DNA of 46,891 nt from Deltaproteobacteria bacterium (GCA_021778975.1 JAJYBO010000001.1:1-46891); one strand, 5' to 3'; shown: positions 1 through 46,891, numbered from the stretch's first letter. Numbers and translations: made by a program. The notes: generated by a model not told the origin, from the sequence alone.

Positions 1-349
1 TCCGACCATATACAAAATACAGGTGCGAGAGTAGCAATATGAGTAAAAACGAGGGAATCAGAAAGGTTGTTGTCGCCACTGCCGCTCCGGCAAGCCCTCG
101 CAACCGAAACCCCAAATAAGCTGACAGATTGATGGTCGGCGCTCCGGGCAATATCTGCGCAAGCCCCAATCCCTGCATATATTCGTCATCCGTAAACCAT
201 GCTCGTTTCTGCGTCATCCATGTTCGGGTTTCTTCCAGCGCCGCCAGGCTGAATGACACGGATCCGATACACAGAAACGTGAGCGCGATCTGCCATAGAG
301 ATACCCCTGTGGCATCCGGCAGCGCGATAGGATGTGACGCATCGTCCAT
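1..349 (-). CDS. Chromate-ion transporter (CHR/ChrA family), N-terminal part; ORF open at left window edge
   Basis: Absent from the ORF track because it has no stop inside the window. The reverse-strand ATG at 349..347 reads without stops to position 1: MDDASHPIALPDATGVSLWQIALTFLCIGSVSFSLAALEETRTWMTQKRAWFTDDEYMQGLGLAQILPGAPTINLSAYLGFRLRGLAGAAVATTTFLIPSFLL. The hydrophobic IG..SF stretch and GLGLAQ.LPGAP....AYLGF...G..GA resemble the CHR-family signature. Confidence 0.6.
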   Translation of the reverse strand, partial: MDDASHPIALPDATGVSLWQIALTFLCIGSVSFSLAALEETRTWMTQKRAWFTDDEYMQGLGLAQILPGAPTINLSAYLGFRLRGLAGAAVATTTFLIPSFLLILLLSHLYFVYGR

Positions 350-599
350 AATATGCCCCCATTCATACAGAAAATATCGAAATAAACAGACACGATTTAA
401 ATAAATATCATGTCTATTATCATATAATCCTGAAAGACAAACACTGTCAAGCTCAAAATCATGGCTGTTTACCCGGACGCGGGGATGTGCTATGGCGGAA
501 TATTGAAGTGTTTCGCCATTGATATGGACTCATCGAACGCGTTTTTTTGAAACACTTTTTCGACATAAAAAAATTGGAGCGATTGGAGAAAGACGATAA

Positions 600-1700
600 A
601 TGCCCACAGATACAGATCGAAGGTCCATACACGCAACAGATATGACCGACATTTCCGGCAAAATCAGCAACGCCGCTGTCTCCATACCGCCTGATGCCCG
701 TTGTCTGGATACCATACAACTTACAAGACTGGAACAGTCTTTTCGGGAATGGGCCGGGGCGTCACCGCGCCGGGATGTTCAGGATTCCAGAAAACGGATA
801 CTGATGATTTTTCTTCTGATACGCTATACCGGCGCTCGACTGAACGAGGTGCTGCATCTGAATCCATTAGAAAATATGGACTTCAATAACCATATCGTGT
901 TTTTTCGAAAAATACCGTCCAGTGATGATTTGTCTGCACGGGAAGTCCGAATTCCGGAAAATATTTCATCTGAAATTAAGATAATGATGGAAAAAAATTT
1001 CACCGCCCGGAAATCTGCACTTGCCGTTGATGCCGCACACATTCGCCGTAAATTTTATGAACGATCCGCTGCCTGTGGATTTCCCAAAGAATATGGTGCG
1101 CCGGACGCTATCCGAAAATCGAGAGCCATCGAACTGATGCAGCACAACATGCCGCTGCCGCTGGTGCAGAGAATTTTGGGACATTCCACACCAAACCTGG
1201 CGGCCTCTTATGTTGAATTCTCCGAAGAAGACATGAGGCGACTGGCCATTCACTTCACCGAAAAGGAAAGTCACCGTAAAACCAGCGCCCGCAATATGTT
1301 TTTCGGAAAAATCAGGAATATTCGGCAGGGGGATATTCAATCTATTGTCGAGATTCTGACGATCGGCGAATTCATCATCACCACGGTCATCACCAATGAC
1401 AGCCGGGAGCGACTGGGATTGAAACCGGGTGTTTTGATTACCGCGGAAGTGAAGGCGCCCTGGGTCATACTGCATCGCGGAGACACTGAACCCTTATGCA
1501 CGGCTGAAAACAGACTTCGCGGCTCCGTAGAACGGATACGCAGAGGGGAAACGACAACGGAATATGTAGTGCGAATTTTTGACGGCGCATCGCTGTGTGC
1601 GGTTACGAGCCGGGATGACGATCACCGGCTCGATATCAATGAAAACGATGTGGTATGGGCGATATTCAACAGCTTTGCCATTGTGCTGCATGTAGAATGA
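600..1700 (+). CDS. Tyrosine-recombinase (phage-integrase fold) catalytic-like domain fused to two C-terminal Mop/TOBE oxyanion-binding domains
   Basis: 366-aa ORF with GGAG 12 nt upstream. The N-half has LLIRYTGARLNEV (Arg-I box) and LPLVQRILGHSTPNLAASYVEF (His-II/Tyr box), but no recognisable core-binding domain. The H-x-x-R box is altered to IRKSRA. The C-half has two ~65-aa repeats, FFGKIRNIRQGDIQSIVEI..ITTVITNDS..LGLKPGVLITAEVKAPWVIL and NRLRGSVERIRRGETTTEYVV..VWAIFNSFAIVL, with the ModE-type Mop pattern. Confidence 0.7.
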   Translation: MPTDTDRRSIHATDMTDISGKISNAAVSIPPDARCLDTIQLTRLEQSFREWAGASPRRDVQDSRKRILMIFLLIRYTGARLNEVLHLNPLENMDFNNHIVFFRKIPSSDDLSAREVRIPENISSEIKIMMEKNFTARKSALAVDAAHIRRKFYERSAACGFPKEYGAPDAIRKSRAIELMQHNMPLPLVQRILGHSTPNLAASYVEFSEEDMRRLAIHFTEKESHRKTSARNMFFGKIRNIRQGDIQSIVEILTIGEFIITTVITNDSRERLGLKPGVLITAEVKAPWVILHRGDTEPLCTAENRLRGSVERIRRGETTTEYVVRIFDGASLCAVTSRDDDHRLDINENDVVWAIFNSFAIVLHVE

Positions 1701-1746
1701 GTTCAGTTTAAGACAGATGGTTGAATTTTTGAAACATGTCAAGGTG

Positions 1747-2508
1747 TTAAAGAATCAACTTGTAAGGATCAACTATTTCTCTTAATATTTTCAAATCCTG
1801 CTCTGCAGGTGGTTCCGCCTCTTTCGCACGCGAAATATCTACCGAGAATTCCATGTTCTCCAGAATCGTTTGAGACAGAACCCCCGGATAATAATAAGCC
1901 AGATACATTTCTTTGGTATCATCGTCAAAATACATTACGCCAAGATTGGTAATTACTGCTGTTGGACCTCCTGGCATCAGCCCTGCCCGTTCTCTGGCGC
2001 CAGCCCCGTCTAAATAGCCAGGGCTGGTCAAATAATCCAGCTTTACGGGAAACTTTCTTTTTTCGTGCTGCATGAAAATGAGACATCTTGGCACAAAGGA
2101 TGCCACATCACAGGCACCGCCGCTTCCCGAAAATCGGATTTGGGGGTGCAAATACTCGCCGATACATGTGGAATTCAGATTGCCATATTTATCAACTTGA
2201 GCCGCCCCCAGAATACCGATGACATGGTCGCCGGAGATTCGGTTCTGCATGGTTGCAAAGGACTCCAGCAACCCGCTGTTTGACGCTGCTCCAAACATAA
2301 CGCGAGGATCCGCAACAGCCATGGGAATTTCTTCAAGTCTTGAATCAATAGCCCCTGTTTCAAAAAAAATAATGCTGTTTGGCGCATTAATATGTTTAGC
2401 GGCCATGGCCGCAACCATAGAAATACCAGTGCCACAAAAGACAATATCGCCATCTTGAATTTCTCTTGCCGCCATAATTGTCATCAATTCTTTTAATGTG
2501 TATTCCAT
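1747..2508 (-). CDS. Family-I CoA-transferase, subunit B (glutaconate/3-oxoacid CoA-transferase beta-like)
   Basis: Track ORF 1747..2529. I moved the start to ATG 2508 (MEYTLKEL), which has GGGAGA 5 nt upstream. Motifs: GTGISMVAAMAAKH and IIFFETGAID (catalytic Glu region). It sits 24 nt downstream of the subunit A gene. Confidence 0.75.
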   Translation of the reverse strand: MEYTLKELMTIMAAREIQDGDIVFCGTGISMVAAMAAKHINAPNSIIFFETGAIDSRLEEIPMAVADPRVMFGAASNSGLLESFATMQNRISGDHVIGILGAAQVDKYGNLNSTCIGEYLHPQIRFSGSGGACDVASFVPRCLIFMQHEKRKFPVKLDYLTSPGYLDGAGARERAGLMPGGPTAVITNLGVMYFDDDTKEMYLAYYYPGVLSQTILENMEFSVDISRAKEAEPPAEQDLKILREIVDPYKLIL

Positions 2509-2532
2509 CGTTTCTCCCCATCCGGGCAAGGG

Positions 2533-3510
2533 TTATCGTCTATCCAAACCGGTGGCATATCCGGTGCGTTTATCCGCCGCAATTCTTTCTAATTGTTCTT
2601 TCCCTACAATACTCAATAGTTCTTCATGATCTTTCACGCCATAGACAAATTTTTCCAGATATTCTTTATATAACCTGTCATCTTTGGCGAATTTACTGGC
2701 CTGACTCAGGTACTTGGGGTCGTAATCATAATAGTTACAGCATTCGTATGGATATGCACCGTACGGAACATGGACAACAGCGCTTACATGGATAAAAGGG
2801 ATTTGATTGTACTCAGGTTTTTCTCTCAGCATATTCGTATCAACTATCTCTTCGCAGGTAACGATGACATGTCGCGATGCTTTAACTTGATCAACATCCG
2901 CGAAGTTCAGTCCCTCGATTCTGCAAGTGCCATATTTATCCGCTTTCTGAACATGAATGATTGTAATATCGGGGTTTATAGCTGGAACAAGCACCACCTT
3001 CGAGGCGCCTGTCCATCCATTGAAAGGATTATCAAGGATTTCTATTTTTTTATCGGGCAATTTAGGATCGGTGGCCCTCATCTCCTCAGAAAATCCCCAT
3101 TTTTTTAAAATATCCGTCCCCAGTCCGGATCGTGTGGCAATAAAAGGGACCCCCATGGCGCCGGCATGAAAGCGAAGCGACATCTGATAATTCGAATAAT
3201 CTTCAAAAAGAATCTCTCTTTTCTGAATGGCTGATTTAAAACGAATACAGGTCGGCGCCGCCTTGCCATTTCCTCCATAGGCAATCTCGACCTTCGAAAT
3301 ACATCCGCCGCCTATAAGTTCGTCAACCCCCGTACCGTTTGAATGGGCATAACAATGAAGATTTCTCTTCCGTTGCCGCATGATTTCAAACACAGCAGCC
3401 ATGGGGTTCCGGCTGACCGTGAATCCACCAATTGATATGTGACATCCATCCGTGACGTATGTTCTGATCGCATCTTTCAACGTCATCACTTTTTCTCGAT
3501 TATTGTCCAT
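2533..3510 (-). CDS. Family-I CoA-transferase, subunit A (GctA-like)
   Basis: 325 aa. MTLKDAIRTYVTDGCHISIGGFTVSRNPMAAVFEI and YGGNGKAAP are typical of the CoA-transferase alpha subunit. It is adjacent to subunit B. Confidence 0.75.
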   Translation of the reverse strand: MDNNREKVMTLKDAIRTYVTDGCHISIGGFTVSRNPMAAVFEIMRQRKRNLHCYAHSNGTGVDELIGGGCISKVEIAYGGNGKAAPTCIRFKSAIQKREILFEDYSNYQMSLRFHAGAMGVPFIATRSGLGTDILKKWGFSEEMRATDPKLPDKKIEILDNPFNGWTGASKVVLVPAINPDITIIHVQKADKYGTCRIEGLNFADVDQVKASRHVIVTCEEIVDTNMLREKPEYNQIPFIHVSAVVHVPYGAYPYECCNYYDYDPKYLSQASKFAKDDRLYKEYLEKFVYGVKDHEELLSIVGKEQLERIAADKRTGYATGLDRR

Positions 3511-3546
3511 TTAATTAACTCCTTGTGTTCAGTCCGGTTGCCGTCG

Positions 3547-5709
3547 TCAGGTGCAATGAGAGCTAAAATCCGCAATCACCTGATGCACTTCAGAAGCATT
3601 CTCTCCATTTAGAATGCCATGACGCTCGGCATGAAATATCATACACGTTTTACGCTTTGATTTTAAAAGGTTAAAAGCCCTGCGCGTGCCTTTTTCATCT
3701 ACAACCGGATCTTCGTCGGCCTGCACCAGAAGCACTGGCGCATGGATATCCTTCAGGCGACCTTCGGTCTGTTTCATGAATTTTTCAAGTTCCTGAACCC
3801 CGGATATGGGGTTTCTCGGATAATTGATATGGGGGTTTTCAGGATGGTTTTCGACAAATTCTTTCCCGCTTTCCCCATGTTTGATGGTCTTCATCAGCCG
3901 GTTCCACATATTGACCGCGGGGGCAAGCCGGGATGTGTAATCCTGAAGTTCAAACGGTGGACATACCGCGAACACGCCGCAAAGCGATGGATGACGGATC
4001 CTGGCGGCGGCGTCCAGCGCCAAACCAGCCCCCATCGAAAACCCCCCTGCAATCACGCGCCGACATCGGCTGTGAATCAGCGCGAACCCCTCATCCACGG
4101 AGGTTGTCCAGTCTTTCCAGGTTCGGGTAGCCAGATCCTCGGCGGATGTACCGTGTCCTTTCAGTCGGGGAATGTAAATCCAGTAACCGTGTTTTGCCAG
4201 ATAGGCCGCAAGCGCTTTGAGTTCCGCCGGCGCCGCCATATAGCCGTGGAGCAGGAGAATGCCGGGTTTGCCAATACGCCCCCGGATAAAAATCGGCGCG
4301 CCGATGGACATGTCTTTCGACTCTCCGTCAATGTAAAATGTGTGATAATCCTGCTCGAAATCTGCAAGCGCTTTTTTGAGCAGGTGGTTGAAAAGCTGGC
4401 ACCGTATCCAGAATCCTGGCCGCCAGGCCAACCGGTGGATGCTGCGCTCCAACTGCGTCAGCGGTTCTACTTCGTTGGCCATGACCGCAAGAGGATTTTC
4501 GATCCGCACCCGATGAAAATCGAACGCCCCCGAAAACATGGCGGGTTGTTTGACGATATCCTCGGCGCCCTGGATGAGGACTCTTTTATCAATCGCGACC
4601 TGAATCAAATCTGAAAAACGGTGAAAGCTGTCATCCGTAATCAAATGAATCTGGTCTTCCGACAGGCTTTTGTGTGTCCAGGTTCCGGATGAGGCCAGCT
4701 TCTGAGCCGCGGTTAAAAACACACGCCGCCTCAAGTTCATGGTATTCATGCGCTTTGAAGGCGTCTGTTTGATCATGGACGCGAACAAATGATCCGAGTT
4801 GACGGTTGTCATGCTGTAAATGGCGGTCATGTACCGCTGCATGACATTCAGCGCCTTCTGGTGCAGCACCCGTTTGGAGGCGATGGGATCATCGAAATCG
4901 AAAGTATGCGCACCCGATATGTCCCTGGTGATTGCAGCGTCCGCCAGGTAGTCCTTGACAGCGATGGCTTTGCCGAAACGCACGTCAATATCCACCCCCG
5001 AAAGCAGCATGGTGCCTTCGGTCATGATTTCTTCCATCATCCGGTCCGGGATGTCTTCCACAACACGTTCCGCCAGATAACTCAGCGCATTTTCTCTGGC
5101 CCGGATGGGGTAATAGGTGATGTTGACAGGAACAATATACGTAGCGGCGTTTTTCAGCGGCGTCATATCTTCGATTTTAAACAGGGACATCAATCGCGAG
5201 GCTTCATCCGGCAGTGTTTCGGACAGGGATATCAGACGCTGCCGGTAGAATTCTGTCCGGAGGGCGAGCGTGGCGGCGCCGGTGTGCGGCGGGTGCTTGC
5301 CGCCCGCGTAAGACAGCATGAAACGGCCTTTTTCGATGAGCTTTTTGTTTTTGACCATCAATCCTTCCGGATAGATGATCCAGGAGGCATCACCGGTCAG
5401 AAGACTTCGGACGATCAGTTGATCTCTGTCCGGACTTCGGGTGGAGACCACGCCGACAGCATTCAGAAAGTTGCCCATCGCGCCTTTGAACAGACTGGCG
5501 TCCCCCAGGGACCAGACCGGTTTCTTGCCCGTCAGGTAGAAGGTGTGATACGGAAGAAACAGGGTTTCCATTCGGGTGAAATGATTGATGACAAATATCA
5601 ATGCCCCCTGGGGAATGTTGGCTTCATCATGCAGATGGATTTTGGCTTTTGAAAACAGGGAAAGCGTTTTGATGGCCAGCCCTGTGGTGCGATATGCAAA
5701 ACGGTTCAT
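3547..5709 (-). CDS. Fusion protein: N-terminal PlsC-type acyltransferase domain + C-terminal alpha/beta-hydrolase (lysophospholipase/esterase-like)
   Basis: Track ORF 3547..5796. The start was moved to ATG 5709 (MNRFAYR) so it does not overlap the upstream gene. The N-terminus has VINHFTRMETLF (H-x4-D/E variant) and IIYPEGLMVK (the FPEG acyltransferase motif). The C-terminus has LLLHGYMAAPAEL..HGYWIYIPRLKGHG, a GFSMGAG nucleophile elbow and a late HGI. Confidence 0.6.
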   Translation of the reverse strand: MNRFAYRTTGLAIKTLSLFSKAKIHLHDEANIPQGALIFVINHFTRMETLFLPYHTFYLTGKKPVWSLGDASLFKGAMGNFLNAVGVVSTRSPDRDQLIVRSLLTGDASWIIYPEGLMVKNKKLIEKGRFMLSYAGGKHPPHTGAATLALRTEFYRQRLISLSETLPDEASRLMSLFKIEDMTPLKNAATYIVPVNITYYPIRARENALSYLAERVVEDIPDRMMEEIMTEGTMLLSGVDIDVRFGKAIAVKDYLADAAITRDISGAHTFDFDDPIASKRVLHQKALNVMQRYMTAIYSMTTVNSDHLFASMIKQTPSKRMNTMNLRRRVFLTAAQKLASSGTWTHKSLSEDQIHLITDDSFHRFSDLIQVAIDKRVLIQGAEDIVKQPAMFSGAFDFHRVRIENPLAVMANEVEPLTQLERSIHRLAWRPGFWIRCQLFNHLLKKALADFEQDYHTFYIDGESKDMSIGAPIFIRGRIGKPGILLLHGYMAAPAELKALAAYLAKHGYWIYIPRLKGHGTSAEDLATRTWKDWTTSVDEGFALIHSRCRRVIAGGFSMGAGLALDAAARIRHPSLCGVFAVCPPFELQDYTSRLAPAVNMWNRLMKTIKHGESGKEFVENHPENPHINYPRNPISGVQELEKFMKQTEGRLKDIHAPVLLVQADEDPVVDEKGTRRAFNLLKSKRKTCMIFHAERHGILNGENASEVHQVIADFSSHCT

Positions 5710-5734
5710 GAACGGCGACCCTTGATGGTTGAAG

Positions 5735-6505
5735 CTATATTGACAGACATCGCCCCAGGACCTCCACACATACAGCATCCCATTTGACACCGGCATGACG
5801 TTGTAATATTTCCAGCGCTGTCTGATGCGTCATGGCCTTCTGGTAGGGGCGTTCCGTGGTCATGGCGTCAAAAGAATCGGCCACGGCGATGATTTTAGCG
5901 CCCATGGGGATGTCGGCGTCTTTCAACCGGCGAGGATATCCTTTGCCGTCGGGGCGTTCATGATGAGATCGGACATATTCCAGTGCTGGCCCCAGAAACT
6001 CCAGATCCTTCAATATTTCTGCTCCTGTCAGCGGATGCTTGACGATCTGATTCACGATCTCCGGCGGATTTTTGGCTTCATGCGGCATGAACAACCGATC
6101 CGGAAATCCAATCTTTCCGATATCGTGCAACAGACCGCCCAGACGGATGAACGCGATATCATTCTCCTCAAGCCCCATTTGCCGGGCGATTTTTTCGGAC
6201 AGCTCAGCGACCCGTTCCGTGTGCCCCTGGGTGTAGGCATCTCTGGCGGCCAGAGCGTTGGCCATAGTGGATACGGTGTTGATCGTGCTGACGCGAATTT
6301 TTTCGTTCAGCGCTTTCAGCTCTGAAATGAGCATTTCCAGATGATACTCTCTGGCCTCTACTTTGACCATCATCAGTCCGACGGCTTCTGCTATGGTCCG
6401 GACCGGTTCAGGGGTATCCGGACCTGTCATGGACATGATATCGTTAGAGTATTTTCCGACGGCCACTTCCTGGATGACTTCCAAGAGCTTTTCCAGTTCT
6501 GTCAT
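5735..6505 (-). CDS. HD-GYP domain protein (putative cyclic-di-GMP phosphodiesterase), no receiver domain
   Basis: 256 aa. Motifs: HTERVAEL, GGLLHDIGKIG, and HHERPDGKGYP (the HD-GYP signature). The ~80-aa N-terminal segment is helical or coiled. Confidence 0.8.
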   Translation of the reverse strand: MTELEKLLEVIQEVAVGKYSNDIMSMTGPDTPEPVRTIAEAVGLMMVKVEAREYHLEMLISELKALNEKIRVSTINTVSTMANALAARDAYTQGHTERVAELSEKIARQMGLEENDIAFIRLGGLLHDIGKIGFPDRLFMPHEAKNPPEIVNQIVKHPLTGAEILKDLEFLGPALEYVRSHHERPDGKGYPRRLKDADIPMGAKIIAVADSFDAMTTERPYQKAMTHQTALEILQRHAGVKWDAVCVEVLGRCLSI

Positions 6506-6632
6506 AATGCTTCTTCCTGTGAATGTCTATGGATTTTGGATAGCGATTCTGCAAAAATAGATGGTCGTATTTAACTTCAAATTTGACGCTATGGACATCG
6601 AATTTATATCTGGTTTTCACGGGTTGTGCATA

Positions 6633-7328
6633 TCATTTTTTGACGTTATGCAAACTGTCCATCAGCAATTTGATGCGCCCTCCCCAAAACTTGAACGCTT
6701 CATCGGCCGCGCCCCATTTGCTGAATCGGTCGGTAAATCCAGCACTTCTTTCGTCCTGGGCCACAGCGATCACCTCGCCGGTCATGGAGTCTATCACCAT
6801 GATTTCGGCGCTGACCGCCCCCGACCCTGTCCACGCGCCTGATGCGCCCTTTTTGATAATGCTCATTCCCAGACCAACGGGCACAACGGAGCTGACGGCG
6901 CTCAACACCGGCTTACTCGGCTTCAGATCGGTGATGGCGAAACGAATCCGAATCACGTCTGTTCCCGGGCTGGAGACAATTGGATACGAACCTTTGAGCG
7001 CATTGACGACTTGAAGATTGCATTCGTCCGCTATTGTCTTCAATTCATTCGGATCTATGCCTTTATAATCCGAATCGTTGGCGAAGAAGAAAACCACGCT
7101 GTCGAGCATTACCCTGTCGTATTTGGCAAAGTCCACGCCTGGCCTCAGCCATCGCATTTTGGCGCCATCCTTTGGACCCGGCGTCATGTACTGGTAATAG
7201 CCATTGAGAAAGCCATCGTTTCTTCGTTCAGACACCGTGGTTGCAGGCATGCAAGACGTGGCGACAACCACAACAACCAGCGCCATGCAAACCTTCAAGA
7301 ACGTTTTTCCTGCTCTTTCCATAATCAT
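6633..7328 (-). CDS. Putative exported lipoprotein (function unknown)
   Basis: Track ORF 6633..7376; the likely start is MIMERAGKTFLKVCMALVVVVVATSC. It has a hydrophobic signal peptide ending in a lipobox-like ATSC. I recognised no catalytic motifs. Confidence 0.45.
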   Translation of the reverse strand: MIMERAGKTFLKVCMALVVVVVATSCMPATTVSERRNDGFLNGYYQYMTPGPKDGAKMRWLRPGVDFAKYDRVMLDSVVFFFANDSDYKGIDPNELKTIADECNLQVVNALKGSYPIVSSPGTDVIRIRFAITDLKPSKPVLSAVSSVVPVGLGMSIIKKGASGAWTGSGAVSAEIMVIDSMTGEVIAVAQDERSAGFTDRFSKWGAADEAFKFWGGRIKLLMDSLHNVKK

Positions 7329-7447
7329 TTTCCTTTCTCGCTGCAAGATAATGGTTAAAAAAGCTCCTACGGGCATCTCATGCGCCTATTCTTCTATGAC
7401 GCTGTGATTTTTTTGGATGCTATTCAATGAGGTTATAAAAGTCAACA

Positions 7448-7601
7448 TTGACGGCTTCGTAAAAAGTCCGGATGCTGCGCCAACGCTGCATCCTTCGTCG
7501 TTGCGACGTACCATAACTACGCCTCACGCCTCAAAATATGCGCGGCTTGCCTGCAAACATCCTACGAATCCGTTTGAAATTTGACTTTTTATGAGAGTGT
7601 C
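7448..7601 (+). repeat. Intergenic structured repeat (MITE/REP-like), copy 1, full length
   Basis: ttgacggcttcgtaaaaagtccggatgctgcg...ggcgtaccataa(c/g)tacgcc...gactttttaYgagagtgtc. The terminal inverted repeat is TCGTAAAAAGTC / GACTTTTTACGA. This copy is near-identical to the other copies listed below. Confidence 0.9.
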
Positions 7602-7663
7602 CACATTTCTGAACAACGCACTTCATCACACCTGCCATTCGACCAATTATCACTATCTTGCAA

Positions 7664-7679
7664 AATAGTCTTGACTATT
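7664..7679. promoter_or_regulatory. 16-bp palindrome AATAGTC-TT-GACTATT overlapping a possible -35 (TTGACT) upstream of the ATPase gene
   Basis: Read directly. Perfect 7-bp arms lie 27 nt upstream of ATG 7706. TTGACT-17 nt-TTAAAA is a weak sigma70-like arrangement. Confidence 0.3.
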
Positions 7680-7705
7680 CCGCAACACAATGATTAAAAG
7701 TCGCC

Positions 7706-8833
7706 ATGAAGCGATATCTTTATGATCCGATCAGGAGCGATCTGACTAAAAAAATGGTTATTCTGACCGGTCCCCGGCAGATTGGTAAAACATTTCTGGC
7801 GAAACAGTTGATTTCGGAATTCCAGACACCGCAATATCTCAACTACGACGCCATTTATGATCGCCGTATTGTTCACACCCAGTCCTGGCCACTGAACACG
7901 GATTTTCTCGTATTCGATGAAATTCACAAGATGAAGGGCTGGAAGTCTTCCCTGAAGGGCGTCTTTGACACTCGCCCGAACAATCAGGCGCTTCTGGTTA
8001 CCGGAAGCGCGCGGCTGGAAACATTCCGTCAGTCCGGAGAATCACTGGCCGGCCGTTATTACCACTATCGTTTTTATCCGTTGTCGGTCTGCGAATTGAA
8101 AGGCCGGATGCCTCCTTTTGATGCCCTGAACCTTCTGAACCGGCTTGGTGGTTTTCCGGAACCGTTTCTCTCAGGATCGGAATCAGAAGCCGCCCGCTGG
8201 CGCAATCAGTATTATACGGATCTGGTCAGGGAAGACATTCTTGAATTCAGCCGTATTCAGGAAATCCGTTCCATCAAACTCCTTCTGGAATTACTTCGGG
8301 ACCGTGTGGGGTCTCCGCTGTCCTTCACATCGCTGGCCGTAGATCTTCAGATTTCACCGAACACTGTCCGTAATTATCTCGAAATTCTGCAAAGCCTGTA
8401 TATCATTTTCCTGATCCGGCCTTTTCATCGAAACATCTCTCGATCACTGCTGAAGGCGCCCAAAGTCTATTTTTATGACACCGGCCTTGTCCGGGGAGAT
8501 GACGGCATATGTCTCGAAAACACCTGCGCCATAAGTCTGCTCAAACATATCGGCTATTTGCAAGATACAAAAGGAACGAATACAGCGTTGCACTATCTTC
8601 GCACCAAAGAGGGTAAAGAGGTGGATTTCGCCATTTGCGAAGACGACAGAATCATCCGCATGATCGAGGTAAAATACGCCGATAATTCAGTTTCCCGCAA
8701 TCTGCAACACTTTTTGAATAAACAGCCTGATATTGAAGCGATTCAGCTTGTTCATCAACTTCGTCATGAGCAAGCCTTCCAAAATATATCCGTATGCTCG
8801 GCAAGCCGATGGCTTTCCGAGTTATCGGCGTGA
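7706..8833 (+). CDS. AAA-family ATPase with C-terminal DUF4143-like region (AAA_14/DUF4143 type)
   Basis: 375 aa. Walker A is LTGPRQIGKTFL and Walker B-like is FLVFDEIHK. The LVTGSARL..GRYY motif and the C-terminal region resemble the widespread ATP-binding protein family containing DUF4143. Confidence 0.75.
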   Translation: MKRYLYDPIRSDLTKKMVILTGPRQIGKTFLAKQLISEFQTPQYLNYDAIYDRRIVHTQSWPLNTDFLVFDEIHKMKGWKSSLKGVFDTRPNNQALLVTGSARLETFRQSGESLAGRYYHYRFYPLSVCELKGRMPPFDALNLLNRLGGFPEPFLSGSESEAARWRNQYYTDLVREDILEFSRIQEIRSIKLLLELLRDRVGSPLSFTSLAVDLQISPNTVRNYLEILQSLYIIFLIRPFHRNISRSLLKAPKVYFYDTGLVRGDDGICLENTCAISLLKHIGYLQDTKGTNTALHYLRTKEGKEVDFAICEDDRIIRMIEVKYADNSVSRNLQHFLNKQPDIEAIQLVHQLRHEQAFQNISVCSASRWLSELSA

Positions 8834-8839
8834 TCAACG

Positions 8840-8992
8840 ATGACGATTTCGTAAAATGTCCGCATACTGCGTTGCGCTGCACCCTTCGTCATTGCGGCGT
8901 ACCATAACTACGCCTCACGCCTCATGATTTGCGCGCCTTGCCTGTAAACATTTTACGAAGTCGTCCAAAAATTGACTTTTTACGAGAGTGTC
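8840..8992 (+). repeat. Intergenic structured repeat, copy 2, full length
   Basis: atgacgatttcgtaaaatgtccgcatactgcgttgcgctgc...ttttacgaagtcgtccaaaaattgactttttacgagagtgtc. Same orientation as copy 1. It starts 7 nt after the ATPase stop codon. Confidence 0.9.
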
Positions 8993-9067
8993 AACTATCT
9001 ACAGTACCGAAACATCTATTTCCAAGACGCTCCGCTATTTTTGATTGACAATCGCGATATAAAATGT

Positions 9068-9081
9068 TTGTATGCAAGCTA
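9068..9081. promoter_or_regulatory. 14-mer TTGTATGCAAGCTA upstream of marR-family gene (possible operator half or inverted-repeat arm)
   Basis: The exact reverse complement, TAGCTTGCATACAA, occurs at 9556..9569, just downstream of the same gene. Confidence 0.4.
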
Positions 9082-9107
9082 ATTATACGGACAGGTGAAC
9101 AATCGAA

Positions 9108-9539
9108 ATGAAAGCGGAATCGTGTATCTTTTTTCAACTCGCCAAAGCCAGTCAGGCGGCCGCCAAATTCTGGAAAAACCGTCTGACCGATGCTCATGTG
9201 ACATCCTCCCAGGGCATGGTGCTGGGGTTTCTCCACGAAAATGACCAGGTGACCGCCAGAGAACTTGGAGAAAGGGTCATGGTAGATAGCGCCACACTGA
9301 CGGGCATTATTGACCGGCTCGAAAAAGCGGGCTTTGTGGAAAGAAAAGATCACCCCGAAGACCGAAGGGCGCTGAATGTCTGTCTGACAGCGCAGGGCAG
9401 ATATCTGACGGAAAACCTGATTCCCCTGGCGGAAGCCGCCAATCAGGACTTTCTGGAACCGCTTACCCTGGAAGAGCAGATGATTTTACGAATGCTGCTG
9501 AAAAAACTGACCTTGAAACACCGCATGACGGAAGCATAA
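9108..9539 (+). CDS. MarR-family transcriptional regulator
   Basis: 143 aa. SQGMVLGFLHENDQVTARELGERVMVDSATLTGIIDRLEKAGFVERKDHPEDRRALNVCLT is the canonical MarR winged-HTH with the DRR wing. Confidence 0.85.
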   Translation: MKAESCIFFQLAKASQAAAKFWKNRLTDAHVTSSQGMVLGFLHENDQVTARELGERVMVDSATLTGIIDRLEKAGFVERKDHPEDRRALNVCLTAQGRYLTENLIPLAEAANQDFLEPLTLEEQMILRMLLKKLTLKHRMTEA

Positions 9540-9555
9540 GTTTTTTGTATTCATA

Positions 9556-9569
9556 TAGCTTGCATACAA
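9556..9569. promoter_or_regulatory. 14-mer TAGCTTGCATACAA (inverted partner of 9068..9081) upstream of ppiB-ACAD-FeS genes
   Basis: Perfect 14/14 reverse complement of the site upstream of marR. Confidence 0.4.
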
Positions 9570-9693
9570 GTATTAAGCACGCTTCCTTTTTGTAACGTCG
9601 TCATTGATGCCGTTGTCAAAAACCTGTAAAGAGCTTTATACGGACGGAATGACCGTCTGTATTTTATCAACCCCCCATCAGGAGAAACATATT

Positions 9694-10218
9694 ATGTCCA
9701 TCACCAAAAGCACACACAAAGAAGATATCGAACGCCCTGTCGCCGTATTTGAAACATCCATGGGAACCTTCGAAGCGGAGCTTTACGCCCGTGAATGCCC
9801 GGAAACCGTATGGAATTTCATCAATCTGGCGGAAGGGCGCCAGGAGACAGACCGCGACGGTAATTTTTATGACGGTCTTTCGTTTCACCGTGTCATCAGA
9901 GATTTCGTCATTCAGGGCGGATGTCCCCAGGGAACCGGAACCGGCGGCCCCGGCTACCGGTTCGGAGATGAATTTCAACCATCCCTGAAGCATGACAGCG
10001 CCGGAATTCTGTCCATGGCCAATGCCGGTCCCGGAACCAACGGCAGCCAGTTCTTCATCACGCTCGCCCCGACCCCTCATCTGAACAACCGGCATTCGGT
10101 TTTCGGGAAGGTCATTAAAGGCATGGACGTCGTTCACGCCATCGGCGTCGTCCAGACCGGCCCCATGGATCGCCCTGTAACCCCCGTCACCATGAACAAG
10201 GTGACCATCCGAAGATAA
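9694..10218 (+). CDS. ppiB: Cyclophilin-type peptidyl-prolyl cis-trans isomerase
   Basis: Track ORF 9604..10218. The start was moved to ATG 9694, which has AGGAGA upstream. Motifs: [47 protein letters not shown]. Confidence 0.9.
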
Positions 10219-10243
10219 CAAGCCGCGCTGCAACGAGGAGCCT

Positions 10244-11941
10244 ATGAATCTGCTGAATCCCAAATCGGAACAATTTGAACATCTGGATGCGCCATCGCGT
10301 AAAATCATGCGCGACACCATCCGTTTTTTCGAGAGCAAAGGGAAAGCCCGCCTCAAACACGACGATCACGAACGTGCGTGGTATCGGGATTTTCTGGATT
10401 TTATCAAAGAAAACAAAATATTCTCCACCCTGCTCACGCCGGCCCCTTACGGAGAACCCGGCTGCCGGTGGGATACTTCCAGAAACTGTGACTTCAGTGA
10501 AATCCTGGGGTTTTACGGCCTGCCCTACTGGTACACCTGGCAGGTCACTATTCTGGGACTTGGCCCGCTCTGGATGAGCCAGAATGACCCCATGAAACAG
10601 AAAACCGCCGGTCTTCTGAAAGACGGCGAAATTTTCGCCTTCGGCCTCTCTGAAAAAGCGCACGGCGCAGATCTTTACGCCAGTGAAATGACACTGACCG
10701 ATATCGGCGGCGGTCAGTACCGGGCGGATGGCGGCAAATATTATATCGGCAACGCCAATGAGGCGGCGATCGTCTCCACCTTCGGCAAGATAGCCGATTC
10801 CGATGAGTATGTGTTTTTCGCCGTCAACTCCAAACACCCCAATTATGAATGCGTCAAAAATGTCGTAAATTCCCAGAATTTCGTCGCCGAATATGCGCTG
10901 CACAGTTATCCGATCACCGACAGCGACATTCTTTCCCGCGGTCAGAATGCCTGGGATTCCTCACTGAACACGATCAATGTGGGCAAATTCAATCTGGGCT
11001 GGGCATCCATCGGGATCTGCACCCACGCCTTTTATGAAGCCATTCGGCACGCCGCCGGCCGCCGGCTGTTCCATCACTCCGTGACGGATTTTCCGCACGT
11101 AAGGCAGCTTTTCACCGACGCCTACGTCCGTCTGATCGCCATGAAGCTGTTTGCCTCCAGGGCCGCGGATTATATGCGAAGCGCCTCCGCGACCGATCGC
11201 CGCTACCTGCTCTATAACCCTATGGTCAAAATGAAGGTCACTACCCAGGGCGAGGAAGTCATCAACCTTCTGTGGGATGTCATCGCCGCCAAGGGGTTTG
11301 AAAAAGACATGTACTTCGAAATGGCGGCCCGGGATATCCGCGCGCTTCCCAAGCTGGAGGGAACGGTGCATGTGAACATGGCCCTCATCATCAAGTTCAT
11401 GGCCAACTATTTCTTCAATCCGGACCAGTTTCCGGAAATCCCCCGAAGAACCGACCCGGCCAACGACGAGTTTCTGTTCCAGCAAGGGCCTACGCGGGGG
11501 CTTGGCAAGATTCGTTTTCATGACTACCGGATCGCCTATAGCCGGCTGAATCTTCCCAATATCGAGATATTCAAGTCTCAGATCGAGGTCCTCAAAACAT
11601 TTCTGACGACCGCCACCCCCAGCGCGGAGCAGACCAAAGATATTGATTTTCTGCTGATAATAGGAGAGCTGTTCACACTGGTGGCATACGGCCAACTGAT
11701 TCTTGAAAACGCCGCCATTCATGCGGTTGAAGACGCGGTGGTGGATCAAATTTTCGATGTCATGGCGCGCGACTTTTCGAAGTTTGCGCTTCAGCTTTAC
11801 GCCAAGCCGTCCAGCACGCCGGCCCAGATGGATTTATGCCTCAAAATGATCCGCAAATCCGCGGTGTCTCCAGAGCGATTTGACACGGTTTGGACCCAAT
11901 ATGTCTATCCACTGAAAGACGCCTACGAAATGAATGCCTGA
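10244..11941 (+). CDS. Large acyl-CoA dehydrogenase family protein (AidB-like, 565 aa)
   Basis: FAFGLSEKAHGADLYASEMTL matches the ACAD middle-domain motif (G.TE...GSD). The length and helical C-terminal extension resemble the AidB-type long ACADs. Confidence 0.7.
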   Translation: MNLLNPKSEQFEHLDAPSRKIMRDTIRFFESKGKARLKHDDHERAWYRDFLDFIKENKIFSTLLTPAPYGEPGCRWDTSRNCDFSEILGFYGLPYWYTWQVTILGLGPLWMSQNDPMKQKTAGLLKDGEIFAFGLSEKAHGADLYASEMTLTDIGGGQYRADGGKYYIGNANEAAIVSTFGKIADSDEYVFFAVNSKHPNYECVKNVVNSQNFVAEYALHSYPITDSDILSRGQNAWDSSLNTINVGKFNLGWASIGICTHAFYEAIRHAAGRRLFHHSVTDFPHVRQLFTDAYVRLIAMKLFASRAADYMRSASATDRRYLLYNPMVKMKVTTQGEEVINLLWDVIAAKGFEKDMYFEMAARDIRALPKLEGTVHVNMALIIKFMANYFFNPDQFPEIPRRTDPANDEFLFQQGPTRGLGKIRFHDYRIAYSRLNLPNIEIFKSQIEVLKTFLTTATPSAEQTKDIDFLLIIGELFTLVAYGQLILENAAIHAVEDAVVDQIFDVMARDFSKFALQLYAKPSSTPAQMDLCLKMIRKSAVSPERFDTVWTQYVYPLKDAYEMNA

Positions 11942-11960
11942 TAGCGGCAAGGAGATTCTT

Positions 11961-13022
11961 ATGAACGACGTTTATCAAAATCTTGCACAGCATTTGGACA
12001 ATTTGCCAGCCGGCTTTCCGGCGACGGAAACCGGCGTTGAAATCCGGATCCTCAAGCGGCTCTTCACCCCCGAAGAAGCTCGTATCGCCGCCGGTCTGGT
12101 CATGATGCCGGAACCGGCGTCCGCGATTGCGGCAAGGCTTCAGATGGAGGAAGCGGTGCTGACACCAGTACTGGAAGACATGTCCCGAAAGGGGCTGATT
12201 TACCGCTCCAGCCGGCATGGTCAGACTTATTACATGGCCGCCCAGTTTGTGGTGGGCATTTGGGAGTACCATGTCAAAAGTCTCGATCTGGAACTGATCA
12301 AGGACTTCAACGAATATGCCCCCTATCTGATGCAGCAGGCCTGGACGGAAACCAAAACCAAGCAGCTCCGGGTGATTCCCATTTCCAAGAGTATTTCTGC
12401 GGAAATGCTCACCATGCCTTACGACGAAGCTGAAAAAATCATCCGGCAGCAAACCAAGATCGTGGTGGCTCCGTGCATCTGCCGAACCGAACACAAGATG
12501 GCCGGCAAAGGCTGTGACAAACCTATCGAGGTCTGCCTGTCCTTTGGCAGCGGCGCCTATTTTTATGAAGAAAACGGGCTTGGCCGCTCCATCAATCAGG
12601 AGGAAGCGCTGGATATTCTGGCCAAAGGCATGGAAGCCGGTCTGGTGCTGCAACCCGGCAATTCTCAAAAACCCACCAACATCTGCATGTGCTGCGGGTG
12701 CTGCTGCCAGATTCTGAAGAACCTGAACCAGCTCGATGAACCCGCCAGAGCGGTCAACACCAGCTACTTCGCCGAAGTCGCCGCCGATAACTGCACGGGG
12801 TGCGGCATGTGTGCGGAGCGCTGCCAGATGCAGGCCATCGTCGTCGAGGACGTCGCCCATGTCAAAAAAGAACGCTGCATCGGCTGCGGACTTTGCGTGG
12901 CCGCTTGCAACTTCGATGCGATTCATCTGCTTGAAAAAAAGCCGGAAGATCGCTGGATACCGCCCGCCAACACCGTTGAAACCTACATCAACATCGCACG
13001 GGAACGAGGCAAGCTCGGATGA
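11961..13022 (+). CDS. Iron-sulfur protein: N-terminal winged-helix-like region, Cys-rich core, C-terminal 2x[4Fe-4S] ferredoxin domain
   Basis: Track ORF 11934..13022. The start was moved to ATG 11961, which has AAGGAG 6 nt upstream. Cys motifs: CICRTEHKMAGKGC...C, NICMCCGCCC, CTGCGMCAERC and CIGCGLCVAAC. Confidence 0.7.
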   Translation: MNDVYQNLAQHLDNLPAGFPATETGVEIRILKRLFTPEEARIAAGLVMMPEPASAIAARLQMEEAVLTPVLEDMSRKGLIYRSSRHGQTYYMAAQFVVGIWEYHVKSLDLELIKDFNEYAPYLMQQAWTETKTKQLRVIPISKSISAEMLTMPYDEAEKIIRQQTKIVVAPCICRTEHKMAGKGCDKPIEVCLSFGSGAYFYEENGLGRSINQEEALDILAKGMEAGLVLQPGNSQKPTNICMCCGCCCQILKNLNQLDEPARAVNTSYFAEVAADNCTGCGMCAERCQMQAIVVEDVAHVKKERCIGCGLCVAACNFDAIHLLEKKPEDRWIPPANTVETYINIARERGKLG

Positions 13023-13144
13023 AGCTGTTCCCTCTCCCGCCCCGGAGGGGGAGGGGATAGCAATTGCAGTTTATGACCGTTTAAAGTATATGAGAGCTTT
13101 GAGTTTCAAAAGGCGTCCATTCAGACAAGGCTCTCGAATCCATA

Positions 13145-16036
13145 ATGACAACGAATCACATCCTGGTGCGGGGCGCCAGACAACACAATCTCAAGAATAT
13201 AGACGTAGATATCCCCAGAAACCGCCTGGTGGTAATTACCGGGCTTTCGGGATCAGGGAAATCTTCTCTGGCGTTTGACACCCTGTACGCCGAAGGTCAG
13301 CGCCGGTATGTGGAATCGCTCTCCACATATGCCCGTCAGTTCCTGGAACGGATGGAAAAACCAGACGTGGATTTCATCGAAGGATTGTCCCCGGCTATCG
13401 CCATCGAACAAAAAACGGCAGGCCACAACCCCAGATCCACCGTCGGAACCGTTACGGAAATCTATGATTATCTCAGACTCCTTTTCGCCAGAGTCGGTAT
13501 TCCTCACTGCCATCGCTGCGGCGCGCCCATCGTCAGTCAAAGTCTGGATCAGATGATGGACCATTTGACATCTCTGGAAACCGGATCCCGAATCATTCTC
13601 CTGGCCCCGCTGGTGAAAGATCGGAACGGAAGTCATGACAAACTGTTCAAACAGCTCATGCGTCAGGGGTTTTCAAAGGTCCGGGTCAATGGAGATTTCA
13701 AAGACATCGAACAGATCAAGGATCTGGACAAAAAAACACATCACACCATTGATGTCGTGGTGGATCGCCTTATCATCAAACCCGGTATGGAAAATCGCCT
13801 GGCGGATTCACTGGAGTTGACCCTCTCTCAATCCGGCGGCATAGCGATCGTGGAGATCGTGGGCCAGGCAGAACCGCTTGTCTTCAGTGAAAAAGCCGTC
13901 TGTATGACGTGCGGCATCAGCTATCCGCCATTCACTCCGGCCAGTTTTTCCTTCAATTCTCCTCATGGAGCATGCCCCACTTGTGATGGATTGGGCGCCA
14001 TTACGGCGGTAGATCCAGACCTGGTCATTCCCAATCCCGAACTGTCCCTGCGAGAGGGCGCGGTGCTGCCATGGGCGAAACGCGACTCGTTGCAATTCAT
14101 CGAATTTCTGGAAGCGCTTACCCAGACGTATGGCGCCGATATCTATACCCCTTACAAAGACCTTCCCGAGGCGTTTCGCCAGGTGCTGCTGTACGGATCC
14201 GGTGAAACCCCCATCCATTTTCATATCGAACACGATGCGCGCCGTATTGACTATTCCAGACCATTCGAAGGCATTATCCCCAAGCAGGAACGACGCTACA
14301 AAGCCACAGATTCGTCGTGGGCAAGGGATGAAATCCAGCAGTATATGAGCTTCAGGCCCTGCGCGGTCTGCGCCGGTTCCCGCCTGAATCCAGCCGCTCG
14401 TTCCGTCAGGGTTCAGGGGTACTCCTTGAGTGAGCTGACATCTCTGTCCATTGGCGGCGCCCTGGAACGGTTTCAACACTTGAAGCTCTCCGGCAGACAG
14501 CAGGTCATCGCCGAACGCATTCTGAAAGAAGTAATCGAACGGCTGGGATTTTTGGACCATGTGGGGCTTTCTTATCTGACCCTCGACCGTTCCGCGAACA
14601 CACTTTCCGGCGGTGAAAGCCAGCGAATCCGCCTGGCAACCCAGATTGGCTCAAAATTGACCGGTGTTCTGTATGTACTCGATGAACCCAGCGTCGGATT
14701 GCATCAAAGAGATAATCAGCGTTTGCTCTCCGCGCTGGAACAGATGCGAGATTTGGGAAATACCGTACTGGTGGTGGAGCATGACGAAGAAACCATTCTG
14801 GCGGCGGATCATGTGGTGGATATGGGGCCGGGCGCCGGGGTTCTGGGCGGTGAAGTGATATTTTCAGGAAGCCCGGAGGATATCGTAAAGTATGACAAAT
14901 CCCTGACCGGTCAATATCTCTCCGGACGGAAAAGAATTGAAATACCATCCACCCGGAGATATGGAAACGGACAATGGATCCGAATCGAAGGGGCCAGTGG
15001 CCACAATCTCAAATCCGTACAAACCGGGTTTCCGCTGGGATGTTTCATCTGTGTGACCGGAGTTTCAGGTTCTGGAAAATCCACGCTGGTGCTGGAAACC
15101 CTGTACAACGCGCTGAAACAACGCCTGTATCATTCCCGAATTCCGGCAGCGCCCTACACCCAACTGAAAGGTCTTGAATTCATAGACAAGGTCATCAACA
15201 TTGATCAATCGCCGATCGGTAGAACCCCCCGCTCCAACCCCGCCACCTATACGGGTGTGTTCACCCATATCCGGGACTTGTTCGCCAAAACCCAGGATGC
15301 CCGTCAGCGAGGTTTCAAGTCGGGCCGTTTCAGCTTCAATGTCAAGGGCGGACGGTGCGAAGCCTGCGGTGGAGATGGCGTCATCAGAATCGAAATGCAC
15401 TTTCTTCCGGATGTATATGTCACCTGCGATGTATGCAGCGGAAAACGCTATAATCGAGAAACGCTCGAAATCCGGTATAAAGGCAAGCACATCGCTGATG
15501 TCCTGGATATGACGGTGCATCAGTCCCTGGAATTCTTCGAAAAAATTCCGGCCATCCACACAAAGCTGCAAACACTTTACGATGTCGGACTGGACTATAT
15601 CCGGCTGGGACAGCCTGCCACAACACTTTCGGGTGGCGAGGCTCAACGAATCAAACTGAGCAGCGAGCTATCCAAAAAAGGCACTGGCAAAACCCTTTAT
15701 ATCCTGGATGAACCCACCACAGGGCTTCATATCGCGGACATTCAGAATCTGCTGCACATTCTAAACCGCCTGGTAGATGCCGGCAACACCGTTCTGGTTA
15801 TCGAGCATCACTTGGACGTCATTAAATCTGCCGATTACCTGATAGACCTTGGACCAGAAGGCGGAGACGCCGGCGGTAATGTGGTGGGGTGCGGCACGCC
15901 GGAAGCTCTTGCTGGCAATCCCCTGTCTCACACCGGACGTTATTTACAGCACAGCATCCGAAACAGTCTTGACGACTTCGTAAAAAGTCCGGATGCTGCG
16001 TTGCGCTGCATCCTTCGTCATTGCGACGCACCATAA
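13145..16036 (+). CDS. uvrA: Excinuclease ABC subunit A
   Basis: 963 aa. It has two ABC ATPase modules ([14 protein letters not shown] and [11 protein letters not shown]), LSGGE signatures twice, and zinc-finger Cys pairs. The last ~23 codons and the stop lie inside repeat copy 3. Confidence 0.97.
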
Positions 16037-16077
16037 GTACGCATCACTCCTCAAAATCGACTTTTTACGAGAACATC
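15969..16077 (+). repeat. Intergenic structured repeat, copy 3 (short variant, ~45 bp internal segment missing)
   Basis: ttgacgacttcgtaaaaagtccggatgctgcgttgcgctgcatccttcgtcattgcgacgcaccataagtacgcatcactcctcaaaatcgactttttacgagaacatc. It overlaps the uvrA 3' end by 68 nt and ends 4 nt before the kinase stop codon. Confidence 0.9.
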
Positions 16078-16081
16078 CGTT

Positions 16082-18538
16082 TTACTCATCCAAAATCTTT
16101 CTGATCCTGAAGGCAATTTCTCTCAAAGAAATCGGTTTCATGACAAAATCTCGGATGCCGGCCTTTCGGACGTCTTCTTCGGTAATCAGCTCGCTGAAAC
16201 CGGTGTACAGCATGATAGGGATGTTGTCTCGAATTTTAAGCAATTTTGCGGATAAATCTATACCGGTCATATCGGGCATGGTCATATCGGTAAGAATGAT
16301 GTCGAAATCGTCAGGATGCGCGTCGAAAATTTCGAGCGCCTTTACGGGGTCCGTTATCGCGGTCATCCGGTAGCCCAGCCCTTTGAGCATGTCCCGCCAC
16401 ATTTCTGCGAGCATGGGTTCGTCATCTACAAGCAGAATACTTTCGCAACCTGTTGGAATTGACTCCGCCATACCTGTTTCCACCGGACGATCCTCATGGA
16501 TAATCGCCGGCAGATACACGTTGAAAATCGATCCTGAGGACGGTTCACTCTGTACGACAATCGTTCCGCCATAGTCCCTGACAATTCCATATACCACGGA
16601 AAGCCCCAGCCCCGTGCCTTCTCCGATCTTTTTGGTGGTAAAGAAGGGATCGAATATCCGCTGTAACACATTCGGCGCCATACCAACACCGGTATCGCTG
16701 ATCGTCAGATTCACATAAACGCCAGGATGCAAATCCGGGTGTGAAATTGTCATGTCCGGATGAATTTCCACATTGGAGAGATGGACTCCGAGAATGCCCC
16801 CCTTCTCTCGCATCGCCCACGCAGCGTTGGTGCAAAGATTCAGCAGTATCTGATGTATCTGGGTCGGATCGGCCAGAACTGTGAACATATCGCGAACAAT
16901 GTTTTCTCTAATTTTAATCGTGGACGGAATCGTCGCTCGCAACAGCGTCAGCGCCTCTTTGACGATTAATGCCATGTTCACAGGCCCAACTTCTTTTTCC
17001 GCATTACGGCTGAAGGCAAGAATCTGCTGTATCAGACTTTTCGCACGGTCAGCCGCTTTGGATATCTGTTCTATGCAGTACTCTGTCTGCGCTCGGCCCG
17101 GATTCATGACGGCCATTTCACTGTACCCCAGAATCACCGACAGGATATTGTTGAAGTCATGCGCGATCCCCCCTGCAAGCGTACCAATGGCTTCCATTTT
17201 TTGAGAGTGGAGAAGCCGTGATTCCAGCATCTTGCGATCCGTGATATCCTGAGCGGAACAATCAACGTAACTGAGTTTTCCAGCGGCGTCACGCACCACG
17301 CGGATGTTCAGAGTGAGCCATACCACGCTGTGATCCTTGCGAAACGCCTGTATCTCGAATTCCGTGACCGTTTCCTGCCGATTTACCGTACGCAAAAGCT
17401 CGGTCCGCTGATCCGGATTCACCCACAATTGTCGGGCGATATCGGTGATACTGTGCATCAGATCATCGGGAGAATCATATCCGAGAATGCGCGCAAACGC
17501 TGGATTGGCGCTCAGAATTCGTCCTTCGAAATTGCTCTGAAATATCCCCATCGCGGCATTCTCGAAAATACTGCGATATTTTTCCTCCGCGCGGATCATG
17601 GCGGCTTCCGCCTGTTTACTCTCGGTAATATCGCGAATACATTCAATCGCGCCGACGACATTGCCTTCAGAGTCATGCAGCGTGCAGGCCGCGCCCCAGA
17701 GAAAAATTCCTTTGCCTCTGAATCCTGGAATATGCACCTCACCCACGAGGATCGCTCCCTGCCGTTTCACCTGAGAATATTTTTCTTCAACCTCCTGTTT
17801 GGGTTTAAGAACAAGGTCTATGAGAATCGGCCTTCTCTCCCCATAAAACGGCAGCGCATATGCGTAATCGGTTTTCCCGATCATATCTTCGGCGCGAACG
17901 CCTGTCATGGCCTCGATCGCCCGATTCCAGGCGATCACCCTGCCCCCTTTATCAATAACAAACGTGGCGTCCGGAAGAAAGCTGATGATATTTTCAAGCC
18001 GCTTCTGAAATTCTCTTAAGGTTTCTTCGAACTGTTTGCGTCTTGTGATATTCCGAATAATGATGATGATCTGATCTTCGAGCAGCGGCAATATGCGGGC
18101 TTCATAAAACTGCTTCCGTCCGTGAATTTGCATGGCATAGTCAAAACTGGTCAGCAATCTCGTCATCTGAACTTTATGAATCGCCTTCTGAAAATCTTCG
18201 CCGATCTCTTTAAAAGGAACATCCTGAATGCGTTTTCCGATCAGATCGGTTGGCGGCAAAAAAAAATCATCGGCGCCGCCGGCCTCATAATCAATGATTT
18301 TTCCATTGGCATTGAGACGAAACAGCAGGTCTGGAATCGCCTGAAAAATAGCCCGCATCTCGGCATTTGCCTGGAGCAGTTCCTGAGAACTCAGTTCGAG
18401 TGACCGCTCCAGCATCTTGCGGTCCTGATCGGATGCCTCGTAAGCATCGTTCACGGCGTCCAGGAACCTCCGATATTCAACGGACATCGGAGCATCCCCG
18501 AAATACCTGCGTAACTGGCGTTTCAACAGGCTGTGCAT
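16082..18538 (-). CDS. Hybrid sensor histidine kinase (multiple PAS domains, HisKA/HATPase core, C-terminal receiver)
   Basis: 818 aa. H-box is GGIAHDFNNIL, the N/G boxes are NLCTNAAWAM and GTGLGLSVVYGIV, and the receiver is ILLVDDEP...IILTDMTMPDMTG...VMKP. PAS-like repeats carry RDITERK-type ends. No transmembrane segments are evident. Confidence 0.9.
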   Translation of the reverse strand: MHSLLKRQLRRYFGDAPMSVEYRRFLDAVNDAYEASDQDRKMLERSLELSSQELLQANAEMRAIFQAIPDLLFRLNANGKIIDYEAGGADDFFLPPTDLIGKRIQDVPFKEIGEDFQKAIHKVQMTRLLTSFDYAMQIHGRKQFYEARILPLLEDQIIIIIRNITRRKQFEETLREFQKRLENIISFLPDATFVIDKGGRVIAWNRAIEAMTGVRAEDMIGKTDYAYALPFYGERRPILIDLVLKPKQEVEEKYSQVKRQGAILVGEVHIPGFRGKGIFLWGAACTLHDSEGNVVGAIECIRDITESKQAEAAMIRAEEKYRSIFENAAMGIFQSNFEGRILSANPAFARILGYDSPDDLMHSITDIARQLWVNPDQRTELLRTVNRQETVTEFEIQAFRKDHSVVWLTLNIRVVRDAAGKLSYVDCSAQDITDRKMLESRLLHSQKMEAIGTLAGGIAHDFNNILSVILGYSEMAVMNPGRAQTEYCIEQISKAADRAKSLIQQILAFSRNAEKEVGPVNMALIVKEALTLLRATIPSTIKIRENIVRDMFTVLADPTQIHQILLNLCTNAAWAMREKGGILGVHLSNVEIHPDMTISHPDLHPGVYVNLTISDTGVGMAPNVLQRIFDPFFTTKKIGEGTGLGLSVVYGIVRDYGGTIVVQSEPSSGSIFNVYLPAIIHEDRPVETGMAESIPTGCESILLVDDEPMLAEMWRDMLKGLGYRMTAITDPVKALEIFDAHPDDFDIILTDMTMPDMTGIDLSAKLLKIRDNIPIMLYTGFSELITEEDVRKAGIRDFVMKPISLREIAFRIRKILDE

Positions 18539-18542
18539 CGCA

Positions 18543-19682
18543 TCATATTTCCAAAAAAGTGGTGATCGTCATGGTCTGGTTGTGAAGTTCACATTTGCCG
18601 CCAGGGGTAAACGGCGAAATTTCGCCATAGGAATAGAAACCTGTCATAACGGTATGCCTGCCCAAAATATTTTGCACGCCCTCCACCTCTTCTTCGACCC
18701 GCTGCCTGAGTACCAATTTTCTGGCAACACAACTGATGAGAATCGCCAGTTCCGGAGGTACATCTTTCATATCCTGACAACTGGTCTCAGCAGCGCCTAC
18801 AGCGCCATCAATCAGTCTGTCAATATTGGCCTTCATCAAGCGCGCATACGCGCCCAGAGGAACGTCTCCGGCAAATCTGAGGCTTTGATCCTTTTCGCGA
18901 ACCGCAAGAATCGCCCGCACAACCCCTGTCTCACCGACAGCCGTCCGAACACTGAGCGGAAAATGAAGCCCGGTTGCAGGAAGACCATCCGCATATTCGC
19001 CCAGATATTTTTTATACAACGCCAGCGCCGACGATCCGTCCAGCTCGTACAGCACATTTCCGTCGGAGCGGGTGATGAGTCGTTCAGGCCCAAATGGATC
19101 CCATCCCCCCATGGAACCGTACCGCACTTTCAAACGATCTCCGTAGAATCCCACCACCGCAATGGTATCCTTTTCAGGAGTACTGTCCCAGAATGTCAGC
19201 GTCTCACCAAAACGCTCGCCGTCTCCGGCAAGACCGCCGGTAACGGTGACGCGATCGGGAAGGTGCTGTGTCACCCCCCGCACCAGATCGCTACCATTGA
19301 CCGCAAGCCCATCGGACAAAACCATGACGTGCGTCAAACCTTCGGGATTGAGAAGCTCCGCCAACAATTTTCCGGCATGAAAGCTGTTTTCCGTTTGCGT
19401 CAGCCGTATCTGCCCCCCCATGACCGGAGTATGTTCAAAATAAATGGCAGTGGATACCAGGGTATTGTCCAATACCTGATCGCCGCAGATTTCCCCGGCG
19501 GTGGAGCATCCAAACAAATGGGCATTGGGATATGCCGCGCTTACCTGCTCGATGAGACAGCGCTCTTTCAGAATCGCCGTCGCGCCAAACAACATGACCA
19601 GTTGAGCGGATTCGGTCATAAAAGCCGACGCCGCCGATGTCCATGACTGGGAAAGCGTCCACTGTCTTTGTTCCGTTCTCAT
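18543..19682 (-). CDS. FIST-domain (FIST_N/FIST_C) signal-sensing protein
   Basis: 379 aa. The stop is 4 nt from the kinase start codon. The pattern LVMLFG...FGCSTAGEI...GFYSYGEISP is typical of FIST proteins. Confidence 0.75.
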   Translation of the reverse strand: MRTEQRQWTLSQSWTSAASAFMTESAQLVMLFGATAILKERCLIEQVSAAYPNAHLFGCSTAGEICGDQVLDNTLVSTAIYFEHTPVMGGQIRLTQTENSFHAGKLLAELLNPEGLTHVMVLSDGLAVNGSDLVRGVTQHLPDRVTVTGGLAGDGERFGETLTFWDSTPEKDTIAVVGFYGDRLKVRYGSMGGWDPFGPERLITRSDGNVLYELDGSSALALYKKYLGEYADGLPATGLHFPLSVRTAVGETGVVRAILAVREKDQSLRFAGDVPLGAYARLMKANIDRLIDGAVGAAETSCQDMKDVPPELAILISCVARKLVLRQRVEEEVEGVQNILGRHTVMTGFYSYGEISPFTPGGKCELHNQTMTITTFLEI

Positions 19683-19737
19683 AAATGCCTCGAAGTTCGG
19701 GGATAAAAATACGGAAATAATGCCTGTCGCCTGAAGT

Positions 19738-19986
19738 TCACTCCGCTTTTCGACGCCATATCAGTGAAAACATGCCGATACCCATCCATATTCCGTTGAC
19801 AGTCACCGATGGATACGCCCCATAATACATGGAATTTACCATCAGAAAACCAGCCCCCAGCAAATTGAGTGTCTGATAACAGACGGCGTCTCCCTTCAGT
19901 TTGTCTGTGGAAAGCAGCGCATAAGCCATCAACAGGCATACAGCCCCCGCCCATCCCAGAATATCGGCGATCCACTTCAATATCAT
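19738..19986 (-). CDS. Small integral membrane protein (82 aa, three predicted TM helices)
   Basis: ILGWAGAVCLLMAYALL, LNLLGAGFLMVNSMYY and GIWMGIGMFSLIW are hydrophobic spans. No functional motif was recognised. Confidence 0.45.
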   Translation of the reverse strand: MILKWIADILGWAGAVCLLMAYALLSTDKLKGDAVCYQTLNLLGAGFLMVNSMYYGAYPSVTVNGIWMGIGMFSLIWRRKAE

Positions 19987-20015
19987 TGTAATTTCAGGAT
20001 ATGCCCCATCTGTTA

Positions 20016-21344
20016 TTATCCATTTTTCAAAGCGCCCTGGTTCTGGTCAGGCACAATATCCGAGCATTTGATTTTATGGAATTTTTTCTTACCGGAACTC
20101 AGAAGTATTTCACCGTCATGCAAATCCCGATCGCTTATCATGTAATCTACAGACGTCACCCGAACGCCATTGACATAGGCGCCGCCCTGTTCGATAAGCC
20201 GCCTTGCAGCGCCTCCGGACGCGGTCAGCCCGGAATTGAAAAACAATTTAAAAACCGGAACCCCCTGTTCAAGATCGCCGCAGCTTACAAATGAATGCGG
20301 CACGGACTGATCGTCTTGCTGAACGTCTCTTCGGGGAATATTGCTCGATGGCAGAATGTGATCGGAAATGACTCGCGCGCCAAAAACACCTGCCGACGCC
20401 CGATATGCCTTGATCGCTTCTTCAATTCCATGCGCCAGACTTGTGGCCTCGAACGCCAGTACGGCTTTGGCGCAGTTGATGTCCGCGTCCTTGAGATTTT
20501 CGGTTGTCGCGATTTCATTCACCGGCAAAAACGTAAAAAGCCTTAAAAACCGGGCGACATCGGCATCATCGGTATTGATCCAGAACTGAAAATATTCATA
20601 TGGCGTCGTTCTTTCCGGATCCAGCCATACCGCGCCCCTGGCCGTTTTTCCCATTTTAGCGCCCGTACTGGTCGTAATCAATGGAAATGTGATACCAAAA
20701 GCCGTTTTCTGCCTCAGACGCCGGATCAGGTCAATACCGGCCACAATGTTGCCCCACTGGTCGCTGCCACCCATCTGAAGCAGGCACCCCGTTCGATCGA
20801 ATAGCTCCAGATAGTCATATGCCTGAAGCAGCATGTAATTGAATTCTATGAAATTGAGACCATCTTCAGCTTCGAGTCTCATGCGATAGCTTTCCGATTT
20901 TATCATGCGATTGACGGAAAAATGTTTTCCGATATCTCTCAAAAAAGGAATATACTTCAGCTCGGAAAGCCAGTCCGCATTGTTCAGAAGTTGTGATTTA
21001 CCATCGCTGAAATCGAGAAACCGGGAAAGCTGATGCTTGATACCCACCACATTGTCATCAACCTGCGCCTTCGTCAACAATTGCCGGGTTTCTGTTTTTC
21101 CGCTGGGATCTCCCACCAGGCCGGTGCCACCGCCCACCAGCGCAACGGGTCTGTGGCCGTGTCGCTGCATGTGCGCCAGCGACATGATCGGCACCAGACT
21201 CCCCACATGCAGGCTTGACGCCGTCGGATCGAAACCGATATAACAGGCGACACTGCCACTTTCCAGATAATTGAAAAGCTCGCTATCATGCGTTGTTTGT
21301 TCGATAAACCCTCTTTCTCTCAGAACTTCGATGATATTTTTCAT
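20016..21344 (-). CDS. tyrS: Tyrosine--tRNA ligase
   Basis: 442 aa. CYIGFDPTASSLHVGSL is the HIGH region and KMGKTARG is the KMSKS variant. There is a C-terminal S4-like domain (RRLIEQGGAYVNG). Confidence 0.95.
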   Translation of the reverse strand: MKNIIEVLRERGFIEQTTHDSELFNYLESGSVACYIGFDPTASSLHVGSLVPIMSLAHMQRHGHRPVALVGGGTGLVGDPSGKTETRQLLTKAQVDDNVVGIKHQLSRFLDFSDGKSQLLNNADWLSELKYIPFLRDIGKHFSVNRMIKSESYRMRLEAEDGLNFIEFNYMLLQAYDYLELFDRTGCLLQMGGSDQWGNIVAGIDLIRRLRQKTAFGITFPLITTSTGAKMGKTARGAVWLDPERTTPYEYFQFWINTDDADVARFLRLFTFLPVNEIATTENLKDADINCAKAVLAFEATSLAHGIEEAIKAYRASAGVFGARVISDHILPSSNIPRRDVQQDDQSVPHSFVSCGDLEQGVPVFKLFFNSGLTASGGAARRLIEQGGAYVNGVRVTSVDYMISDRDLHDGEILLSSGKKKFHKIKCSDIVPDQNQGALKNG

Positions 21345-21356
21345 GATTTTGAAATC

Positions 21357-22919
21357 CTATTTATTGGCAAATTCAATAGCTCTGGTTTCTCGAATCACCA
21401 TTACCTTTATTTGTCCCGGAAAGGTCAACATTTCTTCAATTTTCTTCACAATATCCCTGCTGAGCAGCGTTGTTTCCTCGTCGGAAATGATATCGCTCTC
21501 AACGATCACTCGCAGTTCCCTGCCAGCCTGTATCGCATATGAATTGGACACGCCATGAAAAGAATTGGCGATTTTTTCGAGATCATCAAGCCGTTTGACG
21601 TAATTTTCAAGCAATTCTTTACGCGCGCCAGGCCGGGCCCCTGAAAGGCCATCGGCAGCCTGCACCAGAAACGCATACACCGTGCTGGGAGGCACATCTT
21701 CATGATGCGCGGCGATCGCGTGAACCACTTTGGGAGACTCACCGAATTTCTTGGCCAGTTTTGAGCCGATAATTGCATGCGGCCCTTCGACTTCGTGATC
21801 TATGGCCTTGCCCAAATCATGAAGCAGCCCCATTCTTCGGGCCAGTTTGGAATTCAACCCCAGCTCGGATGCCATGATCCCACAAAGAAAACCGACCTCT
21901 ACCGAATGCTGAAGAACATTTTGCGCATAACTTGTCCTGAATTTAAGACTTCCAATATATTTAACAAGTTCCGGATGAATGCCATGCACTCCCAGATCGA
22001 AAGCGGCCTGTTCTCCCGCTTCTTTTATAGTCACATCCACTTCCTGCGTGACTTTTTTAACGACATCCTCGATTCTGGCTGGATGGATCCGTCCATCGGC
22101 GATCAGGCGAATCAGAGAAAGACGCGCCACCTCTCGTCGCACGGGATTGAACCCGGATAAAATGACCGCTTCAGGAGTATCGTCAATAATGAGATCAATT
22201 CCTGTCGCCGCCTCGAGAGCCCGGATATTGCGACCTTCTCTGCCAATGATACGCCCTTTCATTTCATCACCCGGAAGCGCTACCACCGACACAGTTCTTT
22301 CAGCAACAAAATCACCCGAATACCTCTGGATGGCCGTGGAAATTATTTTCTTGGCCTTTTTATCCGCTTCTTCCAGCGTTTCGGCCTCAATTCGTTTGAT
22401 GAGCCTTGCGCCTTCGTATCGAGCTTCGTTTTCCATGGCACGGATCAACAAATCTTTGGCCTGCTCGCAAGAAAGACAGGATATTCTTTCGAGCATTTTT
22501 TTCTGATCTTCGATGAGGCCTTTATATTCGATATCCTTTTTTTCGATCTGTTCTTCCAGTTCCAGCAGGGCTTTCTCTTTTTTGAAGGCATCCTGTTCCC
22601 GCCGTTCTACCTGTTCAATTTTTCGATCTATATTTTCTTCTTTCTGAATCAGCCAATTTTCCTTCTTTTTCAGTTCGGAACGTATCTCTCGGGTATCAGA
22701 ATCAACTTCGCTTTTCATCCTGAAAATGACATCTTTCGCCTCGATTTGCGCCTCTTTAACCAGCGTGTCCGCACGATGCCGCGCATCCTGATATATCCGG
22801 GCGGATTCGGCTTCAGCATCGGCAATCCTGTCTTTCAGGCTTTTGAGCTTCATCCAGTATGCAACCGCAAACCCCGCGCCGAAACCGATAATACTCAACA
22901 ATACTGCATATTCATTCAT
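21357..22919 (-). CDS. rny: Ribonuclease Y
   Basis: 520 aa. It has an N-terminal TM helix, a long coiled coil, a KH domain (IGREGRNIRALE) and an HD domain (LLHDLGKA...AAHH). Confidence 0.95.
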   Translation of the reverse strand: MNEYAVLLSIIGFGAGFAVAYWMKLKSLKDRIADAEAESARIYQDARHRADTLVKEAQIEAKDVIFRMKSEVDSDTREIRSELKKKENWLIQKEENIDRKIEQVERREQDAFKKEKALLELEEQIEKKDIEYKGLIEDQKKMLERISCLSCEQAKDLLIRAMENEARYEGARLIKRIEAETLEEADKKAKKIISTAIQRYSGDFVAERTVSVVALPGDEMKGRIIGREGRNIRALEAATGIDLIIDDTPEAVILSGFNPVRREVARLSLIRLIADGRIHPARIEDVVKKVTQEVDVTIKEAGEQAAFDLGVHGIHPELVKYIGSLKFRTSYAQNVLQHSVEVGFLCGIMASELGLNSKLARRMGLLHDLGKAIDHEVEGPHAIIGSKLAKKFGESPKVVHAIAAHHEDVPPSTVYAFLVQAADGLSGARPGARKELLENYVKRLDDLEKIANSFHGVSNSYAIQAGRELRVIVESDIISDEETTLLSRDIVKKIEEMLTFPGQIKVMVIRETRAIEFANK

Positions 22920-23169
22920 TCATTATCTCCTGGAGTGTCATCCGTGTATCGGCCCAATACCGGTCCGACACGGGATGGATTCATGATAACAATCACAATG
23001 ATGGATTCGCCAAGAAAGCGTAAGATTCGACAGGAAAAATACAGAGATTGATTCTGCAAACCCATCGAACATATCGAGGAAAGACAGTGAAGAAAAAGAC
23101 GATGACAGGAAATGGATGGAATGAAAACGGATTCAGGATTTACGCCCTACCCCTAAAAATTTAGAAAAC

Positions 23170-23365
23170 CAGCATATAAGCCCCCACCACTGTGCCGTTT
23201 TGTAAGGCCTTTGAGCCAAACGTGGAAATTTGGGACGTGTGTGATTTTTTCAGGCTTTTCTGTACGAGCAGAACTTGCACACCAAAATCAGGTAAGCCCC
23301 TGTTCAATTAATGTTGGGACAAAGGACATCTTCCAGTAACGAACACGGCAGGGGCTTATATACCG
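23170..23365 (-). ncRNA. ssrS: Candidate 6S RNA (boundaries approximate)
   Basis: A ~190-nt non-coding stretch lies downstream of zapA on the same strand; E. coli has the zapA-ssrS arrangement. The ends pair: UAUAAGCCCC (23360..23351) with GGGGCUUAUA (23184..23175), which is 10 bp. After a 7-nt bulge, UGCCGU pairs with ACGGCA, and CCUUUG pairs with CAAAGG further in. No covariance-model search was possible. Confidence 0.4.
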
Positions 23366-23389
23366 GAATAAGCAACCACCAAATCAATA

Positions 23390-23542
23390 TTGACGGCTTC
23401 GTAAAAAGTCCGGATGCTGCGTTGCGCTGCATCCTTCGTCGTTGCGGCGTACCATAAGTACGCCTCACTCCTCAGGATTTGCGCGCCTTGCCTGCGGCCT
23501 TTTTACAAAGTCGTCCGAAATTCGACTTTTTACGAGAACATC
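23390..23542 (+). repeat. Intergenic structured repeat, copy 4, full length
   Basis: ttgacggcttcgtaaaaagtccggatgctgcgttgcgctgcatccttcgtcgttgcggcgtaccataagtacgcctcactcc...tttttacaaagtcgtccgaaattcgactttttacgagaacatc. It lies between the zapA stop and the 6S candidate. Confidence 0.9.
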
Positions 23543-23586
23543 AATATTTACGACTTCACAAAAATATCACAAAATTTATAAGTGGA

Positions 23587-23901
23587 TCAGTTCCCCATCA
23601 AGTCCATATGCAGCGCAATGTAACTATCGAGACGACGAATCAGTTGCGCGGAACGATTGCTAACAGCCGATAACTGAGTTTGACAGTTACCCCTCAGGGT
23701 TACATTATCAAGAGCTATATTCAATGCCGCTATAAGCAGCACGACGAATTTATTGGCATGTACAGACCGCTCCTGTTGCGCCTCCACTTTTTCGATCTCA
23801 CCAAGCAAGACCCCCGCAACTTCTTGACCGCTCAGCCTGTCGGTGTCAAACCTGAACTTGTAGGTTTGATTAAAAAGTGTTATAGACAAAAAATCTTCCA
23901 A
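23587..23901 (-). CDS. zapA: Cell division protein ZapA
   Basis: 104 aa with a TTG start preceded by AAGGTGG. ITLFNQTYKFRFDTD...LLIAALNIA followed by a C-terminal helix matches the ZapA layout. Position next to a ZapB-like coiled-coil gene and upstream of rny supports the call. Confidence 0.65.
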   Translation of the reverse strand: MEDFLSITLFNQTYKFRFDTDRLSGQEVAGVLLGEIEKVEAQQERSVHANKFVVLLIAALNIALDNVTLRGNCQTQLSAVSNRSAQLIRRLDSYIALHMDLMGN

Positions 23902-24014
23902 AAGAAAATTACCACCTTATATAGTTTTTAGATTTAAGATCACAGGCAACAACCAGTTAAAGAAACGTATCTTTCCCTCACCAATGGCTTCCTAAAATCG
24001 TTATCTTAAACTCT

Positions 24015-24034
24015 ATATCAAACAAGTTTGATAT
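24015..24034. promoter_or_regulatory. Perfect 20-bp palindrome ATATCAAAC-AA-GTTTGATAT in the zapB-like/zapA spacer
   Basis: Read directly. The arms are 9 bp with a 2-nt centre, which is too tight for an RNA hairpin and so looks more like a dimeric protein-binding site. Confidence 0.35.
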
Positions 24035-24084
24035 TTTCGTAAACAAACTTAATGTTAGACAATGTCGTAAAAACGGCTGCATGC

Positions 24085-24140
24085 AAAAAGCGTAACTTCT
24101 TCATCGTTGATATCTTACAACATGCCCCAACGATGAAGAA
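24085..24140 (-). terminator. Possible terminator hairpin downstream of the zapB-like gene
   Basis: On the minus strand, TTCTTCATCGTTG-17 nt-CAACGATGAAGAA forms a 13-bp stem followed by GTTACGCTTTTT. The U-run is offset from the stem by 7 nt. Confidence 0.35.
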
Positions 24141-24180
24141 TACCAGTAGCGAATAAAACACTTTATGAAATCGTCAATTT

Positions 24181-24444
24181 TCACGGCAATGGATTTGAAT
24201 TACTGGCGGTCATCTTCTCGAGTTTTTCCAGAATCGTCTCGATTTTCGACTGCACCAACAGTTTTTCATCCGTCAAATTCGTAATTGTTTCGTCTTTGAT
24301 TTTCAGCTCGCTCTCAAGGCTGGAGACCATATTACGAAGTTCCATATTGGCCGATTCGAGAGATCGGCAAATACCAATCAGGCATTCAACCTTATTTTCT
24401 ATTTCGTCAAATTGCTGAATTAACTGCATCTCATTTTCCACCAT
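24181..24444 (-). CDS. ZapB-like coiled-coil protein
   Basis: 87 aa with heptad-rich sequence (IENKVECLIGICRSLESANMELRNMVSSLESELKIKDETITNLTDEKLLVQSKIETILEKLE). It lies immediately upstream of zapA. Confidence 0.45.
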   Translation of the reverse strand: MVENEMQLIQQFDEIENKVECLIGICRSLESANMELRNMVSSLESELKIKDETITNLTDEKLLVQSKIETILEKLEKMTASNSNPLP

Positions 24445-24484
24445 CTCACCTCGCTTTTTATATACTCATGGAAACTCATGGTTG

Positions 24485-25243
24485 TCAAGATTTTGTTTGG
24501 TGAAGCATCTGAATCTCCGCGGCTTTCAAGTCTTCCAGAGAATTGACACCCATCGTTTCAAGCGGATCATCTGCAATCAGCGCTCCGATTTTCCTGCCCT
24601 GCCGATATCCAATACCTACAATATCCGTCAAATACATCTCGTTCTGTGCATTTCGGGTATTCAAAGACCCAAGTGACTCATTTAAGAATTGTCTGTTTAC
24701 ACAATATATACCGGCATTGACAACATTAATTTTTCGCTGTTCTGAAGTTGCATCCGCTTCTTCGACAATTTCTGTTACACATTGATCCATGTTCATCAGC
24801 AATCTGCCATAACCTGTCGGATCCGGCATCTCTACAGCCAGAATCGTAATATCGTTTTGTTTATTGTGGTGATATTGAAAAAGCATATCAAGCGTTGATG
24901 CCTGAATCAATGGTGTATCTCCACACAAAATAATGACATTTTCAACAGTCTCATTCAAAAATGGCATGGCGCAGGAAACAGCATGACCGGTTCCCAATTG
25001 CTGGGTCTGATGCACATAATGAACATCGAAATACTGGTTCATGGACGTCTGCACCTGCTCTGATTGAAAACCGACAATGACATGGATATTGCGATCCGTC
25101 AGCTTTCTGGCGGCATCAATAACGTAATACAGCATTGGTTTTCCGGCAATTTGATGCAATACTTTCGCCATTTGCGATTTCATACGCTTCCCTAAACCAG
25201 CCGCCAAAATTATTACAGCCAGTGTCTGAGGCATATTCTTCAT
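24485..25243 (-). CDS. glmU: UDP-N-acetylglucosamine pyrophosphorylase domain protein (GlmU N-terminal domain only; no LbH acetyltransferase domain)
   Basis: 252 aa. AVIILAAGLGKRMKSQMAKVLHQIAGKPML, QLGTGHAV, LCGDTPLI, DPTGYGRL, NAGIYC and EMYLTDIV are collinear with E. coli GlmU residues ~1-250. The ORF stops in the linker helix. The atpC-glmU synteny matches E. coli. Confidence 0.75.
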   Translation of the reverse strand: MKNMPQTLAVIILAAGLGKRMKSQMAKVLHQIAGKPMLYYVIDAARKLTDRNIHVIVGFQSEQVQTSMNQYFDVHYVHQTQQLGTGHAVSCAMPFLNETVENVIILCGDTPLIQASTLDMLFQYHHNKQNDITILAVEMPDPTGYGRLLMNMDQCVTEIVEEADATSEQRKINVVNAGIYCVNRQFLNESLGSLNTRNAQNEMYLTDIVGIGYRQGRKIGALIADDPLETMGVNSLEDLKAAEIQMLHQTKS

Positions 25244-25274
25244 ATTTCACCACGTTATAAAGACCGTCGTAAAT

Positions 25275-25429
25275 GATGATGACTTCGTAAAAAGTCGAAT
25301 TTCAGACGGCTTTTTAAAAAAGGCCGCGGGCAAGGCGCGCAAATCCGCAAGGCGTGAGGCGTACTTATGGTGCGCCGCAACGATGAATGCAGCGCAACGC
25401 AGCATCCGGACTTTTTACGAAGCCGTCAA
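25275..25429 (-). repeat. Intergenic structured repeat, copy 5, full length, inverted orientation
   Basis: gatgacttcgtaaaaagtcgaatttcagacgg...ggcgtgaggcgtacttatggtgcgccgcaacgatgaatgcagcgcaacgcagcatccggactttttacgaagccgtcaa is the reverse complement of the copy 1-4 consensus. It lies between the atpC terminator and glmU. Confidence 0.9.
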
Positions 25430-25443
25430 TGATGCAACAAAAC

Positions 25444-25478
25444 AATAAAAAAGGCAGACCACCTCGGTGATCTGCCTT
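25444..25478 (-). terminator. Rho-independent terminator of the atp operon
   Basis: Minus strand: AAAGGCAGATCACCGAGGTGGTCTGCCTTTTTTATTG. A GC-rich hairpin is followed by a U-run, 37 nt after the atpC stop. Confidence 0.75.
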
Positions 25479-25514
25479 TCATTATACAACACAGCGAGTT
25501 AAAACAAAAGCGGG

Positions 25515-25928
25515 TTATCTAAGGGTTTCGGCCAGTTTCACACGATACAGGGCCCTGTCAAGGGCGGCTTTGGCTCTCACAAAGTCAATATCTTCCTTTG
25601 CCTTTCCCTCGATTCTGCTCATAGCTCGTTCGTAAGCGGCTTTCGCACGGCTGACATCAATATCTCGCCGACGTTCCGCCGATTGCGCCAGAACAGTTAC
25701 CCGATCCGGAAGGGCTTCCGCAAAACCGCCACTGACAAACACAAAACGTTCGACACCTTTGGCATCTTTATAGCGGATCACGCCCAGTTTTAATGTTGTT
25801 AAAAACGGTGTATGGCCAATGAGCACACCAAACTCTCCAAGTGTACCCGGAGCGATTACAATCTGCGCTTCTTCACTGACAACAGATTTCTCTGGAGTAA
25901 CAACTTCAAGTTTTATATTTCCAGCCAT
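25515..25928 (-). CDS. atpC: F1 ATP synthase epsilon subunit
   Basis: 137 aa. LEVVTPEK...GEFGVL.GH.P..T.L..G matches the epsilon subunit, and it is the last gene of the atp operon. Confidence 0.9.
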   Translation of the reverse strand: MAGNIKLEVVTPEKSVVSEEAQIVIAPGTLGEFGVLIGHTPFLTTLKLGVIRYKDAKGVERFVFVSGGFAEALPDRVTVLAQSAERRRDIDVSRAKAAYERAMSRIEGKAKEDIDFVRAKAALDRALYRVKLAETLR

Positions 25929-25948
25929 TCGTTTGTCCTCAAACTAGA

Positions 25949-27406
<1,458 letters not shown>

Positions 27407-28300
27407 TTAACCTTTGAGAGCTTCCGCGCCGCCGACAATATCCATAAGGTCCGCGGTAATCGCCGCCTGTCTTGCCTTGTTGTAAGCAAGCGTCAGACTT
27501 CCGATCATATCGTTGCACGCGGTTGTGGCGTTTTCCATAGCCATCATTCTGGCAGCATGCTCGCTGGTAGATGTTTCCAAAAAAGCCCTGTGTAACTGAA
27601 CATATACATTCATCGGCAACAATTCGCCCAAGAGACCAGCAGGTGACGGCTCGCAGATATGTTCGGCCTGGTAGGGCTTGTCCGTATCTGCAGAAGGAAC
27701 GGCTTCAGTGTCAAACGGGGTAATGGGCAATATCTTTTCAATAACAGGCACCTGTTTGGACATTGTTTTGAATTCAGAAAAAACAACATAGACTTCGTCG
27801 TAAACACCGGCCAGGAACTGGTCAACCAGCTTGCGACCGGCAGTGGAGGCGACATTGAACCCAATGGTTGTTCCGATGATCCCAACGTGTTCAGCGGCGA
27901 TGGACATTTTGGCCTTTCGGGACCAATCACGCCCCTTCTTCCCAAAATTTGTAATGGAAACATCCATCCCCTTCCCCGTGATATCATTGACAAATTTTTC
28001 CGCTTTGGTGACCAGATTGGTATTGAAACCGCCGCACAACCCTCTATCCGACGTACACAACACGACATGCACCGCTTTGACTTCTTCTCGTGGAACAAGC
28101 AGAGGACTCGTCCCTTCTCCCGCTTTCTGCGACAAACTGGTCAACACTTCGGCAAATTTGTTCGCATAAGGACGAAAGGCCTCCATATTCATCTGCGCCC
28201 CGCGAAGTCTGGAAGCGGCTACCATGTTCATGGCTTTGGTGATTTGTTTGGTTTTCTTGACCGCACTGATCTTGTTTTGAACATCTTTTAGTCTTGCCAT
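27407..28300 (-). CDS. atpG: F1 ATP synthase gamma subunit
   Basis: 297 aa. MARLKDVQNKISAVKKTKQITKAMNMVAASRLR and the C-terminal ITADLMDIVGGAEAL are gamma-subunit motifs. Confidence 0.95.
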   Translation of the reverse strand: MARLKDVQNKISAVKKTKQITKAMNMVAASRLRGAQMNMEAFRPYANKFAEVLTSLSQKAGEGTSPLLVPREEVKAVHVVLCTSDRGLCGGFNTNLVTKAEKFVNDITGKGMDVSITNFGKKGRDWSRKAKMSIAAEHVGIIGTTIGFNVASTAGRKLVDQFLAGVYDEVYVVFSEFKTMSKQVPVIEKILPITPFDTEAVPSADTDKPYQAEHICEPSPAGLLGELLPMNVYVQLHRAFLETSTSEHAARMMAMENATTACNDMIGSLTLAYNKARQAAITADLMDIVGGAEALKG

Positions 28301-28350
28301 ATTGAATCGTCCTTAATATCAGACAGCAGAGATGTTAATATTCACACTCA

Positions 28351-29867
<1,517 letters not shown>

Positions 29868-29868
<1 letters not shown>

Positions 29869-30419
29869 TATACGCTTTCACCCCTCTTTAAAGATTCTCT
29901 CATGTTGAGTAATTGTGTTTTGATGCTGCCATCCAAAACAAGATCCCCAATTTTGGTAACCACCCCACCAATCAGAGACGGGTCCGTTTTAATATCCAAG
30001 ACAATATCTTTGCCTGTTTTCTTTGACAACGCCTTGCGAATCTTCTCGACCGCTTCGGATGAAAGCTCATTGGCCGAAACAATACTGGCACGCGCAACGC
30101 CCTTGAGATCATCCGCCAGTTTCTGATAAAACTCGTTGATTGCGCTTATAAAACCGAATCTTCCTTTGTCGAACAACAGTTTCAAAAACGACGACATCAC
30201 TCCGGAAAGATTCAGTTTGTCAATCAGAGCCGCCAGAACTTTCTTGCGATCACCGGCATTATAGAGCGGATTATTGATGACTTGCTCCAGCACGGACTCA
30301 CGAGACACAAGCCCGGCAACCCCATCCAGTTCCTGCCTGTAGTATTCGGCTTTTCCATCGGTTTTGCCAATCATCAGAAGCGCTTTGGCATATCGCCTTG
30401 CGATAGATAAATTTTTCAC
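29868..30419 (-). CDS. atpH: F1 ATP synthase delta (OSCP) subunit
   Basis: 183 aa. IARRYAKAL at the N-terminus and [20 protein letters not shown] at the C-terminus. Its stop overlaps the atpA start. Confidence 0.9.
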
Positions 30420-31090
30420 GATGCCACCACCTTATCAAGATATTCATCCACCAGCCGGTTTTGATCGTCAGCCGTTATATTTTTTCTGATAATTTCTTCC
30501 GCTCTTATCATCGCAGTTTCAAAAACTTCCTGCTGCAAACGCTGTTTGGCCACCGCGAATTCGTTTTCGATATTGCGCCGGGCCTGTTCTTCCAGCTTAC
30601 GAGCGGACAGCTCCGCCTCTTTGAGAATTCTGGCCTTGGATTCGTTTCCCTGACGCACATACTCCGCCATGATATCTTCGGCTTCTTTAGAAAGTTTCGA
30701 AATTCTGGCATTGTACTCGGCCAGCGTCTTTTCGGCATCGGACTTTCTGGCCTCAAGATCGTCGAGCTGCGCCCGAATCCCGTCTATTCTGCCGCTCAGA
30801 GCTTTGACCAGCGGTTTTTTGAGCAAAAAGATCAGCGCCGCCGCCAACACTGCAAAATTCATCACCCGATAGGTATCAGTCGCCGCCCATCCCTTTGCTT
30901 CAGCACCGCCATGACCTTCACCGCCGCCCCCCCCGCCCTTCACTTCGGCACTTGCATGCCCTTCAGCACCATGACCGCCTTCACCACCCGATGCAGCAAA
31001 CGATAAGCCTCCCCACAACAACCCCCCCAGCAACAATATCAACACCGCGATATGCCGCCCATTATTCCTGCTTCCCGGAATTTTCATCAA
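30416..31090 (-). CDS. atpF: Fo ATP synthase subunit b with N-terminal signal-like segment and Gly/His/Glu-rich extension
   Basis: 224 aa. A TM helix (VMNFAVLAAALIFLLKK) and a long charged helix are typical of subunit b. They are preceded by a ~70-aa extension, IAVLILLLGGLLWGGLSFAASGGEGGHGAEGHASAEVKGGGGGGEGHGGAEAKG. Confidence 0.85.
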   Translation of the reverse strand: MMKIPGSRNNGRHIAVLILLLGGLLWGGLSFAASGGEGGHGAEGHASAEVKGGGGGGEGHGGAEAKGWAATDTYRVMNFAVLAAALIFLLKKPLVKALSGRIDGIRAQLDDLEARKSDAEKTLAEYNARISKLSKEAEDIMAEYVRQGNESKARILKEAELSARKLEEQARRNIENEFAVAKQRLQQEVFETAMIRAEEIIRKNITADDQNRLVDEYLDKVVAS

Positions 31091-31512
31091 ACAGCCCTCC
31101 CCAGTATTTTTTGACTTATAGCGGTTATAAACGTATCAAGTTCTTTTTGAAGGGAAACGCGGACAGCCTCTGTTTCTTTTACTATTTTATCTCGGGCCGA
31201 CAACAATTCAGCCTGTGCTTTTTTATTGATATTTTCAATGATCGCTCTTTCTTCTTCGGCGCCAGCGAACAGCATTGCCTGTTTTTCTTTGAGACCGCTG
31301 GATCTGGCTTCTTTAATGCCCGCGGCAAAGGCGTCCTCTTTTTCTTGAGATTGAGAAATGAAGTCTGAAATACTGCGCTCCAAACCTGATATCTTCTCTT
31401 TTCGTTGAATCAGGACCTTCCGTATGGGCTTATACAAAATGACGTTCATCACCCAAATCAGAAAAATAAAATTGGCAATCTGAATTACAACCGACCCATC
31501 AACACTAATCAT
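31087..31512 (-). CDS. Fo ATP synthase subunit b' (second b-type subunit)
   Basis: 141 aa. A single N-terminal TM helix (VVIQIANFIFLIWVMNVILYKPI) precedes a long amphipathic helix. It overlaps the atpF start by 4 nt. Confidence 0.75.
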   Translation of the reverse strand: MISVDGSVVIQIANFIFLIWVMNVILYKPIRKVLIQRKEKISGLERSISDFISQSQEKEDAFAAGIKEARSSGLKEKQAMLFAGAEEERAIIENINKKAQAELLSARDKIVKETEAVRVSLQKELDTFITAISQKILGRAV

Positions 31513-31599
31513 ACGCGCACCCTCCGTCCATGTGAATTACAGTTTGTGAACAGCGATAAATATCTATTGATTATTGCTTATCATGATTTGGACTTGCGG

Positions 31600-31629
31600 T
31601 CTATACCATCTGCCAGAACATATTGTCAA
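31600..31629 (-). promoter_or_regulatory. Candidate sigma70-type promoter of the atp operon
   Basis: Minus strand: TTGACA (31629..31624), an 18-nt spacer, then TATAGA (31605..31600). It lies ~90 nt upstream of the b' start. Confidence 0.4.
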
Positions 31630-31708
31630 AAGTTTTTTTTATAATTTTCCTCCGATTTTCGGTTGGAACAAGTCCCCCTATTTTCAAAAAATCAACTGGG
31701 ACGGCGGA

Positions 31709-32809
31709 TCATTCGAACATAAACTGGCGCATACTGATGTTCATCAATATCCCGATGCTCAGCATCATACTGATGACAGACGACCCCCCATAACTGATGA
31801 ACGGCAGCGGAATTCCCACCACTGGCAGCAGACCCATCACCATACCCGTATTGATGAAGGCTTCCCATCCGATCAGGGCCGCAATCCCCACAGCCATCAG
31901 CGCGCCGAACGCGTCTCGACATCCATGCGCAATATTCAGGGTCCAGACGATCAGAAACAGAAACCCCACCAAAATCAGCCCTGCGCCAACAAATCCCCAG
32001 TCTTCCGAAAGAACGGAAAAAATGAAATCCGTATGATGCTCCGGCAAAAACGAAAGGGAATTCTGTGTACCCCCCATCATTCCTTTCCCAAACAACATAC
32101 CGGAACCGATAGCAATTTTAGATTGGATGATGTGATATCCCGCACCCAGGGGATCCAGATCAGGCTCCAGAAACGTTAAAATTCGCTGCTTCTGATATCC
32201 TTTCAGAAACATCCAGACCATCGGAACCGTCACAAGTCCGCATATGATAATGCCGATTAGGGTTCGTTTTTCGATTTTACTGAATGCGGTCATCGTTGCA
32301 GCGATAATAACGATCATCATGGCGGTTCCCAGATCCGGTTGTTTGACGATTAGAACAAAAGGGATCGCTGTCAACAATATCGGCGCCAGCAGCGCCCGAA
32401 ATCCCATGCCCTTGATCGTCGCTGTTCGGGAATAATAACGCGCCAGCACCATGATAATAGCGACTTTCACCAGTTCCGAAGGTTGAAGCGAGACCGGTCC
32501 AAGCGCCAGCCAGCGCTTCGATCCAGCCACATATTTTCCGGCGATCAGGACTGCCACCAGCATCAGAATACAACATATATATACCACATAAGCATATTGG
32601 TCCAGTTTTCGGTAACTGAACAAAAAAGAGCCGATCATCACCATGGTCCCGGCCCCAAACCACATGAGTTGTCTGAAATAAAACGCCTGAATTACTGGCG
32701 TTCCGGACCTGGCAGCACTATAAAGTGTTATCAACCCCGACGCCACCAGCAGCAACGTCACCAGCAGCAGCACCCAGTCAAAATTCTGAATCAATCTCCG
32801 GTCGAACAT
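31709..32809 (-). CDS. rodA: SEDS-family peptidoglycan polymerase, RodA-like
   Basis: 366 aa and about 10 TM helices. LQPSELVK, QPDLGTAMM, QSKIAIGSGM.FGKG and PE.HTDFIF are FtsW/RodA/SpoVE motifs. I call it RodA rather than FtsW because there is no dcw context. Confidence 0.8.
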   Translation of the reverse strand: MFDRRLIQNFDWVLLLVTLLLVASGLITLYSAARSGTPVIQAFYFRQLMWFGAGTMVMIGSFLFSYRKLDQYAYVVYICCILMLVAVLIAGKYVAGSKRWLALGPVSLQPSELVKVAIIMVLARYYSRTATIKGMGFRALLAPILLTAIPFVLIVKQPDLGTAMMIVIIAATMTAFSKIEKRTLIGIIICGLVTVPMVWMFLKGYQKQRILTFLEPDLDPLGAGYHIIQSKIAIGSGMLFGKGMMGGTQNSLSFLPEHHTDFIFSVLSEDWGFVGAGLILVGFLFLIVWTLNIAHGCRDAFGALMAVGIAALIGWEAFINTGMVMGLLPVVGIPLPFISYGGSSVISMMLSIGILMNISMRQFMFE

Positions 32810-32830
32810 AATGAACCCGCTTAAACCCTA

Positions 32831-32859
32831 TCAATCCGAATCAATCCGAATCAATCCGA
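32831..32859. repeat. Tandem 10-bp repeat (TCAATCCGAA x3, last copy imperfect)
   Basis: Read directly. It spans the aroB stop codon (32851..32853) and part of the 41-nt aroB-rodA spacer. Confidence 0.8.
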
Positions 32860-33882
32860 TACGGAAACAAGCTGACGAATCTGCGACATGGACAGGGGAC
32901 GCACCGTTACGGCGCCGATACGGGTCGGGAGGACGAAAAAAATATCATCCCCTTCCCGCTTCTTGTCCTTGCGTATGGCCTCAAAAATCGCTTCCCGATG
33001 CACCGTGTCCATGCGCACAGGCAGATTGAAATGAATCAAAAGATCAACGATACGCTGTACATCCGTTTCAGACAACATACCCATATGCCGCGCCATCCCC
33101 GCGGCCGCGGCCATGCCGATACTCACCGCCTCGCCATGTGGAATCCCGATGGTTTTTTCGATGGCATGTCCGACAGTATGACCAAAATTCAAAATCCGGC
33201 GCTCTCCTTTCTCGGTTTCATCCCGATTCACCACACCAGCCTTGATGACAATCGAATTGTACACCAGGCGCTCGATAACGGCATACTCCAGCGCCAGAGC
33301 ATCCGACCAGTGGTTTTCAAGAAAATCGAACATTGTTTCATCGGCAATGACGGCATGTTTGACAATTTCCGCAAAGCCGCAGAGCAGCTCCTGACGAGGC
33401 AGTGTGTGCAGCAGGTTCATGTCACAAATAACGAATTCCGGCTGATTGAAAACCCCCACCATATTTTTATATCCACCGAAATTGACGCCGTTTTTGCCTC
33501 CCACACTGGCATCCACCTGCGCCAGCAAAGAAGACGCCACAAATCCGAATTTTACCCCGCGCATGTATGTGGACGCCACAAATCCGGTGATATCGCATAC
33601 AATGCCGCCACCGACCCCCACAATCAATGTGGAACGATCTGCCTCCAGCGCCACCAACTGCCGATAAATATCATGCACCGTATCCAGGGTCTTGACGCCC
33701 TCGCCACAGCCAATGGTAAGAACAGGACCGTCCGGAAAATCTTTTCGATACAGCGCTTCGATATGATGGTCCGTAATAATGACGGTTCGACGTCCGGAAA
33801 TATATTGATTCAGGCTGCCCAGACGCTCTCCGATCCACAGTGTGGAGTTTCCGGTTTTTCCATGAATATGTAATTTTTTCAT
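32851..33882 (-). CDS. aroB: 3-dehydroquinate synthase
   Basis: Track ORF 32851..33921. The start was moved to ATG 33882 (MKKLHIHG), which has GGAGG upstream. Motifs: VGVGGGIVCDITGF, LLAQVDASVGGKNGVN, GHTVGHAIE. Confidence 0.9.
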   Translation of the reverse strand: MKKLHIHGKTGNSTLWIGERLGSLNQYISGRRTVIITDHHIEALYRKDFPDGPVLTIGCGEGVKTLDTVHDIYRQLVALEADRSTLIVGVGGGIVCDITGFVASTYMRGVKFGFVASSLLAQVDASVGGKNGVNFGGYKNMVGVFNQPEFVICDMNLLHTLPRQELLCGFAEIVKHAVIADETMFDFLENHWSDALALEYAVIERLVYNSIVIKAGVVNRDETEKGERRILNFGHTVGHAIEKTIGIPHGEAVSIGMAAAAGMARHMGMLSETDVQRIVDLLIHFNLPVRMDTVHREAIFEAIRKDKKREGDDIFFVLPTRIGAVTVRPLSMSQIRQLVSVSD

Positions 33883-33981
33883 GATACTACCTCCATTTAT
33901 TTTGATATTGCTACCATACACGACTCGATATGTAAATCTAAAAACGTGGAGGTCTCCAGTAACAGCGCTCTAAAAAAATAC

Positions 33982-34010
33982 TTGACATGACATTACATCC
34001 GTCATAAAAG
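33982..34010 (+). promoter_or_regulatory. Candidate promoter for the Phe leader / DAHPS-PDT transcript
   Basis: TTGACA at 33982..33987, then a 16-17 nt spacer and ATAAAA/TAAAAG. It lies ~40 nt upstream of the leader ATG. Confidence 0.3.
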
Positions 34011-34046
34011 TTCCTATCAAAATAAAAAAGGATTCACTTTTCGACA

Positions 34047-34121
34047 ATGAACGGGCATCTCATCACTCTCAAATTTTTTGGACGCTTCTTTTTTAGCTTT
34101 AGAAGCGTTCATCCGGAGTAG
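34047..34121 (+). CDS. Phe-rich leader peptide (24 codons): MNGHLITLKFFGRFFFSFRSVHPE
   Basis: Hand-translated: atg aac ggg cat ctc atc act ctc aaa ttt ttt gga cgc ttc ttt ttt agc ttt aga agc gtt cat ccg gag tag. It has 6 Phe codons out of 24. Mutually exclusive hairpins and a terminator follow immediately. Confidence 0.55.
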   Translation: MNGHLITLKFFGRFFFSFRSVHPE

Positions 34122-34142
34122 TCGCCGTTTTCGTCAAAATTC

Positions 34143-34188
34143 GGCCCCGGATGGACTGAAAAACATCAGTCTGTCCGGGGCTTTTTTA
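34143..34188 (+). terminator. Attenuator terminator 1 (hairpin + U-run)
   Basis: GGCCCCGGATGGACTGA-aaaaca-TCAGTCTGTCCGGGGC followed by TTTTTTATTT. Its left arm (CCGGATG, 34147..34153) can instead pair with CATCCGG (34110..34116) at the end of the leader ORF. Confidence 0.65.
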
Positions 34189-34196
34189 TTTATGAA

Positions 34197-34231
34197 AAGC
34201 CCCGTGGGAACATCCCATCGGGGCTTTTTTT
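34197..34231 (+). terminator. Second tandem terminator-like hairpin in the leader region
   Basis: AAGCCCCGTGGGA-acat-CCCATCGGGGCTT followed by TTTTTAT. It lies 70 nt upstream of the DAHPS-PDT start. Confidence 0.55.
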
Positions 34232-34300
34232 ATCGAATTCACATGCGATATACCCGAAACGCATCACCAACCACCATCAACAGAGAGGCACTGTCAGAAC

Positions 34301-36172
34301 ATGATACTCGTACTTCAGAAAAACATCACCAAAGATCAAAAAAGTCATATCCGCAACGTTCTCATGGACAAGGGCTGCGTCGTGCGCGAAATGACAGACG
34401 CCGACCAGAGCATTATCGGCGCTTTGGGAAGAAACAAACTCGATCCGAACTTTCTAAAAAGCCTTCCCGGCGTTGAAAATGTCGTCCCCATCACCACCCC
34501 GTTCAAACTCGTGAGCCGGCAGTGGCATCCGGAAGACACGCTGGTTCCCATTGGAAATGTACTGGTGGGCGGAAAGCGCATTGTAATGATCGCAGGCCCC
34601 TGCGCTGTGGAAAGCCGGGAACAGGCCCTGACCATCGCCAGAGAAGTCAAACGCTACGGCGCACTTGTGTTCAGAGGCGGCGCTTATAAACCCAGAACAT
34701 CCCCCTATTCATTTCAAGGACTTGAAGAAGAAGGCCTCAAAATTTTGGCCGAAGTTCGGGAACAAACCGGGCTCCCGGTGGTTACGGAAATCACCTCGGT
34801 CGCCCAGGCCGATGTCATGATGAAATATGTGGACGCCGTCCAGGTCGGTGCGCGCAACATGCAGAACTTCGAGCTTCTCAAATGCGTCGGGCGCATGGGC
34901 AAACCGGTTGTACTCAAACGGGGGCTGGCATCCACTATCGAAGAATGGCTGATGTCCGCGGAATACATTATGTCCGAGGGAAACGACCGGATCATTCTCT
35001 GTGAACGCGGCATTCGCACCTTCGAGCCATACACCCGGAACACCCTCGACTTATCAGCCATTCCGGTGCTGAAAAAACTCACCCACCTGCCGGTATTGAT
35101 TGATCCCAGTCACGCCACCGGTATTCGCGAAAAAGTCAGTCCCATGGCCCGCGCAGCGATTGCCGCCGGCGCCGACGCCCTGATGATCGAGGTTCATCAC
35201 GATCCGGATCACGCGCTTTCGGATGGCCCCCAAAGTCTGTATCCCAAGCAATTTGGTCAACTCACCCGTGATATTTATGTCATCGCGCCGGTTGTCGGCA
35301 AGCAGCTCGACTTCGATTATCAGGAAAAAGCGTCCTCCTTCGTACAGGACGCCAGCGGGGAATCATCCCAGAAGATCGCCTTTTTGGGAGAACTGGGTAC
35401 ATTCAGCCACAATGCCTGCCTCCAATACTTCGGAGAAAATGCGGATGTCATCCCCAAACCAGGTTTCCGCGCCATTTTTGACGCCGTCGCCTCCAGAGAA
35501 GCCGCTTACGCCATCATTCCTCTGGAAAACTCGCTTTCCGGCAGCATTCATGAAAACTATGATTTGCTTTTGGAATATGACCTTGAAATTGTAGGTGAAA
35601 TCACACTGCGTATCATCCATTATCTGCTCGGACGTCCCGGAACCCGGCTGGAAGACATTCGCCGGATTCTTTCCATCGCTCCGGTGGTGCAGCAGTGCCG
35701 GCAATTTCTCGACCGCTATCCGGACTGGGAAATTGTCACTGTCAATGCCTCGACCAGCGCTGTCCGCGATGTCGTCCAGAGCGAAGGATGCACAAACGCG
35801 GCTATCGGCAGCAAAGAAGCCGCGAAGATGTTCGGCCTCGACATCATTGAAGAGGGCATCGAGACGAACCCCATGAATTTTACCCGGTTCGCCATCATCG
35901 CGGCGGAACCTGCCGGCAAAAAAGACGTTCAGAAATCATCCCTGGTCTATTCGGTCGGCAACCAGCCAGGATCGCTTTACGAAACACTGAAGATTTTTCA
36001 GGAAAATCATATCAATTTGGTGAAACTGGAATCACGGCCCATTTTGGGCAAACCCTGGCAATATATGTTTTATGCGGATTTGGAAGCCGATGTACGCTCT
36101 GCAACCTTTGCCCCGATTCTCGAAGAGGTAAAAAGCAAAACAGATTTCTTTAAAATTCTTGGAACATATTGA
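34301..36172 (+). CDS. Fusion: type I-beta DAHP synthase (with N-terminal ferredoxin-like regulatory domain) + prephenate dehydratase + ACT domain
   Basis: A single 623-aa ORF. Residues ~1-70 (MILVLQKNITKDQKSHIRNVLMDKGCVVREM) form an FL-type domain as in Thermotoga DAHPS. Residues ~80-340 carry MIAGPCAVES, FRGGAYKPRTSPYSFQGL, LKRG and IDPSHATG (the DAHPS/KDO8PS family). From ~350 on, KIAFLGELGTFSH and IPLENSLSGSI mark the PDT domain. The C-terminal ACT domain has SLVYSVGNQPGSLYETLKIF..INLVKLESRP. Confidence 0.85.
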   Translation: MILVLQKNITKDQKSHIRNVLMDKGCVVREMTDADQSIIGALGRNKLDPNFLKSLPGVENVVPITTPFKLVSRQWHPEDTLVPIGNVLVGGKRIVMIAGPCAVESREQALTIAREVKRYGALVFRGGAYKPRTSPYSFQGLEEEGLKILAEVREQTGLPVVTEITSVAQADVMMKYVDAVQVGARNMQNFELLKCVGRMGKPVVLKRGLASTIEEWLMSAEYIMSEGNDRIILCERGIRTFEPYTRNTLDLSAIPVLKKLTHLPVLIDPSHATGIREKVSPMARAAIAAGADALMIEVHHDPDHALSDGPQSLYPKQFGQLTRDIYVIAPVVGKQLDFDYQEKASSFVQDASGESSQKIAFLGELGTFSHNACLQYFGENADVIPKPGFRAIFDAVASREAAYAIIPLENSLSGSIHENYDLLLEYDLEIVGEITLRIIHYLLGRPGTRLEDIRRILSIAPVVQQCRQFLDRYPDWEIVTVNASTSAVRDVVQSEGCTNAAIGSKEAAKMFGLDIIEEGIETNPMNFTRFAIIAAEPAGKKDVQKSSLVYSVGNQPGSLYETLKIFQENHINLVKLESRPILGKPWQYMFYADLEADVRSATFAPILEEVKSKTDFFKILGTY

Positions 36173-36197
36173 TTTAATGTAATTTTCAACCAAATAT

Positions 36198-36222
36198 GAA
36201 ATTTGACTTTTACGAGAGCGTC
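36198..36222 (+). repeat. Fragment (right end only) of the structured repeat family
   Basis: gaaatttgacttttacgagagcgtc matches the right terminus of copies 1-4 (gaaattYgactttttacgagaRYRtc). Confidence 0.6.
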
Positions 36223-36247
36223 GAAGTTCCCCGATGATGTAAATATC

Positions 36248-36275
36248 TTGACAACGCATACAGTTTGGATAAAGT
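36248..36275 (+). promoter_or_regulatory. Candidate sigma70-type promoter upstream of the response-regulator gene
   Basis: TTGACA (36248..36253), a 16-nt spacer, then TAAAGT (36270..36275). Confidence 0.35.
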
Positions 36276-36371
36276 GAAAACCGGTAAATTCAGAACATGA
36301 TACGCCTGCCGGGATATCGAAACCCGGCGGGTCGTCACCTGTTTTCTGACGTATGAACCGGGGAAACGACC

Positions 36372-36815
36372 ATGGAAAATATCAGGAATGCGCGAGTACT
36401 GCTTGTGGAAGACAGCCCGTTTGATGCCGAAATTGTGCTGAGACAGCTTCAAAAAGCTGGATATGCCAGAGACGTGCTGTGGGTTCAAAGCGGCGAAGAA
36501 GCGCTGGATTACCTGCTGGGAATGGGACATTATGCAGATAGAGATCGCCGGGTAAATCCGGAAGTAATCTTTCTCGATCTGTTTCTGCCAAAGATGGGAG
36601 GGTTTGAGTTGTTGCAGCTTCTGAAGGTCTATGACTGGACAAAATCCATCCCCGTTATTATGTTGACCAATTCTCATGAAGAAATGGATATGATAGACAG
36701 TCTGTCTCAGGGGGTCGTCAGCTATATTGTAAAGCCCCTGAGTCAGGAAGGATTGCAGAACGCCCTGGCGGCGCTGGAACATTTCCAGACGCCAAAGCAT
36801 CACCTGCCGGTGTAA
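36372..36815 (+). CDS. Single-domain response regulator (CheY-like receiver)
   Basis: 147 aa. VLLVEDSPFD, IFLDLFLPKMGGFELL, VIMLTNS and YIVKP are the canonical receiver residues. Confidence 0.85.
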   Translation: MENIRNARVLLVEDSPFDAEIVLRQLQKAGYARDVLWVQSGEEALDYLLGMGHYADRDRRVNPEVIFLDLFLPKMGGFELLQLLKVYDWTKSIPVIMLTNSHEEMDMIDSLSQGVVSYIVKPLSQEGLQNALAALEHFQTPKHHLPV

Positions 36816-36848
36816 CACATCGGGAAAAACAAAAATATAGGAGATATC

Positions 36849-37421
36849 ATGAAAGTCTTGGCCATCAGCGGCAGCGCTCGCAAGGACGGCAATACGGCGG
36901 CAGCCGTACGCCAGGTATTTACATCACTGGAAACAGAGGGTATCGAGACCGAACTGATTCAGCTTTCGGGCAAAAAAATCCATGGATGTATCGCCTGTTA
37001 CAAGTGTTTTGAAAACAAGGACAAACAATGCGCCGTTAAGGATGATATCAACGCCTGTATTCAGAAAATGATCGAGGCGGATGGTATCATTCTGGCGTCC
37101 CCCACCTATTTTGCCGATGTCACCTCTGAAATCAAGGCGCTCATGGACCGGGCGGGCATGGTCAGTCGGGCCAATGGCGATATGTTCCGACGCAAGGTTG
37201 GCGCCGCGGTGGCGGTAGCGCGCCGCGGGGGATGTATCCACACCTTCGATTCTCTCAATCATTTCTTTTTTATCACCCAGATGATCGTCCCGGGATCCAG
37301 CTATTGGAATCTGGCCTTCGCCAGAGATATCGGTGAGTTCGAAAAAGATGTGGAAGGCGCGGCCACCATGAAAGTACTGGGCGAAAACATGGCGTGGTTG
37401 TTGAAACAAATTCACCGGTGA
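36849..37421 (+). CDS. Iron-sulfur flavoprotein-like NAD(P)H-dependent FMN reductase family protein
   Basis: 190 aa. MKVLAISGSARKDGNT is the flavodoxin-like FMN site. The compact Cys motif CIACYKCFENKDKQC (C-x2-C-x2-C-x7-C) is as in Isf proteins. Confidence 0.7.
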   Translation: MKVLAISGSARKDGNTAAAVRQVFTSLETEGIETELIQLSGKKIHGCIACYKCFENKDKQCAVKDDINACIQKMIEADGIILASPTYFADVTSEIKALMDRAGMVSRANGDMFRRKVGAAVAVARRGGCIHTFDSLNHFFFITQMIVPGSSYWNLAFARDIGEFEKDVEGAATMKVLGENMAWLLKQIHR

Positions 37422-37427
37422 TATCTC

Positions 37428-37913
37428 ATGGCGGATCGTCATATTTCCACAACCCCGGCCATGCGATGTCTCAAAGAAGCGGGCGCATCGTTTTCGCTGC
37501 ATCCTTATGCCTATGAGGAAAAAGGCGGAACCGCCACGGCCTCGGCGGCCCTGCATGTTGCAGAACACGCTGTCATCAAAACACTGGTTATGGAAGATGA
37601 CGCCGCCGCCCCATTGATCGTTCTGATGCACGGAGATTGTCAGGTTTCCACCCGGACGCTGGCCCGCCAGATCGGCGCCCGATCTGTCCACCCCTGTACA
37701 CCGCAACAAGCCAATAAATATACCGGATACGTCGTGGGCGGCATATCCCCGTTTAGCGTGCGTTATGCCATGCGGATATATATGGAAGCCTCGATCGCCG
37801 ATTTGCCGGCGCTATACATCAACGCCGGCAAACGAGGGCTGTTGATGCGTCTGTCCCCCGCCGATCTGACACGCGTGCTGCAACCGGTTTTCGTAACGGT
37901 CGCCCTGCCGTGA
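37428..37913 (+). CDS. ybaK: YbaK/EbsC-type Cys-tRNA(Pro) deacylase
   Basis: 161 aa. TPAMRCLKEAG..F..H.Y, IKTLVM and TGYVVGGISPF are typical of the YbaK family. Confidence 0.8.
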   Translation: MADRHISTTPAMRCLKEAGASFSLHPYAYEEKGGTATASAALHVAEHAVIKTLVMEDDAAAPLIVLMHGDCQVSTRTLARQIGARSVHPCTPQQANKYTGYVVGGISPFSVRYAMRIYMEASIADLPALYINAGKRGLLMRLSPADLTRVLQPVFVTVALP

Positions 37914-37985
37914 AGCCCAAACGATCCGCATTGTTAATCCCTTCAATCACCAGACGCCTTATAAGATGGACGCCTGCAGGAAATC

Positions 37986-38450
37986 ATGCATCATAAAATT
38001 TTTCAGCTCCTGCTCAATTGTTATCCGCCCTACTGGGGGACAGGAATCGTTGTCGAACATGTAGCACCCGATTACAGTGAAATCAGGGTGCGCATGAAAA
38101 TGAAGTGGTACAACCGCAATTATGTCAAAACCCATTTTGGAGGTTCTCTGTATGCCATGACAGACCCATTTTATATGCTGATGCTGATTCAGATATTGGG
38201 AAAAACACATGTGATCTGGGATAAATCCGCATCCATTGATTTCATCAAACCCGGTCGCGGCGCTGTCAATGCTCGATTTCAAGTGGATTCAACCATAATT
38301 CAGGATATTCTGGCGCACACGGCAAACGGGCAGAAATATCTGAAAGACCTTACGGTCGCCATCACGGATGAAAACGGAGACAATGTGGCCACGGTCGTCA
38401 AGACACTTTATATCCGAAAACAAAAGCCCCCGGCTGCGGAATCGAAATGA
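37986..38450 (+). CDS. Hot-dog-fold protein, DUF4442/YiiD C-terminal-like (putative thioesterase)
   Basis: 154 aa. The YPPYWGTGI...RVRMKMKWYNRNYVKTHFGGSLYAMTDPFYMLML pattern is remembered from the DUF4442 family and is not verified. Confidence 0.5.
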   Translation: MHHKIFQLLLNCYPPYWGTGIVVEHVAPDYSEIRVRMKMKWYNRNYVKTHFGGSLYAMTDPFYMLMLIQILGKTHVIWDKSASIDFIKPGRGAVNARFQVDSTIIQDILAHTANGQKYLKDLTVAITDENGDNVATVVKTLYIRKQKPPAAESK

Positions 38451-38490
38451 GGCGCGCCCCCGCTATATACATCACTCTGAAAAATGCCTA

Positions 38491-39657
38491 TCATCTCTGG
38501 CGTAACGCCGGCATGGGAACGGGTATCTCATACCGCGCGGCCCCTTCTCCGACACCTGCTTCACAGGTGTGGGGGGGGGTCGTGCAAAGCGCCTGCGAAC
38601 CCGGACATCCCGCGGCCCAAAACATAAATCCCAGCATACCGGACGTGATTCCGACGCCCTGAGCGGCTGCAGTCCGAACGTATAACCCCGCGGTATCCTC
38701 TAAAGACCCTTCAAAATGGGCGCATTCAGGTGAAGGAGACATACCTGTCGTGATGTATAGACTTCCCGTCAATTTACAGGGCGCTATCGGTCTCAGGGAA
38801 GCCGCGCCTCCGGAAATACCGTCAATGTGTTCGCGCCAGCCGGCAATGGCTGCGGCCGCACTGGACGGCTGGCGCTCCGGCACCATGGCGTTGGCGTAGT
38901 CCAGCACCGGATGGGAAACGTTCAGCCAGTCTGTTGCGGCTTTTTCCGTGATGGCCGTCAGCCAGCCGGAACCGGGCGCCAGATCAATGGTCAGACGGGC
39001 GGCGCTTTGAAGGCCAGCGGCGTCATAAGGCAGCTTTGAACGATAGGCGTTGATAAACGCCTGCAACCCGGATAAACGGGGAGAAACATCTTCTTCGTAG
39101 TCAATTTCCATTCCTACGCCAAGACGCAGCGCGGCATCGGCGGCATTCAAACCAAGCCGGGAAGGGTTGACTTCCAGCGCCTGATTCCAAAATTTCACCC
39201 AGGCAATGCCGCCGATAGACAGCATGACGCGGATACCGCGCCGTTTGAAATACGCGATGACATCCGGCGTCATCCCCCGTGGAATGCCTTTTAACGTTGT
39301 TGTATCCGTGGCATTCGTCAGCAGCTTCATCGGGTTGACAAAACTGAGCACCACCAGATTGACCGATGGTTTTCCATCCCCTCGATCAATCAGCCAGTGA
39401 TTGTTACGATCGAATTCCGACATGGACGGCTTTTGGCTCCAGGAACAGCCGTCATTACCGCAATGCCAGACGCCATAAACGGTAATGGGGGCGCTGGTGG
39501 CGGCGTCAGCAAAACCTGCATACAGGCCAATCAGAAAATGCGCCGTTAGCAACAAAACACCCCATAAAAAGCGATTTTTCGGTTGAAACAGCGTATTCAG
39601 GGCATTAAGCCCTGTTGTTTTTACCAGGCGCGAAAATGGAAAGAAAAATGAATTCAT
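38491..39657 (-). CDS. Exported protein with GH18-like (chitinase-fold) TIM-barrel signature
   Basis: 388 aa. It has an N-terminal signal anchor (FLWGVLLLTAHFLIGLYAGFADA). VVLSFVNP, GIRVMLSIGG and GVGMEIDYEE resemble the GH18 beta3/beta4 motifs (D-x-D-x-E becomes M-E-I-D-Y-E). The assignment is tentative. Confidence 0.4.
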   Translation of the reverse strand: MNSFFFPFSRLVKTTGLNALNTLFQPKNRFLWGVLLLTAHFLIGLYAGFADAATSAPITVYGVWHCGNDGCSWSQKPSMSEFDRNNHWLIDRGDGKPSVNLVVLSFVNPMKLLTNATDTTTLKGIPRGMTPDVIAYFKRRGIRVMLSIGGIAWVKFWNQALEVNPSRLGLNAADAALRLGVGMEIDYEEDVSPRLSGLQAFINAYRSKLPYDAAGLQSAARLTIDLAPGSGWLTAITEKAATDWLNVSHPVLDYANAMVPERQPSSAAAAIAGWREHIDGISGGAASLRPIAPCKLTGSLYITTGMSPSPECAHFEGSLEDTAGLYVRTAAAQGVGITSGMLGFMFWAAGCPGSQALCTTPPHTCEAGVGEGAARYEIPVPMPALRQR

Positions 39658-39754
39658 GGGTGTTGATCGTCATCATGAAAGATATTATTGAACAAACGTT
39701 TGCATTGGACTATATATACCATCAACCATCCATCTAACACAAGGAGACGGATTT

Positions 39755-40033
39755 ATGATAGGAGACCTGTTTGCCCCGATGCACTTACTGTTGATACTGG
39801 CAATCGCCCTGATCATTTTTGGACCGGGAAAACTTCCGGAACTGGGAAGTTCTTTAGGAAAAGCTATCCGGGAATTCAAAAAAGTCATGGAAATGCCAGA
39901 ATCTAAACCGGAACCCCGGGAAACCAAAATTGAAAGCCCATCGGTATCCCAAAAAATCGAAGACATTGTAAAAGGTCAGGAAGCAACGGACAAAACGCCC
40001 GTTCATGAAACCCAGGCGCACCCCCAGTCATAA
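39755..40033 (+). CDS. tatA: Twin-arginine translocase subunit TatA/E
   Basis: 92 aa. LLLILAIALIIFGPGKLPELGSSLGKAIREFKK is the canonical TatA TM plus amphipathic-helix motif. Confidence 0.85.
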   Translation: MIGDLFAPMHLLLILAIALIIFGPGKLPELGSSLGKAIREFKKVMEMPESKPEPRETKIESPSVSQKIEDIVKGQEATDKTPVHETQAHPQS

Positions 40034-40041
40034 AACAATGC

Positions 40042-40107
40042 CCGCATGGATGTTCTGAATATCGTCCGCTACTGACATTCGGAACATCCATGCGGTACTT
40101 TTCGTTT
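40042..40107 (+). terminator. Terminator hairpin after tatA
   Basis: CCGCATGGATGTTC (40042..40055) pairs perfectly with GAACATCCATGCGG (40082..40095), followed by TACTTTTCGTTTC. The loop is large (26 nt). Confidence 0.55.
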
Positions 40108-40177
40108 CAGGCCCGCCGCTCAAATGTTCATCTATGCGCTAAATCTCATTCATGTGCTGTATGCGATAAAAAAAATC

Positions 40178-40206
40178 TTGCCTTTTGCATCTTTGTTATT
40201 TATACA
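40178..40206 (+). promoter_or_regulatory. Candidate promoter of the mvhD-glt-like cluster
   Basis: TTGCCT (40178..40183), a 17-nt spacer, then TATACA (40201..40206). This would give a ~300-nt T-rich leader before the mvhD-like gene. Confidence 0.3.
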
Positions 40207-40508
40207 CCCCATAAAGAAGTCAATGCCGACTTCCGCTGTAACGGGACCAGCACCTCAAAGACGAGATGCTTCCGGGTTTTAAAATGAGCCTTATCGCAGA
40301 TATGTCAAAACTGCTGTGGGGGTGTTCATTTCGCTGATTCACCCGCCACAAGTCTTCAGCCAAACCCACCAACCTGTTCAGGCTTTCCGGACCAACGCCG
40401 CTCCTTTTTTCTGTCTGCTTTTCCTTTTTTAACGTTCTGTTTTTTGATGGCCGTCACTCCACGATGGCTTCAAAACGAAAAGTTTGACGTCACTGACAAG
40501 GAATGCCG

Positions 40509-40913
40509 ATGAAACCACAGATTGTGTTGTATTGCTGTACCAATTCCACGACGTTTTCCGGAGAAGATATCGAAAAACGGATTCCCGGAAATCTGGCCGA
40601 CTTCAAAATTTCCCGCCTTCCCTGCTCCGGCCGCACCGACACGCTGTACATGGTTCGAGCGATCGAAAACGGAGCCGATATGGTCATGGTAATTGCCTGT
40701 CCGGATGGTTGCTGCCAGTTTCTGGAAGGAAACCGCCGCGCCCGGATGCGAGTGCGATATGCCAACCGGCTTCTCGCTGAGGCCGGGATCGGAGATGACC
40801 GCATTCACATGGTCAATGTGGATCCCGCCGATGACCAGATTCTGACGACCGCGCTGCAAAAAATCGTTGTCAGAGCGCTGGATATGGGGCCGTGGTTAAC
40901 CACATCCTCTTGA
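40509..40913 (+). CDS. MvhD/FlpD-type iron-sulfur protein (methyl-viologen-reducing hydrogenase delta-subunit family)
   Basis: Track ORF 40503..40913; the second ATG (40509) has AAGGA 6 nt upstream. IVLYCCTNS...ISRLPCSGRTD..YMVRAIENGADMVMVIACPDGCCQFLEGNRRA..R matches the MvhD pattern (F.C.WC...v.C.Grvd....A...GADGV.v.GC..g.C.y..GN). Confidence 0.75.
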   Translation: MKPQIVLYCCTNSTTFSGEDIEKRIPGNLADFKISRLPCSGRTDTLYMVRAIENGADMVMVIACPDGCCQFLEGNRRARMRVRYANRLLAEAGIGDDRIHMVNVDPADDQILTTALQKIVVRALDMGPWLTTSS

Positions 40914-40968
40914 AATATTGTGTTTTTTAAGGTTTCCAACGAAATAACGAGAAGGTGGAAATACGCAG

Positions 40969-42360
40969 ATGCCCAAGAAATACCATATCAAACCAACCCC
41001 TGCCGCCCCGCGTTTCATTCCCGTGGGCCGGTCGGGAATCATAGACTGGGAAGAAGATTGCCTGAAATGCACCACCTGCGTCAAAAAACGCTGTCTGTAC
41101 GACGTTTATAAAAATCGCGCGTATGACGCCAGAACTCTGGTAGATTCCATAGACTACCAGTGCAAGAACTGTTTCAGTTGTATTCAAAACTGTCCTCGCG
41201 GCGTTTTGTCCAAAACCATCAATCCCGAATTTCTCCGAATGGGAGACGCCTACTGGAAGCCCGATATCATTCACAACACCTGGTTTCAGGCAGAAACCGG
41301 CAGAATCCCGGTTTCCGGAGCGGGTTATCGAGGGCCGTTCAGCGGCCCCGGTTTCGACGCCATGTGGACGGATATGTCAGAGATTGTCCGTCCCACACGA
41401 GATGGCATTCATGGACGCGAATACATCAGCACCGCCATTGATATCGGCAGAAAGCAGCACCATATAGAATTTGACGCCAGCGGCGCCGCGCGGATAGAAA
41501 TGCCACCGCTTGTGGAAATACCGCTGCCGGTGATATTCAATCCACTGCCATTCGGCAATATCGGTATATCTGTCACGCTGTCCATGGCCGCGGCAGCGCG
41601 GCAAATTGGTGGATTGATGTACGTCACCCCAGAGACATACGCCCCCTTTCTGAAACCATTCATGTCCCAGCTCGTTCCCCTGATACCGGCGGACATGGAT
41701 GTGAACGCTCCCATGCTTCAGGGCGTCCGGATGGTGGAACTGCATTACGCTCCCGATATTCTGGCACAAGTACAGCGATTGAAAAGTCACTGTTCGGAGC
41801 GTGTGGTCTCGATCAGAGTGCCTCTGAATCCAGACGCAAAAACCATTACGGCCGCGCTGACGCGAGGCGGCGTGGAAGTCGTTCACCTGTTTGCCGATTA
41901 TCGCGGCAATGAATTTGTGGACGGCGATTCCCCGCGGTTTGTCAAAGATGCATTAAGAGATGTGCATACGCATCTGGTAAACGAATGTATCCGTGACGAG
42001 GTGACACTGATCGTCAGCGGCGGTATCGCCCTGGCGGAACACTTGCCCAAAGCCATTATTTGCGGCGCGGACGGCGCCGCCATTGACCTGCCGCTTCTCA
42101 TCGCGCTTGAATGCCGTGTGTGCAAACGCTGTGTGACCGGAAAGTCCTGCCCTGTCGAACTTCAAAATCTGGATCCGGCGTATGGCGCCCAGCGCATCGT
42201 AAATCTGATGTGCAGTTGGTGGAGTCAATTGATCGAGTTGATGGGCGCAATGGGCATCCGCGATGTCCGGCGAGTGCGCGGTGAAGCAGGCAGGGCCATG
42301 TTTTTTGAAGATCTGGAAAGAGATACATTTGGCGCTATTTTTGGCGGACAATCAAAATAA
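40969..42360 (+). CDS. Ferredoxin-domain + glutamate-synthase FMN-domain-like protein, divergent paralog lacking the FMN/substrate motifs
   Basis: 463 aa, collinear with the next ORF. It has N-terminal Cys clusters (CLKCTTCVKKRC and CKNCFSCIQNCP) and retains SGGI and LECRVCKRCVTGKSCP. VELHYAPD replaces FKYAQGAKPGLGGH, and ADYRGNEF replaces DGSYGGTGAAP. Confidence 0.7.
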   Translation: MPKKYHIKPTPAAPRFIPVGRSGIIDWEEDCLKCTTCVKKRCLYDVYKNRAYDARTLVDSIDYQCKNCFSCIQNCPRGVLSKTINPEFLRMGDAYWKPDIIHNTWFQAETGRIPVSGAGYRGPFSGPGFDAMWTDMSEIVRPTRDGIHGREYISTAIDIGRKQHHIEFDASGAARIEMPPLVEIPLPVIFNPLPFGNIGISVTLSMAAAARQIGGLMYVTPETYAPFLKPFMSQLVPLIPADMDVNAPMLQGVRMVELHYAPDILAQVQRLKSHCSERVVSIRVPLNPDAKTITAALTRGGVEVVHLFADYRGNEFVDGDSPRFVKDALRDVHTHLVNECIRDEVTLIVSGGIALAEHLPKAIICGADGAAIDLPLLIALECRVCKRCVTGKSCPVELQNLDPAYGAQRIVNLMCSWWSQLIELMGAMGIRDVRRVRGEAGRAMFFEDLERDTFGAIFGGQSK

Positions 42361-42374
42361 GGAGTATTCATACC

Positions 42375-43841
42375 GTGACGGCGGAAATCAAAAAAACAGC
42401 TTCACGATTTCGTCACACCATCGGTAAATACCGGGTGGTGCGCGGCAGGCAATGTAAAAGCTGTGCGGGCTGCGTGGTGACCTGTCCGCATGGCGTTCAT
42501 TTCAAGGCCGGCGCCCGCATGGGAACCCCGCGGGACTATCTTTGCGTAGGGCCGGATATTTGCAAACAACACGGAACATATTGCGTCGAAAAATGCCCCA
42601 ACGCAGCGCTGTCGGTTGCCATCAACCCGCAGATCAAAGCACTTGGAGATTTCCGCTGGACAGCGGAACTTCTCATGAGTACCTGGTATCAGGCGGAAAC
42701 CGGAGAACTTCCCACTGTGGATATGGAATATCGGGTGGGAAATTCCGGCGGCGGCTTCGATAAACTCCGCCTGAAATATCCTGAAACACTACCGTCAGAG
42801 ATTGCGGCAGACGATATTGACACCAGTATCGAACTGAACAAGCGCGAGGATAACGCCCATCGCATCACCATTTCACTGCCGCTGTATCAGGGCGGAATGT
42901 CCTTTGGTTCCGTCAGTGACAACACCATGATCTCCCGCGCAAAAGCCGCGATGCTGTGGAATACGTTCGGATGCACAGGAGAAGGCGGATATCCCGAATT
43001 TCTCTATCCGTTCGACCGGCACATGATCACCCAGGTAGCCACCGGTTTGTTCGGGGTGAAGGAAGAAACGGTTCAACGGGTGCGGATTGTCGAGTTCAAA
43101 TATGCCCAGGGAGCAAAACCCGGTCTGGGCGGGCATCTTCTGGGCGATAAAGTAACGGAACGGGTCGCCAAAATGAGAGAAGCCGTCAGGGGCAGCGCGC
43201 TGTTTTCACCTTTTCCCTTTCACAGCGTCTATTCGGTGGAAGACCACAAGAAACATGTGGACTGGATCAAAGCCATGAATCCGAAGGCGCTGGTGTCCGT
43301 CAAGGTTTCCACGCCGGCCGATGTGGACATGGTGGCCATCGGCAGTTACTATGCCGGCGCACACATCGTACATCTGGACGGCAGCTACGGCGGCACTGGC
43401 GCGGCGCCGGATATCGCCAAAAAGAATATCGCCATGCCCATCGAATACGCCATTCCCAAAGTACATCGTTTTTTGGTGGAAGAAGGTGTCCGGGACAGAG
43501 TAACGCTGATCGCGAGCGGCGGCATTCGAACGGCGCATGATATCCTCAAGGCCATTGCCCTGGGCGCGGACGGGGTTGTTGAAGGCACCGCCGGCATGGT
43601 GGCGCTGGAGTGTACCCGATGCAGCTCCTGTGAAAGCGGTCGCGGCTGTCCGCGGGGCATTGCGACCACAGATCCGGAACTGGCAGAAATGATGACCGTG
43701 GAATGGGGCGCCCAGCGTGTCTATAATCTGTACGCATCCTGGCGTAAGCAAATTGTCGCCGAACTTCGGAAACTGGGGATGCGCAGCATCCGCGAACTGG
43801 TGGGCAGAACCGACTGTCTGCGTCATCTGGACTACAACTGA
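42375..43841 (+). CDS. Glutamate synthase FMN-binding (GltB domain 2) protein with N-terminal 2x[4Fe-4S] ferredoxin domain (archaeal-type)
   Basis: 488 aa, GTG start with GGAG 10 nt upstream. Cys motifs: CKSCAGCVVTCP and CVGPDICKQHGTYCVEKCP. Catalytic-domain motifs: QGGMSFGS, KYAQGAKPGLGGHLLG, LDGSYGGTGAAP, ASGGIRT, LECTRCSSCESGRGCPRGIATTD. Confidence 0.8.
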   Translation: MTAEIKKTASRFRHTIGKYRVVRGRQCKSCAGCVVTCPHGVHFKAGARMGTPRDYLCVGPDICKQHGTYCVEKCPNAALSVAINPQIKALGDFRWTAELLMSTWYQAETGELPTVDMEYRVGNSGGGFDKLRLKYPETLPSEIAADDIDTSIELNKREDNAHRITISLPLYQGGMSFGSVSDNTMISRAKAAMLWNTFGCTGEGGYPEFLYPFDRHMITQVATGLFGVKEETVQRVRIVEFKYAQGAKPGLGGHLLGDKVTERVAKMREAVRGSALFSPFPFHSVYSVEDHKKHVDWIKAMNPKALVSVKVSTPADVDMVAIGSYYAGAHIVHLDGSYGGTGAAPDIAKKNIAMPIEYAIPKVHRFLVEEGVRDRVTLIASGGIRTAHDILKAIALGADGVVEGTAGMVALECTRCSSCESGRGCPRGIATTDPELAEMMTVEWGAQRVYNLYASWRKQIVAELRKLGMRSIRELVGRTDCLRHLDYN

Positions 43842-43937
43842 AGGGGACGATAGACAACGGGCAGCGGATAATGGATATATTTCGTGTTCCCCCGCCGCCT
43901 TCGATCGTCCCCCGTTTTTATGGGAGATACCGTTAGC

Positions 43938-46607
43938 ATGAGGACATATAGCAAAGAATGCTCTGCAGCAGACAGCATTCTGGCTTCCCGAAGACGGATG
44001 CTGCACGAATTCCCTCCGCCCTCCGGCGTCAAAGTCGAAGAAGAAGGTGGATGCGGTGTAACCGGCTTTGCCTGTTCCATCCCCGTGGGCGGCAAACACA
44101 TTTTCGAGCCGTCGAAACAGATGCACAATCGCGGCAACGGCAAGGGGGGCGGTATTGCCGCGGTGGGGTTCGAACCCGAAGCGCTGGGAGTATCCCGGGA
44201 AGTTCTGGATACCCATTATATGCTTCAAATCGCGTTGATTGACCCACAGGATAAATCTGTCGTAAGGGCGGTGGAAGAAGAATTCATCCTGCCCTATCTG
44301 GATATCGCCACATCGGAAATGATCCCCACCATTGACGATTATCGCGATATTCCAGGTCTGGACGTGCAGCCGCCAGATGTCATGCGCTACTTTGTCCGTG
44401 TAAAACCGGGCGTACTGCATGATTTTATAGCCAGCAACCATTTCGAGAACCTGAAACCGGACAGGGCCGAAGATGAATTCATGTGCCAGAACGCTTTCAA
44501 GCTCAACACCCGGTTTTATTCCACGCTTGGCGACAAAAAAGCTTTTGTAATGTCACATGGCAAGAACATGATGATTCTCAAAATTGTGGGATATGCGGAG
44601 TTGGTGGCCAGTTATTACAGGTTGGAAGACTTCAAATCCCATATCTGGATTGCACATCAGCGCTATCCCACCAAGGGCCGTGTATGGCATCCGGGCGGTG
44701 CGCATCCGTTCAGTGGTATGCATGAAGCCCTGGTTCATAACGGTGATTTCGCCAATTATCATTCGGTTTGTGAATATCTCAAACAGAGAAATTTATATCC
44801 TCTGTTTCATACGGATACCGAAGCCTCTGTTCTGATGCTGGATCTTCTGAACCGTGTTTATGGGTATCCCCTGGAGTATATCATCGAAGCACTGGCGCCG
44901 ACCACGGAAGCCGATTTTGACAAACTGCCCGCGGACAAGCAGAAAGTTTACCGGGCTATCCAGGCGGCGCATATTCACGGATCACCGGACGGCCCCTGGT
45001 TCTTCATCATCGCGCGGAACGACCCGTATCAAAACCAATTTCAACTGATCGGCATCACCGATACCGCCATGCTGCGGCCGCAGGTATTCGCGCTTCAGGA
45101 AGGCGATGTGCAAATCGGGCTGGTCTGTTCTGAAAAGCAGGCCATTGACGCCACCCTTGACAGCCTGGCCAAAGAAGATCCCCGGTTCTGCACGGTATGC
45201 GACAAATACTGGAACGCCCGGGGTGGCAGTCATACCGACGGCGGCGCCTTCGTTTTTACGGTCAAATCTGAAAATGGCGCAATGCGCCTGACCTGCACCG
45301 ACAAATTCGGCAATATACGGACCGCCGCCGCCAAAGACAAACTCCTATGCGACACTACGACGGCGGTGACACGCCCGCCGGAAGAGTCTTACATCCGCCG
45401 CGAATTGAATCGCCTGTTTCAGACTTCGGCGGTGGATGTGTTTCAGTATGTGGCCACAGCCATGCTGACATGGGATTACGATACCCTCCGATGGGGGTGC
45501 AGCGAAATAACGACAATAGCGGCCCGCGGGGATGCTGAAAAAGCGCTGGCCATCGAAGCGCTGACCCTGCTGAACGACCGGATTTTCGATGTCGGCGATA
45601 AAAAACGGGCATGGGTATTGTGGATGATCCGCGGCGCCCTGAAGGATATTTTCGCTGCATGTCCGGCCTTCGATCAACCTGCCGGGGGGCAATATCGTTA
45701 CATTGATTTCAAAACGCGAAAAATGTTGCGGGCGCCTCTCAACGGCGAGAAAATTTTGGTGGTTTATGCGCGAGAATTCGAGCCTGAAGGTGATGACTGC
45801 GATGCCCGACTTCTCTGCGACGCCCATGCCAAAGGCTGGAAGCGCTTTATCGTCTATGGATATCGCGGCCAGCGTTTCACCGGCAATGGCTTTGGGCCGG
45901 ACACCGGAGATGTGCGCATTGATGTTTACGGCAGTTCCGGAGATTATCTGGCGTCCGGTATTGACGGCATGGAAATCCATGTTCACGGCAACGCCCAGGA
46001 TCAACTGGGGCAGATCATGAAAGACGGGAAACTGGTGGTATTCGGTGATGTGGGGCAGACGTTCATGTATGGCGCCAAGGGGGGCGCCGTCTATATCATG
46101 GGTAATGCCGCCGGTCGTCCTCTGATCAATGCGGTAGGACGACCGCGCGTGGTCATCAACGGCACCGCGCTGGACTATCTGGCAGAGTCCTTCATGGCCG
46201 GAGATCCTCACGCCGGCGGCGGTTTCGTGGTGCTGAACGGCATGACGTTCACCGATAACGGAAAATTGATGGAACTGTCCACCCCTTATCCAGGCTCCAA
46301 CCTTTTCTCACTGGCCTCCGGGGGGGCTATTTTTGCGCGAGACCCTCACCAGAAGCTGACCGAAGATCAGCTCAATGGCGGAGAGTTCGCGGCGTTCACC
46401 GATGCGGACTGGAATCTGATTCTGCCATATCTGAAAGAAAATGAACGACTTTTCGGCATTTCCATCGAAAGAGACCTGTTGACGGTCAATGGAGTTCCAT
46501 GTACGCCTCAGGAAGTTTATCGAAAGGTGAAGGCCGTTCAGTTGACGGTTCTTACGGGCGTGCAAAAAAAGTCCGATCCCGCGGCCAAAACGGCGGCTGA
46601 CGTATGA
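43938..46607 (+). CDS. Fusion: class-II (Ntn) glutamine amidotransferase domain + unassigned middle region + GltB C-terminal GXGXG beta-helix domain
   Basis: The track ORF starts at GTG 43884; ATG 43938 has GGGAGA 10 nt upstream. GATase motifs: GGCGVTGFA, HNRGNGKGGGIA, HQRYPTKG...GAHPF..MHEALVHNGDFANY. C-terminal region: YGYRGQRF.GNG, VYGSSGDYLASGIDGMEIHVHGNAQDQLGQIMKDGKLVVFGDVGQTFMYGAKGGAVYIMGNAAGRP. The start codon is uncertain. Confidence 0.75.
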   Translation: MRTYSKECSAADSILASRRRMLHEFPPPSGVKVEEEGGCGVTGFACSIPVGGKHIFEPSKQMHNRGNGKGGGIAAVGFEPEALGVSREVLDTHYMLQIALIDPQDKSVVRAVEEEFILPYLDIATSEMIPTIDDYRDIPGLDVQPPDVMRYFVRVKPGVLHDFIASNHFENLKPDRAEDEFMCQNAFKLNTRFYSTLGDKKAFVMSHGKNMMILKIVGYAELVASYYRLEDFKSHIWIAHQRYPTKGRVWHPGGAHPFSGMHEALVHNGDFANYHSVCEYLKQRNLYPLFHTDTEASVLMLDLLNRVYGYPLEYIIEALAPTTEADFDKLPADKQKVYRAIQAAHIHGSPDGPWFFIIARNDPYQNQFQLIGITDTAMLRPQVFALQEGDVQIGLVCSEKQAIDATLDSLAKEDPRFCTVCDKYWNARGGSHTDGGAFVFTVKSENGAMRLTCTDKFGNIRTAAAKDKLLCDTTTAVTRPPEESYIRRELNRLFQTSAVDVFQYVATAMLTWDYDTLRWGCSEITTIAARGDAEKALAIEALTLLNDRIFDVGDKKRAWVLWMIRGALKDIFAACPAFDQPAGGQYRYIDFKTRKMLRAPLNGEKILVVYAREFEPEGDDCDARLLCDAHAKGWKRFIVYGYRGQRFTGNGFGPDTGDVRIDVYGSSGDYLASGIDGMEIHVHGNAQDQLGQIMKDGKLVVFGDVGQTFMYGAKGGAVYIMGNAAGRPLINAVGRPRVVINGTALDYLAESFMAGDPHAGGGFVVLNGMTFTDNGKLMELSTPYPGSNLFSLASGGAIFARDPHQKLTEDQLNGGEFAAFTDADWNLILPYLKENERLFGISIERDLLTVNGVPCTPQEVYRKVKAVQLTVLTGVQKKSDPAAKTAADV

Positions 46608-46678
46608 AATCCAAATCCGGTCAGAGGGTAGTTTTTCAAATTGTGATATCCGGAGTTCAATAACAACGAGGTGGATAC

Positions 46679-46891
46679 ATGATCGTAGCGGAACGAAAAC
46701 CATTTGAAGAAATCAGAGCCATGCTGGACGGTCGCCGGAAAATCTTTGTTCTGGGATGCGATACCTGCGTGAGCGTCTGTATGGCGGGCGGCAAGAAAGA
46801 GGTCGGTCTGCTGGCTTCTCAGTTGCGGATGCGCTTTAAAAAAGACGGGCAAAACGTCCAGGTAGATGAAGATACGGTTGAACGTCAGTGC
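46679..46891 (+). CDS. Cys-containing protein, 5' part only (ORF open at right edge); possibly MetV-like (MTHFR C-terminal-domain family)
   Basis: Absent from the ORF track because it has no stop in the window. ATG 46679 is preceded by GAGGTGG. Translation: MIVAERKPFEEIRAMLDGRRKIFVLGCDTCVSVCMAGGKKEVGLLASQLRMRFKKDGQNVQVDEDTVERQC. The resemblance to the small MetV subunit of acetogen MTHFR complexes is from memory only. Confidence 0.3.
   Translation, partial: MIVAERKPFEEIRAMLDGRRKIFVLGCDTCVSVCMAGGKKEVGLLASQLRMRFKKDGQNVQVDEDTVERQC

What the first reader, a model, noticed from the sequence alone, without database searches (positions are those of the whole stretch)
40509..46891. MvhD-like protein linked to a rearranged, split glutamate-synthase-like module: possible undescribed redox complex
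Five co-directional genes have short gaps of 55, 14, 96 and 71 nt.
1. An MvhD/FlpD-type protein. In known systems this family is the electron-transfer adaptor of HdrA, Mvh and Flx complexes.
2. A ferredoxin plus GltS-FMN-like protein that lacks the FMN/substrate motifs.
3. A canonical ferredoxin plus GltS-FMN protein.
4. A ~890-aa fusion of a class-II amidotransferase domain, ~250-300 aa of unassigned sequence and the GXGXG beta-helix domain.
5. A Cys-rich gene cut by the window edge, which resembles the MetV subunits found next to Hdr/MvhD in Wood-Ljungdahl clusters.
Archaeal-type glutamate synthases are known as three separate domain proteins whose physiological reductant is poorly defined. 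Here the domain-1/domain-3 fusion, the extra inactive paralog and the MvhD partner together suggest one of two things. The cluster may be a glutamate synthase fed by an Hdr-type (possibly electron-bifurcating) module, or it may be a GltS-derived complex with another function.
Basis: partly seen in the sequence, partly recalled or inferred. Interest (0 to 1): 0.75.

Follow-up and report, generated by a model that had tools for sequence, protein, structure and literature searches.

The report
Glutamate synthase wired to MvhD-MetVF
A six-gene operon encodes an unusual split iron-sulfur glutamate synthase that, in dozens of anaerobic species, sits next to an MvhD electron adaptor and a methylene-tetrahydrofolate reductase, which points to an undescribed way of feeding electrons into nitrogen assimilation.

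Summary
Five co-directional genes lie at 40503-46891: MvhD, a catalytically dead GltS-FMN paralogue (g2), an intact ferredoxin-GltS-FMN subunit (g3), a glutaminase/beta-helix fusion (g4) and a truncated MetV. A 99.9%-identical contig shows that MetV is complete there and is followed 4 nt later by MetF, so the operon has six genes.

The g2-g3-g4 triad is invariant in 55 informative loci from at least six phyla. MvhD is adjacent in 46 of them, and MetV and/or MetF is in the locus in 38, in four different gene orders. Some relatives add hdrC-hdrB-hdrL. Seven of the nine loci without MvhD carry a GlcD-like FAD/Fe-S gene in its place, and that module is fused to g2 in some proteins. g2-g3 fusions also exist.

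Recurrent neighbours are glnA, amtB, PII, glnD/E, carAB, purF and hisHF. The glutaminase Cys1 and the 2-oxoglutarate/FMN motifs are intact.

My reading: this is a genuine GOGAT whose dead paralogue g2 is the Fe-S adaptor for exchangeable electron-input modules, here MvhD-MetVF. The direction of electron flow and the existence of a physical complex are inferred, not shown. I found no paper or solved structure describing it. I class it as a new variant of a known kind.

The parts
40034..40502 (+). 469-nt intergenic region upstream of mvhD (after tatA); presumed promoter region of the operon
   Evidence: ORF map and sequence. No sigma-54 consensus lies here. There is no Rfam hit. The sigma-70 scan gave no more matches than shuffled sequence.
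40503..40913 (+). g1: MvhD/FlpD-family [2Fe-2S] adaptor protein (134-136 aa)
   Evidence: Pfam FlpD E 6e-22. Best PDB sequence matches are MvhD subunits of Mvh/Fdh-Hdr complexes (9sfi_K, 7bkb_F, 5odc_D). Four Cys (C12, C41, C66, C71) are invariant in 30 triad-linked MvhDs.
40969..42360 (+). g2: catalytically dead paralogue of the GltS synthase subunit. It has an N-terminal 2x[4Fe-4S] ferredoxin-like domain (Cys 31/34/37/42 and 65/68/71/75), a TIM barrel without the FMN/2-oxoglutarate loop, and a C-terminal CxxCxxCx5CP cluster motif (Cys 382/385/388/394). Proposed Fe-S adaptor for the electron-input module.
   Evidence: deletion of the AQGAKPG loop; all 12 Cys invariant in 33 homologues. The AF2 TIM barrel is confident for aa 150-370. 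Fusions of a GlcD-like FAD/Fer4_8 module to g2, and of g2 to g3, exist in other organisms.
42375..43841 (+). g3: GltS synthase subunit. It has an N-terminal 2x[4Fe-4S] ferredoxin-like domain (aa 27-74), an FMN/2-oxoglutarate site (AQGAKPG aa 244-250, GGTGAAP aa 339-345) and a cluster motif CxxCxxCx5CP (aa 413-426).
   Evidence: Pfam Glu_synthase E 2e-92. Aligns to the FMN domain of A. brasilense GltS alpha (1ea0/2vdc residues 857-1170, E 2e-51) with the AQGAKPGxGG, GGTGA and Arg positions conserved.
43938..46607 (+). g4: fusion of a class-II (Ntn) glutaminase domain (catalytic Cys39 after a 38-aa propeptide; aa 39-455), a helical linker (about 483-573) and a GXGXG beta-helix (aa 586-820)
   Evidence: Pfam. 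C39 in GGCGVTGF, HQRxPT, HNGD and TDTE are invariant in 44 homologues. AF2 model pLDDT 81, pTM 0.82. The best Foldseek hits are GltS alpha subunits 7mfm_G and 6s6s_A, with both ends aligned.
46679..46891 (+). g5: metV (first 71 codons; cut by the window edge). The full gene is 221 aa and is followed 4 nt later by metF (294 aa) on the extended contig.
   Evidence: Translation. L001/L002 are 99.9% identical to the window and carry PF12225 (E 5e-36) and then PF02219 MTHFR (E 9e-37). The MetF equivalents of E. coli Glu28, Asp120 and Gln183 are conserved (E. coli sequence recalled from memory).

Best explanation
The operon mvhD-g2-g3-g4-metV-metF encodes a genuine glutamine:2-oxoglutarate amidotransferase (GOGAT) of the split, iron-sulfur 'archaeal' type. 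The enzyme has been extended by two extra electron-transfer proteins and coupled to a second flavoenzyme.

Proposed roles of the parts:
- g4 hydrolyses glutamine at its Ntn-cysteine and supplies the structural beta-helix.
- g3 binds FMN and 2-oxoglutarate and reduces 2-iminoglutarate to glutamate.
- g2 is a duplicate of g3 that has lost the flavin/substrate loop but kept all three Fe-S sites. It pairs with g3 and is the adaptor on which the electron-input module docks.
- In this lineage the input module is MvhD ([2Fe-2S]) plus MetV (Fe-S) plus MetF (flavin).

Proposed electron path: MetV -> MvhD -> g2 clusters -> g3 clusters -> FMN. GOGAT is the most electropositive couple in the system, at about -65 mV once glutamine hydrolysis is counted. 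The estimate comes from my own knowledge: E0' of 2-oxoglutarate + NH4+/glutamate is about -140 mV, plus about 14 kJ/mol from glutamine hydrolysis.

The electrons come either from methyl-THF oxidised at MetF (E0' -200 mV, about 130 mV downhill) or from reduced ferredoxin entering at MetV. In the second case MetF is a second acceptor on the same wire. I favour methyl-THF slightly, because MetF and g3 are the only two substrate-level redox sites the operon encodes.

Shown: gene content, motif integrity, conserved linkage, gene fusions. Inferred: the physical MvhD/MetVF-GOGAT complex and the direction of electron flow.
For: 1. GOGAT identity.
- Glutaminase Cys1 and the HQRxPT/HNGD/TDTE motifs are invariant in 44 homologues.
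- g3 keeps AQGAKPGxGG, GGTGAAP and the Arg aligned to the 2-oxoglutarate site of 1ea0.
- The g4 model matches GltS alpha subunits.
- Recurrent neighbours in all arrangement types are glnA, carA/carB, purF-like, amtB, PII, hisH/hisF, a NifA-like regulator and a GAF-ANTAR regulator.
- ANME-1 has amtB-glnK-glnA-[GlcD/Fer4_8]-g2-g3-g4-carBA.
- In the window's own clade the layout is nadE-PII-glnD-glnA-glnE, then the same six genes. Another relative has PIIx3-amtB upstream.

2. g2 as adaptor.
- The triad g2-g3-g4 is present in every locus with enough sequence.
- g2-g3 fusions exist: P0351 was confirmed by Pfam, and four more proteins of similar length and match pattern are inferred to be fusions.
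- GlcD-like FAD + Fer4_8 + g2 fusions exist (P0370, P0376).
- g2 lacks the catalytic loop but keeps 12 invariant Cys.

3. MvhD/MetVF coupling.
- MvhD is adjacent in 46 of 55 loci, and MetV and/or MetF is in the locus in 38 of 55.
- The linkage appears in four gene orders across Thermodesulfobacteriota, Chloroflexota, Poribacteria, Planctomycetota, Myxococcota and others.
- Median gaps are 5-65 nt, with overlapping mvhD/g2 and g2/g3 in L087.
- MvhD sits where the GlcD-like module sits in the MvhD-less loci.
- MvhD keeps four invariant Cys, and MetF keeps its catalytic residues.

4. MvhD-MetV is an established pairing in type IV MTHFR (PMC8760232, PMC9430772).
Against: - No biochemical, structural or expression data exist for any member.
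- No MvhD-g2 or MetV-g2 fusion was seen among the top 150 representatives. Physical contact of MvhD with g2 therefore rests on gene order alone.
- Eight loci have MvhD plus the triad and no MetVF in the ±10 kb examined. Two more (L066, L084) have it only in a downstream hdrL-mvhD-metVF cluster. Three loci have MetV without MetF. MetF is therefore not obligatory.
- Some relatives place hdrL/hdrBC next to the triad, which fits a different donor.
- Some genomes carry another GltS set nearby (L076 canonical gltB, L058 split set, L086 extra Glu_synthase gene). The triad need not be the only GOGAT.
- Catabolic methyl-THF flux would far exceed the demand for glutamate, so methyl-THF-driven GOGAT can only be an anabolic side-reaction.
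- Both g2 and g3 carry their own ferredoxin-like domains, which could accept electrons directly from ferredoxin without MvhD.
- The N-terminal 150 residues of the g2 model are low-confidence.
Confidence: 0.5

Rival explanations
1. Hdr-plugged acceptor pair. GOGAT (through its own MvhD) and MetVF are both high-potential electron acceptors of an HdrA/HdrL-type flavin-based electron-bifurcating core. That core oxidises NAD(P)H and also reduces ferredoxin. In this organism the Hdr core would be encoded elsewhere. The operon would then encode two exergonic 'sinks' rather than a donor-acceptor pair.
For: - hdrC-hdrB-hdrL (1480-1494 aa, with a GltD-like Fer4_20/Pyr_redox_2 part plus an HdrA part) lies directly downstream of g4 in L087/L088 and in five type-(e) loci.
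- L084 and L066 have mvhD-g2-g3-g4-hdrL-mvhD-metV-metF, followed in L084 by hdrC-hdrB.
- In all solved complexes MvhD plugs into HdrA.
- Type IV MTHFR still lacks its second acceptor (PMC8760232).
- NADH-driven GOGAT is about 250 mV downhill (own estimate), which is enough to drive ferredoxin reduction.
Against: - There is no hdrA, hdrB or hdrC in the 46.9-kb window or on the 38.9-kb contig.
- Only about 12 of 55 loci show Hdr genes within 10 kb.
- The 28 type (a)/(b) loci, with six genes each, show no recurrent Hdr genes nearby.
- The analogous GlcD-like module is fused to g2 and looks like a simple donor.
Confidence: 0.25
2. No electronic coupling. g2-g3-g4 is an ordinary ferredoxin-dependent archaeal-type glutamate synthase, and mvhD-metVF is a separate anabolic methylene-THF reductase (for methionine). 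The genes are neighbours only because both are biosynthetic and co-regulated.
For: - Type II MetVF enzymes work alone with reduced ferredoxin in vitro (PMC8760232, PMC8515935).
- g2 and g3 each have a ferredoxin-like domain that could take electrons from free ferredoxin.
- The triad occurs without MetVF in the locus (17 of 55 loci) and without MvhD (9 of 55).
Against: - In this clade mvhD is on the far side of the triad from metVF, so the GltS genes sit between the supposed MTHFR subunits.
- The linkage survives at least four rearrangements across phyla, with gaps of tens of nucleotides.
- MvhD stays with the triad when MetVF is absent (the 8 loci with mvhD and the triad but no metVF, and L084).
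- No other methionine or folate genes recur in the neighbourhood.
Confidence: 0.15
3. Not a glutamate synthase. The GltS-derived triad has been recruited for another job. One possibility is a scaffold and Fe-S module that replaces HdrABC in a catabolic Wood-Ljungdahl MTHFR. Another is an N-methylglutamate-synthase-like or other amination enzyme.
For: - GltS-like three-part enzymes with other functions exist: N-methylglutamate synthase MgsABC and the FwdC beta-helix (own knowledge; weak FwdC hits).
- Some genomes have additional GltS genes.
- g4 falls well below NCBIfam cut-offs for any named family.
Against: - The catalytic Cys1, the glutamine-binding motifs and the 2-oxoglutarate/FMN residues are invariant.
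- The neighbourhood is dominated by glnA, amtB, PII, glnD/E, carAB, purF and hisHF. It contains no fhs/folD/acs or mgd/gmaS genes.
- The triad occurs in nitrogen operons with no MetVF at all (ANME-1).
Confidence: 0.07

Closest known systems
Bacterial NADPH-GltS (GltB/GltD) and ferredoxin-GltS (structures 1EA0, 2VDC, 6S6S, 1OFD, 7MFM)
   Same: Same chemistry and same catalytic modules: an Ntn glutaminase with Cys1, an FMN/2-oxoglutarate synthase TIM barrel with an Fe-S cluster, and a GXGXG beta-helix.
   Different: - The modules are split over two proteins in a different order: domains 1 and 3 are fused in g4, and domain 2 is separate in g3.
- No recognisable central domain is present.
- The cluster motif has four Cys (CxxCxxCx5CP) instead of the three-Cys [3Fe-4S] motif.
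- g3 carries an N-terminal 2x[4Fe-4S] domain.
- There is no GltD. Instead there is a dead paralogue (g2) plus MvhD.
Archaeal-type split glutamate synthase (separate domain-1, domain-2 and domain-3 ORFs; never characterised biochemically, see PMC8097209)
   Same: A ferredoxin-domain-fused FMN subunit and separately encoded glutaminase and beta-helix functions. The physiological reductant is unknown.
   Different: - Here domains 1 and 3 are fused.
- An obligatory inactive paralogue is always present.
- MvhD/MetVF, Hdr or GlcD-like modules are attached.
- L058 carries a classical split set next to the triad, so the two are distinct systems.
Type IV methylene-THF reductase MetVF-HdrCBA-MvhD (Moorella thermoacetica, Sporomusa ovata; PMC8760232, PMC9430772)
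   Same: The same MvhD + MetV + MetF trio, encoded together. The redox partner is unresolved. In relatives (L084, L077-type) the triad lies inside or beside a complete hdr-mvhD-metVF cluster.
   Different: In this operon HdrCBA is absent, and the GltS triad occupies the place of the large flavo-Fe-S partner. The context is nitrogen assimilation, not Wood-Ljungdahl genes.
Mvh/Fdh-HdrABC complexes of methanogens (PDB 5ODC, 7BKB, 9SFI)
   Same: MvhD is a small [2Fe-2S] adaptor that bridges an electron-donating module to a flavoprotein carrying ferredoxin-like domains.
   Different: The partner here is not HdrA but, by inference, the ferredoxin-like domain of g2/g3. Nothing in the window indicates bifurcation.
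F420-dependent glutamate synthases (FGltS; FrhB-linked GltS clusters in methanogens and ANME, PMC9012536)
   Same: Another case in which a split GltS core has acquired a lineage-specific electron-input subunit.
   Different: The input there is FrhB/F420H2. Here it is MvhD-MetVF, or a GlcD-like FAD/Fe-S protein in ANME-1 and Smithella-type loci.

Membership tests
Glutamate synthase (GOGAT) | Class-II (Ntn) glutaminase domain with an N-terminal catalytic Cys and glutamine-binding motifs | tested here: met
   C39 in GGCGVTGF follows a 38-aa propeptide. HQRxPT, HNGD and TDTE are invariant in 44 homologues. The fold matches GltS, GlmS and PurF glutaminase domains.
Glutamate synthase (GOGAT) | FMN-binding synthase domain with the 2-oxoglutarate-binding Lys/Arg and the GGTGA phosphate-binding motif | tested here: met
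   g3 aligns to 1ea0 residues 857-1170 (E 2e-51) with AQGAKPGxGG, GGTGAAP and the aligned Arg conserved. g2 fails this test.
Glutamate synthase (GOGAT) | Fe-S cluster within the synthase domain ([3Fe-4S], Cx5Cx4C in bacterial and plant enzymes) | tested here: inconclusive
   A Cys motif lies at the homologous position, but it has four Cys (CxxCxxCx5CP) in both g3 and g2. This suggests a [4Fe-4S] cluster. The cluster type cannot be determined from sequence.
Glutamate synthase (GOGAT) | C-terminal GXGXG beta-helix domain | tested here: met
   Pfam GXGXG E 2e-13. A beta-helix is modelled for aa 586-820.
Glutamate synthase (GOGAT) | Central domain lining the ammonia tunnel | tested here: not met
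   No protein has a Glu_syn_central hit outside the FMN barrel itself. g4 has only a five-helix linker. g2 may substitute, but that is an inference.
Glutamate synthase (GOGAT) | Glutamine + 2-oxoglutarate + 2e- -> 2 glutamate activity | not testable with these tools
   Needs an enzyme assay. Only the nitrogen-assimilation gene context supports it.
MvhD/FlpD | A protein of about 130-140 aa with conserved Cys ligands for one [2Fe-2S] cluster | tested here: met
   Pfam E 6e-22. PDB MvhD matches at E 6e-15. Four invariant Cys.
MvhD/FlpD | Partnership with an HdrA-type flavoprotein | tested here: not met
   No HdrA is in the window or on the extended contig. It is present next to the triad only in some relatives.
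Type IV MTHFR (MetVF-HdrCBA-MvhD) | metV, metF and mvhD encoded together | tested here: met
Type IV MTHFR (MetVF-HdrCBA-MvhD) | hdrC, hdrB and hdrA in the same cluster | tested here: not met
   Absent from this operon and its flanks.
Flavin-based electron-bifurcating enzymes | A recognised bifurcating flavoprotein (HdrA, EtfAB, NfnB, or HydB/NuoF-type) in the complex | tested here: not met
   None is among the six genes or within the 46.9-kb window.
N-methylglutamate synthase (MgsABC) | A GltS-like three-subunit enzyme clustered with gmaS and mgdABCD for methylamine use (own knowledge) | tested here: not met
   No mgd-like or sarcosine-oxidase-like genes appear among the recurrent neighbours. 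The neighbours are glnA, amtB, PII, carAB and purF.

The most novel reading that the evidence does not exclude
MetVF-MvhD-g2-g3-g4 is one soluble supercomplex: a previously unknown class of glutamate synthase that takes its electrons from methyl-tetrahydrofolate. It would link the C1 pool directly to nitrogen assimilation.

In the relatives that add HdrL/HdrBC, the enzyme would be an electron-bifurcating GOGAT. Glutamate synthesis would then be the 'missing' high-potential acceptor of type IV MetVF-Hdr-MvhD complexes and would drive ferredoxin reduction.

More generally, the dead paralogue g2 would be a universal docking subunit. It would let anaerobes plug different cheap mid-potential donors (methyl-THF, or a 2-hydroxy-acid through the GlcD-like module) into GOGAT.
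Probability: 0.3. Interest if true: 0.85.

Novelty: new variant of a known kind. Interest (0 to 1): 0.72.

Why it matters
Two questions have been open for years. One is the physiological reductant of 'archaeal-type' glutamate synthases. The other is the true redox partner of MetVF-type methylene-THF reductases (the second acceptor of type IV and the in vivo donor of type II; PMC8760232).

This operon family occurs in at least 597 species genomes, including sulfate reducers, syntrophs, Dehalococcoidia and ANME-1. It places the two enzymes side by side, with an MvhD adaptor and a dedicated inactive paralogue.

If the coupling is physical, it defines a new modular design for GOGAT in energy-limited anaerobes, with mid-potential donors in place of NADPH or ferredoxin. 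It also gives a concrete, assayable candidate partner for MetVF/MvhD and, with HdrL, possibly a new electron-bifurcating reaction.

There is a practical consequence for annotation. g2 is currently labelled 'ferredoxin', 'hypothetical' or 'glutamate synthase-related', and g1 is labelled a hydrogenase subunit.

Tried and rejected
- Promoter/terminator scan of the operon: counts equalled those of shuffled sequence, so it says nothing about co-transcription.
- Sigma-54 consensus search: no site upstream of mvhD, and counts were below chance.
- Rfam on the whole window: only 6S RNA, and no riboswitch upstream of the operon.
- Mirror-tree correlation of pairwise identities among the six proteins: r = 0.75-0.99. 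Only 12 loci were usable, and shared species phylogeny alone would give the same result, so it does not discriminate.
- Homologue search with MvhD: the word index returned only 110 close relatives, all stand-alone, and no fusions.
- AF2 model of g2: the N-terminal 150 aa have pLDDT below 50. Foldseek gave only generic FMN/IMPDH TIM barrels, so the central-domain analogy could not be tested.
- PDB sequence searches for g2, g4 and MetV: no close solved homologue.
- Ten literature searches and ten papers read: none describes a GltS linked to MvhD, MetVF or Hdr.

Ideas considered and dropped:
- An ATP-driven GS/GOGAT/GDH loop to push methyl-THF electrons up to NAD(P)H. It costs too much ATP for acetate-oxidising sulfate reducers.
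- Bifurcation from methyl-THF to GOGAT plus ferredoxin. The mean acceptor potential is about -260 mV, which is below -200 mV, so the reaction is endergonic under standard conditions.
- Glutamate oxidation driving methylene-THF reduction. It is uphill, and it is contradicted by the conserved glutaminase.
- N-methylglutamate synthase. The gene context is wrong.


Full report
OBSERVATION

- g1 at 40503-40913
- g2 at 40969-42360
- g3 at 42375-43841
- g4 at 43938-46607
- an open frame from 46679 to the window edge

The gaps are 55, 14, 96 and 71 nt. Pfam confirms each assignment:
- g1 is FlpD/MvhD (E 6e-22).
- g2 has a ferredoxin-like domain plus only the C-terminal half of the Glu_synthase profile (E 9e-18).
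- g3 has a ferredoxin-like domain plus the full profile (E 2e-92).
- g4 has a weak class-II amidotransferase hit plus GXGXG (E 2e-13).

No NCBIfam model reaches its cut-off for any of them.

g2 and g3 are paralogues (28% identity, E 4e-48). g2 has a 44-residue deletion exactly over the AQGAKPGLGG...FPFHSVYSV loop, and it has ADYRGNEF where g3 has GSYGGTGAAP. In contrast, g3 aligns to the FMN domain of A. brasilense GltS with these motifs intact.

THE WINDOW CUTS THE OPERON

Two public contigs are 99.86% and 99.94% identical to the window over 15.9 and 9.8 kb. They show that the fifth gene is a 221-aa MetV (PF12225, E 5e-36). It is followed 4 nt later by a 294-aa MetF (PF02219, E 9e-37). An enoyl-CoA hydratase gene follows after 230 nt.

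MetF keeps the residues equivalent to E. coli Glu28, Asp120 and Gln183 (the E. coli sequence was recalled from memory). The unit is therefore mvhD-g2-g3-g4-metV-metF. No hdrA, nuoF, gltD or Wood-Ljungdahl gene lies in the remaining 40 kb of the window or on the contig.

PROTEIN ANATOMY

g4:
- Its homologues number more than 7,600 clusters at 90% identity and are 60-83% identical across phyla.
- In 44 of them, Cys39 (in GGCGVTGF, after a propeptide), HQRxPT, HNGD and TDTE are invariant. These are the hallmarks of an active Ntn glutaminase.
- The AlphaFold model (pLDDT 81, pTM 0.82) shows a glutaminase domain (aa 39-455), a five-helix linker (aa 483-573) and a beta-helix (aa 586-820).
- Its best structural matches are whole GltS alpha subunits, aligned at both ends.

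g2:
- Its homologues are equally numerous and are named 'ferredoxin', 'hypothetical' or 'glutamate synthase-related'.
- All keep 12 Cys in three cluster motifs and a strongly conserved segment at aa 105-162.

MvhD next to the triad keeps four invariant Cys.

There is no close solved structure for g2, g4 or MetV.

NEIGHBOURHOOD CONSERVATION

A scan of one genome per species found at least 597 genomes encoding a g4 relative. I analysed the best 80 loci plus others fetched by protein look-up, using tblastn of the six proteins.

g2-g3-g4 occur together and in that order wherever there is enough sequence. Among the 55 loci with at least 5.2 kb upstream, the arrangements are:

| Type | Arrangement | Loci |
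|---|---|---|
| (a) | mvhD-g2-g3-g4-metV-metF (this clade) | 8 |
| (b) | mvhD-metV-metF-g2-g3-g4 (Desulfobacterales, Dehalococcoidia, Poribacteria, Syntrophorhabdaceae and others) | 20 |
| (b') | mvhD-metV-g2-g3-g4 | 3 |
| (e) | mvhD-metF-g2-g3-g4-...-hdrB-hdrL-mvhD-metV | 5 |
| (c) | mvhD-g2-g3-g4; two of these have hdrL-mvhD-metVF just downstream (hdrCB also annotated in L084) | 10 |
| (d) | g2-g3-g4 without mvhD | 9 |

MvhD is therefore adjacent in 46 of 55 loci, and MetV and/or MetF lies in the locus in 38 of 55. Extrapolated intergenic gaps have medians of 5-65 nt. In L087, mvhD/g2 and g2/g3 overlap. Linkage that survives at least four rearrangements in several phyla is the classical signature of functional coupling.

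WHAT THE TRIAD DOES

I clustered all flanking ORFs and annotated the recurrent families. The neighbours are:
- carA (16 loci) and carB (14 loci)
- glnA (12 loci)
- a purF-like amidotransferase (7 loci)
- a GAF-ANTAR regulator (6 loci)
- amtB (5 loci)
- PII, hisH/hisF and a NifA-like activator

These occur in every arrangement type. Specific examples:
- ANME-1 has amtB-glnK-glnA-[GlcD-like]-g2-g3-g4-carB-carA.
- L087 has glnA-carA-carB-purF-mvhD-g2-g3-g4-hdrC-hdrB-hdrL.
- In the window's own clade, L092 has nadE-PII-glnD-glnA-glnE immediately upstream of the same six genes. Another relative has three PII genes and amtB upstream.

No fhs, folD or acs genes recur. Together with the intact catalytic residues, this makes a genuine glutamate synthase much the most likely function.

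WHAT g2 DOES

Seven of the nine MvhD-less loci have a gene of about 614 aa directly upstream of g2. It encodes FAD_binding_4 + FAD-oxidase_C + Fer4_8, which is GlcD/GlcF-like.

An exhaustive HMMER search with g2 found 266 representative clusters at E <= 1e-30. It revealed two kinds of fusion:
- Single polypeptides in which this GlcD-like/Fer4_8 module is fused to g2 (P0370 at 1218 aa, P0376 at 1176 aa; P0375 has Fer4_8 plus g2).
- A confirmed g2-g3 fusion (P0351, two Glu_synthase stretches). Four more proteins of 971-1041 aa show the same match pattern. P0206 also looks like one.

These fusions show that g2 pairs with g3 and that a flavoprotein/Fe-S module docks on g2. I conclude that g2 is a dead paralogue retained as the Fe-S adaptor between an exchangeable electron-input module and the synthase subunit. 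MvhD, with MetV/MetF or Hdr, occupies the same genomic position as the GlcD-like module.

MECHANISM

Step by step:
- Glutamine is hydrolysed at g4 Cys39. This is inferred from motifs.
- Ammonia passes to g3, where FMN reduces 2-iminoglutarate. This is inferred from homology to GltS.
- Electrons reach the FMN through the g3 and g2 clusters. The motifs are shown. The path is inferred.
- g2 receives the electrons from MvhD. This is inferred from gene order only.
- MvhD is fed by MetV, a pairing known from type IV MTHFR (PMC8760232, PMC9430772).

E0' of methylene-/methyl-THF is -200 mV (PMC8760232). From my own knowledge, 2-oxoglutarate + NH4+/glutamate is about -140 mV, and glutamine hydrolysis adds about 14 kJ/mol. 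The GOGAT couple is therefore about -65 mV and is the thermodynamic sink of the wire.

The electrons could come from two sources:
- methyl-THF oxidised at MetF, which gives a self-contained operon with two substrate-level redox sites;
- reduced ferredoxin entering at MetV, the in vitro donor of type II MetVF. MetF would then be a parallel acceptor.

I favour the first slightly, but I cannot separate them computationally.

The main rival is that both enzymes are high-potential acceptors of a trans-encoded HdrA/HdrL bifurcating core. The relatives with hdrL/hdrBC beside the triad suggest this. The absence of any Hdr gene here, and the lack of recurrent Hdr genes in the 28 (a)/(b) loci, weakens it. 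Mere co-regulation and a non-GOGAT function are less likely for the reasons given above.

COMPARISON WITH KNOWN SYSTEMS AND NOVELTY

The chemistry and catalytic domains are those of GltS. The subunit plan differs in four ways:
- domains 1 and 3 are fused;
- there is an obligatory inactive paralogue;
- there is no central domain and no GltD;
- the cluster motif has four Cys.

Archaeal split GltS enzymes have never been characterised (PMC8097209). The recognised MTHFR types I-IV do not include a GltS partner (PMC8760232).

Ten full-text searches, and reading of the most relevant genome papers (D. autotrophicum, ANME, AOM partner bacteria, deep-sea Chloroflexi, HdrA surveys), found no description of this linkage. 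The library is limited to open-access papers and preprints, so a description elsewhere cannot be excluded.

I class the finding as a new variant of a known kind. It is well supported as an observation, and its mechanism is open but directly testable.

LIMITS
- The 80 loci are those most similar to the query out of at least 597, so the percentages describe that subset.
- ORF calling for the neighbourhood clustering was crude.
- No multimer prediction was possible.
- Whole-genome questions could not be addressed. These include whether this is the sole metF or the sole GOGAT, and whether Hdr is present elsewhere in the genome.

Noticed in passing
L046:5105-6946, L056:5196-7040, L059, L062, L067, L070, L076 (directly upstream of g2); fusion proteins P0370, P0376: In loci without mvhD, a GlcD-like protein of about 614 aa (FAD_binding_4 + FAD-oxidase_C + Fer4_8) precedes the triad. 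In some organisms it is fused to g2. Its substrate is unknown. There are weak matches to D-2-hydroxyglutarate dehydrogenase YdiJ, whose product would be the GOGAT substrate 2-oxoglutarate.
   Followed up: partly
window 23177-23357 (-): 6S RNA (SsrS): Rfam RF00013, 83.6 bits, full-length match.
   Followed up: no
window 23389-23564 and 25266-25430 (inverted); L001:19291-19466: A repeat of about 170 nt forms an inverted pair that flanks about 1.7-1.9 kb, including a nucleotidyltransferase gene (24485-25243, -). The repeat starts right next to the 6S RNA gene. A third copy (94% identical) lies downstream of the metF operon, beyond the window. It is possibly a MITE-like or REP-like element.
   Followed up: partly
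window 34301-36172 (+): A 623-aa fusion of a DAHP synthase (FXD + DAHP_synth_1) with prephenate dehydratase and a faint ACT domain. It sits next to a divergently oriented 3-dehydroquinate synthase gene (on the opposite strand) and is an unusual aromatic-amino-acid fusion.
   Followed up: no
window 10244-13022 (+): An acyl-CoA-dehydrogenase-like protein (565 aa, only the middle and C-terminal ACAD domains detected). The next gene overlaps it and encodes a 362-aa protein with a C-terminal 2x[4Fe-4S] domain. This may be an uncharacterised redox pair.
   Followed up: no
window 600-1700 (+): A 366-aa protein that combines a phage-integrase catalytic domain with a C-terminal TOBE (molybdate/sulfate-binding type) domain. 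This is an odd combination.
   Followed up: no
L086:14464-16056 (-); L076:15100-19647 (+); L058:6079-10611 (+): Some genomes carry a second glutamate-synthase system right beside the triad. L086 has a stand-alone 530-aa Glu_synthase gene, L076 a canonical 1515-aa gltB, and L058 a classical split archaeal set. This implies isoenzymes with different electron donors.
   Followed up: partly
L069, L071, L081 (mvhD-metV-g2-g3-g4): Three loci keep MetV but have no MetF in ±10 kb. MetV can therefore accompany MvhD and the triad without its usual catalytic partner.
   Followed up: partly
L077:5639-5959 and equivalents in L047, L055, L064, L073: These loci have two MvhD genes. One is a shortened copy of about 107 aa upstream of a divergent MetF (27-36% identical to the window's). 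The other is a full-length copy between hdrL and metV. The GltS triad and hdrC/hdrB lie between them.
   Followed up: partly
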